This document shows positions 1 through 64,000 of a stretch of 64,000 bases of DNA, piece by piece. The first letter of the stretch is position 1. Every line of letters begins with the position of its first letter. The position numbers and the translations under genes are program-made. The notes under the pieces are model-generated. The model saw only the letters and a list, made by a program, of their open reading frames with translations. It was not told where the DNA came from and searched no databases. Location: the IMG/VR virus record IMGVR_UViG_3300031688_000003, positions 32,001 to 96,000 of that record; one strand, given 5' to 3'. This stretch comes from a virus.

Positions 1-2
1 AA

Positions 3-434
3 ACTTCTGGATGTTCAGGTACCTCACAATCAGGTCTACTTACAACAAGTACTGATGCATGTGGTAATACTATAAGTACTACAGCAGCAAATGCATTATC
101 AGGATCTAGCTCAAGAGCATCAATATCAGATGGAATATATATTATAAGATATGCTGTTGCACCTACAGATAGAGCATATGTAGAATATAATCATTTAAGA
201 ATAACAGGTATAATGAGTACTTACTATAAGAAGTTATGTGAGATAGATGTTACTCCATGTGAACCTAGCACAAAACAGCAGAACAGATATAGAGAGATGA
301 ATCTTATTAAACTCATGATAGATGCTGCAAAAGCAAAAGTTGAATACTGTCAAAGTCCTAATGAGGGAATGGCTTTATATGATTTTGCAAAAAAGAAATT
401 ATTAAAGATCACTTGTTCAAGTGAGTGTTGTTAA
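3..434 (+). CDS. 5'-truncated virion structural protein; the ORF-track call 213..434 is only its C-terminal half
   Basis: The frame starting at nt 3 is open and in frame with ATG 213: TSGCSGTSQSG...DGIYIIRYAVAPTDRAYVEYNHLRITGIMSTYYKKLCEIDVTPC...KITCSSECC*. The structural role is inferred from context. Confidence 0.75.
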   Translation, partial: TSGCSGTSQSGLLTTSTDACGNTISTTAANALSGSSSRASISDGIYIIRYAVAPTDRAYVEYNHLRITGIMSTYYKKLCEIDVTPCEPSTKQQNRYREMNLIKLMIDAAKAKVEYCQSPNEGMALYDFAKKKLLKITCSSECC

Positions 435-451
435 TATAAAAACTAAATAGT

Positions 452-643
452 ATGAATTGTTCACACTGTAATCAAGCAATAGGATGTGGTTGTAACAAAG
501 TTTCAGCAGGAGATGGTGCTGCTGTACATAAAGGATGTTTAAGTATATATAATAAAGGTTTAACGCAAAATGTTTCTATAACTGTACAAAATACAGCAGT
601 TAATTTAGGACAAATAGTTATCCCACCAACTACAGCAAGATAA
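452..643 (+). CDS. Small Cys/His-rich protein (63 aa), possibly metal-binding
   Basis: CSHC...GCGC...HKGC pattern. It fits tightly between two co-oriented genes and has an A-rich start context. Confidence 0.6.
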   Translation: MNCSHCNQAIGCGCNKVSAGDGAAVHKGCLSIYNKGLTQNVSITVQNTAVNLGQIVIPPTTAR

Positions 644-647
644 AAAA

Positions 648-3600
648 ATGGCTTTAACATATTGTAACGCAAATAATGGAGCAGGATCTACATGCATGAT
701 TGCATTTGATGAAAGATGTAATTCACAGGGTGGAGAGGTTAACTTATACTTTGGAAATAAGATTCACCATGTATACATATCTCAGAATAGTACAGTAACT
801 GATACTACTCTATATGTACCTACAGTTTCAATGCCTGCTTCTTTAACTTATTCTTATGATATGATTCAAACAGGTGTGAATCCATCAACATGGCAAACAC
901 AAGAATATATATATGTTTGTGGTGGTTTTCAAACACCTGCTATATATGATTTTACATCTGGTGCAGATCAACCAGATTGGGCTCAAGGATGTTTTTCAGG
1001 ACCTTGTTCACTTGCAGCAAATTGTGTTACTATTCAAACAATAGATTTTGATGGAAATCCTGTATCAGGTTTTCCAATTGAAACAGATTTAGCTGTTGGG
1101 GCAACTGTTACTGACATGCAAGGATATGCCTATTTTACTGGTGTTCAAAGTGTAACACCATATGATATATTTGGTGATACGATTTCATTTCCTGGAACAT
1201 GTATAGAATATCTTGTAACACAACTTGTAGGTATTTGTGAATTTACACCAACTATTAATTGTATATGTGGTTGTGATGATCCTGCTGCAGATAACTATGA
1301 TGCTACTGCTAATTATTATAATTTTGAAGATTGTCCTTGTACATATCCTACGCTAGGATGTATGGATACTGCAGCTTGCAACTATGATGCTTCAGCTACA
1401 TCAGATGATAATAGTTGTGTTTATCCAGGTTGTACTGACCCAGATGCATTAAATTATGATTCATCAGCAGGTTGTGATGATGGTTCATGTGTATCACAAC
1501 CATCATGTGATACAGCATATGGAGAAAATAATCCAACTGATAACCTAACAGATGTTGACGTTAAAAGAATAGAAACAGAAGCAAGATTTGCTGATAATGT
1601 TTATAAACATTTCCAAGCTAGAAGATATGGTATGACTAGTCCATGTGAAACTAGTCTAGATGGTATAGCATCTGAAAAATATTTATGTTTTTGGGAAGAT
1701 AAAAAAGAAAAAGAATATACAGGTTTCAACATTACAAGAGAAGTATTTAAACCTCTTATACCTGGGACACCTCCAGCTGCAGGAACATACCCTGCTTGGG
1801 TTGATCCATTATGTGGATTAATATCAAAAGGTCAACTTACTGTTTACTTTTATTATGATGGTACATCTATGGGTGTACAAGCAGTTAAAGATGCTCATGC
1901 TACAACAGAACTATGGATGCAAAGTCTTATTGGTTTAGGTTTTACAGGTTCTCACTATCATACAATTGTTAATGGAGAGAGATGGTTAGATTGGGGTACA
2001 TCAGCTATAACTGGTATATTTAATAATGCAGGAACTAATACTAGTACTACACTTCCTTGCTCTAATCCTAATGATCCATCATGTGGTCCAGGAAGACCTT
2101 GTGGTGGTTGTGGTGTATCTGCAGACCCTAATGATGGTATAACTGGTGCATGTCAATGTTCTGGATGGGCTGGAGGAAAAATGTCTAGAACTCTTAAGGT
2201 GCAAGATAATTTCCAAAATGGTGATTGTCCAACACACTTCTATGATGCTTATACTAAAAATTCAGTATGTAATACGTGGGTGGGGACAGATGGTTGGGCA
2301 CCAAAAGGTCCTATAGTTACATGGCAAGGAATGGCACCTCCTGCAGCAACTGAACAAGTATTAGTAGTATGTTTTGCTGATGAAACTGAAATACCAGGTG
2401 ATAAAATTAATAATGATGTTAATTTTGCATGTTATCATGGTAGAGGATCTACTACTGGAGTTGCATCTGACTGGAATCTTGCAACTATAAGTGGTGTTAT
2501 TAGTCCAGCATGGAAAGCTGATTATAATAAATACATTGAGATATATAATGAATTTGAAGGAAGATCTTGTAATCATTCATTAAATTGTTATATATATCCA
2601 AGTTTACCAGTTAATGTTAGTGCACCACATAGACCTTTTCCACTACATGCTATTGGTGCTGTAACAAGTGGTAATAGACCAGTACAAGATGGTACATATC
2701 TTACAAATACAGCTCCCGTAAATACAATGTCAAATACATCAATTGCTGCAATTGAATTACCTGGTTCAAATTTATATTGGAACGAACCTAATACTGTTAC
2801 AGTTCATTCATTTGGATATGGAGGTTTAGATAATTATGGATGGGGTGGTACGTTTACATCTGCAGCATTTACACAAGAAGGGTTTACATCTGATTTAAAT
2901 AACTTCTTTACATTATCATTATATGAATGTAATGATAATGAATGCTTGATATTTGATGTGGTTAATCAGAATGGGGTCCTTATAGAAGATTATGAAATAA
3001 TACTAGATGGTAAAGATGTTGGTAAGACAAATTCATTTGGAAGATATACTCATATTATAACTAAAGCATCAATTAACACAGAGCATACTGCACAATTATG
3101 TGAATGTTTTACTACATCAGGTAGCTGTGCACAACAAAGACTTTTAATAACAGCATCAGAAAAATGCCCAACTGCAGCGTGTACTGTACCTTCTAAACAA
3201 TGTACATGTAATGCACCAGGCAACTTACAAGTAGTTACTAGTTATAATTCTACACTGTTAAATTGGTCTCCATCAATTTCAACAGAAACCACAATAACTT
3301 ATGATATAAGATATAGAGCTGTTAATGTTACAACACCAAATACATGGATAGAAATTACAAGTGTAGCAAGTACATCATATACTATAACTGGACTTTTAAC
3401 CTTTACTGAATATGAATTTCAAGTAAGAAGTAAATGTGGTACAATAATTTCAGACTGGAATGCAACACAAACATTTACTACAATTACTGCATGTCCTATA
3501 ATAGATTGTTTATTATCTTCATGTGCTACTGCAACTTCATATACTTTAGGTTATAACTATACTTCAATAGGTGAATTAGATATAACTGGAGCAACTGGAA

Positions 3601-6600
3601 CAAATGGTGTATGGGGTGTCATATGGGGTACTAATGCAGATTTAGAAATTGGTAATATTGTAAATGGAGGAAGTACATCAACTACAATGGTGCCAGGAAC
3701 TGCTAGTACATATCCAGGAGATGGAATAGTTAATACATTAATAACAGAAACAGCAACAGGACTTACACCAAACACATACTACTGGAGAGCATATATAACT
3801 ATAACTAATATGCCAAATTGTTTAGAAAGTCAGTATTCAGATGTTTGTACATATGTAACACCCAGTTCCATCACAAACCCACCTAGTCAATGTTTAATAC
3901 CTGATAATAATTTTGAACAAGCTTTGATGGATATAGGTCTTAAGTCACAAGGTGCATATACTGGTAGTATAGATTTCTCAGCAGTTAATACAGTAACAAC
4001 TTTAAATGTTTCTATTAAAGGTATTACAGACCTTACAGGTATAGAATGCTTTACTGCTTTGCAAAGTTTAGACTGTAGTGTAAACTCACTTACAAGTTTA
4101 AACTTAGTTGCTAATACAGCTCTAACATTTGTAAATTGTGGTGCTAATCAACTTACATCATTAAATGTTACTGCTAATACAGCATTACTTGATTTACGTA
4201 TATATGCTAATTCATTACCGTCTTTAGATATAACTAATAATACTGCTTTAACTACTTTGTATGGAGCTAATAATCTACTCACAAGTATTGACGTAAGTAA
4301 TAATACTGCTTTGATTTCCTTAAGTATTCATGCTAATCAACTTACGGCACTTGATGTTAGTGCAAACACAGCTTTAACTATTTTATCTTGTGGTAGTAAT
4401 CAAATAGTATCGCTTGATTGTACTACACTTGTTAATTTAGTAGAACTAGCGTGTGAAAATAATCCACCAATGAATTTCCTTGATGTAACTAATGGTAATA
4501 ATTCTAATATGCCAATGGGTGATTTCATTGCTAATAATACACCAAGTCTTATGTGTATTAGCGTTGACAATGTTGCTTATTCTAATACTAACTGGCCAGC
4601 ACCACTTTATACTGATGTTGGAGATACATATAACAACCCTTGTGTTGTAGTATCTCTTTGTACAATCCCTGATTCTAATTTTAGAAATGCACTAGATATA
4701 AATCAGCCTCAACTTGCTGGACAATGGGTAAATACTAATCAAATTGATCAAGCTCTTTTAACACCTATTACAGTTATAAGTGTTCTTTCATCAGGTATTA
4801 ATGACTTCACTGGTATAGAATGTTTCACAGGCTGTACAAGTTTAAATGTTGCAGCCAACAGTGCTCCAACTATTAACCTAACATCTTTAGTATTGTTAAA
4901 GTCTCTACGAATGTCTTCACTAAATCAGACAAATAGTTTAACAGGTAATACAATTGATTTAAGCAATAATGTTCTTTTAACATTTTTAGAATGTGAAAAT
5001 AATCAACTAGCAACAATAAATCTAACTGCTAATACTGCTTTAGAAGACATAAGTGTTGGTCAAAATAATCTTACTTCTTTAGATGTAACAACTTGTGTTT
5101 CATTAACTAGACTTAAAGTTTGGTATAATCAACTTACAAGTATCAACTTAGGATTTAATGTTGTTCTAGATGAATTAAATGTTCAAAGTAATAACCTAAC
5201 GACTTTATCTCTGACTAATAATGTTCTTCTAACTACACTTAAAGCTTTTTATAACAATTTAACAACTTTAGATTTAACCACTAATACTATTCTAGAAGAT
5301 GCATCTATTAGTTATAATAATATTGCAGGATCATTAGATCTATCTAATAATGTTCTTTTAGAATGGCTTATAGCTGCTCACAATAATCTTACTAGTGTTA
5401 CCTTACCTTCTACTGCTACTTTAATTCTGGTAGATTTAGAAAACAATGATATTTCTCAAATTGATACAAGTAATAATGCTGGATTAGAAACCTTAAAACT
5501 TACGGGTAATCAATTAGAATGTTTAGATGTAAGCAGTAATGTTGTGTTAACTCAAATTTACTGTCAGTTCCAACGTCTAGGTATGACACCAACTCTTGAT
5601 ATTCTTAACTTAGCTAATGGTAATAACACAAACATGACTGATGCCAATGTTAGAATTGGAGGATTTGGATCAAGTAACCCTAATATTAATGGTTGTGTTA
5701 CTGTAGATGCTGTAGCTTACGCAACAACTAACTGGACAACATGGGTTGATTTTGGACAAATATTCAATCTTGGATGTGCACCTTTAGATTGTGGTACTTC
5801 TGCACCCATGACATATATACCTGATAATGCATTTGAAAGTTATTTAACTGCTACTTATTCTATAGCATTCCCTATAGCGGACCATTGTTTAACAAGTGAT
5901 ATTAGTGGTATAACTGCTTTAAGTATGAATAATTTAGGTATAACTGACTTAACAGGATTGCAAGATTTTACTGCCGTAACATCAATAGCAATTAATGATA
6001 ATACACTTACAAATACATTTCTTAATTTAACTGGAAATATTGCTTTAACTCATCTGTATTGTGATAACGCTAATATAGTAAGTATTAACGTAACTCAATG
6101 TTCTGCTTTGTTATACTTAGGGCTTGGTGGGAATCAAATTACAACTATTGATCTAACTAACAATCTTGCTTTAACAGGTTTAAACTTTATTAATAATCAG
6201 TTTACAACACTTGATGTAAGTGTTAATACTGCTCTAACATCTATAAATGTTAGTAATAATCTACTAACAAGTATTGATGTAAGTACTAATACTCTTTTAC
6301 AATATTTGACTTGTTCTTTTAATCAACTCACAAGCCTTGATGTTAGTAATAATACCACTTTATATGTAATTAAATGTCAAAATAATAGCCTCACCAGTCT
6401 TGATGCAAGTAATAGTACTACTTTAACTTGGTTGCAGTGTGAGAATAATCAACTCACAACCCTTAATGTAAAAAATGGAAATAATAGTAATATGAGTACT
6501 TCTAATTTTATTACAACAAATAATCCTAACCTAATTTGCATAGATGTAGATAATGTATCTTACTCAACAACTAATTGGACAAACATTGATGCCACTAGTT

Positions 6601-7244
6601 CATTTAGTTTAAGTTGTATATCATTAATGACATATATCCCTGATAGTAATTTCCAAGCAGGATTAACAGCATTATATGGAATTGCATTCCCTATAGCGGA
6701 CCATTGTTTAAAAAGTGATATTAGTAGTATGACTGCTTTAGATGTGTCAAATATGTTGATAGCTGATTTAACAGGAATAGCAGATTTTACTGCTTTAACT
6801 AATTTGGGTTGTTATGATAATCAACTCACAAGCCTTGATGTAAGTCAAAATACTAATTTATTAACTTTATTCTGTTATGATAATCAAATCACTTCTCTTG
6901 ATGTAAGTAATAATACTGCTTTAACACATTTGTATTGTTATGACAATCAACTCATAAGTCTTAATGTAAGTTCTAATACTGCTTTACAATTTTTGAGGTG
7001 TCGTAATAATTCAATCACAACACTTGATGTAAGTACTAATACTGCTTTAATTTATTTAGATTGTTTGAATAATCAACTTACATCACTTAATATAAAAAAT
7101 ACTAATAATGCAAATATGTTGGTTAATAGTTTTTTAGCAACTAGTAATTTACTAACTACTATTCTTTGTGATAATCCAGGAACTGCAACTACTACATTTA
7201 CAGTTGCAGCAGGATGTATTGACGCAGGTGTAACATTTATATAA
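648..7244 (+). CDS. Giant modular fibre/adhesin-like virion protein (2198 aa): GCTD repeats, vWA-like region, FN3, four LRR modules
   Basis: Three GC(T/M/D)D-x-A-x-NYD repeats; an FN3 signature (W...YDIRYR...W...SYTITGL..FTEYEFQVRSKC, nt ~3207-3480); about 21-aa LRRs (L..L.C..NQLTSLDVS.NT) in four modules, each opened by IPD.(N/A)F. It lies in the structural gene block and has no T9SS C-terminal domain. Confidence 0.8.
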   Translation: MALTYCNANNGAGSTCMIAFDERCNSQGGEVNLYFGNKIHHVYISQNSTVTDTTLYVPTVSMPASLTYSYDMIQTGVNPSTWQTQEYIYVCGGFQTPAIYDFTSGADQPDWAQGCFSGPCSLAANCVTIQTIDFDGNPVSGFPIETDLAVGATVTDMQGYAYFTGVQSVTPYDIFGDTISFPGTCIEYLVTQLVGICEFTPTINCICGCDDPAADNYDATANYYNFEDCPCTYPTLGCMDTAACNYDASATSDDNSCVYPGCTDPDALNYDSSAGCDDGSCVSQPSCDTAYGENNPTDNLTDVDVKRIETEARFADNVYKHFQARRYGMTSPCETSLDGIASEKYLCFWEDKKEKEYTGFNITREVFKPLIPGTPPAAGTYPAWVDPLCGLISKGQLTVYFYYDGTSMGVQAVKDAHATTELWMQSLIGLGFTGSHYHTIVNGERWLDWGTSAITGIFNNAGTNTSTTLPCSNPNDPSCGPGRPCGGCGVSADPNDGITGACQCSGWAGGKMSRTLKVQDNFQNGDCPTHFYDAYTKNSVCNTWVGTDGWAPKGPIVTWQGMAPPAATEQVLVVCFADETEIPGDKINNDVNFACYHGRGSTTGVASDWNLATISGVISPAWKADYNKYIEIYNEFEGRSCNHSLNCYIYPSLPVNVSAPHRPFPLHAIGAVTSGNRPVQDGTYLTNTAPVNTMSNTSIAAIELPGSNLYWNEPNTVTVHSFGYGGLDNYGWGGTFTSAAFTQEGFTSDLNNFFTLSLYECNDNECLIFDVVNQNGVLIEDYEIILDGKDVGKTNSFGRYTHIITKASINTEHTAQLCECFTTSGSCAQQRLLITASEKCPTAACTVPSKQCTCNAPGNLQVVTSYNSTLLNWSPSISTETTITYDIRYRAVNVTTPNTWIEITSVASTSYTITGLLTFTEYEFQVRSKCGTIISDWNATQTFTTITACPIIDCLLSSCATATSYTLGYNYTSIGELDITGATGTNGVWGVIWGTNADLEIGNIVNGGSTSTTMVPGTASTYPGDGIVNTLITETATGLTPNTYYWRAYITITNMPNCLESQYSDVCTYVTPSSITNPPSQCLIPDNNFEQALMDIGLKSQGAYTGSIDFSAVNTVTTLNVSIKGITDLTGIECFTALQSLDCSVNSLTSLNLVANTALTFVNCGANQLTSLNVTANTALLDLRIYANSLPSLDITNNTALTTLYGANNLLTSIDVSNNTALISLSIHANQLTALDVSANTALTILSCGSNQIVSLDCTTLVNLVELACENNPPMNFLDVTNGNNSNMPMGDFIANNTPSLMCISVDNVAYSNTNWPAPLYTDVGDTYNNPCVVVSLCTIPDSNFRNALDINQPQLAGQWVNTNQIDQALLTPITVISVLSSGINDFTGIECFTGCTSLNVAANSAPTINLTSLVLLKSLRMSSLNQTNSLTGNTIDLSNNVLLTFLECENNQLATINLTANTALEDISVGQNNLTSLDVTTCVSLTRLKVWYNQLTSINLGFNVVLDELNVQSNNLTTLSLTNNVLLTTLKAFYNNLTTLDLTTNTILEDASISYNNIAGSLDLSNNVLLEWLIAAHNNLTSVTLPSTATLILVDLENNDISQIDTSNNAGLETLKLTGNQLECLDVSSNVVLTQIYCQFQRLGMTPTLDILNLANGNNTNMTDANVRIGGFGSSNPNINGCVTVDAVAYATTNWTTWVDFGQIFNLGCAPLDCGTSAPMTYIPDNAFESYLTATYSIAFPIADHCLTSDISGITALSMNNLGITDLTGLQDFTAVTSIAINDNTLTNTFLNLTGNIALTHLYCDNANIVSINVTQCSALLYLGLGGNQITTIDLTNNLALTGLNFINNQFTTLDVSVNTALTSINVSNNLLTSIDVSTNTLLQYLTCSFNQLTSLDVSNNTTLYVIKCQNNSLTSLDASNSTTLTWLQCENNQLTTLNVKNGNNSNMSTSNFITTNNPNLICIDVDNVSYSTTNWTNIDATSSFSLSCISLMTYIPDSNFQAGLTALYGIAFPIADHCLKSDISSMTALDVSNMLIADLTGIADFTALTNLGCYDNQLTSLDVSQNTNLLTLFCYDNQITSLDVSNNTALTHLYCYDNQLISLNVSSNTALQFLRCRNNSITTLDVSTNTALIYLDCLNNQLTSLNIKNTNNANMLVNSFLATSNLLTTILCDNPGTATTTFTVAAGCIDAGVTFI
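1269..1490 (+). repeat. Three tandem Cys-rich GCxD-xA-xNYD-xA-xxDDxSC peptide repeats
   Basis: GCDDPAADNYDATA; GCMDTAACNYDASATSDDNSC; GCTDPDALNYDSSAGCDDGSC, read directly from the translation. Confidence 0.9.
3891..7244 (+). repeat. Four tandem capped LRR modules (starts near 3891, 4659, 5808, 6627), each with an internal ~63-nt (21-aa) period
   Basis: Each module begins IPD(N/S)(N/A)F. Modules 1-3 end in a (G)NN(S/T)NM...C(I/V)xVD.VxY...NW cap, and module 4 ends in a shortened version. Confidence 0.9.
5865..6740 (+). repeat. 57-nt near-identical direct repeat (5865-5921 and 6684-6740, 3 mismatches) at the heads of LRR modules 3 and 4
   Basis: gcattccctatagcggaccattgtttaa is identical for 28 nt in both copies, and the match extends to 54 of 57 nt. 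Confidence 0.92.
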
Positions 7245-7297
7245 CATGAATAAAAAAATAAACGAAATAAATAACTTGGCTGTATCATTAAAAATCT

Positions 7298-7317
7298 GTA
7301 TATTATAATGTATAGTG
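7298..7317 (+). promoter_or_regulatory. Putative phage late promoter motif GTATATTATAATGTATAGTG
   Basis: Intergenic, 19 nt upstream of ATG 7337. It nearly repeats at 30524-30544 and partly at 12888-12907. Confidence 0.55.
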
Positions 7318-7336
7318 GTAATAACAAATATAAACT

Positions 7337-10300
7337 ATGATTCCTTTTAACTCTAATAAAACTGGTGGATGTGTCAATACATCATCAGATTGTGTAATTT
7401 GGCAAGGGCCTAACCTTCCGTGTATTGACTTATGTCAAGGTGATTCAATAAGTAATGTAATTGCAAAACTATGTGAAGAACTATTATCATTAAGCAGAAG
7501 TTCAGGAGGAGGTGGTGCAACATTACAATTAGCAAGAGTAAATCAAGCTGGTCTTCAAAATAAAGAAGGTCAACAAGCAAGTATTGCAAACAGTGAAACA
7601 GAACTACAGAATCTTATAATAGAGAATGTTGTTCAAGCACGTCTTGCAAATCAATCTGATTTTGATCAGGAAGATGTAAGAAATACACCAATCTCATTAC
7701 CAGAAGTATTACAGTATCAAGATCCTAATACATCAACTATAGTTAGAGCATTACCTTTACAACAATATGCTATACTATTAGGAACAAGAATTAGTCAAAC
7801 AACCTCAGAGATACTAACCTTACAAGGTCAAGTAGCAAATCATGAAGGGAGGATTGTTTCATTAGAATCTACTGAAAAAAGAAATAAACAAAATCCTACA
7901 GAAAAACAAATAGTTCCAGTATGTGTTGGGACACCAGGAAGACTAACAAATGTTAGTACAGCTTTAACTAGTTTAGAACAAGCATTCTGTGGATTACAAC
8001 AAGGGACTGGTCCTAAATCAGATTTAGCTGCATCAATTGGTTATCAAGATGCTTCATTAAATAGTCAAACAAGACTAAATGGATCAGGGACTATGTCAGC
8101 TATTACAGGATGGGTTAATAGTCCACAAAACTTAGCTCAATCATTTTCAAATGCTTGGTTGACTATTAATGATATGAGGAATGCAGTTGTAAGTTTAATT
8201 GATGATGTTATACCAACTGCGTGTAAAGACATTACATATAATTTCTTTGGTAATGTATTGGGTACAGCAGGTGCTTCAACTGGTATAAATATGAATTTCA
8301 CACAGTCATCTATTCCAAAAAGTTTTTATGACTGTGATAGATCACAAGGATCTAAGATTACAATAACAGATTCTAGTGGAAGCTCACAAACATTTCATAA
8401 ACAAATACACCAACTACAAAATACACAAGCTGGAGTTACGCTTCATACAACTTCATTAGATGCAGCAAGTCCTACATTTTCAGTAGAAACTCAGTTCTGC
8501 TTTACGAATGGGCAAGGTTCTGAATGTGCTAATACAATAACAAAATTATTAACTTCAATAGATATATGCCCAATTTTGACATTAGGAACTCCTGGATTAA
8601 CTTCTGTATCATGGACAGTTAATGCACAATACTTACCTGCAACTTATTCAGCTCAAATACAATTATTAAATAGTAAAGGTTCAGTAATTGCTAGTCAGGT
8701 TAATAATTCTCCTGGAGCTGGTTGGACAGGAAGTTTTACAGGTTTAAATGAAGGTGCAGCATATATACTTCAAATATCTTATGGTTTAACTCAAGGGGGT
8801 TCTTTTGAGCATGTCTGCCCACAACAATCATTCAACACAACAGGAACAACATGTACAGATCTTTCAGTATTAGCAGCATCATATAAATCTGTTATTACTG
8901 ATTTAAACTACAATGTAGCTGGATCATTTACACCAATTGCTTGTGATGATTTAAGAAACCCAGGAGTAAATATGGGGGATATTATACTTGCAGGATTTAC
9001 AAGTGCAGATGGAAGTGTACCTGGTGTATTAAAAAATAATACTATATGGTCAGAAAATTTAACACCATGTAGATCAGGAAAAATAAGTGCAAATGGAGTT
9101 TCAATTGATTTTAATAATCCTACTAAATCTCTAATAACAAATTCTGTTACTAAAGCAAGAGTAGATACAACTACAAATACCTTAGGGGATGGATGGAGAT
9201 ATACTGATGCTATTACATCTAGTTCTGGTGTAGCTAAATATGTTTATGCAGAAACAAATACAAATGCAGCAGCAACAATTGTACCTCAAGTATATTTCTC
9301 ATGTGTAGGTGATGAGGTTAATATAAGTCAAGCAGAATGGACTACTTGGGTACCACAATCAACAGTACAATATGGATTTAGAGCTAATTATAATTACCAA
9401 ATTGCACATGGAAATACAGTTGGATCTAGTTCATTAACATATAATGTGGGCCCTGGAAGATTTGGTACAACAACGTTTACACCAAATGTAATTCCTGCAC
9501 AAACACAACAATTTACTTATCTACCTTTACAAGGAGGTCAGCTTAAAAATACAGATTCAAATACAACAAAATTAACTATTGGTTCTAAAAATAGTGGTGA
9601 CTACGTGACTTCTATATCTAGAGGATTTAGACCTGAACATTTAGATACTGATCTTATAGTATTTATTGATACGGGTGCATATACAGAAACAGAAGGAGCA
9701 GCAATAAAAGCTTCAATGATAAATGTACACCAAAATATTGGATCTTCATGCAGTGGTTATACTGGTAAGTTATATGTCCTTCCTATAAGTAATTGTGGTT
9801 TTGCTTCTAATTTGACTCGTGGAAGTGCTAGTACATATTTATCTCATCATAAAATAATTGCTTCATTTGGAGTTGGTGTTACATTAACAACATCTGGTGC
9901 TTGGTCTACTATAACTCAAACATACTCAGCAGCAACAACACCAGTTGGATGGTGGCTTAATAAAGCTGATACAACAACTCTATCTGAACATTGTATGTTA
10001 TTCTCATTTATTGATCAAGCAGATACAGTTACATGTGAAGGTACTACTTATCCATTATATTCAACAGCAACAGCAGGAGCAGCAATGCAAGCTCCTACTA
10101 CTAGATATAAAGATGATTATGATGATGTAATGAATATTCTTGTAGATAACAACAGAAACACAACAGGTGATGCAGGAACATTTAAAGGACCAAGTACATG
10201 GGCAACTGCTGCAGCTATTAATACTGACTTTCCACTTTTACATAATGCACTATATAGATGTGATGGACATTATGTAATACCAAAACAAACTGGATTACAT

Positions 10301-10972
10301 GCTGGTGTTGATGGACAAGATAAAGCTTTAATAAGACAAACAATTTTAGCTTGTAATGCTACATCAGGTTCAGCAATACCTGCTCTTACATCAATAGAAT
10401 ATGCAGCATATAGATTTGAGTCTGTATATTTAAATGTAGAAGGTATTACAAACTGGAAAAATAACTTAATTGTAACAGCTAATCCTTATAATTCAACTGT
10501 TACTACAACAAATGCAAACTCATTAGCTCCATTAACAGATCTTAATATAACTGTTGTTCCTTACATGGATGGTTACTTTGCAATTACAGGAAATCTAAAT
10601 GATTCTTTCACAAATGAATTAAATAAGTTAACTTGTATGAGCTCAGTAACTGCAGCAAATGCTTGTCCTATTGCTGGAGTTTCAGTAACAATGGGAGGAT
10701 CAAACACTTATCAAGAAGCAACTATAGCAACAAATACTTCTGCAGGAGCATGTACAAGAGGATCAGGTGCATCAATATATAATACTACTGGTATTGAATT
10801 TGATATTACTTCTAGAGCATATAGTACATCACAAGGTGCATTAGATAAGGATTATAAATTAGAATTAATTCATGATAGATGGTATGCTAGAGCAGCTGGA
10901 GGTACAGGTTTACCAGTAGCTCAGTATTCAAGAATATATCCACATTGGAAAAACCCTACAACATGTGCTTAA
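7337..10972 (+). CDS. Virion structural/fibre-associated protein (1211 aa): Cys-rich N-terminus, coiled coil, FN3-like and vWA-like regions
   Basis: N-terminal CVNTSSDCVIWQGPNLPCIDLC motif; heptad segment (EILTLQGQVANHEGRIVSLE); FN3-like segment (SVSWTV...SFTGLNEGAAYILQI); DLIVFIDTG...LFSFIDQ Rossmann/vWA-like strands. Confidence 0.65.
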   Translation: MIPFNSNKTGGCVNTSSDCVIWQGPNLPCIDLCQGDSISNVIAKLCEELLSLSRSSGGGGATLQLARVNQAGLQNKEGQQASIANSETELQNLIIENVVQARLANQSDFDQEDVRNTPISLPEVLQYQDPNTSTIVRALPLQQYAILLGTRISQTTSEILTLQGQVANHEGRIVSLESTEKRNKQNPTEKQIVPVCVGTPGRLTNVSTALTSLEQAFCGLQQGTGPKSDLAASIGYQDASLNSQTRLNGSGTMSAITGWVNSPQNLAQSFSNAWLTINDMRNAVVSLIDDVIPTACKDITYNFFGNVLGTAGASTGINMNFTQSSIPKSFYDCDRSQGSKITITDSSGSSQTFHKQIHQLQNTQAGVTLHTTSLDAASPTFSVETQFCFTNGQGSECANTITKLLTSIDICPILTLGTPGLTSVSWTVNAQYLPATYSAQIQLLNSKGSVIASQVNNSPGAGWTGSFTGLNEGAAYILQISYGLTQGGSFEHVCPQQSFNTTGTTCTDLSVLAASYKSVITDLNYNVAGSFTPIACDDLRNPGVNMGDIILAGFTSADGSVPGVLKNNTIWSENLTPCRSGKISANGVSIDFNNPTKSLITNSVTKARVDTTTNTLGDGWRYTDAITSSSGVAKYVYAETNTNAAATIVPQVYFSCVGDEVNISQAEWTTWVPQSTVQYGFRANYNYQIAHGNTVGSSSLTYNVGPGRFGTTTFTPNVIPAQTQQFTYLPLQGGQLKNTDSNTTKLTIGSKNSGDYVTSISRGFRPEHLDTDLIVFIDTGAYTETEGAAIKASMINVHQNIGSSCSGYTGKLYVLPISNCGFASNLTRGSASTYLSHHKIIASFGVGVTLTTSGAWSTITQTYSAATTPVGWWLNKADTTTLSEHCMLFSFIDQADTVTCEGTTYPLYSTATAGAAMQAPTTRYKDDYDDVMNILVDNNRNTTGDAGTFKGPSTWATAAAINTDFPLLHNALYRCDGHYVIPKQTGLHAGVDGQDKALIRQTILACNATSGSAIPALTSIEYAAYRFESVYLNVEGITNWKNNLIVTANPYNSTVTTTNANSLAPLTDLNITVVPYMDGYFAITGNLNDSFTNELNKLTCMSSVTAANACPIAGVSVTMGGSNTYQEATIATNTSAGACTRGSGASIYNTTGIEFDITSRAYSTSQGALDKDYKLELIHDRWYARAAGGTGLPVAQYSRIYPHWKNPTTCA

Positions 10973-10990
10973 TAAATAAAAATAAATAAA

Positions 10991-11545
10991 ATGGGATGTA
11001 ATTGTAATTCTAGTAACTGTAAGTCAACACCTTGTGCGTGTAAAGATACAGGTTTAACAACACCATGTGCATATTCACAATGTACTGGGGTTAATGTAGA
11101 AATGTGTGCAGAATGTTTATGTGCAGAATGTATAACATGGTGTCAAAATACTATTGAAGTAAAAGATGCTAGTAATAATATATTTACTATTGCTAAAGGA
11201 GAAAGATTTTCTGCAATATTACAAAGAGTAGCTCTCTTTATAAAAAACCCAAATACTGCTACTAGTTCTATACAATATTTGTATATTGTTAATAAGACTT
11301 CTACAACAGTTACATTAGGATGGGCAGGTGTTCCCGCTTCATCAGCTTCTTTAAACGTGAAGTTCAAAATATCAACAGCAGGATCATATACAGCTGCTCC
11401 AAGTGGAACAGCTATATCAACAGCATTAGCAACATTTACTGTAACAGGTTTAACTGCTAATACTGTATATAAATTCCAAGTTGATACAAATTTAGGTGGT
11501 ACATTACACGGATCAGTAGAGACATATTGCACAACAAACCCATAG
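10991..11545 (+). CDS. Cys-rich protein with C-terminal FN3 domain (184 aa), probable virion decoration/fibre component
   Basis: Eleven Cys in the first 51 aa, followed by TTVTLGW...FTVTGLTANTVYKFQV (FN3 signature). Confidence 0.75.
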   Translation: MGCNCNSSNCKSTPCACKDTGLTTPCAYSQCTGVNVEMCAECLCAECITWCQNTIEVKDASNNIFTIAKGERFSAILQRVALFIKNPNTATSSIQYLYIVNKTSTTVTLGWAGVPASSASLNVKFKISTAGSYTAAPSGTAISTALATFTVTGLTANTVYKFQVDTNLGGTLHGSVETYCTTNP

Positions 11546-11586
11546 CGAGAGGAGTAGTGTTTTGTTGGTTTCATTGCACGCTTGCT

Positions 11587-11636
11587 GAGAAGGTCCTATG
11601 AAAATGGGGCCTTTTCTATTTTATATGTTTTTTTTT
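11587..11636 (+). terminator. Intrinsic (rho-independent) terminator
   Basis: Stem gagaaggtcct / ggggccttttc (11 bp including G-U pairs) with an 8-nt loop, followed by T-rich tracts. It lies 41 nt after the stop at 11545. Confidence 0.7.
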
Positions 11637-11637
11637 A

Positions 11638-11645
11638 TATCTTTG
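11638..11645 (+). promoter_or_regulatory. Bacteroidota housekeeping-type -7 promoter element TAnnTTTG (TATCTTTG)
   Basis: Exact match to the TAnnTTTG consensus, 25 nt upstream of the phosphoesterase ATG and just after a terminator. No clear -33 TTTG element was seen. Confidence 0.55.
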
Positions 11646-11670
11646 TAGCACTAATCAAAATAATTTATAT

Positions 11671-12852
11671 ATGGATTCTATCCTTGAAAAAATCAAATCT
11701 TCTCTTAAATGGAAGAAGAACTCTGAGTATTGTGCAGAAAAGTTAAGCATCACAATAGATGACTATGATACATTAAAAGAATATGTAAAATCTAAAGAAC
11801 TACTAGATGATGGTGCATCATCATATGAGTATGACTTAGAAAAAGGTCAAGCAAAAATGGAGACAGTAAGTTCTACTGAACCAAAATCTCCTGAAGAAAT
11901 AATTGATATATTAAATATTGATATAACTCAGTGGAAGTTATCAAGTTATTGGAATAAACAAATGGGTGATCACTGGAGAGTTTCTGCAATGGTTACAAGA
12001 CTTAAAGATAATGATGTAGATAATGTTGCTGAATTATTAAAAGGGTTTAAACCTAAAACATATAAAGAAGTTAAAAGAATTAAAACTCCAGGTAAAATTA
12101 AAACAGCTGGGGTTTTATCATTACAGGACATACATTTTGGTAAAGAAGGGAATGATACTATAGATGAATGTTTTGAAAAAACAATTAAAGATTTAATGGA
12201 AAGAGCTTCTAGCTCACACCATATAGAAAAAATGTATTATGTGATAGGAGGTGATGTAATCAACATGGATACATGGAATGGCTCTACTACTGCAGGAACG
12301 CCTCTAGACAACTGTATGACAGCCACAGAGGCATATGTACAAGCTTTTGACGCCCTTCAGTGGAGTATTAACTACATTAAACAATTTTGTGATGAATTAC
12401 AAGTTATATATATACCAGGTAATCATGATAGATTATCATCATTTCATTTAGCTCATGCTTTATCTAAGTGTTTTGATAATCCAGAAATAGTATGGGATAC
12501 TGTTTATCTAGAAAGAAAAGTATTTGTTTATGAAGATAACTTCTTTGCATTTGAACATGGTGATGTTAATACTAAGAACTCATTACTAGTTTACTCTATG
12601 GAGTATCCAAGACAATGGGGTAAGACATTATTTAGAACATTATATACAGGACATTATCATCACAAGAAAAAAATAGAATATATAACTGAACATGAGAATA
12701 CAGGGTTCATGCTTAAAATATTACCAAGTCTTTCAAAGACAGATTATTACCATTATCATAATAAATTTATAGGTTCTAGGAGATCTGGTGTATTATCTTT
12801 ACATAGTCCTACTAAGGGTGAAATATGTGAATTAACTTATTCTCCAGAATAA
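11671..12852 (+). CDS. Calcineurin-like metallophosphoesterase (393 aa)
   Basis: Ordered motifs DIH (LQDIHFG), GD (IGGDVIN), GNHD (IPGNHDR), H (FEHGD) and GHxH (TGHYHH). Confidence 0.92.
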   Translation: MDSILEKIKSSLKWKKNSEYCAEKLSITIDDYDTLKEYVKSKELLDDGASSYEYDLEKGQAKMETVSSTEPKSPEEIIDILNIDITQWKLSSYWNKQMGDHWRVSAMVTRLKDNDVDNVAELLKGFKPKTYKEVKRIKTPGKIKTAGVLSLQDIHFGKEGNDTIDECFEKTIKDLMERASSSHHIEKMYYVIGGDVINMDTWNGSTTAGTPLDNCMTATEAYVQAFDALQWSINYIKQFCDELQVIYIPGNHDRLSSFHLAHALSKCFDNPEIVWDTVYLERKVFVYEDNFFAFEHGDVNTKNSLLVYSMEYPRQWGKTLFRTLYTGHYHHKKKIEYITEHENTGFMLKILPSLSKTDYYHYHNKFIGSRRSGVLSLHSPTKGEICELTYSPE

Positions 12853-12887
12853 TCTACTATTAAACTTTTATAAATGACTTATTTTTT

Positions 12888-12907
12888 GTAAATTATAACT
12901 ATATATG
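12888..12907 (+). promoter_or_regulatory. Degenerate copy of the putative late promoter motif (GTAAATTATAACTATATATG)
   Basis: Intergenic and immediately upstream of ATG 12909; shares the GTA(T/A)ATTATAA core with 7298 and 30524. Confidence 0.4.
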
Positions 12908-12908
12908 T

Positions 12909-13427
12909 ATGTTAAACAATTTTAAAAAACCTGATTTAAATAAACCCAGGTATAGAGAAAAAGTACATGGGCTATTAAACTCTAAAACTTTAAATGATTT
13001 TAAAGAGAAATATCCAATATATGCAGACATAGATAATGATAAACTTAAAAAGATAATTAAATGTTTCAATGGAAAAATATGGGAGAATGTAATAGATAAT
13101 AGAAATGGTGTAGAATTACCAGATAGTTTAGGATACTTGTTCATAGGAACTTGTCCATCTCCAAAGAGTGTCAATACTGATTATTCAGTTTCTAATAAGT
13201 ATGGTAAAGTAATTCAAAACAAAAACTGGGAAACCAGTGGGAACATTGCAAAGATATTCTACACAAACTATTCTACAAGATACCGTTTCAGAAACAGAGA
13301 GCTTTGGCAGTTTACAGCTATAAGACAATTTAAAAGGGCTGTTGCAAAAATATACCCTAAACAATGGAAAAATTACATTGTGATGGGTAATAAAAAAAGA
13401 GTAGCAGATATATATAAAAAGAAATAA
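12909..13427 (+). CDS. IHF/HU-like DNA-binding protein of the crAss-like tail module (172 aa)
   Basis: Basic protein with helices followed by VELPDSLGYLFI, resembling the HU/IHF V.L.GFG.F strand. It sits directly before the ring/muzzle genes, where crAss-like phages carry IHF-like genes. Confidence 0.55.
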   Translation: MLNNFKKPDLNKPRYREKVHGLLNSKTLNDFKEKYPIYADIDNDKLKKIIKCFNGKIWENVIDNRNGVELPDSLGYLFIGTCPSPKSVNTDYSVSNKYGKVIQNKNWETSGNIAKIFYTNYSTRYRFRNRELWQFTAIRQFKRAVAKIYPKQWKNYIVMGNKKRVADIYKKK

Positions 13428-13433
13428 AAAGCA

Positions 13434-14105
13434 ATGACAACTATAGGAGATATTGTATCAAGAGTTAGGAATCAGATTAAAGGTGAAGTTCAAGATGCTT
13501 TTATGACTGATAGATTTATATACAGTATGGTTATTAAATATGCTCAACTTCTAATGAGAAGACAAGACCATGCTAATAAACTAATGAAATTTAATAGTGT
13601 TTGGCAAACTCTACCTTTTCTTGAACTTATAGATGTTGATAAGGTTGAGGCAGAGTGTAGTGGTATTCAGAGTGGAATTACAATCAAAAGAACAAAAGAA
13701 AAACTACCTACATTCTTTGAGGGATATTGGGGACCACTCATTAGGACCGTATCATCTATTGATGGCTCTATTGAATGTCAACCAACACAACCTGGTACTT
13801 TTACATCTATGAGTAAAACTACTTCCTTTAAGTATAACAAAAGAAAATATTTCTGGTTCTTGAATGATTATCTATACTTACCTAATGTGTATTGGGATGC
13901 AATAAAACTTGAAGGAGTTTTTGAAAAAGATATATCTAGTTTTACATGTGATACTAGTGATGATTGTTTACCAAGATATAAACAGCAAATTAATATTCCT
14001 GAATTTCTTTATGCAGAAATTGAACAACAAGTTCTTACAGTTATGTTACAAAGAATAAATATTCCAGCTGACGATTCAGATAACAAGAAAAACCCCCATA
14101 GATAA
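13434..14105 (+). CDS. Tail ring / head-tail adaptor-type protein (223 aa)
   Basis: Helical N-terminus, beta-rich middle (YFWFLNDYLYL) and C-terminal IPEFL...QRINIPADDSDN. Its size and position upstream of the muzzle match crAss-like ring proteins. Confidence 0.6.
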   Translation: MTTIGDIVSRVRNQIKGEVQDAFMTDRFIYSMVIKYAQLLMRRQDHANKLMKFNSVWQTLPFLELIDVDKVEAECSGIQSGITIKRTKEKLPTFFEGYWGPLIRTVSSIDGSIECQPTQPGTFTSMSKTTSFKYNKRKYFWFLNDYLYLPNVYWDAIKLEGVFEKDISSFTCDTSDDCLPRYKQQINIPEFLYAEIEQQVLTVMLQRINIPADDSDNKKNPHR

Positions 14106-15022
14106 TGAGTTTATCACATAAATATAGAACATTTGATCAACTTCTTGAAGATGTATCAGTAGACTTTTCTACATATGCATTAGAAGGAATGATAGAACCT
14201 CAACAATTAATTAAAGTTGCACAACGTGTTAACTATGATCTAGGTTTAAAGATACATCAAAGTAGAGAAACTATAATTGATGCTGAACATAATAAAGCAC
14301 AACTTCCTTCTGATTTTACTACACTTAACTATGCATTTGTTTGTAGTGATTATAGAGTTGTAAACTCTCAACCATCAGGTACACACACTGATACTACACA
14401 ACCAAAATGGGTTCCAGATCCTGGACAACCAAACCAATGTGAAAATCCAGCAGATTGTAAAGGTGTATGTGTAATTAAAACATGTCCTAAAGATGATGGT
14501 AGAGGAAGTACTACATATGGTGGTGGATATGTTGTATTGCAGAGATTAAATCCTGAAACATATAGAGAGTTTTCATCCTTCTTTCCATTACGTATTACAA
14601 ATACAAGTAATGTAAGTTGTGAGTGTCCCAATTTAAATACACAATCTCCTAATGTAGCTGAAATACAAGATGGATATTTATTAACTACATTTACAACAGG
14701 TAAAATATATATAAGTTATCAAGGATCACTAGAAAATAATGATGGTGACTTATTAGTTCTTGATCATCCTTATTGTAATGAGTATTATGAATATGCCCTT
14801 AAAGAGAGAATATTAGAAAATATGTTATTTGCTGGAGAGAATGTTGCACAGCAATTAGGATTGATTCAGGGTAAATTAAAAGCATCAAGGAATAACGCAT
14901 TGAGTTTTGTTAACACACCAGACTTTGAAGAAATGAGAAAACTATGGACTGTAAATAGAAGAGCACAAATGCACAACTATTATGATATGTTTAGAAGTGA
15001 TGCCCCAAACCCTAGATCATAA
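14105..15022 (+). CDS. Tail tubular/ring protein (P22 gp4-like position in crAss-like phages), 305 aa, with a Cys-rich insert
   Basis: Translationally coupled to the upstream gene (TAATG) and immediately precedes the muzzle. It contains DGYLLTTFTTGKIYISYQG...LLVLDHP and an internal C-x-rich loop. Confidence 0.6.
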   Translation: MSLSHKYRTFDQLLEDVSVDFSTYALEGMIEPQQLIKVAQRVNYDLGLKIHQSRETIIDAEHNKAQLPSDFTTLNYAFVCSDYRVVNSQPSGTHTDTTQPKWVPDPGQPNQCENPADCKGVCVIKTCPKDDGRGSTTYGGGYVVLQRLNPETYREFSSFFPLRITNTSNVSCECPNLNTQSPNVAEIQDGYLLTTFTTGKIYISYQGSLENNDGDLLVLDHPYCNEYYEYALKERILENMLFAGENVAQQLGLIQGKLKASRNNALSFVNTPDFEEMRKLWTVNRRAQMHNYYDMFRSDAPNPRS

Positions 15023-15033
15023 CTAATTGAAAA

Positions 15034-18000
15034 ATGGCTAAAAAACAAACTCCAAACCCATCATTACCACAACAGACTTCATCAACAGAATCTAATCTGT
15101 TTATGAAAGGAATGATAAAGGACACCTTCCCTTCTATATCTGGAAAAGAAGTATGGGAACATGCTATAAATGTTATTAATAATTCAATTGATGGTGACAC
15201 TGGAGTTATAGGAAATGAACCAGCAAATTTTGAATGTGCAGAAATTCCATATACTATAATAGGGTCAATACATATTTATGGTGATCATTGGGCTATTTTT
15301 TCTACAGATGACTTTTCCTCTGAGATAGGTACATTTGATGATAGTAAATGTGAATATACAAGATTAATAAATGATCAATGTTTAAACTTCAACAGGGAAC
15401 ATTTAATAATAGGAGCTGCTAAAGAAAACTTTGAATGCAAGTATCAAATATATTGGGATGATTCAGTAAATCCATCTAGAACTTTAACACTAGAAGATCC
15501 TCCATATTTAAGAATTGAAGTATCTGGACCAAGTTTAAATGGTGCTCCTTGTTCTATATATGAAAACATACAACCACTTACACTAGATTGTGAAAGAATA
15601 AGACTAGCCCCTTTAATTGATACACCATGTTTAGATCTTCAAAAAGCTCCAGAAGGTGGTTCATTAAGAAATGGTATGTATCAAGCTTTTATTGCTTATA
15701 CTATTAATGAACAAGTATATGGAGACTTTATTGGTATTTCAAATCAACAGTCTTTATTTGAACATGATGATAGTGCAGGCTCTTTAATACTAACTTTATC
15801 ACACCTAGATAAAAACTTTGATAATTATAAACTTGTAATTTTAGGTAATAATCAAGAAGAATTTAAATTTTCTGAAGTTGGTGAGTATAGTACAGAACAA
15901 ACAACTATTAAACTAGATTATCTTGATCAAAAATTAAAGTCTGTTCCTACTGAGTATATGAATAAATTAACACCTGCATTAGAAAAGTCAAAAGGTATGT
16001 TTGTTGTCAATGACTATTTAGTTAGAACACAACCTACAAATCAATTTGATTTTAATTATCAACCTCTTGCAAATAGAATAGCTTGTAACTGGACATCTGT
16101 AGAATATCCAGCAGATTATTATTATAATGGAGGTAATAAACCAACATTCCTAAGAGACGAAAGATATGCATTCTTTATAAGATTCATATACAATACGGGT
16201 GAACGCTCATCATCATACCACATACCAGGAAGAGCTGCTACATACTATAGTGGAAGTGGTGTGTCTATGTTAGAAACTGATGTTATACCTGGAGATCCTA
16301 ATGCATTAGATCCTACTGATCAAATATTTAAGGTGCATAATACAGCATTTGTTTCACAATTAAATGTAAATACAGTACAACCTGATGGTGGAATTCTCAG
16401 GACTAGAGGTGAAATGGGCTATTGGGAATCAACAGAATTATATCCGCAAGATGCAGTTAGGTGGGGGGATCTGTGTGGTATGCCAATTAGACACCATAAG
16501 ATGCCTGATGAAAACACAGCTAATAATGGTACAACTGACAGAGCAACTCCAGGTGGAACTGGTATATATAATATTGCTGTAGAATTTACAGGTATACCAT
16601 GGCCAAGAGATAATGCAGGTAATCTAATACCTAACATTGTTGGTTATGAATTTTTAGTAGGATCAAGAGAAGGACATAAGTCTATTTTAGGAAAAGGTAT
16701 TCTTAAAAACATGGAACAATATATACCTTCTGATCCATCAGCAAGTGACGGATCTACATCTTTCTTTATACCTAATTATCCATATAATGATTTAACATCT
16801 GATCCATATATAAAAGGTCCTGGTGGTGGAGGTAGTGTAGGTTATGATAGTTGGTCAGGACTTGGTTATGAAGATTGGCTTCAAGGATGTGATAATCCAA
16901 CAGGTCCCTATAATAGATATTCAAATAGTGTATTTACATTTCATTCTCCAGATTTAATGTTTAATAGACCTTTCTTAAATGCATATGAATTAAAGTCATA
17001 TGGTGTTATATCAGGAACTCAAACAGGAAGATTTAAACCTTCAGAAAAACATCCAGGAGAAAAACTATTAAGAAACTCAACAGCTGTACTTGCAGCCTTC
17101 ATAGGTGTAGGATATGCTATATATGCCATGAGAGGTTCTACAGACCAAAAGATGACTACAGGACGTGTTCTGGATATGGGTTATAGAGAAGAAGGAGAAA
17201 TTACAAAACGTAGTGGAAATAATGGTACTTTTAGTGGAGGTGGTGCTTGGACAAATTTGGCTGGTTCATCTTATAATACAGGAACTTGGACTGGAGCAGG
17301 TGGTGGTAAAGGTACATTTAATGCATCAGCACCTAATAATGATAGGTGGCAATGGACTAGTGCTAATCAAATATCTGCAGCAAATAGAGCAAATTCACCT
17401 GGTACAGGTACTTATGATACTGCAGCCAATGGTTTGTTTCTTGGTTTAGGAGGAATTACTGGTGGAGCTGCATCAAATAAAGCAGGTGCTGTAACATGGC
17501 AAGCTGCACAAGCTACTAACTGGCAAGGTCAAGCTGGATCAATAGGACCTGGTCAAGAGATAGTTCAAAAAGGTACAAAGTTTAGTAATAAACCTTTTTG
17601 GATGGGTTTAATCAGTGGTGCACAAGAATTTATGAATTTTGTATCAACTGGTGGTCAAGAAATTATTGATTTAATTTATAATTTAACAAGCTTCAAACAA
17701 TATGTTTATAAATATAATAGTCATGGTTGGTACAGAAACATGTCAGCAAATCCAAATGGATCAATATTTAGACACTCCGTAAATAAATCAAGGTATTTAA
17801 ATGGTGCTATTTCTCAACTCACCCCAAGCATTAGAATTAATAATTTAAATAGACCTTTAACTGTAGCAGTTGAACTTGAAACTAATGGTAATGTAGATGT
17901 AAATGGACTACCCACTTCTAGTTTACCTTTACCTACGGGAGATAATTCTAAATATACTATAGGTACTGCACCAGGACAATGTGATTGGACTAACCCAGGA

Positions 18001-21000
18001 GGGGCAACTAGCTCAGGGATTGCAGCTCATTATTGTGCAATGAAGTATAATATAGATAATCAATATGGTCAACTAGAAGATATAAAACAAATACCTATTA
18101 GAGGATGCGTTGAATTTTTTGAAGACCAAATATTACTAGATGCAAGTGGTAACCCAATTATAAATAACTTAATAAGATTTAATTCTAAACCATTATTTGG
18201 TGGTGACTGCTATGTAAATAGATATACAGAGAAAGCTATTATGCCATTCTTCTGGGACTATTTAGCTGAAAATGAAAAAGATGGATTTGTATGGGATTAT
18301 AGATTATATCCTAATGTACCGTTTCCAACATATTGGATGAATACTGAAAAGTATAGACTTGATGAATTAACAAAACAGTTAGGTGGTGTTAATTTCGCTT
18401 TTGCAATAGCTTCAGGTTTTAATGGTGCCTTCCCTAATGATTATTATTACATGGATAGAGATCCAGCATCATGTAGTGGAGGTGGTTTATTTAGTAGCTT
18501 TAATGATGCAACAAATAGTAATCCAGGTTCATTATTTACTATACATGATGCATACATGTATCTTCACTGTAATGGAATTAATGATTTCTTTGTTGAGTCA
18601 GAATTAAATTTAGCTCAAAGAGATTGGGGGGAAGATATTGAAAAAAGACATTATGATAGTTTAACCTTTTCTGCATTGACAGATCTATTTCATGTAGATG
18701 GAATAAAGAAGGGTAATTATTATAAGTATGATAAGTCATTAAGTATTGAACAAAACTATAGTAGGACATTATCATGGGGGTTCATCCAGCCTAGATCATA
18801 TGATCCTACAGTAGCTGAAAAATGTTATATAACATGGAATAAAAGACTTGTGTATTCATTACAAGCTAAGAAAGAGGCTAAGAAGGATTTCTGGAGAGTC
18901 TTCCTTCCATTAAATTATAAAGAATTTAAGGACTCAGTTAATACTATTAAACCAATTAGCAAGACTGGTGCCATTGTATTATTTCCAAAACTTTCTCCAC
19001 AAATATTTACAGGTAATGATGAACTAACTACAGATGCTGGAACTAAAGTTGTTCTTGGTGATGGAGGATTATTTGCTGAAAGAAACTGGAGGGATATAGT
19101 AAACTCAGATATATCTCATGAATATGGATCATCTGAAAGTTCAAGAGCAGTGTTAAATACACCAATGGGATTATTTTTCATATCTCAAGAACAAGGAAAG
19201 ATATTTCAAACAGAAGGTAATTCACTAATCAATATTACTAATACAGGAATGAAGTGGTGGTTTAATAAATACTTACCATCACAACTATTAGCAACGTTCC
19301 CTGATGCTGAAGCATGTCCACAGATGATTGATAATCCAGTAGTATCTGCTGGTTGTCAAACTGTATATGATACAAACAATGATATTGTTTATTTTTCAAA
19401 AAGAGATTTTGCAGTAACTAATGCATTTGCAAATCAGTCAAACAACTGTATAGAGTATGTTCCATGTGAAGGGTTTTATCTAAATGAAACAATATGTAAC
19501 GGTGCATCACAAATAGTAACATGTCCAGATGGATATACTTATAATTCTGTTTCAGAAATGTGCGAGTTGATTACTTATGATTTACCTTTTGGACCACCAG
19601 CACCTGCATGTAAATTAGATATTGTTCTTTCTATTGATGCTTCATACTCAGTACCTTTACAATCTAATGTTAATAGCATGAGGTTAATTGTTCAAGGTAT
19701 TTTAGATGTGTTTGATAATGCTATGTCATTAGGTGATACACAAATAGGTATTATGGCTTGGGGAACTAGAGCATATGATGAAGGATCATTTAATGCTACT
19801 GCAATTGCATGTAATGGATTAAGAGCACCTGTAGCATTAACTTTTAACCCAAACTTATTAAATCAAACTACAGGTTTCATGAGTGAGTATACTTGTGCTT
19901 CTGGTACTTCAGCTTGTTGTCCAGGTGTACCTTGTGGTGGTAATGATTGTAATGTTACTGGGGGTACAGGATATGGAGATGCAGTATGGTCAGGTACAAA
20001 CTGGTTATTTAATCCTACACCAGGACCAGGTGGTACAGGTGCAAGACCTAATGTACCTAAAAAATTAATAATATTAAATGATGGTTGGGATGCAACATCA
20101 ACTGGTTGGGGTGGTACTAATCCAGATTCTACTGGAGCAGATAGAGCACTTACAAGACCTAATTATATAAACCTAGGTCAAACTTCTTCATTTGTAGCAA
20201 CACCAACAACACCTCCTATGGTAGCAACAGCTCCTGATACAGGTGTTGTAGGTAACATAAGTGCTGCACAACCTGATAACTTAGTTCAGTGGATACAAAC
20301 TAATATTCATGCAAATGCACAATATCAAGATCCTACTAATTCAAACTTTCTAGGTCAGTTAGAAATAATCCCTGGATGGTTAAAAAATAACAATACTCCA
20401 ACTGCAGCTGAAGAAGCTTATGCACAAAGTATTGCTGGATATGATGCTATAACAGGAGATCCTAATCCATATATGGCTGGTGACTTTCAAGCAGCTAATG
20501 TACAAGGTATTATAAATGACTTAGTTGAAAAAATATGTCCAGGTATTTTACCAAATTGTCCATCTGGTTGTACACCAGTTATACAAGGAGGTGTACCAAT
20601 GTGTGAATGTATAGATGAAGTTCCTGCTACATATGAAGATGTATTAACTTATATACCTTACCAATTAGAGAATCCTACATACTTCCAAGATGTTTCATGG
20701 ACAGTTAGTTATGATCCTAAAGCAAAAGCATGGATCTCATTTCATGATTGGCATCCTGAATTAGCATTCAATAGTATCAATCATTTCATGACATCTAAAA
20801 CAACAACAACTGAAATCCCACAATGTCCTCCTGGATATTCATTTAATAGTACTTTAGATGAATGTTGTATCACAGTAGCAGGATCTGATCCAGCATTTGT
20901 TGAAGTAAAATATATTCCATCAGATACAACTGTAGTAGATTCAGTCCAAACTGCTTTTTCAGTAGATACAGATATTGCATTAGTAATGGATGTATCTGGA

Positions 21001-22599
21001 TCAACTGCTCTACCTGGATGTATAATACCTTTCCCTACTAATTGTACATTTGGTGTACTTAGTGCACAAGTAGATTTTTGTACAGCATTTGTAAATGTTA
21101 TGTCTCCTGGTATGGCATCTGGAACTAACAATGTAAGAATTGGATTTGGAGTATGGGATAATGCAAATAGTGCTCAGGTAACAGGTTTAACAAGTAATGA
21201 TTCTACTCTAATAGATCCTATAGCAGGTTCAATAAGCACCTATGATGAAACGTCTGCTTCATATACAGCAGGAGGTACTAATTATGAAACAGCTGTATTA
21301 AGAGCAAGAGCAATGTTATCTGGATCAACAGCAACAAAAAAAGTTGTAATAATAATTACAGATACACAAAATAATACATGTGCTGCGTCCCCTCCAAATA
21401 ATATTTCTGCTGATTTATGGACTTGGAATGCAGCAGGTGGTGGTGATGTTGATACAATTGCTGTATTTGCTGATACTGTTGCTCCTGCAAATAATGGATG
21501 GTGGACTAATTTAAATTGTTTAGTTCAACTTGGTACTGCTGCACAAAGTATTGGTAATGATGCATTTGCAGTTGATTCTTCAAATTATGGAGATGTTGCA
21601 GTTAGTGTTATGAATTCACTTATTAGTTGTGATTGTCCAGTAAATACAGTTCCAGATATACCATCTATTCTTTGTAGTCCTGATCCTGGTGACCCATTAC
21701 CACAATGTGTATCATGTGAATGTCCAGCTGGATATACGCAAGTACCTGTTAATCAAGTTTGTAATTCATTAAATCCACCAACATGTAAGAAGGTAGATTG
21801 TAATTGTCCACCTATACCTGTATTAGATCCTTCATTAGCTACTACTTGGTTTGAGGCTGGAACACAATGTGATGATTTATTTTTAGTTGATACACCTGGT
21901 TATGTAAATCCAAATCCACTTATATGTAATTGGGAATATAAACAATGTGTACCTGCAAATTATACAGTTGGTGGTATGTGGAAACACAATGTAAGAAATG
22001 ATCTGTTTGTAAACTATTATGGAGAAGATTTCCCTTGGGAAGTTACACTAATAGAAAACACTGGTCAAGTTGTCAATACTCTAAGAAGTATAGAGTACCA
22101 ACAAGAATCATATGTATATAAGAATTTTAACTTACCACGTCCTCAGCAGCTTATAGGTACAGATAGATTCCATGATTTAGATTGGAACTTTGATGAAACA
22201 ATAATATATAATTCAGAACAGGTATCAGGATTATTAACTCTTGATCTTACTCCTAAGAATAATATTGTTTTACTTAATCAGTATCCTATAATTAATAATC
22301 CAACTGATATACAAATCCTATATTCTAAAGAAGAACAGAAATATAGATTTAATCAGTTCTGGGATATTACAGATGATAGAGGTGAGTTCACTGGAGTTGA
22401 AAGACCTATATGGATAACAACATTAAATGGGTATATTAAAAACTTAAATCAAGCAAATCTTAATTATATTAAAGCACCTTTGCAGCGTAAGAAGTTTAGA
22501 CATTACTATAATATGATTGTATTAAGAAAGAACGTATCAGGAGACAGAAAGATGTTACTTAAATTAAATAATACTAAAATGAATATATCATTTAGATAA
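15034..22599 (+). CDS. Muzzle / tail stabilisation protein (P22 gp10-like, crAss type) with two vWA insertions (2521 aa)
   Basis: crAss-type segments GMIKD, IYWDDSVNPSRTL, FLRDERYAFFIRFIYNTG.RS..YHIPGR, WESTELYP, CGMPIRHHKMP, FGGDCYVNRYT, SWTVSYDP...WISFHDW and RKKFRHYY. MIDAS DxSxS motifs lie at 19636 and 20989. Confidence 0.8.
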   Translation: MAKKQTPNPSLPQQTSSTESNLFMKGMIKDTFPSISGKEVWEHAINVINNSIDGDTGVIGNEPANFECAEIPYTIIGSIHIYGDHWAIFSTDDFSSEIGTFDDSKCEYTRLINDQCLNFNREHLIIGAAKENFECKYQIYWDDSVNPSRTLTLEDPPYLRIEVSGPSLNGAPCSIYENIQPLTLDCERIRLAPLIDTPCLDLQKAPEGGSLRNGMYQAFIAYTINEQVYGDFIGISNQQSLFEHDDSAGSLILTLSHLDKNFDNYKLVILGNNQEEFKFSEVGEYSTEQTTIKLDYLDQKLKSVPTEYMNKLTPALEKSKGMFVVNDYLVRTQPTNQFDFNYQPLANRIACNWTSVEYPADYYYNGGNKPTFLRDERYAFFIRFIYNTGERSSSYHIPGRAATYYSGSGVSMLETDVIPGDPNALDPTDQIFKVHNTAFVSQLNVNTVQPDGGILRTRGEMGYWESTELYPQDAVRWGDLCGMPIRHHKMPDENTANNGTTDRATPGGTGIYNIAVEFTGIPWPRDNAGNLIPNIVGYEFLVGSREGHKSILGKGILKNMEQYIPSDPSASDGSTSFFIPNYPYNDLTSDPYIKGPGGGGSVGYDSWSGLGYEDWLQGCDNPTGPYNRYSNSVFTFHSPDLMFNRPFLNAYELKSYGVISGTQTGRFKPSEKHPGEKLLRNSTAVLAAFIGVGYAIYAMRGSTDQKMTTGRVLDMGYREEGEITKRSGNNGTFSGGGAWTNLAGSSYNTGTWTGAGGGKGTFNASAPNNDRWQWTSANQISAANRANSPGTGTYDTAANGLFLGLGGITGGAASNKAGAVTWQAAQATNWQGQAGSIGPGQEIVQKGTKFSNKPFWMGLISGAQEFMNFVSTGGQEIIDLIYNLTSFKQYVYKYNSHGWYRNMSANPNGSIFRHSVNKSRYLNGAISQLTPSIRINNLNRPLTVAVELETNGNVDVNGLPTSSLPLPTGDNSKYTIGTAPGQCDWTNPGGATSSGIAAHYCAMKYNIDNQYGQLEDIKQIPIRGCVEFFEDQILLDASGNPIINNLIRFNSKPLFGGDCYVNRYTEKAIMPFFWDYLAENEKDGFVWDYRLYPNVPFPTYWMNTEKYRLDELTKQLGGVNFAFAIASGFNGAFPNDYYYMDRDPASCSGGGLFSSFNDATNSNPGSLFTIHDAYMYLHCNGINDFFVESELNLAQRDWGEDIEKRHYDSLTFSALTDLFHVDGIKKGNYYKYDKSLSIEQNYSRTLSWGFIQPRSYDPTVAEKCYITWNKRLVYSLQAKKEAKKDFWRVFLPLNYKEFKDSVNTIKPISKTGAIVLFPKLSPQIFTGNDELTTDAGTKVVLGDGGLFAERNWRDIVNSDISHEYGSSESSRAVLNTPMGLFFISQEQGKIFQTEGNSLINITNTGMKWWFNKYLPSQLLATFPDAEACPQMIDNPVVSAGCQTVYDTNNDIVYFSKRDFAVTNAFANQSNNCIEYVPCEGFYLNETICNGASQIVTCPDGYTYNSVSEMCELITYDLPFGPPAPACKLDIVLSIDASYSVPLQSNVNSMRLIVQGILDVFDNAMSLGDTQIGIMAWGTRAYDEGSFNATAIACNGLRAPVALTFNPNLLNQTTGFMSEYTCASGTSACCPGVPCGGNDCNVTGGTGYGDAVWSGTNWLFNPTPGPGGTGARPNVPKKLIILNDGWDATSTGWGGTNPDSTGADRALTRPNYINLGQTSSFVATPTTPPMVATAPDTGVVGNISAAQPDNLVQWIQTNIHANAQYQDPTNSNFLGQLEIIPGWLKNNNTPTAAEEAYAQSIAGYDAITGDPNPYMAGDFQAANVQGIINDLVEKICPGILPNCPSGCTPVIQGGVPMCECIDEVPATYEDVLTYIPYQLENPTYFQDVSWTVSYDPKAKAWISFHDWHPELAFNSINHFMTSKTTTTEIPQCPPGYSFNSTLDECCITVAGSDPAFVEVKYIPSDTTVVDSVQTAFSVDTDIALVMDVSGSTALPGCIIPFPTNCTFGVLSAQVDFCTAFVNVMSPGMASGTNNVRIGFGVWDNANSAQVTGLTSNDSTLIDPIAGSISTYDETSASYTAGGTNYETAVLRARAMLSGSTATKKVVIIITDTQNNTCAASPPNNISADLWTWNAAGGGDVDTIAVFADTVAPANNGWWTNLNCLVQLGTAAQSIGNDAFAVDSSNYGDVAVSVMNSLISCDCPVNTVPDIPSILCSPDPGDPLPQCVSCECPAGYTQVPVNQVCNSLNPPTCKKVDCNCPPIPVLDPSLATTWFEAGTQCDDLFLVDTPGYVNPNPLICNWEYKQCVPANYTVGGMWKHNVRNDLFVNYYGEDFPWEVTLIENTGQVVNTLRSIEYQQESYVYKNFNLPRPQQLIGTDRFHDLDWNFDETIIYNSEQVSGLLTLDLTPKNNIVLLNQYPIINNPTDIQILYSKEEQKYRFNQFWDITDDRGEFTGVERPIWITTLNGYIKNLNQANLNYIKAPLQRKKFRHYYNMIVLRKNVSGDRKMLLKLNNTKMNISFR

Positions 22600-25500
22600 T
22601 GGCATATAGTATAGACGGATATAAAAGAGATAGTAAGGATGTAAAGAAACCTTCCAACTTGATACCTTCAGGTAACATTACTATGAAGGGTGTAGACTTT
22701 CCTGTGATGGGTACAGACAATCTTGGTAATCAACAACTTATGCAACCTGGTCTTGATTATCAATTTCCTGGTAGTGAAGTCTTTGAACAACCTATGCAAA
22801 ATCTAACGCAAGATAAACCTAAGAATCAAGTAAAGAAAAGGAAAGTAGATAGAGATAATAAATTAATCACAAACTGGACTTCAGAAATGGGTGATGTATC
22901 TTCACACAAAATGACTAGTATGTCATTTACTGATGATGATGGTAATCCAATATATGTTGCTATTCCAATGTTGTTTCCTACTATTGAAGGACAAGAAACT
23001 CCTGATCCAGCATCATGGACTCAATTTGCAGAAGGTGATGAGATGTCTGCTTTTGAAATGGCTATGCAAAGAGGTGAAGTGTATTACTTTAATTCTGAAC
23101 AAGAATCACATAAGTTTGCTAAAGGTTCTTGGAAAACTCCAAACTTAAAGAAAAGAGATGGTGGTTTAATAAAGCATCAAGACATAGGGTCTAACAATCA
23201 TATTATAAATAATAGAGACTTAAGTGACCCTAATAGGAAGTTTATGAAGCCTACAATAAACTTAAGTAATTATGATGAGCTAGAAGAAACATTAGGAGAT
23301 ACGTCTTGGGTGGACATAATGTCAAAAATGTCTGAGGAAGAGTTTAACAATTTTGTTGCACCTTATAGTAAAAGAACAGATAGTTTAAACAATCTTAAAA
23401 GGTTTACAGGTGATGAGAGATGGTGGGCTGGTAATCTTGCTAATGTTATTTCTGATGAAGAATATGCAAAGGCAAATGAAAATCGTAAATGGACAAGAGA
23501 CAACCATAGAAAAGGGAACCTTCCTAATTATAGTGAAGTGGCACCACTTGGAAAATCTACAGAAGATGTATTTTATGATGCTGAAAAAGCTTACTATAAT
23601 ACACCAGTACACACTAAAGAAGAACTTAATGCTGACTTTGATACTGCTTATCCTTATACATTTAATTCAGTTGCTGGAACGGATCCTTTAAATAAGATAC
23701 CATGGAAGAATGAGATGAAGGATGATCCAGAAAAGTGGGAGGGTTCGTGGTCTGATTATATAAGAAGTACAGATATACAACCTGACTATTATGAAATAGG
23801 GGACATAACCCTTGCTGAAGAAAGTAATCCATTTCATTTTGTATATGACGGTGGAGATCAAGATGGAGAGACAGTTAATACAGCAGTTCCAGATAAAGGG
23901 ATAAAAGATATACAAGATGTACGTAGTCATGATGAATATATGAAATGGTATGATCATCATAAAAAGAGCGGTGTTCTTAATAATAAATCTAAAAAAGATA
24001 TGGATTATTGGGAAGCTTTAACTGATAAAGATAATAATGTATGGACATCTAACTTTAAATATACAGATGCATCACCAAGATATAAGGAACTAGATTTCCT
24101 TGAAAACCCTAATATGAATATATCAGATGGGGAAAGAGGGAGATTATCTGATAGATCTGAACAGTCGTTATCAAGATTTGAAACATTAACGGGTAGAGAT
24201 AGAAAGATGTATAATGATAACCATTTAAATGAAATGGAATATTTTAATTCAATTGGTATATTTGAAACTCCTTTAGATAAACCTATTGCCTACTATCCTA
24301 AAGAAGAAAGGATGGAGTTAATGAAAGTATTAAATGATTATGAAAAGAAACAAAATTCTGAAAATACAGCTTGGACAATAGATTATAAAAATTCTGAGTT
24401 TTATGGTAAAGAAAGAACATATAAGTATGGTGGTTCACTTCCAAAAGCTCAATTAAAGCAAGTTAAGAATGCATATGCTTTAACTAAGAGTTTAATTAAA
24501 GGTAAGCAGTTAGGTAAGGTTTTAAATAAATCATTAAAACTTAATGAATTTATTCCTAAAGCATCAAAGGCTCCAATCATACCAAAAAATAAAATAGCTT
24601 ATGTAACTCCTATAAATACAGATGTAAACATAAACATAGGTAATGATATAATATCTAATAACAAAACTGTAAATGCTGATAATAAATTTAGTTTACAATC
24701 AGATGTCTTTAAGAACAAAATACCATTAACAAGAGTATTAAGTTCTAAAGGTTTAAGATTTACGGATGGTAAATTATTTAGTTCAACAGAACCACATACA
24801 CATTATAAATCAGACAGCAGAGGTGAGGAATTTCCTCTTCGTTTAAAATCAACAAATAGAAATACCACACATTGGTCTTATGGTCATATAGGTAATCCTG
24901 GACATGGGGGTGGAAGTTGGTCAAAGAAGTCTACAGCTATCATTAATGATTATGAAAATTTGTCAAAATCTGGACTTGCCCTAGATCTTGATCCAACTGA
25001 TACATGGTTCTATTCTAAAGGTAATTTTGAAATACCTGCTAATTCATTAATCTTGACTAGAGATAAGACGTTATATAAGAAAATAAAAAAAGAAACAAAT
25101 ATTACAAATATAAAACTATTTGAAAATACTAATAATGAAGATTTTGAAAGTATTGTAAACTCATATTCTACAAGAGGAGGAAAAGGAGCATATACTAGAC
25201 CAACGGATGATATGATAAATCCTAAAGATCAGTTTTTTAATGCAGGAGAAGGTGAAATGATAATGAGAGACTATATGATAAAAAACTATAGTAAAGGAGA
25301 TGATGTATCTTTAACACAGACTGCGGATCACTATAAACCTCATCAGTGGCAAGGACATGATTTTGATTGGGTACACCCCTTTACTGGTAAAAAATCAGGT
25401 ATTACAACAATGCATCCAGATTTTGATCATTCTTATATGGATCTTGGAGATCCTTTTGGAGGAGGTCAGAGTAAGGCACACTCTGGTTCTCCATTATCTA

Positions 25501-28500
25501 CTATAGAAAGAATGGAATATAATTGGGGAGATAATATGACAACTAATCATGGATTATACAGTAGTAACAACAGATGGGGCAATGGTGATAGATCAGGAAG
25601 CTTAGATATATTAGCAAAATTACCAAAAACCATACAAGTAAATGAAATGGAGAAGGTAATGAAAACCTATAAAAATCAACGTGAAGGTCTTAGACTTCAA
25701 CAAGAACTAGCAGAATTAAACGGGTTTAAATCATATAAAGAATTCAAGAACTCAATATCAAAACAAGAATGGTTAGATTTTAAGAGAGATGGTGGCTCAC
25801 TAAACAAAGCACAATGGTGGAATCCTAAGAATGCATATGCTTTAGCTAATACTATATCTAAATCATTTAAACCAGCTAAATCACTTCTTCCTAAACCTAG
25901 TTTTAAAAATATAAACTACCAAAAATTATTACCTTTTACTGAATCAGGTTCTACTCTTGTTCCTCAAACCCATATGAGTAGTGGGAAGGAAGGAACTAGT
26001 ATGGATCTATCAGAGACATTAAATTCTATTTATGCTGATAACAAACCTATGTGGTTTGGTCCTACTGCAACAAGTAATAGATATAGAATGACAGATGATA
26101 ATAATAAATTTATTCCAACAATTCCTGGACAAGGTGGACTTTTTCAAGTAGGTTCTGGAAGACTTGGTAATACAGGTAAACCAGGTTTTGATGAAATACC
26201 ATTTACAGAAGCAACAATGCCATTTGGTGGTCTGGCAAATGATGGTTACCACCTTAATCTAGAAACTGGATTGCCTAATTACAATGATCCACTAATGGAT
26301 CACAAACTTTTAACAAAAAATGCTTTTCAAAATAAGATTGATGGTGTTTTTAATCCTAATACTAAGTTTAAAATATTTAAGAGTGACCTCTCCAAAGGTA
26401 ATCATGCAATGCACCAGAAATGGTCAGACAAAGAACTTGCTAAAATTAAAGCAGATGGGTATGATGCTATTCAACTTGTAGATCAAAATGGTAATCAGAT
26501 AGAAAATATATTACTTAATAAAGAAAAGTTTAAGATAAATAAGATCAATGATATGGATGTACACATTGACAATCCTGAATTCAAATATGGTGGATCACTA
26601 CCTAAGGCTCAATGGTACAATCTAAAGAATGCATATAATATCGGTAAGGGTTTAGTAAATACAATAAAGAGTCCTTTTATTAATGATTTAGTGCAAGGTA
26701 GTAATAAACTCTATAGGGGTATAGGACCAGCTGGATATAATAGTGCAGTAAATACTGGTAAGATACTATCAAATGTAAACCCAACTGCAGTAAATGAAGG
26801 TGCTTTTAATTTAACAAAGAACTTTGGAAATAAAACTTTTTTCACTCCTAATGTTGAAACAGCAAGTAAATATGGTGATGGTTATATAGCTGAAATAAAT
26901 AATGATGTTAATGATTTTAGTAATAGATATAATTCAGACTGGAGTCAGTTTACAACTGACCCTGTTTTCTTAAGTCAATCTAACATATATAAAATGAATA
27001 TGTTAGGAAATTATAAAAGAATACTTTCTCAAAATACAGTAGGAGATCATAGTAAAATAAACTTTTTAGATAATGTTAAACTTAGGACAAATTATACATC
27101 TAGTACAGGTTTAGATTATTATGGTCATAGAAATGTTAAACATAATATAAAAGGAGGATGGCCTACACAGTTAGAGGTTGAAAAACTAAAAAAAGATTCA
27201 GGTTTAACACTAACACAAGATAACTTAAGAAGTTATGTAGAAAAGATTGGTAAAGTTGGCGGTGGTAAATATCCTAAAACAACTTTATATAGATATGGTG
27301 ATATGGCTACAAATGCAGCTGGTAATAAAGACATGGGTTACTATTCAGCAGATCCACTTGATCCACTTAGATACAGTGAAAGAGCAGATAGAACTTTTAA
27401 TGGAAGTGTTTTTAAAATTGATGTTGAAAATGAATTACTACCAGAATTTTATAAAGGAATAGGATTTGGTAACCAAGGTAAAGAACCAGGATTTCAATCA
27501 GGAACATTATTTAAAGAATTTGAAGTTCCAGAAGATTTTTTAGGTAAATTTGGAAATCAACAAACTTTCAAAACTTTATCTGATTATAAAAAATGGCTTA
27601 ATACAGTTAAGCAATCTGGAGGATCATTAACTAAACATCAAGTTCCTAAATTAATTAAAGGTGCATTAGACTTAGGTAAGAAGGTGAAGAATATTATTTC
27701 TCCTAAAAATGTTAACTCAATTATAGATTGGAGTAAAGTCAGTCCTGCAATATTAGCTAATAAAAACTTATTAAGTGAATATGCTGATATAGAAATGGCA
27801 ACTAAAGCAAATGCAACATGGATGAAGAATGATGATGGTACTTCTTTCTGGGGTACACCTCAACAGTTTATTCAAGTAAATAGTGAGGCCTTTAAAAACT
27901 CTTATCCAGAAGGTTATAAAAGAGTATTCAGAGGTGAGTCAGGTACTTTGAAATTAACAGATCCTCTTTATTCAGGAGCTGCAGATATAGAATCAGGTAA
28001 TAAAGGTATATTTACAGCAAATGAAGGTTTAGCTAAACTATATACAAACGATTATAGATTAGGGTCAAATAGTAGTATTCTTCAATTAGCAATACCTAGT
28101 GTTAGTGATGGTAGCAAATACTTAAATATAAACGGTCTAGGTAATGATTGGACAGATCTTAGTTCTATAGGTACTACAAAAAAGACTCTTGAACTAAATA
28201 TAAAGAATTTAGAAAATAACATAAAGAAGGATGCAGAAGGATTTCAATGGGCATCTGGCAGTGGTAGTTTAGAAAGTTATGATGTAAATAAACACTTACA
28301 AAGTTATAAAGATTTTTACAATAACTATGATGAGATAGTTGCTAATCCTATCTATAAGAAATTACTTGAGTTTAAAGAAGCTGCTTGGGAAAATGACAAA
28401 ATTCTTAATGGGGGAAATTTAGCAGGACGACAAAGTTTTGGAACTGGAGATGTAGGTGACTTTATGGAAAAATCAGGTTTAAATAATATAAGATTAAACT

Positions 28501-35534: not shown

Positions 35535-38500
35535 ATGAAAGTCAAAATAAATAAATTACCTGAAGGGTATAAAGTTAAAAATGGACAGATTGTAAAAGTC
35601 ATGTCTATGGGTGGTGTTCCTTATAGTAATACTATAGGGCCTATTCCTGAACAGTTTGCTAATCTAGAAGCTGAAAAAGGTGAGACTGCACTTACTGATT
35701 TAACTAATGATGGAAACTATGAGCTATATAATATAGGTGGTAGAAGACATCAAGATGGTGGAACAAACTTAAGTTTACCACCTCAATCTTTTATCTTTTC
35801 TGATACAGCAAAGATGAAACTTAATAAGGCACAGCTACAAGACTTTGGTATCAACTCTACAAAGAAGATGTCACCTGCTGCAGTATCAAAGAAATTTCCA
35901 TTAAATAGATATTACTCTATTCTTAATGATGAGTTTGTAGATGATATAGCAACAAGAAGTTCTGAACTAATGTTAGATAAAAACAAAATGCAACTTTCAC
36001 ATTTAGCATTTGTATCAGAAAGTAAAAAGAAATTTGAAGACGGTGTACCATTAGCAGCATACCCATACTTAATGTCTAAGGATATTGATCCACAAGAATT
36101 TGTTCAGAAAGTAAATAAGCTAAATGAGGAACAAGCTCAAATGCAAATGATTGATCAATTACCACCAGAACAACAACAAGAGTTCTTAGCATTACAAGAT
36201 TTTACAGGAGGACAAGGAGGTCCCCCACAGGGAGGACCACAAGGAGGAATGCCCCCAATGGGACCACCACAAGGAGGAGGTATGCCACCACAAGGTATGA
36301 TGCCACCTCAACAAATGATGGCTAAATATGGTGGTGGTTTACCTAACTATCAAGAACTTGGAGCTTATGATCAGCAACTAGTATGTTCTCAATGTGGTAC
36401 ACCTGAAGGAGAACCTCATAATATGAGACATATGTTTATGCCAATACCTATTGGTGATTATATTAACCAAAATCCAAGAGCTACTCCTCCTGGAGCACCC
36501 CGAGGTACTATTACAACTGATGTAGCTTCTTATCCTCCTTTTGATGAGAATGGTAATTTTCAGAATGTAAATAAATTAAAAAAAGCTGAATTATTAACAC
36601 AGAAATATGGTGGAGGTTTACATAAGGCACAAATACAAGAAGAAATTCTATCAATACCACCTATACAAACACAAACTGTACCAAACTATAGTAAAACATC
36701 TGGTCTTGATATTTCTATACCTGGGAACTTTATGAAAGATCAACACTACACAGGTAGTGAAGCTATGAAGAACTGGCAAATAGAAAATGGATATGCATCT
36801 CAGTTTGATACATTTAATGTACCTGAAGGAAACGTGTTTTTTCAACAAGGTGGACCACCTGCAGCTCAACAACCACAAGGAGGACAAGGTGGTGGAGGAG
36901 AGATTGAACAAATAATGCAAATGGTTGGACAAGCTATGGAACAAGGTGCTCAACCTGAAGAAGTTATAGCAGAATTATTACAGAATCAAATTCCACCAGA
37001 AGTAGTAATGCAAATTTTTGGTCAATTAGGAATGCCACCACAGCAAGTAGAACAAATGATAATGGCTGTTATGCAACAAGTACAAGGAGGTCAGCAACAA
37101 ATGGCTGCACCCCAAGGACCACCTCCAGGCCCACCACAGGGTGGAATGCCACCAGAAATGATGGCTGCTATGCAACAAGGTCAAGGTCAAGGTCAACCAC
37201 AAATGAAGTATGGTGGTTTATTTAAAAATCAATCTGAATCTCCTGAAGGTCCATCAATGCACTTACCTTCTCAAAGGTTAGAAGAAGTAGAAGATATATT
37301 CCCTTTTAATGCAGCAGATTTTGCTAGTGAGTATCCACAAATTAGCTATGGTAGAGATATTAATGAAGGAATCAATCAAGGATCTTTAGTAGGAATAGCA
37401 GAAAGAGCTTTATCTGCTCAAAATGCTACTCCAGATCCTATGTATGATGGAAGATATAAAGATGACCCACAAGCAGATTATGCACAATCAGGTGGTGCAT
37501 TAAATAGATTTGTATATGGAGGTGAAGAATATATAGATAGATACACTGACTATGACAATACACCTATGGGGTTACCTAAAGCACAAGTTGGTAGTGGAAC
37601 CAAGTATGGTAATGATAACTATAATAATATGATGAATCTATATCAATCAGATGATTGGGATATGGTTAATGAATATGGTTATCAAACATATGAAAAAATG
37701 TATAGTTCAGGTAATTATGATATGGGATCTATGATGTCACAAGAAGAGTATGAAACACAATTTCTTGCTGATCAGAAATTTAAATACCTAATGAATGATC
37801 CAGGAGCATTATCCGAGATGGAAATTACATTACCTAATGGTACAGTAGTTAAAGGTGATAAACTTTTAGGTCATAAAGCTTGGGATAATCCTAATTCACA
37901 TGGTTTTACTATACCTAATGGAATGTATAAAGCAGTATATGAGGAGTTTTCTAAATTGAATCCAAATTTTGAGTTACCAGCTTTACCTGAAGATATAAGA
38001 GCAGATGTAAGACAAAAACAATCTGTGTTCAATAGTCTAGGTGGTTTATCTAAACATGCTGAGAAAATGTCTGCAGATGGAGATGATAGCTGGTCTAATT
38101 TAATTTCCAATGTTAATCTAGAAGCATTTGGTAATGATGATGATGGTGGGTTAGGTGAAGATAGATGGTCTAAAATTGATGGTAGATATGGTGATACATA
38201 TAATAGACAGTTAGTTACTATGAATAATGAACCAGGAGAAGAATCAACAAGAGATGTATCTACATGCTTTAATGATAAAGAAGGGAATCCAATTCAAGCT
38301 AAAGTAGCTGAACAACAGGCGTGTACAGAAAGAGGCGGTAATTATGATGTACAAGTTTGTAGATGTATAGAAAAAACAGAAATTATAACTAAACCTCCAG
38401 AAACACCTGAGTTCTGGAAACAAGATATAATGAAGTTAGATGCATTATCAGGCATAGATATAAATAAATACTATCCAAGTAGACAAAGTTTTACTGGTAA

Positions 38501-39260
38501 CTTTATGGATCCAGCATATAAAGATCCAACTAGAGAGATTGCAGCTATTGGTGAACAAGCACAGATTGCAGGAGATATGGCAGCATCAATGTCAAGTGGT
38601 CCTGGTTTATCATCTATTCTTGCTAAGATTCAAGGAACAGCTGGTGCACAAATTGCTGGTGCTCTTGATAAAGTTCAAAATGATAACATTAGTATTTACA
38701 ACGGTGCAGAACAATTTAATGCTGGTGTACAGACTAATACAGATGTGCTTAACCAAGATGCTGGTAAAACTTTTATGGATGCAGTTAACTTAGTAGATCA
38801 AAACTATGATAATGCAAGAAATGAATTAGATGTTCAGATAGCTGATATGCAAGCTAATGCTTGGACTAACATGGCTAATACAGCTAATCTAAATAGTTTG
38901 ACACCTGATTTAAAAGTTAGCCCAGCAAATGCAGGATTAATTAATGCTAATACTAGTAAGGCTTTAAATGCTAATGTTCCAGTAGATGCTCAATCTAGTA
39001 TGGATAAAAGATTAGCATTAGAGAAACAATACTATGATGCAAATTGTGGTAATATAAGTGATGATAAAGAAAAGGCTGCATGTAAGTTGGCAGCATCAAA
39101 AGCTGCTGATAAAACTATGAAGGCTTCTAATACAACAACACCACCTGCTACAGTAGTACCACCAGGTTATCAAGGTGAAGCTGGTAATACACTTAAAGAA
39201 ACCAAATATGGTAGCGAATTGAGAAGAGAGTTGATGATGAGAAGAGGAGGACAATGGTAG
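35535..39260 (+). CDS. crAss-like ejection/cargo protein (1241 aa) with Q/P/G/M-rich linkers and GG junctions
   Basis: N-terminal EAEKGE...IGGRRHQDGG...SFIFSD segment of the type seen in crAss-like cargo proteins; Gln/Asn/Ala-rich helical C-terminal region; KYGG junctions at 36324, 36603 and 37206. Confidence 0.6.
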   Translation: MKVKINKLPEGYKVKNGQIVKVMSMGGVPYSNTIGPIPEQFANLEAEKGETALTDLTNDGNYELYNIGGRRHQDGGTNLSLPPQSFIFSDTAKMKLNKAQLQDFGINSTKKMSPAAVSKKFPLNRYYSILNDEFVDDIATRSSELMLDKNKMQLSHLAFVSESKKKFEDGVPLAAYPYLMSKDIDPQEFVQKVNKLNEEQAQMQMIDQLPPEQQQEFLALQDFTGGQGGPPQGGPQGGMPPMGPPQGGGMPPQGMMPPQQMMAKYGGGLPNYQELGAYDQQLVCSQCGTPEGEPHNMRHMFMPIPIGDYINQNPRATPPGAPRGTITTDVASYPPFDENGNFQNVNKLKKAELLTQKYGGGLHKAQIQEEILSIPPIQTQTVPNYSKTSGLDISIPGNFMKDQHYTGSEAMKNWQIENGYASQFDTFNVPEGNVFFQQGGPPAAQQPQGGQGGGGEIEQIMQMVGQAMEQGAQPEEVIAELLQNQIPPEVVMQIFGQLGMPPQQVEQMIMAVMQQVQGGQQQMAAPQGPPPGPPQGGMPPEMMAAMQQGQGQGQPQMKYGGLFKNQSESPEGPSMHLPSQRLEEVEDIFPFNAADFASEYPQISYGRDINEGINQGSLVGIAERALSAQNATPDPMYDGRYKDDPQADYAQSGGALNRFVYGGEEYIDRYTDYDNTPMGLPKAQVGSGTKYGNDNYNNMMNLYQSDDWDMVNEYGYQTYEKMYSSGNYDMGSMMSQEEYETQFLADQKFKYLMNDPGALSEMEITLPNGTVVKGDKLLGHKAWDNPNSHGFTIPNGMYKAVYEEFSKLNPNFELPALPEDIRADVRQKQSVFNSLGGLSKHAEKMSADGDDSWSNLISNVNLEAFGNDDDGGLGEDRWSKIDGRYGDTYNRQLVTMNNEPGEESTRDVSTCFNDKEGNPIQAKVAEQQACTERGGNYDVQVCRCIEKTEIITKPPETPEFWKQDIMKLDALSGIDINKYYPSRQSFTGNFMDPAYKDPTREIAAIGEQAQIAGDMAASMSSGPGLSSILAKIQGTAGAQIAGALDKVQNDNISIYNGAEQFNAGVQTNTDVLNQDAGKTFMDAVNLVDQNYDNARNELDVQIADMQANAWTNMANTANLNSLTPDLKVSPANAGLINANTSKALNANVPVDAQSSMDKRLALEKQYYDANCGNISDDKEKAACKLAASKAADKTMKASNTTTPPATVVPPGYQGEAGNTLKETKYGSELRRELMMRRGGQW

Positions 39261-39310
39261 TAAACATGAAAGGTTTACCCAATATATTTTATAAAGTTAA
39301 TAAATTTTAG

Positions 39311-39318
39311 TATTTTTG
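39311..39318 (+). promoter_or_regulatory. TAnnTTTG-type element (TATTTTTG) upstream of the 1152-aa gene
   Basis: Consensus match in a 62-nt intergenic gap, only 4 nt before the ATG. It could instead be a variant of the AATTTAGTAT late motif. Confidence 0.35.
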
Positions 39319-39322
39319 TAAC

Positions 39323-42300
39323 ATGGCAACATACATTCCAGGCGTAGAAGATAAAATTCCACAAAGTCAACCCTTTGTGCCAGATTATAAATTCCTATCA
39401 GATGTCTTACACACAAGACAGGATAGGTTTGATAAGAACTATAAACAATTAAATGATGTTTATGGTAAAGTGGTATATGCAGATCTAACAAGAAATGATA
39501 ACAAATATGTTAGAGATCAATATGCAGAACAACTTGCACCACAAATAAAACAAATTTCTGGATTAGATCTTTCTCTTCAAGAAAATGTTGATGCAGCATA
39601 TGGTTTATTTAAACCATTCTATGAAGACAAACAGGTTATTAAAGATTTAACTGCTACCGCAACTCTAAAGCAACAAAGAAAAAAGATGAGTTCTTTTAAA
39701 GATAGTTCTATAAGAGAAGTTAGAGAAAAGTACTGGGACTATGGAAGACAAGGATTAGATATTTGGCAAGAAGATTTTAAAAATGCTGATCCTCAAAAAG
39801 CTTTAGGTATGGGTTTACCTCAATACATTGAGGATGTTGACTTAGTTGAACAAGCAATGATATTGTTAGATAACTCTGAGTTAGGAGATACAACAAGTGA
39901 TGTAGATGTATCACAAGATAATAAATGGTTAATTACTCTAAAGAGTGGTTCATTAATTACTGCAGCTCCAACAGGTAGAATGATTGAAGTTAAAGATAGT
40001 AAGGGTAAAGTAATAATGGTTCCTGAAACTGAGAACCTAGCTCTTAATCATGTAAAGGATAGATTAATGGATGATCCTAAGGTTCAAGCTGCTTATCACT
40101 TAAGAAACTTTGTTGACATGAGAAATTATGTTAAGGAAAAGTCTGAAGAGTTAGGAGGTGACGATGCTGCTAAAAAAGCATGGGCAACTGAAACTATGGA
40201 AAAATATAAAACAAGATCTGAAGAAGATATTTCAAACCTAAGTAAAGTTAAAGAAACTAAAAAAATTGAAGTTAGTAGTTGGGAAGCATATGCTAATAAG
40301 ATAGGTATTGAACCTGGATCTGAAAATGATGTTAGCTTTCTAAATTCAATGGATGAATTAGAATTAATAAATAAAGTTATAACTTCTCAAACTCAAAGGT
40401 TACAAGATGCTACAGCACCTACTGATGATATTAAGAACTTACTTAATAAAGCTTATAGTCTAGCTATGGGTACTCAAATGGGTGATGATATGCTCACTTC
40501 TGCTTCTGCATATGCAAAAAAAACTCAGACCCGTGAGATAGAACCCAATCCTAATTACACAGCATGGGTTGAGCATCAATATGCAATGGCAAGGATTAAA
40601 TATAAAGAGGCATCTGATGCTGCTAAGGAAGAAAAGGAAAGCGTTTCTCAACCAATACAAGTACCTATATATAGATATAAAGCTGGAGACAAGTCTACAA
40701 CAGGTAAGAATACAACTTCTGATCCTGACCAAAATCTTTTAGAAACAATAATCAATGGTGACGATGCTACCTCTGATGCAATAGCATATAATAATGAAAC
40801 AACAACAAATGATATAAACTATAATGTAACTGAGCAAAAAAGAATTCTTAAGCAGGTATATTTAGCAAATGCTCAAGATTTAAATCTTGATCCTTCTAAA
40901 TTTACACCAATATTCTCTCCTGATTTAATGGTGGGAACTGGAAAATTAGAAATAGGAGAAATATATTATCCAGATGAGGTAACTCTAGACAATGGTATGG
41001 TAAACAAGGGTATACCACAAGAATATGGAACTGGTGTTATAGGAGAAATGAAAATGTTGCAAGAAAAGATTGTAGAAGAAAATAAACCTATAGCTCAAAG
41101 ATTAGTTAATTATCCAAAGTCTACATCAATGACATGGAATGAGTTTAATGATATTGAAGATTCAGATCAAATACATGACATGTATATGAACATGCTTAAT
41201 TTTATAGATAATGCTGATAATTACTTACCTTCTTACATGACATTAGATACAAAAACTAAATCAGATATTGCATATAGTATATATAACCTAAGAGGTAATA
41301 TGTCTATGTTTAATGAAGGTGTTGATAAGATGGCAGCTAATTACATGCAGGTTCAACAACATTTAGTAGGAACAGATGAGGACTTTAAATATGCTGCACA
41401 AGATGGAGGTTCTATTTTTAATAATGATGGTATACTTATAGATAGAGAAGAATGGAAAAAAAGATATGTAGATAAATGGACTAAAATATCAAATGCAGAA
41501 ATTAGGTCAAACATGACTCAACAGAATTTTCAAGGTGAGCAATTTCTACCTCCTAACATGTTAGACAATACACCTGATGATATTTTGCAGGCTATTAACA
41601 AAACTAAGGGTGATGGAACAAACACTCTTCCTGCAGCAGATGCAGACCTTAACCAAATGCAGATTATAAATGAAGAAGAGAATCAGATAAATGTTCCATG
41701 GTCTCTTACTAGTGGAAAATATTGGCAAGCAAATATGATGGGTACTGAAATGCCAGGTGGAAATGGAATACAAGAATACCACATTACTACACCCCAACCA
41801 AGATTTGATCAGATTCAAAACGATGCAGATTTATATTATGATTATATGTATGCTGAAATAAATAAAAAAATGACAAAAGATGGTGAAAATGCTGCTGAGT
41901 TTGGATTTAACTTAAGTGCACAGTTAAATGGTCAACCTGAAACTATAGGTGGAGATTTGTTTCAATCTGGAGAACATCAGTTTAAGTTTGATGAAAATGC
42001 ATCTACTGAAGTAAATGCTCCATCAGTAGACTTTGCAAATCAAGTACTAGAAATCTTAGATGGTGATCCATCAAGCTTTAGCGTATATGCAGGAGGTAAT
42101 ATAATACTAGAGAAGGGAGAAATACTAGGTGTTCAAAATCCTGAGATGATGAATGTTATCCAACAATGGTATTATTCAATGGGAGATAACTACGGTAATA
42201 ATAAAGCAGACGGAGGTGGTGCACCAAAAGCAGATGGTTTAGACTTCTCCATTTCTTATGCTAAGAATAGAGGTGGTTCTGATGCTGATGTTGCTGGATA

Positions 42301-42781
42301 TGAAATACACATTGGTACTGACTGGGCTAACTCAAGTGTATTAGGAAGATATGATAAAGAAACAGATGACTATATAACTGGAATGGTAACTGAGGATAAG
42401 AGTAAAGCATTTTTAACAGATAATGTAATTACAATTCTATTTGACAAAGCACTTGATAATAATAAATATAAAACTGGTGATAAAGAAACACAGTGGGTAA
42501 TGAATGAATTAAGTAACAATGATGGACGTATTGTTAGAAATGTACCAGGTGCAGGAACTATAACAATATTTAGTACAGGTGATGGTAGATATATGTATAG
42601 TGAACAATTAATCCAATATGAAGGTAATAAGAAAATACCATTTGCTGGACAACAAATAGAAATACCTGCTTCTCAAATAGCAAATGTTCTTGCTACCCAA
42701 CAACAAAGATTAACCGAAATGGGTACAGCAAATATGGAACAGCTTAAAGCATATAACATATCTAATAAAATTATACAATAG
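39323..42781 (+). CDS. Putative ejected virion protein (1152 aa), helical, immediately upstream of the virion RNAP
   Basis: Long helical/coiled N-terminal half and no recognisable catalytic motif. It occupies the position of the companion proteins next to crAss-like vRNAP genes. Confidence 0.6.
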   Translation: MATYIPGVEDKIPQSQPFVPDYKFLSDVLHTRQDRFDKNYKQLNDVYGKVVYADLTRNDNKYVRDQYAEQLAPQIKQISGLDLSLQENVDAAYGLFKPFYEDKQVIKDLTATATLKQQRKKMSSFKDSSIREVREKYWDYGRQGLDIWQEDFKNADPQKALGMGLPQYIEDVDLVEQAMILLDNSELGDTTSDVDVSQDNKWLITLKSGSLITAAPTGRMIEVKDSKGKVIMVPETENLALNHVKDRLMDDPKVQAAYHLRNFVDMRNYVKEKSEELGGDDAAKKAWATETMEKYKTRSEEDISNLSKVKETKKIEVSSWEAYANKIGIEPGSENDVSFLNSMDELELINKVITSQTQRLQDATAPTDDIKNLLNKAYSLAMGTQMGDDMLTSASAYAKKTQTREIEPNPNYTAWVEHQYAMARIKYKEASDAAKEEKESVSQPIQVPIYRYKAGDKSTTGKNTTSDPDQNLLETIINGDDATSDAIAYNNETTTNDINYNVTEQKRILKQVYLANAQDLNLDPSKFTPIFSPDLMVGTGKLEIGEIYYPDEVTLDNGMVNKGIPQEYGTGVIGEMKMLQEKIVEENKPIAQRLVNYPKSTSMTWNEFNDIEDSDQIHDMYMNMLNFIDNADNYLPSYMTLDTKTKSDIAYSIYNLRGNMSMFNEGVDKMAANYMQVQQHLVGTDEDFKYAAQDGGSIFNNDGILIDREEWKKRYVDKWTKISNAEIRSNMTQQNFQGEQFLPPNMLDNTPDDILQAINKTKGDGTNTLPAADADLNQMQIINEEENQINVPWSLTSGKYWQANMMGTEMPGGNGIQEYHITTPQPRFDQIQNDADLYYDYMYAEINKKMTKDGENAAEFGFNLSAQLNGQPETIGGDLFQSGEHQFKFDENASTEVNAPSVDFANQVLEILDGDPSSFSVYAGGNIILEKGEILGVQNPEMMNVIQQWYYSMGDNYGNNKADGGGAPKADGLDFSISYAKNRGGSDADVAGYEIHIGTDWANSSVLGRYDKETDDYITGMVTEDKSKAFLTDNVITILFDKALDNNKYKTGDKETQWVMNELSNNDGRIVRNVPGAGTITIFSTGDGRYMYSEQLIQYEGNKKIPFAGQQIEIPASQIANVLATQQQRLTEMGTANMEQLKAYNISNKIIQ

Positions 42782-42783
42782 GA

Positions 42784-45700
42784 ATGGCTGAAATAGATGA
42801 AACCACACAAGGAAATACTAACCTTCCTCAAGATCAAAATATATCTAATCAAATGGTACAGGAAGAGTCTATTCCTGAGAGTAATGTACCTCAAGTAAGT
42901 GATATAAATTTTGAAGATATTGCTGATATGATAGGTTCACCTACTGGTAACTTAGCTAGCCTTCAGCTTAGAGATCCTGTATTTGAGGGGATGTTAAGAC
43001 AAGCTGCAATACCTATTAACTCAGCACCACCTATGACTGGTTTACATTCTTCATCTAATCCTTTACCTGGTAAAGCAACACAACATTATAATCCATATGA
43101 AGATTCCACGCCACCTGACATGACCACTATAGAGGGTAAGAAAAAGATGATGATGCAAGGAATGCATCAAGCTATGGTTAATCCAAGACAACAAAAAGCT
43201 CCAGGTTATAGATCAGATTTAGAATATGGAATAAGAGAAACAAATTTTGATAGATATTATGCACATAATAAATATGATGAATTAGGATTTCATCCTTTTA
43301 GAAATAATGAACAAATATATAATGCTAATGCCACACTCTGGGATGATCATGCTAGAGCATGGAAACAAACAAGCCGTACTTATTGGACTGGTTTCACTTC
43401 TAGTTATGATGCTATAGGAGATTGGTTATCTGGTGATGGATACCTTTCTCCAGATAGAGATGGTGCAGAAGCTTTTGTTGATGCTATGCGTATTGGTAAC
43501 TCATCAAAAGAAGGAGTAGGAGGTGCAGCAATAAGGTTTGGTTTAAATTCAGGATATACATTTGGTATTATATCTAATATCATGGCAGAAGAAATAGTAC
43601 TTGCAGGTGTTACTGCACTTTCAGGAACAGGAGCTGCTCCAGTTGCAGCAGCAAGAACTGCTCAGAATGTTGGAAGACTAAAAACGGCATGGAATGCATT
43701 TGGGACAGCATTTAAAACAGGTGTTGGTCAGTCAACTAGAATATCAGCAGGTGCAAAACTTATGAAGGATATGAATAAGGTGGAAAATGCTAGACATTTT
43801 TTTACTGCTGTAGGTGAGGGTGCTTTAAACTTTGTTACTCCAGGAACAATGCAGGCTATCCGAACTCTTAACACTTCCAAAGGAGTTGTAAGAGGTGCTC
43901 AAAGTATTAAAAATGCAAATGCAGTATTTGGTGGATTTTATAGAGATATGAGACAAATCAATCTTGCAATAGCAGAAAGTAAGTTAGAATCAGGAATTGT
44001 TTATAATCAAATGATTGATGGTTTATATCATGATTATGTTGCACAATATGGTGATACTCCACCTTCAGAAAAGATAGATGAGATACGTCAAAAAGCAACT
44101 GCAGCTTCTAGTGCTACTATGGGTTTCAATGCTCCTCTTATATATTTATCTAATAAAATTGTATTAGGTACATTATTTCAAGGAATGGGTGGTGGTCTTA
44201 GTAGACTAGCATCAAGATATGAAGGTAAAGGTGCAGCACGTCTTTTTAGAAATAGTACAGTTAAACCAGCTGCAGCAAAAGCTACTACTGATGTAGCTAA
44301 AAAAACAATGTATGATGGTGGTTCAACTTTTATAAAGAGACTTAAAAATTTAGGTGTTAAAGGTTCAGCTGGTTCTGTTGGTGCTTTTGCATTAAGATAC
44401 ACAGGTGCTAACTTTGCTGAAGGTATTCAAGAACTTTCACAAGAGGTTATTGCTAAAACAGCAGAAGATTATTACACTGGTTTATTTTTAGATCCAGCAT
44501 CTATACAAAATATGTTATTGGATGCATCCCTTAAGGATGCAATAAATGCACAAATAAGCCCTCAAGGGTTTGAGGTATTTATGTCTGGGTTCTTAATGGG
44601 TGGTTTAGTTCAACCTGTACAACAAGGTCTAATGGTTGGATTACCTTCACTGTACCAAATGGGTAAAGGTCATTATGGTACTAAACAAGATAAAGCAAAG
44701 TACCAACAATATAAAAAAACTAAAGAAGAATTTCTTTCTAAGTCTTTAGAAAACTTAAACCTTATTGCAGAAGATCCTTTAAAGTATTTTGATCCTACAA
44801 AATTAAATGCAGTAGAACAGAAGCAAATAAATGAAAGATTATTACAATCTTCATACTCATCTGATATGTTATCATTCATGGATGATAAAGATCAGTCTAT
44901 GTTCTCTCAACTTGATTACTTGTATAAGACTGGTAAATCTTCAGAATTTAAGTATCTATTAGAGGACTATACTAAATTATCTGATGCAGAACTCTTAGAA
45001 GGTTTTCCTGAATATACAAAAGAGATTAAGTCAGGTAAGTTAAGAGGAAAATTAGAAAAAGCTATCAGTAAGATTGATGAGTTTAAAAAAGGTTGGGATA
45101 TGGTAAAGATGAGTTATCCAAACCCATATGATCCATCTGAATTTATGGAGGGTTCTGCTGAATGGAATATAACAGCATTACAATCATTAGCATATGATCA
45201 TTCTACAAAACTATTAATGTATTCACAAGATACTTTTAAAAGAGCACTTGAAAGATCAAATAGTATATTTGAAAGGTTAAGTGGTGAATCTGTAATAAGT
45301 AAGTTTAATACTAATGATATATCTGCATTATTAGATCTTAAGAGTCTTAAAACTGAAATGGAACTTCTTAAGTCTGAAATTGAACTTGGAGCAACAACAT
45401 CAGAACAGAAAGAACTTATAGAGACAAAAACAAAAAGGTTAGAGTTACTACAAAATTACTTTGATATAATCACTAACCCAGAAAACTTTACTAAAAGAAG
45501 TGAAGATAATATTGCTATATCTGCAAAAACAGATATGGAAGCAACAGAAGAGACTGGAGATGACACTATGGAAATTGGTGGTCAAAGATATAAAGCAGCT
45601 AGAAAAGTAACTTCTGAAGTTGGAACTTTTGATAGAAGAAAAATTAATAAGTTAACTCCAGCATTTAATGCATATATCAATTTCTTAGCAGAACAGAAAG

Positions 45701-48700
45701 GAGAATTCATTCATGGTAATGATATGACTGATGTGTTAAAAGATATAGTAGATTATAAATTTCTAAAAGGAAGATCACAAACATACTTCAGAGCTATTGA
45801 AAATTTGAATAATCCAGAAGCTATGGGTGATACAGCTCAGAGAATTGCTGAAAGATTAAAGATTATATTTGATAGAAATAAAGAGGATGTTGAAGTTGCA
45901 GTTAAAAAGTATGTAAATGATTTAGAGAAAAATGAATTAATAAATCAATTTGCATCTCAGCTTATTTACCCTGATGCAGATCAAGTTATTTTATTTTTCC
46001 AAGAAGGTATTATACCAACTATATTTCAATCTCCATCTGGACAAATTACAGCACAAGATAATACAGGTAAGTGGGAAGCTATACAAAACCTAATCAAAGC
46101 ATACCAAAATAGACCAGGAACAGAAACAACTGTTCAACCTGGAGATGCTGTTACTGAAGATGAAATAAATAATGAAGATGAGTTTGATAGACTAGCAAAT
46201 CAAGCTGAACAGAAAGTTACTGAAATATCAGAATCTACTAATGCTGTATTAGTTACAAAATGGAAATCATATGTTCAGTCTAGAGTTGGTACTTCTGGAA
46301 AAGTTTTATCATGGAATGATTGGCAGAATACTAAAGAAGCAAAAAATATAAAAGCTATTAGAGCAGAGTTAGATGTTGTTTATTTAAGTAACTTAACTTT
46401 AGATCAACAACAACAAAAATCTTTTGATAAATGGTTAATTGAAAATCAAAGAACACCTGAAGTATATAGAATACTTGACTCAAAGGGTGGGTCAATAAGT
46501 GATTATATTATTACTGATTCTGACACAGCACAAACTGATAAGTTAGATGCTGGAGATGTATTAACTGAAAGTCCTACAGGTATAAACATATTAAAGAAAC
46601 TAGTGTCTAGTCAATCAGGTGATGATGAATTTTTCTATGAAGTTGTAGATAATAATATGAATAATCTACATCAACAATATGTAAATGTTGATCCTAGTAT
46701 AATGGATACATATGCTACTATGGGTGAGGCTTTAAAAGCTCAAGATGCAATTATAAAGTTACTACCTAGTAATAGCACTTTCCCATTTCAAGGTAGAGAT
46801 TTTCATTATAAACAGATATTACAAGATAACAACAAAGAACTTTTTACAGTAATCACAACACCTTCATTATTTAATAAGGGTGGTAAATTATACTTAAGAC
46901 CTCTTGAATTTGCAAATGATCCTAAGAAAAGCTTTGAAGTAACTGATGTGGGTAATTATAGTCCATTAGATGCTACTAATTTTAAGGCATCATCAAAGCA
47001 GGATAACTTATTAAAACTTAGACAATCAGAACCTATTAGACTATATGCTAGAAGAGCAGATAATGAAACAGCTGAAGATGCTGAAGTAAGATTAACTGAT
47101 AGATTAAAAGAAATACCTCAAGAACAAGTTCGTGCTTTTACATTAAAGGTCTCTAGAAATGCTAAATGGGAAAGCTTTTTAAATGAAGAACCAACAAATA
47201 GAGGTAAGTTAGGTACTGAAGAGTTTAATAATCCAAGATTAAGAATTGGTTCAGAAGAATTAACTGTTGCTGTAATGCATGGACGTGAAATACTTGGATA
47301 CTTACAGGGACCTACTGGATCTATTATTTTAGATGCATATGATAATGTTATAAATCCTTTATCTTTAACTGAAGATCAAGCAGAAGAGTACTTTCAAATA
47401 TATAAAACATCTTCTACACAACTTAGAACTGCTGCAGAACAACTTCAAATAATAAAAAATAACTATGCAAGTAGTATTTTATTAAATAAAAAGCTAAGAG
47501 ATCTATTAGGAAGTGATCAAGAAGCAGATATTCCTATAGCAAAAATCAAAGGTTTAGATCTTAGAATATCTCCAGGTGAAATGTCATTTGCTGCTAAAGG
47601 TAAAGGAGTAACATTTTCTGAATTACATAGTAGTACAGTTGATGGAAAGAATATATGGGTAGTAGATAACCGTAGTGATGGTAATGGTGGTATAATTACA
47701 AATATTACTGATGATGAAGTTTATGAAAAGACTGATGCATTAGTAAGTGCAGCAACTGATCAGTCAGGATATAATCCTTTAAATACTAAAAGTAGATATG
47801 TTGCAGCAGTAAGACTTAACAATGGAACATTTACATTTGTAGAATTAAAAGCAGGTGAATTAACTAGTGATGAGAAAAGTCAGTTAACATTAGATATTCT
47901 AAATGAACAAGATAAAACATTAGCTGAAAACATTGATAAAGAAAATGATGAAGTAAAAGATGCTACTGTTAATTTTGCATTCAATGAAAAACTTAAAAAT
48001 GATTTCTATGTATTTGGAAAAACTGGAGAGTTTATTGATATAGAACTTACAGCTAGAGGTGATGTACAAGTCATATATAGAAATACAAAGAAAGCTGGAA
48101 AAGATGGTAAAGCATTAAGAGTTACATATACTGTAAATGAGAATGAACTTAAAGGTGTTAAAGAATCTGCAAATCCTTTTAAAGAATTCTTAACTGTAAT
48201 CAATAACAAAATTAAATTTAAAGATTCATCTATTGAAGTAAAGAGTGGTCTTAAATTAAGCTCAGATAACTTTAGATCATCTATACCTAAAGAAGCTACA
48301 ATACAAGATCTTGCATCTGTAGTTACTAACTTTAATAAAGGACTAAGAGAAAACATTAGAATTGAAGCAGTCATTGCTGATTCAGCTCAGATTAATAATA
48401 TTTTAAATAATGTAGAGCTCCCATCTTTTGTAAAGAATAGTGTTAAAGAACAAATAGAAAATACAGATCAAGTACTACTTGAAGCTGAAAGTGAAGCACC
48501 TGAGTTGACTCCAGAGTATATGAGACGTTTATTTGCAGAAGGATATGTAAATATAGACACTAACATTATAAAAGCAATAGCTAGAAAGCTAGCAACTAAT
48601 ATAGAATTATCAGCAGCTGAACGTACAATTTATGCTAATAATAAAAATACACAAGTACGTGATGATATAAACTTATTAAAGCTTACATATAGATCAGGTG

Positions 48701-51700
48701 TAATTGAAGAGGGTGGTTCCACTGATATTGATATTGAAGGTAATCCAGTTGTAGTTGAAAAATCTCCATCAAGAAAAATAGCTGATCAAATTAAAGATCT
48801 TGAAGAAGAATCTGGTAAGTTAGAAGATAAAATTTGGGAAGATACATATTATAGCATTGCTTCTGATGAACAAATTAAAGCAGATCCTAGTGTGATAAAA
48901 GAAGGTAACATTGCTGCTAATGATGCTATTGAGAATAGTGAAGAATTAAAAAGTATTGAAGCTAAGATTGCTGAGTTAAAAAAGAACTTAGCTCCAAAGG
49001 TTATTAATGAAAGACTTGGTCAAGAACATATTGAACAAATTGATGAATTTATTACTTGGTCTCAACAGAACTTACCTGACTTTATTCAAATACAAGACAT
49101 AAGAGATTTATCAGCTAGACTAAAAGAGAATGGTAAGACAGCTGGTATGTTTACATTAGAACTAAACACATTAGGAAATAATATAGAAGGTAATATATAT
49201 GTAGGTGCACAAACACCATTTAAATACCACGAAGCATTTCACGGGGTGTTTAGAATGTTACTTAGTGAAGAAGAGATTAGAAAATATATTTCACTTGCTA
49301 AAACAGAGAAGCTTGCTGCACTTAGGAAAGAAGGTAAAAAACTATCACAAGCTCTTAATGAACTTAGAACATCACATAGTATCTATAATAAACTATCTAA
49401 AACAGAATTAGAACATAGACTATATGAAGAATACTTAGCAGATGCATTTGACGCATTTAAAATGAAGCCTAAGGGAACTAAAACTTCTTCTGAAATTAAG
49501 AGTCTGTTTACAAGAATTATAGAATGGATTAAAGCTGTATTTAATAGATTTAGTAAGAATGAATTAACAACTTTATTTGAGAATATTGATTCAGCAAAAT
49601 ACTCTATATCTTCAGTTCAATCTAATAGGTTTACAACTGCTACAGAAACTGGCATAACCTCAGCTGCACCAAAAGTAATTGCTATAGATAGTTTTGAGAA
49701 TACATATACAGATCCATTCACAGGACAAGAGATTGTAAGTTTATCTAATATATATATGCCTGCTAATGATCAAAGACAATTAATTGCTACTGTTTCAGCA
49801 CTATACAGAAGCTATGTAGAGAGAGGTGATTTATTAACTATGTCTAAAAGAGATGTGTTAAATACAGCTATTGCTGATTACACTAAACTTCTTAATCCAA
49901 GAAGAACTTACTACACTAGTGAATCAAATGGTATATCATTTAGAAGTATAAGAAAGAAACTTAAAACATACTATAAAGCTTTAAAAACAAATAGAGACGT
50001 AATTGCTGAGAACGTTACTAATTATTTAGCAATCTTTGATGCCAAATATCAAATTGAACAAGATGCATTTGAAGAGCATATACATAATGAAGATAACAAC
50101 ATAAGGAAGGTTGACCAGTATGGTAAAGATGCTAGTCAAATAGGAGGAGCTATGTCATTATCAACTGAATTAAGAACATTTATTGCAACTACAGTATTAT
50201 CAGAACAAGATTTATTTGGAAATACAGAAACACTAGAGGGAATTCCTATTGTAACTACAGTTGATTTTAACTTTGCATATAGTGGTCTTCTAAAAGCTTT
50301 ATCTGATAAGACAACAGACTTGGAATTATTAAGAGCACTTGCTTTATTTAGTTCATCTAATAAGAATACTGCAGCTGTAGCTAATAATATATTTAATGAA
50401 ATAGGTATAATAGATCCAATATCTTTATTAGATGCAGAACAATTACCTGAAATATCAAATCCAAATTTCTTACAAAAAGTTATAAAAGGATTTAATATGT
50501 TTAGAGTAGACTATATGTTTGCTCATAAAGATGATGATACTGGTATTGTGTTCTTATATGCAGCAAATAAGAAAGATGATGCACATTCACAAATAGATCA
50601 TTGGTCTCAGCACTTTGATGAAGTTTATCCTACATTATTAACTGATGATGGAAAGAAAAAAGCTGTATCATTACTTAACTTGTTTTACTCTAAACTTCAG
50701 AATCCAAAAGAAAGAAGTAGGAATGCATTAGACATAGAATCAAAGGATATAGCTAAAAAGATATATGAACAAATTGGTATACAACTAAACGCTGAAACTA
50801 TTAAGTATAGTATATTATCTACCAAAGTAGTTAGAAAGAACTGGGAAGAAGCAATTGTTTCTTTAGGTTTGTCTGCTGGAGCTGATCCAATTGTATCAGA
50901 AGATATTGCTGAGTTAAGAAATTCAATTTCAAGAGGGGAAAACATATTCTTAGATAATCAAACTAACATACCTGAGAATGAAGCTGAAGAACAAAGCACA
51001 CCTGAGGTGGTTGAACAAAGTACAGGTATTAGTAGTAGATTAAAAAAGATGGCTAATACAAATGCTAACTTTGATGAGACAGTAGGTGCTACAGTATTTA
51101 GAGATCCAAAAGGTAATTTAATATATGCTCATCAGATGCCTACATTCCATTTAGTGAAGATTGCTGAAATGAGTGAAGCTAATTGGGCAAGTACTAAATT
51201 AGAAGAGAATAAATTCTTTAATAGAAATTACTTATTAAACAATGATAAGTTCTTGGCTCATGCAAAATCTGGACAATTAAAGGTATCAAGATTTATAGGA
51301 AGTAAGGAAGGTAGACTAACTGAGAATGAACAAGGAACTCTAATAGAGAATAGAGGTTTAAACACTAATCAAAAAGATGGTGTATCATTTGGAGAATCAA
51401 CAGGTGCAGAATTTATTGCTGATGTTCTTAACTCTTATGTATATAACTATAATAGAAATAGTCAATCTGTACCCTTAAACCCATATGATAAAAATGGTAA
51501 GGAGTTATTTTATATAACTGCTCCCGTAGATTTGAAAGTATTATCTGATGCTAGTACTTCAGACTTTGTTGATCTACCAATTGAAAAAATGATAGAGCAA
51601 GATGAATCAGGAGATATTAAACTTACTGACCATACTCTTGATGCATTGATCAATAACATTTTACAATATGAATATGACCGTGTTGCAGATGAATTAAATG

Positions 51701-54700
51701 CAGAGACAACTGCTAAAGATGTCATAGAAGGATTCAATACAGATATTATAAAGAAAGGAGTACAAACAGGTCAAAGAGGAAAGAGGTTTGTAAGATCAAG
51801 AGGATTTATTACTTCAAGAAAATCTAAGATTAAAGTATTAGGTGGTATTAAAACACCTCTGATGTCTGAAAAGACAAGAGCAGATATTGCAATAGGAGAA
51901 CAAAGAATAATATTAAGGGGTGGAAAGGCTCTTGGAAAGATTGGTTTAGATTCAGGACAAGAATCACCTATATCAATTGACTATAAAGTTGAAGGTGAAA
52001 CAAAGTTTGAATCATTTATACTAAAGAATAAAGGCCTTGTATCTGTAGATAACATCAACTTAGATGAGTATTTAACAAATCTTGGTGAAGCTAAGAGCAC
52101 TAAACCTTTTGCTGGTAAGAAGAAACAGAACACTGCTAAGTTAGGGGATGTAACTTATTACTTCCAAAGAGGTGATGATGCTAGATTCTTTAATGGTACA
52201 ATACAACAATATGCATATGAGTTTATCCCATTAGGAGAAGCAAATATAGAGATAGGTGTTGAAGAAGTTAAAACTGTATCAACACAACAAACTACTGAGG
52301 TTAAAGCTACGGCAGGAACAAATTATAAAATTAAAAAGTATGATACTGGTTTAGAGAGTCTTTTACTTTCTAGAGGTGGAAAAGAAATAGGACATATAGA
52401 TATAGACTCAAGTGAAAAAAATATAGCAGACGAAGAAGTTAATGCTATGTATAATGCTAATCCTGAAAGAAAAACTATTGTTAATATAGAAATAAATAAA
52501 GCTGAACAAGGAAAAGGACTAGGAAAATATTTATATAAATTAGCAGCTAAAGAATACGGTACTTTAAGGTCTGATATTTCTATAAGTCCTGAAGCTTTTC
52601 GTGTATATGAAAGTTTAGTTAAAGAAGGGTATGCAAAAAAGATAACTAATATAAAACAAATAGAAGGAAATGTTGGAACGTTTTTAATTCAAGATACAGC
52701 AGGTCAACAAACTACAGAATCAGATGTAGCTTACTTTGAGTCAGATACATTTGTGGAAGAGACTTTAATCAATGCTGCTAAAGAAGGGTTAACCTTTGAT
52801 CAGGCAGTAGATAGAATAGGTAAAGATAAGTTAAAAGGAATAATAGAAGAAAGAATTCTTACAGATTTCTTTGACTTCAGACGTTTGCTTACTAATACCA
52901 AAGCTACTGCTAAACTTAGTAGTGAGCTTACTGAAGGTTTAGGTATGATAGTTAGACCTGAAAAAGGTAAAAAAGGTAAAGCTTATCATAAAGTTACAAA
53001 TGAGGGAAGGAAAGCAATGACACTATATAATCTTAAAGAGAATGATCTAGATTATAATCTTGCTCAAATATTCATGCATGGTTATGTAAATGCAAGATCC
53101 TTTAATGATTTACTATTAGGTGATCATGCTTTACTATTTGAAAACTTTACTGCTGAAACTAAAAGGGCTAAAATGCAAAATGCATCAGGACCTAGTGCAG
53201 CCTCAGCTATAGTAGCACCTAAGCTTGGTATTAATCATACATTCATGGCTGATAATAGTATTAGTTTATTTACTTATCATGATCCAAAAGTTCAGAAGAG
53301 ATTTTCAAATGGTACGATTGAATCAACAGATGCACAAATGGTTGGTACAGTTAAATCATTTAGACACCTTTGGTTTGGTGTAGGTAAACTATCTCCAGCA
53401 CAATCAGATCTATTAGATAGAATAGAAAGAGGTGATGTGATTACTGCTGAGGATATGTGGGGTGATGTGAAGTTAGGTACTGAAGGTTATATAAAACTTA
53501 ATGCTATAATAAACTCTAAGAAGTTTGTTTATGGTGATGGTAATGTATTTGCTAAGATGTCATTCTTTATGTTAAGTAAAGGTCTTACGTCATACAAAAA
53601 CAAATTTGGAGAATGGGTTGCACTTCCACAAATGGAAGAGCTTCATAATTTAAGAGTAAAGCTTGAAGCTGCTGAAAAAGGTACTCAAAAAGTATCACTT
53701 GCTATACCAACATCAGGTTCTAAAATGATGAAGAAGAATGTAATCACTGCAAAAGAAATGTATGGTTCTAAATCTATACTTGAGATACAGGAAGATTATA
53801 AAGATGTAAATGGATCACACAGGAGTATAACACAAGGATTAAATCCTAAATGGATGAGACTTCAAGTTATTAATCCATCAAACAAGCTAGAGGGAATTGA
53901 TCCACGTCAGATGAAGCAACTAGCTACAACTGAACAAACTGATAATATAGAAGTAGTTATAGGTGGTGTACCAATTTCTATAAAGAAAATAAAAGAAGCA
54001 TATCATAAATCTGTTTCTGATCAAGTTACATTAAGATATAGAAACAAAAGAAATCTTGTGTTTAATTTAGGAACTGCTTTAGATGAGATAGGGAAGAGTG
54101 TAGATATTAATAAAGTAACAGTTAACCTTAGATCATTCTTACGTTATGCTATATCTGGACTTGAAGCTTCAAAGTCTAAAACACAAATGTTAGAGTTCTT
54201 CTCCTTTGATGAAGTAGGTAACCCTAAGTTTAATTTAAATAATCCCATTACAATAGATAAGTTCCAAGAGTTATTCTTAGGTTACTTTAGTAAAGGTGTT
54301 CTTGCTGGTAAACAAGCTGAGATTACAGCAGCATTAGTTTCTAGTCATGGAGCAAAACCTATGAGGAAAGTTTTAGAGTTAGATGAAAATGGTCAACCTT
54401 TAAGAACTCAGGTTATAAGAATGGATGAGTTTAAAGAAATGAAGACTAAACCAGAAATAGCTGATAAGTTTATTGAAATTGATAATGAACCAGGTAAATG
54501 GGTAGGTCTTAAAGTAGGAGATGTAATACTACAGAAGTTACAACATAATGTATATGATCCAATAACGAAAGAGTACTATAGTGAATTTATGATGGCAGCA
54601 CATCATAGAGAAGTTTATAAGAATCTTAAACCTGGGGACATAATTCCTATTGAAATTGCAGAAGCTTTGGGTATACGTATCCCTTCACAAGATAAACATT

Positions 54701-57700
54701 CTGCTATGAGTTTAAGACTTGTAGATTTCTTACCTGTCTATTATGGATCCTCTGCAATGTTCTCTGATGAGTTAATTGAAATATCAGGAGCGGATTTTGA
54801 TATTGATAAATTATTCATGCATATTAAAGAGTGGTATTATGCAAAAGGGAAATTTAATGAATACGGTAAAAGCAATACAGATAAGGGAAGATATGCAGAA
54901 TATATAAGAAATGTTTTATCTCAAGTAAATAAGAGAGGAACAGCAGTATCTGACGCAGTTACTAATTGGAGTACAAATGATTCAGCATTCCTAGACGAGG
55001 AAGAAACAGCAGATTTGCAAGATGACTTAGCTAGACAAACAGCATCTGAATTAAAAGTAAATGCAAGCTTATTTAAAGAAGCATATAGTGCAAAAATTAT
55101 ATCTTATGTATTAGAAATAAATGATAGTATAACAGATGAACAAGTGATAAAACTGTACAATAAGAATGAAGATTTATATGGTGCTTTACAAAGTTTAGGT
55201 CTTCCTGTTACATTAAAAGAATATAAAGCATATTTTGAGAAGAATGGTGAACCATATGAAGCAGCAATAAACAATGATATACTTGATCAAAGGATTGCTT
55301 TGATTGGTAATGAAGGGATTGTTAAACCTAAAGACGGAAGACAAATAGGTATTGGAAATGAGCCAGCAGATCTAGAACCTTTATATGAAATTAGAGATTA
55401 TCTTAAAGAAGAGTTTCCTGAGTTAGCTGATTTTGCTAATCCTGAAGATATTGATCCTGATAACATGTTAGGTCTTCTTGAGACTTGGAATAGTATTAAA
55501 ACTGGTGAAGGAGGTATTGGTGCAGCTGTAAGACCAAATGTTGTTCTTAATATGTTAGGTGAGAATGGTATTAAGGTTCAGAGTAATATTGCTGCAGGAA
55601 GAGAGTTGAATCCTCAGATTAGATTTAATAGTACTACATTTAGTGAGTTTGCAACTAAGTATTCTATTGAAGGTAAGGGTAATGATAAAGCTGTAAGAAC
55701 ACAGTATCTTATATCATCTCTGATTACAATGATGACAGATAATGCTAAAGAGAGATTAGCTGATGTATTAAGTATAAATAAGAATTCACTTGCAGTTGTA
55801 ACAACGTTATCTTCATTAGGTGTACCAATTAAGACTAGTATGTTATTACTTAAGAATCCTATTATTAAATTAGGATATGACTTAGCAATAAATAAAGTAT
55901 CCCCAATGGACCCTGGTATATCATCTATACTAAAGAAAAGATTAACATTCTTAAATAATGATTATGAAATATCTACTGTCCCTGTAACAGATGCTATACT
56001 TACTGGAGCTATAATGAATGACTGGGTTAACCCAACTCTTCCTTTAACTTCAGGTTTTGGTACAGATATGACAGGTCAAACTCCTGAAGGATATACTGAT
56101 GAAGAAGCTTCTCTTGAATACTCAGTAATTAAACAATTTGTTAATGCACGTAGATTGACAGACTATACAGGTAAATTAGGATCACTTGTGGATTTACTTG
56201 CTGGGTTTGGTAGAAGCACTCAAGATATAGATAAAGCTGCTAATGACTTTAAAGAACTTGGTGTAGGATTATCTGACTCAGAATTTAAGAAACTTAAAGA
56301 TAAAGACGGAGTTGCAATTCCTATTGATGTAAGACCAATATTTGAAGGTAATGATTTCCGTGCAACTTACTATAATATATTTAAAGAATTCACAGAAGAT
56401 TTATTACCTGCTGTATTTATAACACGTACTGCTGAGTTTGTTAAAATGAAAGAAGCAGTGGTTGCAAATATGATAAGTAATAATATGCTAGTAGATGAGA
56501 GAAGAGTAAATATTATTGAGAAGGATGTACTTAGTTATTTAACTATGACTTCATACAAGCAGTTCTTACTTAATTCTCCAGATGGTGCAGAGAAATTAGG
56601 TTCATTACAGAACGGTTTAATATATGATGATCTTGGAGGAGAAAACTCTGTTACTATAGATAATGTTATAACTAGTGTTAGGAATTACTTCAAAGCAGAA
56701 GGTAAAGAAAATTACTTCATAGAGAAGTTTATATATCTAGACTTAGCTTCTAATGATACTAATAAGGCTGGTATTAATAGAGCTAAAGCAAACAACTGGA
56801 CACAGATGAGTGATTCTAAAGTTGTAGACTTACAAGCTAGTTTTGCAGAGATCTATAGTGAACCAGCATTAAGAACACACGCTTATGATCTTATGCATTA
56901 CCTTTTAGTTAAAGATGGCATGCAATTTAAAAATAACACTTTCTTAAGTGCTATACCTGGGTTTATGTTTGATAGAGTATTGAATGCAATATCAGCAGGA
57001 CATACATTATTGAAATCTACAACTGCAACAGATTCTTCATACAACTTAGTATTTGGTAAATCTTCAGAGATGCTAGCTAATGATTTTGTAGAAGGTTATC
57101 TTAAGTCAAATCAAAATGGTTGGTTATTACCTATGGTAAAATCTATAACTACTGATGAAGCACAAGCTGCACATATAAATAAAGAAGGTAACTTAATTGT
57201 TAATATGTTTAATGGTGTAAAATCTTTCACAGAACAGAAGGGTACAAAAGTAATTAAAGGTAAAAAGTATAAATTCCAACGAGAAGGTAAATCTATATTT
57301 GTAGATCAAAAGAGTAAGCAATATAAAGCTCTTGCTAAGAACATGGGTCAACTAGGTGGAATGGGTTTTAAATTTGAAAATATAAAGAAAGGAGAAAAAG
57401 CTTTAGAATTAGTTCTTCCATTATATGTAAGAAATATATACAAAGATGACTTTGGGACTACATATGTAAAGAACTTTGAGTTACAACAAACATATAGAGA
57501 AAAGAGATTTTCTAAGTCTGGTGATATTATGAACATGTTAGATGGTGAAGAACTTGTAGCTAAAGGTTACCAGGCAGTATATGTTCCTGTAGAATTAGTT
57601 GGTTCAAATCAAGTTACTCCAGTTAGTTTTGCATTAGGAGAAGTTCCTACATACAAGTCACTAAGAGATAAGTATAAATCAGATCCTATGGATGGGCTTA

Positions 57701-58167
57701 TTAATAGTTTAAATTTAGATCAGATTGAAGAAGATATTAAATCATTTGGTAATATGGACGCTGCTGCAATGCAAGATCTTTATAATCAAGCTACTAATTC
57801 TGGAGCTTCTGTTAGTAATACTAACAAGTCTGTAAAGATAGATGGTACAAACATAAACAATGAACCTACAATTATTGAACCTGAGTTTAATTACACTGTG
57901 GATAGTATGCCTAAAGAGATTTCTGATGCAGCTATAGCAAGTACTCAGTTACTAATGTCTCAGCTAAGTGTAGAACCAAGTAAGGAGTCTAGTAAGTCAG
58001 ATGTAGAAATAGCAACTGTAAGAGATTGGTGGGCAGATATTAAAACAGATAAGTATGGAGCACAAAAATATACAAAGAGATCTGGTATTGATGGTATATT
58101 AAATGAATTTGATACCTTTGACGGCACAGCAGAAAGATTTATAGAAATAATAGAAAATTGTAAATAG
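42784..58167 (+). CDS. Giant virion-packaged DNA-dependent RNA polymerase (crAss-like, double-psi-barrel type) fused to an N-terminal translocation-like region, a zincin metallopeptidase and a GNAT domain (5127 aa)
   Basis: Catalytic GADFDIDKL (DFDID at nt 54793-54807, D4004/D4006/D4008) preceded by IRIPSQ (54676). DFDID is the motif of the phi14:2 gp66-type crAss vRNAP. HEAFH (49228) is followed by EEYLAD; EQGKGLG is the GNAT acetyl-CoA motif (~52504). Confidence 0.88.
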   Translation: MAEIDETTQGNTNLPQDQNISNQMVQEESIPESNVPQVSDINFEDIADMIGSPTGNLASLQLRDPVFEGMLRQAAIPINSAPPMTGLHSSSNPLPGKATQHYNPYEDSTPPDMTTIEGKKKMMMQGMHQAMVNPRQQKAPGYRSDLEYGIRETNFDRYYAHNKYDELGFHPFRNNEQIYNANATLWDDHARAWKQTSRTYWTGFTSSYDAIGDWLSGDGYLSPDRDGAEAFVDAMRIGNSSKEGVGGAAIRFGLNSGYTFGIISNIMAEEIVLAGVTALSGTGAAPVAAARTAQNVGRLKTAWNAFGTAFKTGVGQSTRISAGAKLMKDMNKVENARHFFTAVGEGALNFVTPGTMQAIRTLNTSKGVVRGAQSIKNANAVFGGFYRDMRQINLAIAESKLESGIVYNQMIDGLYHDYVAQYGDTPPSEKIDEIRQKATAASSATMGFNAPLIYLSNKIVLGTLFQGMGGGLSRLASRYEGKGAARLFRNSTVKPAAAKATTDVAKKTMYDGGSTFIKRLKNLGVKGSAGSVGAFALRYTGANFAEGIQELSQEVIAKTAEDYYTGLFLDPASIQNMLLDASLKDAINAQISPQGFEVFMSGFLMGGLVQPVQQGLMVGLPSLYQMGKGHYGTKQDKAKYQQYKKTKEEFLSKSLENLNLIAEDPLKYFDPTKLNAVEQKQINERLLQSSYSSDMLSFMDDKDQSMFSQLDYLYKTGKSSEFKYLLEDYTKLSDAELLEGFPEYTKEIKSGKLRGKLEKAISKIDEFKKGWDMVKMSYPNPYDPSEFMEGSAEWNITALQSLAYDHSTKLLMYSQDTFKRALERSNSIFERLSGESVISKFNTNDISALLDLKSLKTEMELLKSEIELGATTSEQKELIETKTKRLELLQNYFDIITNPENFTKRSEDNIAISAKTDMEATEETGDDTMEIGGQRYKAARKVTSEVGTFDRRKINKLTPAFNAYINFLAEQKGEFIHGNDMTDVLKDIVDYKFLKGRSQTYFRAIENLNNPEAMGDTAQRIAERLKIIFDRNKEDVEVAVKKYVNDLEKNELINQFASQLIYPDADQVILFFQEGIIPTIFQSPSGQITAQDNTGKWEAIQNLIKAYQNRPGTETTVQPGDAVTEDEINNEDEFDRLANQAEQKVTEISESTNAVLVTKWKSYVQSRVGTSGKVLSWNDWQNTKEAKNIKAIRAELDVVYLSNLTLDQQQQKSFDKWLIENQRTPEVYRILDSKGGSISDYIITDSDTAQTDKLDAGDVLTESPTGINILKKLVSSQSGDDEFFYEVVDNNMNNLHQQYVNVDPSIMDTYATMGEALKAQDAIIKLLPSNSTFPFQGRDFHYKQILQDNNKELFTVITTPSLFNKGGKLYLRPLEFANDPKKSFEVTDVGNYSPLDATNFKASSKQDNLLKLRQSEPIRLYARRADNETAEDAEVRLTDRLKEIPQEQVRAFTLKVSRNAKWESFLNEEPTNRGKLGTEEFNNPRLRIGSEELTVAVMHGREILGYLQGPTGSIILDAYDNVINPLSLTEDQAEEYFQIYKTSSTQLRTAAEQLQIIKNNYASSILLNKKLRDLLGSDQEADIPIAKIKGLDLRISPGEMSFAAKGKGVTFSELHSSTVDGKNIWVVDNRSDGNGGIITNITDDEVYEKTDALVSAATDQSGYNPLNTKSRYVAAVRLNNGTFTFVELKAGELTSDEKSQLTLDILNEQDKTLAENIDKENDEVKDATVNFAFNEKLKNDFYVFGKTGEFIDIELTARGDVQVIYRNTKKAGKDGKALRVTYTVNENELKGVKESANPFKEFLTVINNKIKFKDSSIEVKSGLKLSSDNFRSSIPKEATIQDLASVVTNFNKGLRENIRIEAVIADSAQINNILNNVELPSFVKNSVKEQIENTDQVLLEAESEAPELTPEYMRRLFAEGYVNIDTNIIKAIARKLATNIELSAAERTIYANNKNTQVRDDINLLKLTYRSGVIEEGGSTDIDIEGNPVVVEKSPSRKIADQIKDLEEESGKLEDKIWEDTYYSIASDEQIKADPSVIKEGNIAANDAIENSEELKSIEAKIAELKKNLAPKVINERLGQEHIEQIDEFITWSQQNLPDFIQIQDIRDLSARLKENGKTAGMFTLELNTLGNNIEGNIYVGAQTPFKYHEAFHGVFRMLLSEEEIRKYISLAKTEKLAALRKEGKKLSQALNELRTSHSIYNKLSKTELEHRLYEEYLADAFDAFKMKPKGTKTSSEIKSLFTRIIEWIKAVFNRFSKNELTTLFENIDSAKYSISSVQSNRFTTATETGITSAAPKVIAIDSFENTYTDPFTGQEIVSLSNIYMPANDQRQLIATVSALYRSYVERGDLLTMSKRDVLNTAIADYTKLLNPRRTYYTSESNGISFRSIRKKLKTYYKALKTNRDVIAENVTNYLAIFDAKYQIEQDAFEEHIHNEDNNIRKVDQYGKDASQIGGAMSLSTELRTFIATTVLSEQDLFGNTETLEGIPIVTTVDFNFAYSGLLKALSDKTTDLELLRALALFSSSNKNTAAVANNIFNEIGIIDPISLLDAEQLPEISNPNFLQKVIKGFNMFRVDYMFAHKDDDTGIVFLYAANKKDDAHSQIDHWSQHFDEVYPTLLTDDGKKKAVSLLNLFYSKLQNPKERSRNALDIESKDIAKKIYEQIGIQLNAETIKYSILSTKVVRKNWEEAIVSLGLSAGADPIVSEDIAELRNSISRGENIFLDNQTNIPENEAEEQSTPEVVEQSTGISSRLKKMANTNANFDETVGATVFRDPKGNLIYAHQMPTFHLVKIAEMSEANWASTKLEENKFFNRNYLLNNDKFLAHAKSGQLKVSRFIGSKEGRLTENEQGTLIENRGLNTNQKDGVSFGESTGAEFIADVLNSYVYNYNRNSQSVPLNPYDKNGKELFYITAPVDLKVLSDASTSDFVDLPIEKMIEQDESGDIKLTDHTLDALINNILQYEYDRVADELNAETTAKDVIEGFNTDIIKKGVQTGQRGKRFVRSRGFITSRKSKIKVLGGIKTPLMSEKTRADIAIGEQRIILRGGKALGKIGLDSGQESPISIDYKVEGETKFESFILKNKGLVSVDNINLDEYLTNLGEAKSTKPFAGKKKQNTAKLGDVTYYFQRGDDARFFNGTIQQYAYEFIPLGEANIEIGVEEVKTVSTQQTTEVKATAGTNYKIKKYDTGLESLLLSRGGKEIGHIDIDSSEKNIADEEVNAMYNANPERKTIVNIEINKAEQGKGLGKYLYKLAAKEYGTLRSDISISPEAFRVYESLVKEGYAKKITNIKQIEGNVGTFLIQDTAGQQTTESDVAYFESDTFVEETLINAAKEGLTFDQAVDRIGKDKLKGIIEERILTDFFDFRRLLTNTKATAKLSSELTEGLGMIVRPEKGKKGKAYHKVTNEGRKAMTLYNLKENDLDYNLAQIFMHGYVNARSFNDLLLGDHALLFENFTAETKRAKMQNASGPSAASAIVAPKLGINHTFMADNSISLFTYHDPKVQKRFSNGTIESTDAQMVGTVKSFRHLWFGVGKLSPAQSDLLDRIERGDVITAEDMWGDVKLGTEGYIKLNAIINSKKFVYGDGNVFAKMSFFMLSKGLTSYKNKFGEWVALPQMEELHNLRVKLEAAEKGTQKVSLAIPTSGSKMMKKNVITAKEMYGSKSILEIQEDYKDVNGSHRSITQGLNPKWMRLQVINPSNKLEGIDPRQMKQLATTEQTDNIEVVIGGVPISIKKIKEAYHKSVSDQVTLRYRNKRNLVFNLGTALDEIGKSVDINKVTVNLRSFLRYAISGLEASKSKTQMLEFFSFDEVGNPKFNLNNPITIDKFQELFLGYFSKGVLAGKQAEITAALVSSHGAKPMRKVLELDENGQPLRTQVIRMDEFKEMKTKPEIADKFIEIDNEPGKWVGLKVGDVILQKLQHNVYDPITKEYYSEFMMAAHHREVYKNLKPGDIIPIEIAEALGIRIPSQDKHSAMSLRLVDFLPVYYGSSAMFSDELIEISGADFDIDKLFMHIKEWYYAKGKFNEYGKSNTDKGRYAEYIRNVLSQVNKRGTAVSDAVTNWSTNDSAFLDEEETADLQDDLARQTASELKVNASLFKEAYSAKIISYVLEINDSITDEQVIKLYNKNEDLYGALQSLGLPVTLKEYKAYFEKNGEPYEAAINNDILDQRIALIGNEGIVKPKDGRQIGIGNEPADLEPLYEIRDYLKEEFPELADFANPEDIDPDNMLGLLETWNSIKTGEGGIGAAVRPNVVLNMLGENGIKVQSNIAAGRELNPQIRFNSTTFSEFATKYSIEGKGNDKAVRTQYLISSLITMMTDNAKERLADVLSINKNSLAVVTTLSSLGVPIKTSMLLLKNPIIKLGYDLAINKVSPMDPGISSILKKRLTFLNNDYEISTVPVTDAILTGAIMNDWVNPTLPLTSGFGTDMTGQTPEGYTDEEASLEYSVIKQFVNARRLTDYTGKLGSLVDLLAGFGRSTQDIDKAANDFKELGVGLSDSEFKKLKDKDGVAIPIDVRPIFEGNDFRATYYNIFKEFTEDLLPAVFITRTAEFVKMKEAVVANMISNNMLVDERRVNIIEKDVLSYLTMTSYKQFLLNSPDGAEKLGSLQNGLIYDDLGGENSVTIDNVITSVRNYFKAEGKENYFIEKFIYLDLASNDTNKAGINRAKANNWTQMSDSKVVDLQASFAEIYSEPALRTHAYDLMHYLLVKDGMQFKNNTFLSAIPGFMFDRVLNAISAGHTLLKSTTATDSSYNLVFGKSSEMLANDFVEGYLKSNQNGWLLPMVKSITTDEAQAAHINKEGNLIVNMFNGVKSFTEQKGTKVIKGKKYKFQREGKSIFVDQKSKQYKALAKNMGQLGGMGFKFENIKKGEKALELVLPLYVRNIYKDDFGTTYVKNFELQQTYREKRFSKSGDIMNMLDGEELVAKGYQAVYVPVELVGSNQVTPVSFALGEVPTYKSLRDKYKSDPMDGLINSLNLDQIEEDIKSFGNMDAAAMQDLYNQATNSGASVSNTNKSVKIDGTNINNEPTIIEPEFNYTVDSMPKEISDAAIASTQLLMSQLSVEPSKESSKSDVEIATVRDWWADIKTDKYGAQKYTKRSGIDGILNEFDTFDGTAERFIEIIENCK

Positions 58168-58169
58168 AT

Positions 58170-61100
58170 ATGGCAACTTGTTATAACAAAAATACTCCAC
58201 AGTATAAAGCTTTAGAAAAGAAATTTAAAAGCTCATTAAAGATTGACGGTTACATTGATGCATATCAACGTACTTCTAAATCAGATCAGATTCCTTCAGT
58301 AGCTAATGTTGAGACTATGCTAAAGAGAAGACAAACAATGTTATCTATAAAGAAAAGAGGATATAAGAAATCTATATTATCAAATTTGAGCAGAATGAAA
58401 TTAGTTAATAATCACTATGGTCAATACAAAGTTAATCATAGTAATCCAATTACAAGAACATATAGCCCTACTATATTAAACAGAAACTATCAGACTATAT
58501 TAAAAGTACTACAACATAATAGAATACCTATTGAAGCTGTAACTTTTAAGAACATATCTAACAATATAGTTTCTACTGAGCCAGGATACTTTGAATCATT
58601 TACAGTTGATATAAATGAAAACCTTCTTAAAAATTTAGATGAGTTAAAAGATACTATAGATACTAGTAAGACTAATGTAATTAGCATAATCAATCAATTG
58701 AAATCTACATTCCCTAATGTACAAGTAGATATTGTTTCAAATAAAGAAGCAGAAGAATACTATAATCTATTACCTGCTTCTAAGAGAGCTAAAGTACCTT
58801 TCAATTTAATTAACGCATATTACCAAGGTGGTGTAGTTAAGTTAATTGAAAACAAAGTAACTTCAGAGATTGCAGTAGAAGAAATGTTACATCCTTTTAT
58901 ATCTGCTATAAAGCAGGATAACAATAAGTTATATAAGAGTCTGTTAACTGAAGCAAAGAAGATGTTCCCTTTACTTAATCAAGAGATTGCTGACTCATAT
59001 ATTGTATCAAGAGGGTTTAGTCAAACAGATAGGGACTTAGAATTAGTAACCCAATCATTAGCATTACACTTTAAAAAAGAATATCAAGAAGCTCCTACAG
59101 AAAATTGGAAATCAAACATAGTAGATTTATTAAAATGGTTTTTAGATTTAGTTGGTAAGGTGTCTGACTATATTGTAGGTGATAAGTTAAGAATAACTGT
59201 AGATGTTTTAAAACCTACATCAAACCTAACAGATATTGCTAAGTTGCTAAACACAGATCAACTGCAGATACTTTTAAATACAAAGGTTGATGAGCAAGTT
59301 AGATACTCATTGGATCCAGAATCTAAAAGAGTTGTAGATTACGTAAAGGGTAAGAGTAATGATGTTCAGAAAGCTATTATAGACAACTTCTTTAATATTG
59401 TTACAAATTTAGACTTTGAAGTAAATCAATTGACTACGGATAACGTTATACTGGAAAGAGATACACATACATATGTAAACCTATCTGATTCAAGCATTAC
59501 ATATAAGTCATCAACTACAGCAATCAAAGGTCCACTTACTGATACAGAAGGTGCATATGAATTAAATAGATTAATAGGTAATGATTTTGACACTATACTT
59601 GAAAGCATTACAATGAATATACCTCTTGAAGAAATGCCTAAGTTAGATGTATTAGCTGAGGATGTAGCCAAAAGAGCATATGAAGCTTTGCAAAATTATA
59701 CATTTGGTATGGAAGCAGATGGTAGTGTATTAATACCACAGATAATAGTATCAGATAGAGAGAGTAAAATAGCAGGAATGATTGATCTATTACGTATTCA
59801 TCCTGATGGAAGTCTTACAATTATAGATTTAAAGTCAAGTAAAAACTCAAGTGACTCTTTTGGTTATACTGATATGGTCTATCCTGTTAGTGAAGGTAGT
59901 GTATTTTTTGATCCAAAAGATCCTGGTAAGAAAGTATTTACAACTAGCCAACAACATTCTATACAGACAAATCTATATAGAAGAATGCTAGAAAACATGG
60001 GGTATACAGTAACCCCTGAGTCACAAACATTTCATGTACTAGTTGGTATAGAAGGTAAAGGTAAGAATCAAAAGTTCACAGGTGAGTTCAAACTAGATGG
60101 TACAAAGTTTCATCCAGCTACACAGAGTAAAACATATGTAGATCAGATAGTTCCTTATAGAGTTAATGAGTCTTCAGAAAAAGCTTTAGAAGGTGCTCTT
60201 GAGAGTGCAGGAATATTTTCACCAGCTGATATTATAAATGATCAACCACAAGAACAAGCTCCTCAAAGTGACGCCCCTTCAAATGCTGCATATAGTTCAA
60301 TGTTTGACGTTGTAAAAGAATTTAAGAAAAATGTTATAACAAGAAAATCTGCAATTGAAAAGTTAAAGAGTAGTACTTTATTTAATATGTCTCAAACAGA
60401 ATACTTAGATGAACTACAACAAACTGTTTCTGCTATCAATGTATCAATGTTGAGAGGTACAGCAGATGTAGTGTTTACTGAGTTACTAAGAGATGGTATA
60501 AAAAAGATCAAGGATGTTACTGAATACTTAGGAACTAAAGAGAATTTTAAAAGTCCTGAGTATATCAAACATGTACTATATTGGAAAAAGTTTGTTGAAA
60601 CATACCGTGGATTAGTTGATATATCTAATGCTGATGGTTTAAACAAGACTCAATTACAATATAAAGAATTATTACAGACAGGTCTTAATGCACTTGTAGG
60701 TGAAAAGCAAAATGATGCAGGAGATAAACTACCAGGTATACTTGATAGTGCTTTAGAAAATTATGTAGTTGCATGGTCTTTGGATAAAACTAATAGAGAT
60801 GATATGACAGAGGATGATGTAAGAGCTATGTCTAAACATACTGAGGATATTGGCATGCTAGAACATTTAACAGGAGATCTTGACACTTCTGCTGATATGT
60901 TATCAGCTCTTATGGCTAAAGAATTTAAGGCTACAAAACAAAAGATGCTTGATAAGGTTGAGGATATTAGTGATGATATAAGAAATTCTGCAAATAACTT
61001 AATGATGGAAACTTTAGGTAATAAAGTTGACTATAAGTTTATGCAAGTTTTTGATGAGGATGGGATATGGACAGGGAGATATGTTAAGAAAATTGGTTAT

Positions 61101-63782
61101 CAGTACTACAGTAAGTTAGATCAATTATCTAAAAATTTAAGTGATACTGACGGAACCCCGTTGAGATATATAGAAAAAACAAACCTTGAAGATTATACAG
61201 CAAGTGATATAGAGCATAATCAGAAACTTGCTAAAGCAAAAGTAGAGTATTCAAAGTTTATGAATCCTGAAAAGACTAGTAAGCAAGGTTATTCAGACGG
61301 TGAATTTCATAAATTGACAGAGGAGTTTAAAACTGCTAGAAATAAAGTAATGGAGTATAGAAGATCTATACAGCAGTGGGTTAGAAAAAATGGTATATCA
61401 GATTTAGAAGTAGAGAACTTTAAAGGTAAGTACTATGATACAATAGAGTACTACAAGAAAAGTAAAGATGCCTATGGTGATTTTACTGGTATGGTTAAGT
61501 TAGATACTATGACAGTAATCAAAAAAGACAATGTAGAGAAGAGAGAAATATCTGCATCAGGAGAAGAAATGAGAGATAGTAAGTATTTAAGTATTATGGA
61601 TCCTCAGAATTCTTTACAGAGTGCAGAGAAACAATTTTACTTAATGTTTAGAAGAGTATATGAAGATGAGTTGTTACCTAAACTACCTAAAAATATTGGG
61701 TCAATGATGCTTGGTAGAAGTCCAGTTGTTAAGGATAGATTTCAAAAGGAGTTAGAAACTAAACCTGAATTTATCCAAGGTTTTTGGGCAAAGACTCAAA
61801 CAGGATTCCAGAATTTCTTTAATACAACTACAAAACAAGAGATAGTTGCATTTGATGAATTTGGTAATTTTGTTGAAGATACATTGCCTATTTTTTATGT
61901 AGGTCAACCTAGAACAGAAGCTGAACTTGTAAAGATACAAGATGAAATAGCTAGCAAAGTAAAACTTAGAAGTACAGCAAAGACTGCTGAAGAATTACAA
62001 GAAATTGATTCTGCTCTAAGTCAACTGAGACTCAATAGAACAAGATTACAAGATCAACCTACTAGAAGTCAGATGAGTACAGACATGACTGATAATCTTT
62101 TAAGATTTGCGGGGATGGCACAAAATTATGAAAGTCTTGGAATAGTTGAAGATACTTTTAAAGCTATAATGACTACTATGGCTAAAAGAAAATATGATCC
62201 AAAAGAGTATGGGGTATTTTCTAGAATAGGTAAGGGTGTTAATGCTAAATTAGAAAAGGTAGGTATAAGAGGTACAGGAAGTTCAAGGGGTGATGCCAAA
62301 ATATTACAGAGAGCACGTAAGTATATGAGTATGACTTTCTATGATAATGAAAAGAGAAGTCTTGAATGGTATGATAAACTGGCTGCCAAGATTGTATCTT
62401 TTTCATCATTAGGATATGTAGGTTTTAATGTCTTTGGTAATATTAATAACTTTGTGATGGGTAGAGTTAATAATGGTATTGAGGCTGCAGGTGCATTATA
62501 CTTTGATAGAGGTGCTTATGCTTTAGCTACATTAGAGTTTAATAAAAGAATGTCTACTGACATGTTTAATAAATGGGCTCATAATTATAATGGTGCATTT
62601 GGTAAAGGTAAATATAAGAAGTACATTCCTATTAGTAAATTTGAGGGAGCTGTTGATTGGTTTAGAATGTTAGATGATAAAACAGATATACGTGAAACTG
62701 TAAAGACTCCAGGTGTAGAAGGAAGAGCAATGAGAATAGTAGAGTCTGTAGGTTATTCTTTGAATGATGCTTTTGAATACAATGTACAAACTAAAACTGG
62801 TCTGGCCATTCTTTATACTCTTCAGGTAGACAATGGTAAAGCTGAAGGAGAGGGTGGTAGAGAGACTATGAGTTTGTATGATGCTATGCAATGGAATAAT
62901 ACCTCAGGTACTATGGACCTTAAAGATGGCTTTACTCATATCACACTTAAGAATGGTAAGAGAAAAGTTTTCAATGATGATGTTAGATATGAGATTAGAA
63001 ATTATATACGTGAGGTAAATAAGCAAATCCATGGTAATTATGCTAGAGAAGATAGAATGGTTATACAAGCACATACTATTGGACAACTTGCTGCACAATT
63101 TCATAAGTGGATTGCCCCAGCTATTAAGGCTAGGTTTAGAGCAGAGTACTTTGATGAAAACTTAGGATTTGTAGAAGGAAGATATAGGTCCATGTTGAAT
63201 TTTTTAGCATACTCAACACGGAACCTAACTCAAATAGGAAAACTTCAAAGTAACTATAAAGCCTTTAATGGTAAAGATGGTTTAGTTAAATTAAAAAATG
63301 TACATAGAACACTTGGGGAACTAGCAATATTCATGACAGTAGTGTCATTAAATTCATTACTGAAAGATTGGGATGAAGATGATGATGACTCTAAAAAATC
63401 AGCTACTAGAAAAAGATTAGAGAATGCACTAATCTACCAAATGAATAGACTACAAAAAGAATTAGTACTTTATTTACCTGTCTTTGGTGGAGCAGAACAA
63501 ATGCAAATGCTTGATGGTCCAATATCTTCAACAAGATTAGTTGGAGAATTTAGTGGAGCATTTATGGAGACACTAGGTTGGATACCACATTTACCAGCTT
63601 ATATGTCTAAAGAAGGACAAGAATTTGAAAACTGGAAAAAAGACTCTGGTCTATACTATACAAGAGGTACTAGAAAAGGAAAAGTAAAGCTTTCTAAAGA
63701 ATGGGGTGATGTAATACCAGGTTGGTATACTATTAATAGATGGTTAGCATTTGATAATATTAAAAACTTTTATGTCAAGTAG
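58170..63782 (+). CDS. Large virion-associated protein (1870 aa) with a degenerate zincin-like motif and a PD-(D/E)xK nuclease domain
   Basis: IAGMIDLL...IIDLKSS (59772-59840) followed by QQHSIQTNLY, a RecB/Cas4-like pattern. EEMLH at 58878 replaces HExxH. It directly follows the vRNAP, as in crAss-like genomes. Confidence 0.75.
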   Translation: MATCYNKNTPQYKALEKKFKSSLKIDGYIDAYQRTSKSDQIPSVANVETMLKRRQTMLSIKKRGYKKSILSNLSRMKLVNNHYGQYKVNHSNPITRTYSPTILNRNYQTILKVLQHNRIPIEAVTFKNISNNIVSTEPGYFESFTVDINENLLKNLDELKDTIDTSKTNVISIINQLKSTFPNVQVDIVSNKEAEEYYNLLPASKRAKVPFNLINAYYQGGVVKLIENKVTSEIAVEEMLHPFISAIKQDNNKLYKSLLTEAKKMFPLLNQEIADSYIVSRGFSQTDRDLELVTQSLALHFKKEYQEAPTENWKSNIVDLLKWFLDLVGKVSDYIVGDKLRITVDVLKPTSNLTDIAKLLNTDQLQILLNTKVDEQVRYSLDPESKRVVDYVKGKSNDVQKAIIDNFFNIVTNLDFEVNQLTTDNVILERDTHTYVNLSDSSITYKSSTTAIKGPLTDTEGAYELNRLIGNDFDTILESITMNIPLEEMPKLDVLAEDVAKRAYEALQNYTFGMEADGSVLIPQIIVSDRESKIAGMIDLLRIHPDGSLTIIDLKSSKNSSDSFGYTDMVYPVSEGSVFFDPKDPGKKVFTTSQQHSIQTNLYRRMLENMGYTVTPESQTFHVLVGIEGKGKNQKFTGEFKLDGTKFHPATQSKTYVDQIVPYRVNESSEKALEGALESAGIFSPADIINDQPQEQAPQSDAPSNAAYSSMFDVVKEFKKNVITRKSAIEKLKSSTLFNMSQTEYLDELQQTVSAINVSMLRGTADVVFTELLRDGIKKIKDVTEYLGTKENFKSPEYIKHVLYWKKFVETYRGLVDISNADGLNKTQLQYKELLQTGLNALVGEKQNDAGDKLPGILDSALENYVVAWSLDKTNRDDMTEDDVRAMSKHTEDIGMLEHLTGDLDTSADMLSALMAKEFKATKQKMLDKVEDISDDIRNSANNLMMETLGNKVDYKFMQVFDEDGIWTGRYVKKIGYQYYSKLDQLSKNLSDTDGTPLRYIEKTNLEDYTASDIEHNQKLAKAKVEYSKFMNPEKTSKQGYSDGEFHKLTEEFKTARNKVMEYRRSIQQWVRKNGISDLEVENFKGKYYDTIEYYKKSKDAYGDFTGMVKLDTMTVIKKDNVEKREISASGEEMRDSKYLSIMDPQNSLQSAEKQFYLMFRRVYEDELLPKLPKNIGSMMLGRSPVVKDRFQKELETKPEFIQGFWAKTQTGFQNFFNTTTKQEIVAFDEFGNFVEDTLPIFYVGQPRTEAELVKIQDEIASKVKLRSTAKTAEELQEIDSALSQLRLNRTRLQDQPTRSQMSTDMTDNLLRFAGMAQNYESLGIVEDTFKAIMTTMAKRKYDPKEYGVFSRIGKGVNAKLEKVGIRGTGSSRGDAKILQRARKYMSMTFYDNEKRSLEWYDKLAAKIVSFSSLGYVGFNVFGNINNFVMGRVNNGIEAAGALYFDRGAYALATLEFNKRMSTDMFNKWAHNYNGAFGKGKYKKYIPISKFEGAVDWFRMLDDKTDIRETVKTPGVEGRAMRIVESVGYSLNDAFEYNVQTKTGLAILYTLQVDNGKAEGEGGRETMSLYDAMQWNNTSGTMDLKDGFTHITLKNGKRKVFNDDVRYEIRNYIREVNKQIHGNYAREDRMVIQAHTIGQLAAQFHKWIAPAIKARFRAEYFDENLGFVEGRYRSMLNFLAYSTRNLTQIGKLQSNYKAFNGKDGLVKLKNVHRTLGELAIFMTVVSLNSLLKDWDEDDDDSKKSATRKRLENALIYQMNRLQKELVLYLPVFGGAEQMQMLDGPISSTRLVGEFSGAFMETLGWIPHLPAYMSKEGQEFENWKKDSGLYYTRGTRKGKVKLSKEWGDVIPGWYTINRWLAFDNIKNFYVK

Positions 63783-63793
63783 AACAGAAGGTG

Positions 63794-64000: not shown

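Follow-up and report, generated by a model that had tools for sequence, protein, structure and literature searches.

Crassviruses are among the most abundant phages of the gut and sea. Elsewhere among phages, T7 gp16 is an ejection protein with a lytic-transglycosylase domain, and prohead proteases act on short motifs, T4 gp21 cutting at L/I-x-E with a capsid-targeting sequence and the phiKZ/SPN3US enzymes at S/A/G-x-E. In crAss001, the cargo proteins gp45 and gp46 (there called C1 and C2) were described by Bayfield et al. in 2023 (PMC10172136; PDB 7QOG and others), and the structure raised the question of how megadaltons of cargo protein are kept in crassvirus particles, put in order, and delivered. 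In 2017, Iyer, Burroughs, Anand, de Souza, and Aravind described the polyvalent proteins that phages and conjugative elements encode and predicted that zincin-like peptidases process them (PMC5512222). For crAss-like phages, a preprint reports polyproteins that are "likely cleaved" and a protease domain of zincin-like type (10.1101/2020.03.07.982082). The original prediction placed the locus studied here under the idea of an "effector magazine", which in its general form has been published under the name of polyvalent proteins (PMC5512222).

The window is a 64,000-nucleotide stretch of the IMG/VR virus record IMGVR_UViG_3300031688_000003, and all coordinates below are window positions on the + strand. 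Pfam searches of the 119-kb genome returned Crass_capsid, CrAss_Ring_1/2/3_4, and P22_portal; the source genome is a marine crassvirus (crAss-like phage). The gene order is ring1-ring2-muzzle-A-B-C-D-E-F. Ring protein 1 (223 aa), ring protein 2 (305 aa), and a muzzle-like 2521-aa protein (13434..22599) lie directly upstream of A, and the virion-RNA-polymerase-associated giants D (1152 aa), E (5127 aa), and F (1870 aa) occupy 39323..63782. Between them are encoded A (2629 aa, 22599..30488), a polyvalent cargo protein of 8 modules and 7 long tags, and the cargo proteins B (1654 aa, 30568..35532), with 6 modules and 5 long tags, and C (1241 aa, 35535..39260), with 3 long and several short tags. 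In crAss001 the cargo proteins are encoded at the corresponding place, past the muzzle gene and ahead of the genes for the virion RNA polymerase (compare gp44-gp50), and by synteny A, B, and C are probably cargo-type virion proteins that are carried in the particle and injected. Searches of Pfam and PHROGs with A, B, C, and each of the 18 modules gave nothing above noise, a tblastn search of 50,697 deposited phage genomes with A gave no match, and a related-locus search with D gave no close relative.

The long tag has the consensus [K/R]-[Y/D]-G-G-S-L-P-K-A-Q-x-G and is present in no protein of the genome other than these three. In A, the copies are A187 (KKRDGG-LIKHQ, with one residue deleted, 23148..23186; homologs P0002 and P0003 have the canonical KRDGGSLPKAQ here), A611 (YKYGGSLPKAQ, 24420..24458), A1065 (KRDGGSLNKAQ, 25782..25820), A1331 (FKYGGSLPKAQ, 26580..26618), A1674 (KQSGGSLTKHQ, 27609..27647), A2010 (RQKGGSLPKAQ, 28617..28655), and A2402 (FNKGGSVKAQ, with one residue deleted, 29793..29831). 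Those in B are B180 (FAYGGSLRKAQ, 31096..31134), B517 (MRDGGSLSKFQ, 32107..32145), B1012 (LKYGGSLPKAQ, 33592..33630), B1332 (GKYGTELPRAQ, 34552..34590, a G-T-E variant found in relatives too), and B1441 (AKYGGHLKAQ, with one residue deleted, 34879..34917). Protein C carries C266 (AKYGGGLPNYQ, 36321..36359; canonical MYGGSLPKAQ in the ortholog from the nearest relative, G018), C359 (QKYGGGLHKAQ, 36600..36638), and C677 (MGLPKAQ, 37554..37592), which is without the GG and, at 6.9 bits, the weakest copy.

The strict pattern GG-x-L-x-K-x-Q gives 5 + 3 + 1 = 9 matches, only in A, B, and C. A position matrix, which was built including these 9 strict copies so that only the degenerate copies are independent of it, finds 6 + 4 + 3 copies at ≥6 bits. 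In 20 shuffled proteomes the matrix gave 0.6 matches per proteome with a maximum of 12.6 bits, as compared to 17-41 bits for most real copies. When the one-residue-deletion copies A187, A2402, and B1441 are added, the total is exactly the 7, 5, and 3 of the original prediction. Its claim that no full copy occurs in the three downstream giants or the tail genes also stands: by pattern and matrix there is none in D, E, F, the muzzle, or the tail genes, D holding one weak 10-bit site. A loose regular expression matched the major capsid protein of all genomes, where the match reads GTMDYMGRSQ and is a false positive. The copies use different synonymous codons, as had been claimed (GGT, GGA, and GGC for Gly; TTA, CTA, CTT, and CTG for Leu; AAA and AAG for Lys), with a mean nucleotide identity of 0.71 over the 24-nt core. 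The tag is real and selected at the protein level.

Outside this genome, the exact motif is found in 28 other viral contigs which, where complete, are all crassviruses. The exact back-translated pattern gave 5 matches in cellular genomes (596 Gb), all of them in short frames or unrelated context. The tag is confined to crassvirus cargo proteins. A link to the phage chaperonin was rejected because Cpn60/Cpn10, encoded here, are encoded by 0 of 6 tag-bearing relatives. The original prediction knew of no characterization of the motif, and our search likewise found no account of GGSLPKAQ or parts of it in this sense in the searchable literature.

Between the tags lie 18 modules of 93-563 aa each, among which BLAST detects no mutual similarity beyond the first 21-28 residues after three tags, in agreement with the unrelated domains of roughly 90-500 aa first proposed. 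In the AlphaFold2 models pLDDT is below 50 at A2400-2426, which covers tag A2402, and at C23-25, and it dips at the A2595 GG, next to a module at 95+. The models place the tags in disordered linkers and not inside folds, which favors the original prediction, for which a motif buried in folded domains would have been the contrary outcome. Of 1220 BLAST alignment ends, 36% fall within 5 aa of a tag or terminus, as compared to 3% of random points. The nearest relative has a capsid protein that is 94% identical, yet only 15% of A is shared. Because homology with relatives begins and ends at the tags, these alignments indicate that the tags mark the borders at which modules are swapped between relatives, as the original prediction expected of domain boundaries. 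Both the disordered location and the homology breaks would also suit a passive joint, that is, a flexible, protease-resistant linker which insulates module folding and offers a safe point for cassette exchange. Such a joint does not need 8-12 residues conserved across phages with unrelated modules, and the DNA of the tag core is too dissimilar and too short to guide homologous recombination.

Several modules can be described further. Module A1 (22599..23162) is the conserved N-terminal module of the A family, and A8 (29808..30485) is its conserved end module, with a predicted lysozyme-like/lytic-transglycosylase fold. The A8 model aligns to phiKZ gp144 (3bkh) with a Z-score of 9.3 and an rmsd of 3.3 Å over 136 residues, and to MltE, MltF, and MltC with Z-scores of 8.0-8.2; the top rows are without exception lysozyme-like and span residues 53-216 of the model. 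On this modeling evidence A8 has a lytic-transglycosylase fold, with similarity over the whole catalytic domain. The Foldseek E-values for A8 are weak on their own, and a sequence search of the PDB with A8 gave nothing. A 30-sequence alignment of A8 contains the consensus V-E-S...G-L-Y-G-Q, with a candidate E-S motif. The leader and module C1 (35535..36224) make up a very widespread, confidently folded N-terminal cargo domain with at least 1185 homologs, for which fold searches returned no known fold. Homologs of A carry LysM, YkuD, and SLT domains. Pfam finds no ART-PolyVal in A itself; in homologs P0003 and P0023 this family scores 28.5 and 26.1 bits, under the 31.2 cutoff, in regions aligned to A5 and A6. 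The ESM Atlas gave only unnamed viral clusters for A1 and A5 and a 0.85 lead to Tox-ART-HYD1. We regard ADP-ribosyltransferase-like modules in A as putative. With 18 dissimilar modules, the A8 fold, and mosaic sharing, A, B, and C combine unrelated domains in one polypeptide as polyvalent proteins do.

A shorter form of the tag, hydrophobic-[K/Q/R]-x-G-G, is found at further sites, among them sites near protein ends: in B and C it lies 12-27 aa from the N-terminus, and in all three proteins 2-27 aa from the C-terminus. It is an addition to the motif as first described. EVYQQGG lies 17 aa from the N-terminus of B (30601..30633), and KVMSMGG ends the 27-aa leader of C (35595..35627), with Met at -3 in 113 of 120 homologs and an invariant GG. 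An indel hotspot of 14-62 aa follows directly after the GG of this leader tag in the C family. At the opposite end of C, MMRRGG is followed by QW and the stop codon as a C-terminal cap (39231..39257), and C-family proteins have an ending ...FYTGKMG-x in which the last residue is variable. The C-terminal tail of A holds KKKGG, where pLDDT dips, and YEEGG (30366..30449). In 38 of 139 relatives no more than 15 aa separate the last GG from the C-terminus (about 10% would be expected), and the single-module relatives open with a leader, for instance MRLKYQNGG, that is 8-21 aa long. Leaders and C-terminal tails outside the end tags are themselves conserved. The indel hotspot would be compatible with a passive joint. 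However, tags stand 2-3 residues from C-termini and 5-9 from the N-termini of single-module proteins, and these end tags count against a hinge because a hinge at a protein end joins nothing; we consider the passive joint improbable.

Short N-terminal leaders ending in GG, seen in B, C, and the single-module relatives, are also what would be expected of a T4-like capsid-targeting signal, clipped during head maturation by a prohead protease or by a clan CE/ubiquitin-like GG protease, which is the form that the original prediction took. The variable 2-3-residue trailers after C-terminal tags resemble those of ubiquitin-like precursors, and there is established precedent in T4 and phiKZ-like phages (for example PMC10052503). 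Pfam, to which remote homologs may be invisible, did not reveal such an enzyme in the genome: no C5/C48/C57, C39, or JAB protease is among the families listed (25 of 42 families, 80 ORFs) or in the 10 structural-module ORFs, and the ORFs between the portal and ring genes contain no peptidase family and no prohead protease. The genome search that had been proposed for a C48/C5/C57-like protease thus gave none among the families listed, only zincin-type candidates. After the GG, S or E is preferred and the next residue is L, I, or V in 46%. Pro at +1 occurs in 22 of 478 tags (4.6%, the background frequency) and in 4 of 122 long tags, which argues against obligatory cutting exactly after the GG. 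With no such protease among these families and no depletion of Pro, the analogy to clan CE and ubiquitin-like proteases is not supported. The crAss001 particle described next adds an uncut tag in mature virions (PMC10172136), and we consider a clipped capsid-targeting signal very unlikely.

The crAss001 protein gp45 is encoded at the same genome position as A, B, and C, with the muzzle gene on one side and the RNA-polymerase giants on the other. It resembles them in having seven short tags, which are of the AFGG/AYGG type, and each of the two pieces resolved in the structure corresponds to an inter-tag module; it differs in its length of 842 aa and in being without the S-L-P-K-A-Q extension. 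The gp45 tags are at residues 21, 210, 264, 333, 428, 563, and 822, and cutting at them would turn the 91-kDa protein into fragments of about 2-28 kDa. Residues 425-552 were built as one piece in the cryo-EM model of the virion (PMC10172136). This piece begins with the short tag AFGG (425-428), which is ordered and continuous with the portal-bound domain, and so that joint is intact in the mature crAss001 particle. A second piece, 214-245, is bound to the tail barrel and starts 4 aa past the GG at 209-210, and gp45 runs from N to C in the direction from tail to capsid. The structure paper (PMC10172136) does not mention the tags, and the crAss001 papers neither assign a band to gp45 nor report its cleavage. 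Sequence or fold homology of A, B, or C to gp45 could not be demonstrated, and a relation between module C1 and the part of gp45 that binds the portal is at most a lead: hhalign of the C1 alignment against gp45 gave a probability of 0.2 with short collinear similarities only, and Foldseek and VIA-align fold searches did not return gp45.

The ordered AFGG, the piece that starts just past a GG, and the collinear order of gp45 all fit an uncut docking or tether handle, by which the tags would anchor modules to a repeated site on the particle or an assembly factor, such as the portal, the ring proteins, or the inner wall of the capsid, for an ordered thread and an ordered exit. The length of the tag and its conservation on both sides of the GG, the tolerance of Pro, the end tags and single-module leaders, and the fact that no protease is tied to the tags fit as well. 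On the other hand, no partner was identified, the tags are disordered and unbound in both AlphaFold2 models, and the tags, which number about 27 in a protein set and have to be multiplied by several copies in each particle, exceed the known 12-fold sites. One handle per protein should also suffice, yet nearly every joint keeps a tag under selection. We consider an uncut handle possible, though less likely than not. A repeated packaging or ejection signal, the alternative offered by the original prediction, is likewise possible.

We rank above the uncut handle a reading of the tag as a putative processing site for a zincin-type peptidase that travels with the cargo and cuts at or after ejection; we favor it tentatively, with less than even confidence. 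Giant protein E contains a zincin-like motif, Y-HEAFH-x-VF...SEE (49219..49284), as a candidate co-packaged protease. The zincin region of E spans about residues 2000-2400. All E orthologs checked, from 6 relatives, have the motif unchanged, and so does crAss001 gp47, whose zincin region is in its C-terminal part. The HEAFH regions of E and gp47 match none of the peptidase families of Pfam, and a PDB sequence search with the zincin region of E gave nothing. HExxH occurs in 35 of 171 A-family proteins, at 45 sites as compared to 2.0 expected, and phi14:2 gp081 has two HExxH modules, each about 95 aa after a tag; A, B, and C of this genome have none. On the proposed mechanism, A, B, and C would be polyvalent cargo (ejection) proteins, strings of independently folding, exchangeable modules, in which every module border and protein end bears one short exposed recognition peptide with the core hydrophobic-[K/Q/R]-x-G-G, lengthened in this clade to the long tag. 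The role of the peptidase would fall to the HEAFH domain of E in this genome, to gp47 in crAss001, or to HExxH cassettes in the cargo proteins of many relatives. Cutting would take place at or after ejection, or at some joints only, and not in the finished particle, and the freed modules could reach separate targets in the cell wall and cytoplasm. A hydrophobic residue after the GG would suit the S1′ pocket of a zincin.

The cargo-traveling zincin candidates, the single tag per joint with end caps, and the linker location count for processing. Against it count the conserved part of about 12-14 residues on both sides of the GG, which is long for a protease site, the intact gp45 joint, the conservation of the leaders and tails outside the end tags, the failure of Pfam to recognize the E motif, and the lack of HExxH in A, B, and C. 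D, E, and F are also predicted to be packaged yet are essentially tag-free, so the link between zincin and tag is one of co-occurrence only; the same giants count against a docking handle, needing no tag, and against a capsid-targeting signal. Of the polyproteins originally proposed to be cut at GG into separately injected effectors, the cargo role (by synteny), the exchangeable cassettes, and the motif at their borders are retained, and the cleavage itself stays putative. The fuller proposal of a crassvirus polyprotein code, in which a GG tag at every border would be cut by a packaged zincin inside the host to give separate effectors and, by ensuring correct release, would let cassettes be swapped freely, we hold slightly more loosely.

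A tag at every cargo-module border predicts where to seek termini in proteomics and which residues to mutate, sets module boundaries for hundreds of dark-matter domains, and points to co-packaged zincin-like domains as the candidate enzyme. As a cut site, the tag would point to a polyprotein system by which a phage injects effectors; as a handle, it would represent the first docking code for the cargo of a phage. On both readings, the cargo proteins of crassviruses can be divided automatically into their functional units.

T7 gp16 is an ejected internal protein with a lytic-transglycosylase module, as A probably is too; in A the module is C-terminal and set off by tags. Prohead-protease systems share with the tag one short motif that recurs in several packaged, ejected proteins, including N-terminal leaders; their motif is another one, and here no prohead protease was found and the tag lies between complete exchangeable modules, not only after propeptides. 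The sites of adenovirus protease and clan CE ((M/I/L)-x-G-G|x) and ubiquitin-like GG sites have an upstream hydrophobic residue and short variable C-terminal trailers in common with the tag, whereas in the tag the hydrophobic residue is one place further upstream, K/Q/R and a downstream half are conserved, and Pro after the GG is tolerated. Polymorphic toxins (VENN in CdiA, DPxGL in Rhs) also place a fixed short peptide at the point of cassette exchange, with one junction before one C-terminal toxin, as compared to up to 7 junctions per protein plus end caps in a virion setting here. Polyvalent proteins (PMC5512222) are, like A, B, and C, giant, composed of many unrelated domains, delivered with DNA, and mosaic in their evolution, and they include ADP-ribosyltransferase, peptidoglycan-attacking, and zincin-like peptidase domains. 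No junction peptide is described for them in PMC5512222, in which the words "linker" and "glycine" are absent, whereas here the joints and ends carry a fixed tag.

The source IMG/VR record is 119,271 bp long and rated complete, and Pfam searches of its ORFs matched the crassvirus major capsid protein, tail ring proteins 1, 2, and 3/4, and a P22-like portal. Three tag-bearing giants, A (2629 aa, 22599-30488), B (1654 aa, 30568-35532), and C (1241 aa, 35535-39260), lie directly downstream of 223-aa, 305-aa, and 2521-aa proteins that match virion structural families in PHROGs; the locus reads ring 1, ring 2, muzzle-like giant, A, B, C, and then D (1152 aa), E (5127 aa), and F (1870 aa), the virion-RNA-polymerase-associated giants (39323-63782). 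In the cultured crassvirus crAss001, the gp44 muzzle is followed by cargo proteins C1 and C2 (gp45 and gp46) and by the RNA-polymerase-associated gp47, gp49, and gp50, which are found in virions (PMC10172136). Because the layout of muzzle, then cargo, then RNA-polymerase-associated giants is the same here, A, B, and C are predicted by synteny to be cargo or ejection proteins. The window also encodes a 2198-aa protein (648-7244) in which leucine-rich repeats are combined with fn3 and EndoS-type LRR domains; a role in receptor binding or as a tail fibre is probable. Elsewhere the genome encodes a full chaperonin pair (Pfam Cpn60_TCP1, E 6e-78, genome 6871-8505, minus strand, with Cpn10 nearby), and the Cpn60 gene is absent from six of six related crassvirus genomes. 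One ORF outside the window has a match (E 1.6e-7) to Por_Secre_tail, the C-terminal sorting domain of type IX secretion, which points to a predicted Bacteroidota host. The relative G019 (IMGVR_UViG_3300030098_004828, 245,646 bp) has two crassvirus capsid genes ~127 kb apart and, instead of a jumbo phage, probably represents a concatemer or two joined genomes.

In this genome, all nine matches to the strict pattern GG-x-L-x-K-x-Q lie in A, B, and C. A position matrix built from these copies and others from viral contigs, and hence partly circular for the nine, returns at a threshold of 6 bits six copies in A, four in B, three in C, and one weak site in D; the originally predicted counts of seven, five, and three are reached once three copies with a one-residue deletion are included. 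Shuffled proteomes (n = 20) gave 0.6 matches per proteome with a maximum of 12.6 bits, against 17-41 bits for most real copies. Bias extends to positions that were not used to pick the copies (K/A/F/Y at -3, K/Q/R at -2, Y/D at -1, G at +9, and E at +11). As predicted, the codons of the tag vary synonymously at nearly every position, and the core averages 0.71 nucleotide identity between copies, so selection acts on the peptide and not on a DNA repeat.

The 18 modules between tags (93-563 aa) have no mutual similarity except for 21-28 residues directly after three tags. Homologs of A (n = 25) share 3-42% of its length at 31-92% identity, and of 1220 BLAST alignment ends, 36% lie no more than 5 residues from a tag or terminus (random points, 3%) and 46% no more than 10 residues away (random points, 5%). 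The N- and C-terminal modules of A, A1 and A8, are retained among relatives while its middle is shuffled; the nearest relative has a 94% identical capsid protein and an 85% identical portal, yet shares only 15% of A. LysM, YkuD, SLT, and sub-threshold ART-PolyVal domains occur in the homologs. These sequence comparisons support the tags as cassette borders, and they agree with the earlier claim that the motif separates unrelated, swappable domains. Tags buried inside continuous folds, and not in linkers, would have refuted the original prediction. In AlphaFold2 models, C 1-230 (10 homologs, mean pLDDT 83.5) forms a small leader hairpin, drops below pLDDT 50 at residues 23-25, just before GG, and continues into a confident domain, and A 2380-2629 (30 homologs, mean pLDDT 83.6) reaches 95+ across module A8 but stays below 50 over A2400-2426, tag included, with a second dip at the next GG (A2595). 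Since confidence is low at the tags and high in the adjoining modules, the tags are modelled as linkers, and the original prediction withstands this structural test. Module A8 resembles the phiKZ gp144 lytic transglycosylase (Z 9.3, rmsd 3.3 Å, 136 residues) and MltE, MltF, and MltC (Z 8.0-8.2), and all top rows are lysozyme-like, with Foldseek E-values that are weak by themselves. Fold searches found no known fold for C1, the N-terminal module of C.

The short form, hydrophobic-(K/Q/R)-x-G-G, also serves as a joint, because in longer relatives the chain continues past the end of A as K-P-x-M-Q-x-G-G and runs directly into a LysM domain. Across seven genomes, GG density is 8.6 per 1000 aa in tag-bearing proteins versus 3.95 in all others (2.2 times). 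Short tags, matched by regular expressions that include false positives, lie 17 (B) and 26 (C) residues from the N-termini and 2-27 residues from the C-termini of A, B, and C. A library of 1.84 billion proteins contains 215 cluster representatives of module A8, and 38 of 139 A8-family proteins have their last GG no more than 15 residues from the C-terminus (~10% expected); many database proteins in these comparisons are fragments. Versions that consist of a single free-standing module open with a basic leader (8-21 residues) that ends in the core; one example is M-R-L-K-Y-Q-N-G-G. Among the best 120 of at least 1185 homologs of C1, Met stands at -3 in 113 and GG is present in all 120, the stretch between GG and the following conserved block spans 14 to 62 residues, and most C-termini read ...F-Y-T-G-K-M-G plus one variable residue, with 24 ending exactly in GG. 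A tag so close to a protein end has nothing to join, which makes a pure hinge unlikely, and we rank the passive joint third, as an improbable reading. After its last GG, B ends (35428-35529) in a conserved ...Y-x-x-L-I-A-A-G-A-D-I-E-I-I; the same peptide closes the last cargo gene of three relatives (G020, G010, and G011) and may act as a docking element in its own right at the C-terminus.

In one of its two readings, the original prediction had these proteins cut at GG by analogy with clan CE proteases. In crAss001 gp45 we find seven short tags (GG at 20, 209, 263, 332, 427, 562, and 821), and the two pieces resolved by cryo-EM, residues 214-245 and 425-552 (PMC10172136), both coincide with inter-tag modules. 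The second starts at the tag A-F-G-G and is modelled as one chain, so this joint appears intact in virions, an argument based on the residue ranges stated in that paper. An uncut docking or tether handle, which we rank second and regard as possible, gains from this observation. The same intact joint speaks against a T4-like signal clipped before maturation, ranked fourth and very unlikely; among the Pfam matches listed (25 of 42 matched families) there is no prohead protease, nor any clan CE, C39, or JAB protease. Pro follows GG at background frequency (22 of 478 tags; 4 of 122 long tags), which argues against cutting exactly after GG. Neither cleavage nor the clan CE analogy found support.

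The explanation we rank first, and favor tentatively, is a processing site that would be used at or after ejection. It draws support from the single conserved tag per joint, the leaders, and the short variable trailers, and from zincin-type motifs that travel with the cargo. The motif Y-HEAFH-x-VF...SEE in E (49219-49284), unrecognised by Pfam, is invariant in the E proteins of all six relatives, distant orthologs included, and identical in the virion protein gp47 of crAss001 (residue 2157). Among 171 A-family proteins, 35 contain HExxH (45 sites versus 2.0 expected). A preprint on the phi14:2 RNA polymerase notes that a neighbouring virion protein has a zincin-like protease domain, and it calls the fused giants "likely cleaved" (10.1101/2020.03.07.982082). 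In the same Cellulophaga phage, gp081 (L079:20360-22141), an MS-confirmed virion protein, contains two repeats; each has a GG tag (..V-G-G-G-M-V-D-P-P.. and ..M-G-G-P-V-D-P-P..) and, ~95 aa on, an HExxH module with the motif HEF-x-H, an arrangement that resembles a pair of tagged zincin-like cassettes within a single cargo protein. After GG, S/E is preferred, then L/I/V, an order that would, we infer, suit a zincin cutting before a hydrophobic residue. In relatives, D, E, and F are packaged although they have no tag, so the tag is no general signal for packaging and the link between zincin and tag is only circumstantial. A second putative protease candidate is a 388-aa protein (genome 116812-117978, minus strand) with a DUF2201_N putative metallopeptidase domain (HELLH) and a VWA-like DUF2201 domain, 56-85% identical in five relatives and the counterpart of crAss001 gp77.

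Back-translated exact Y-G-G-S-L-P-K-A-Q was found in 28 further IMG/VR contigs, always in frame within large ORFs and often alongside further copies, and the crassvirus capsid family is present in 15 of 20 tag-bearing records, including all six that are ≥90% complete. The same search of 596 Gb of bacterial and archaeal genomes gave five matches, all in short frames or unrelated context. The complete relative G010 has a 2737-aa protein with five long tags upstream of its portal gene (G010:C1:34844-43057), far from the usual cargo locus, so the tag follows protein type and not locus. Single tag-like sites also occur outside the cargo locus in a 109-aa protein (G011:C1:70212-70541; Y-G-M-G-G-S-M-R-K-K-Q) and a 197-aa protein (G017:C1:57944-58537; K-S-G-G-T-I-K-K-A-Q-N-G). 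The motif was not found in any paper of the searched literature, and the conserved junction and end tag appears to be undescribed; the class itself, polyvalent or cargo proteins with a zincin-like domain nearby, is already known. The published description of polyvalent proteins (PMC5512222), whose multidomain mosaic picture A and its homologs share, mentions no junction peptide.
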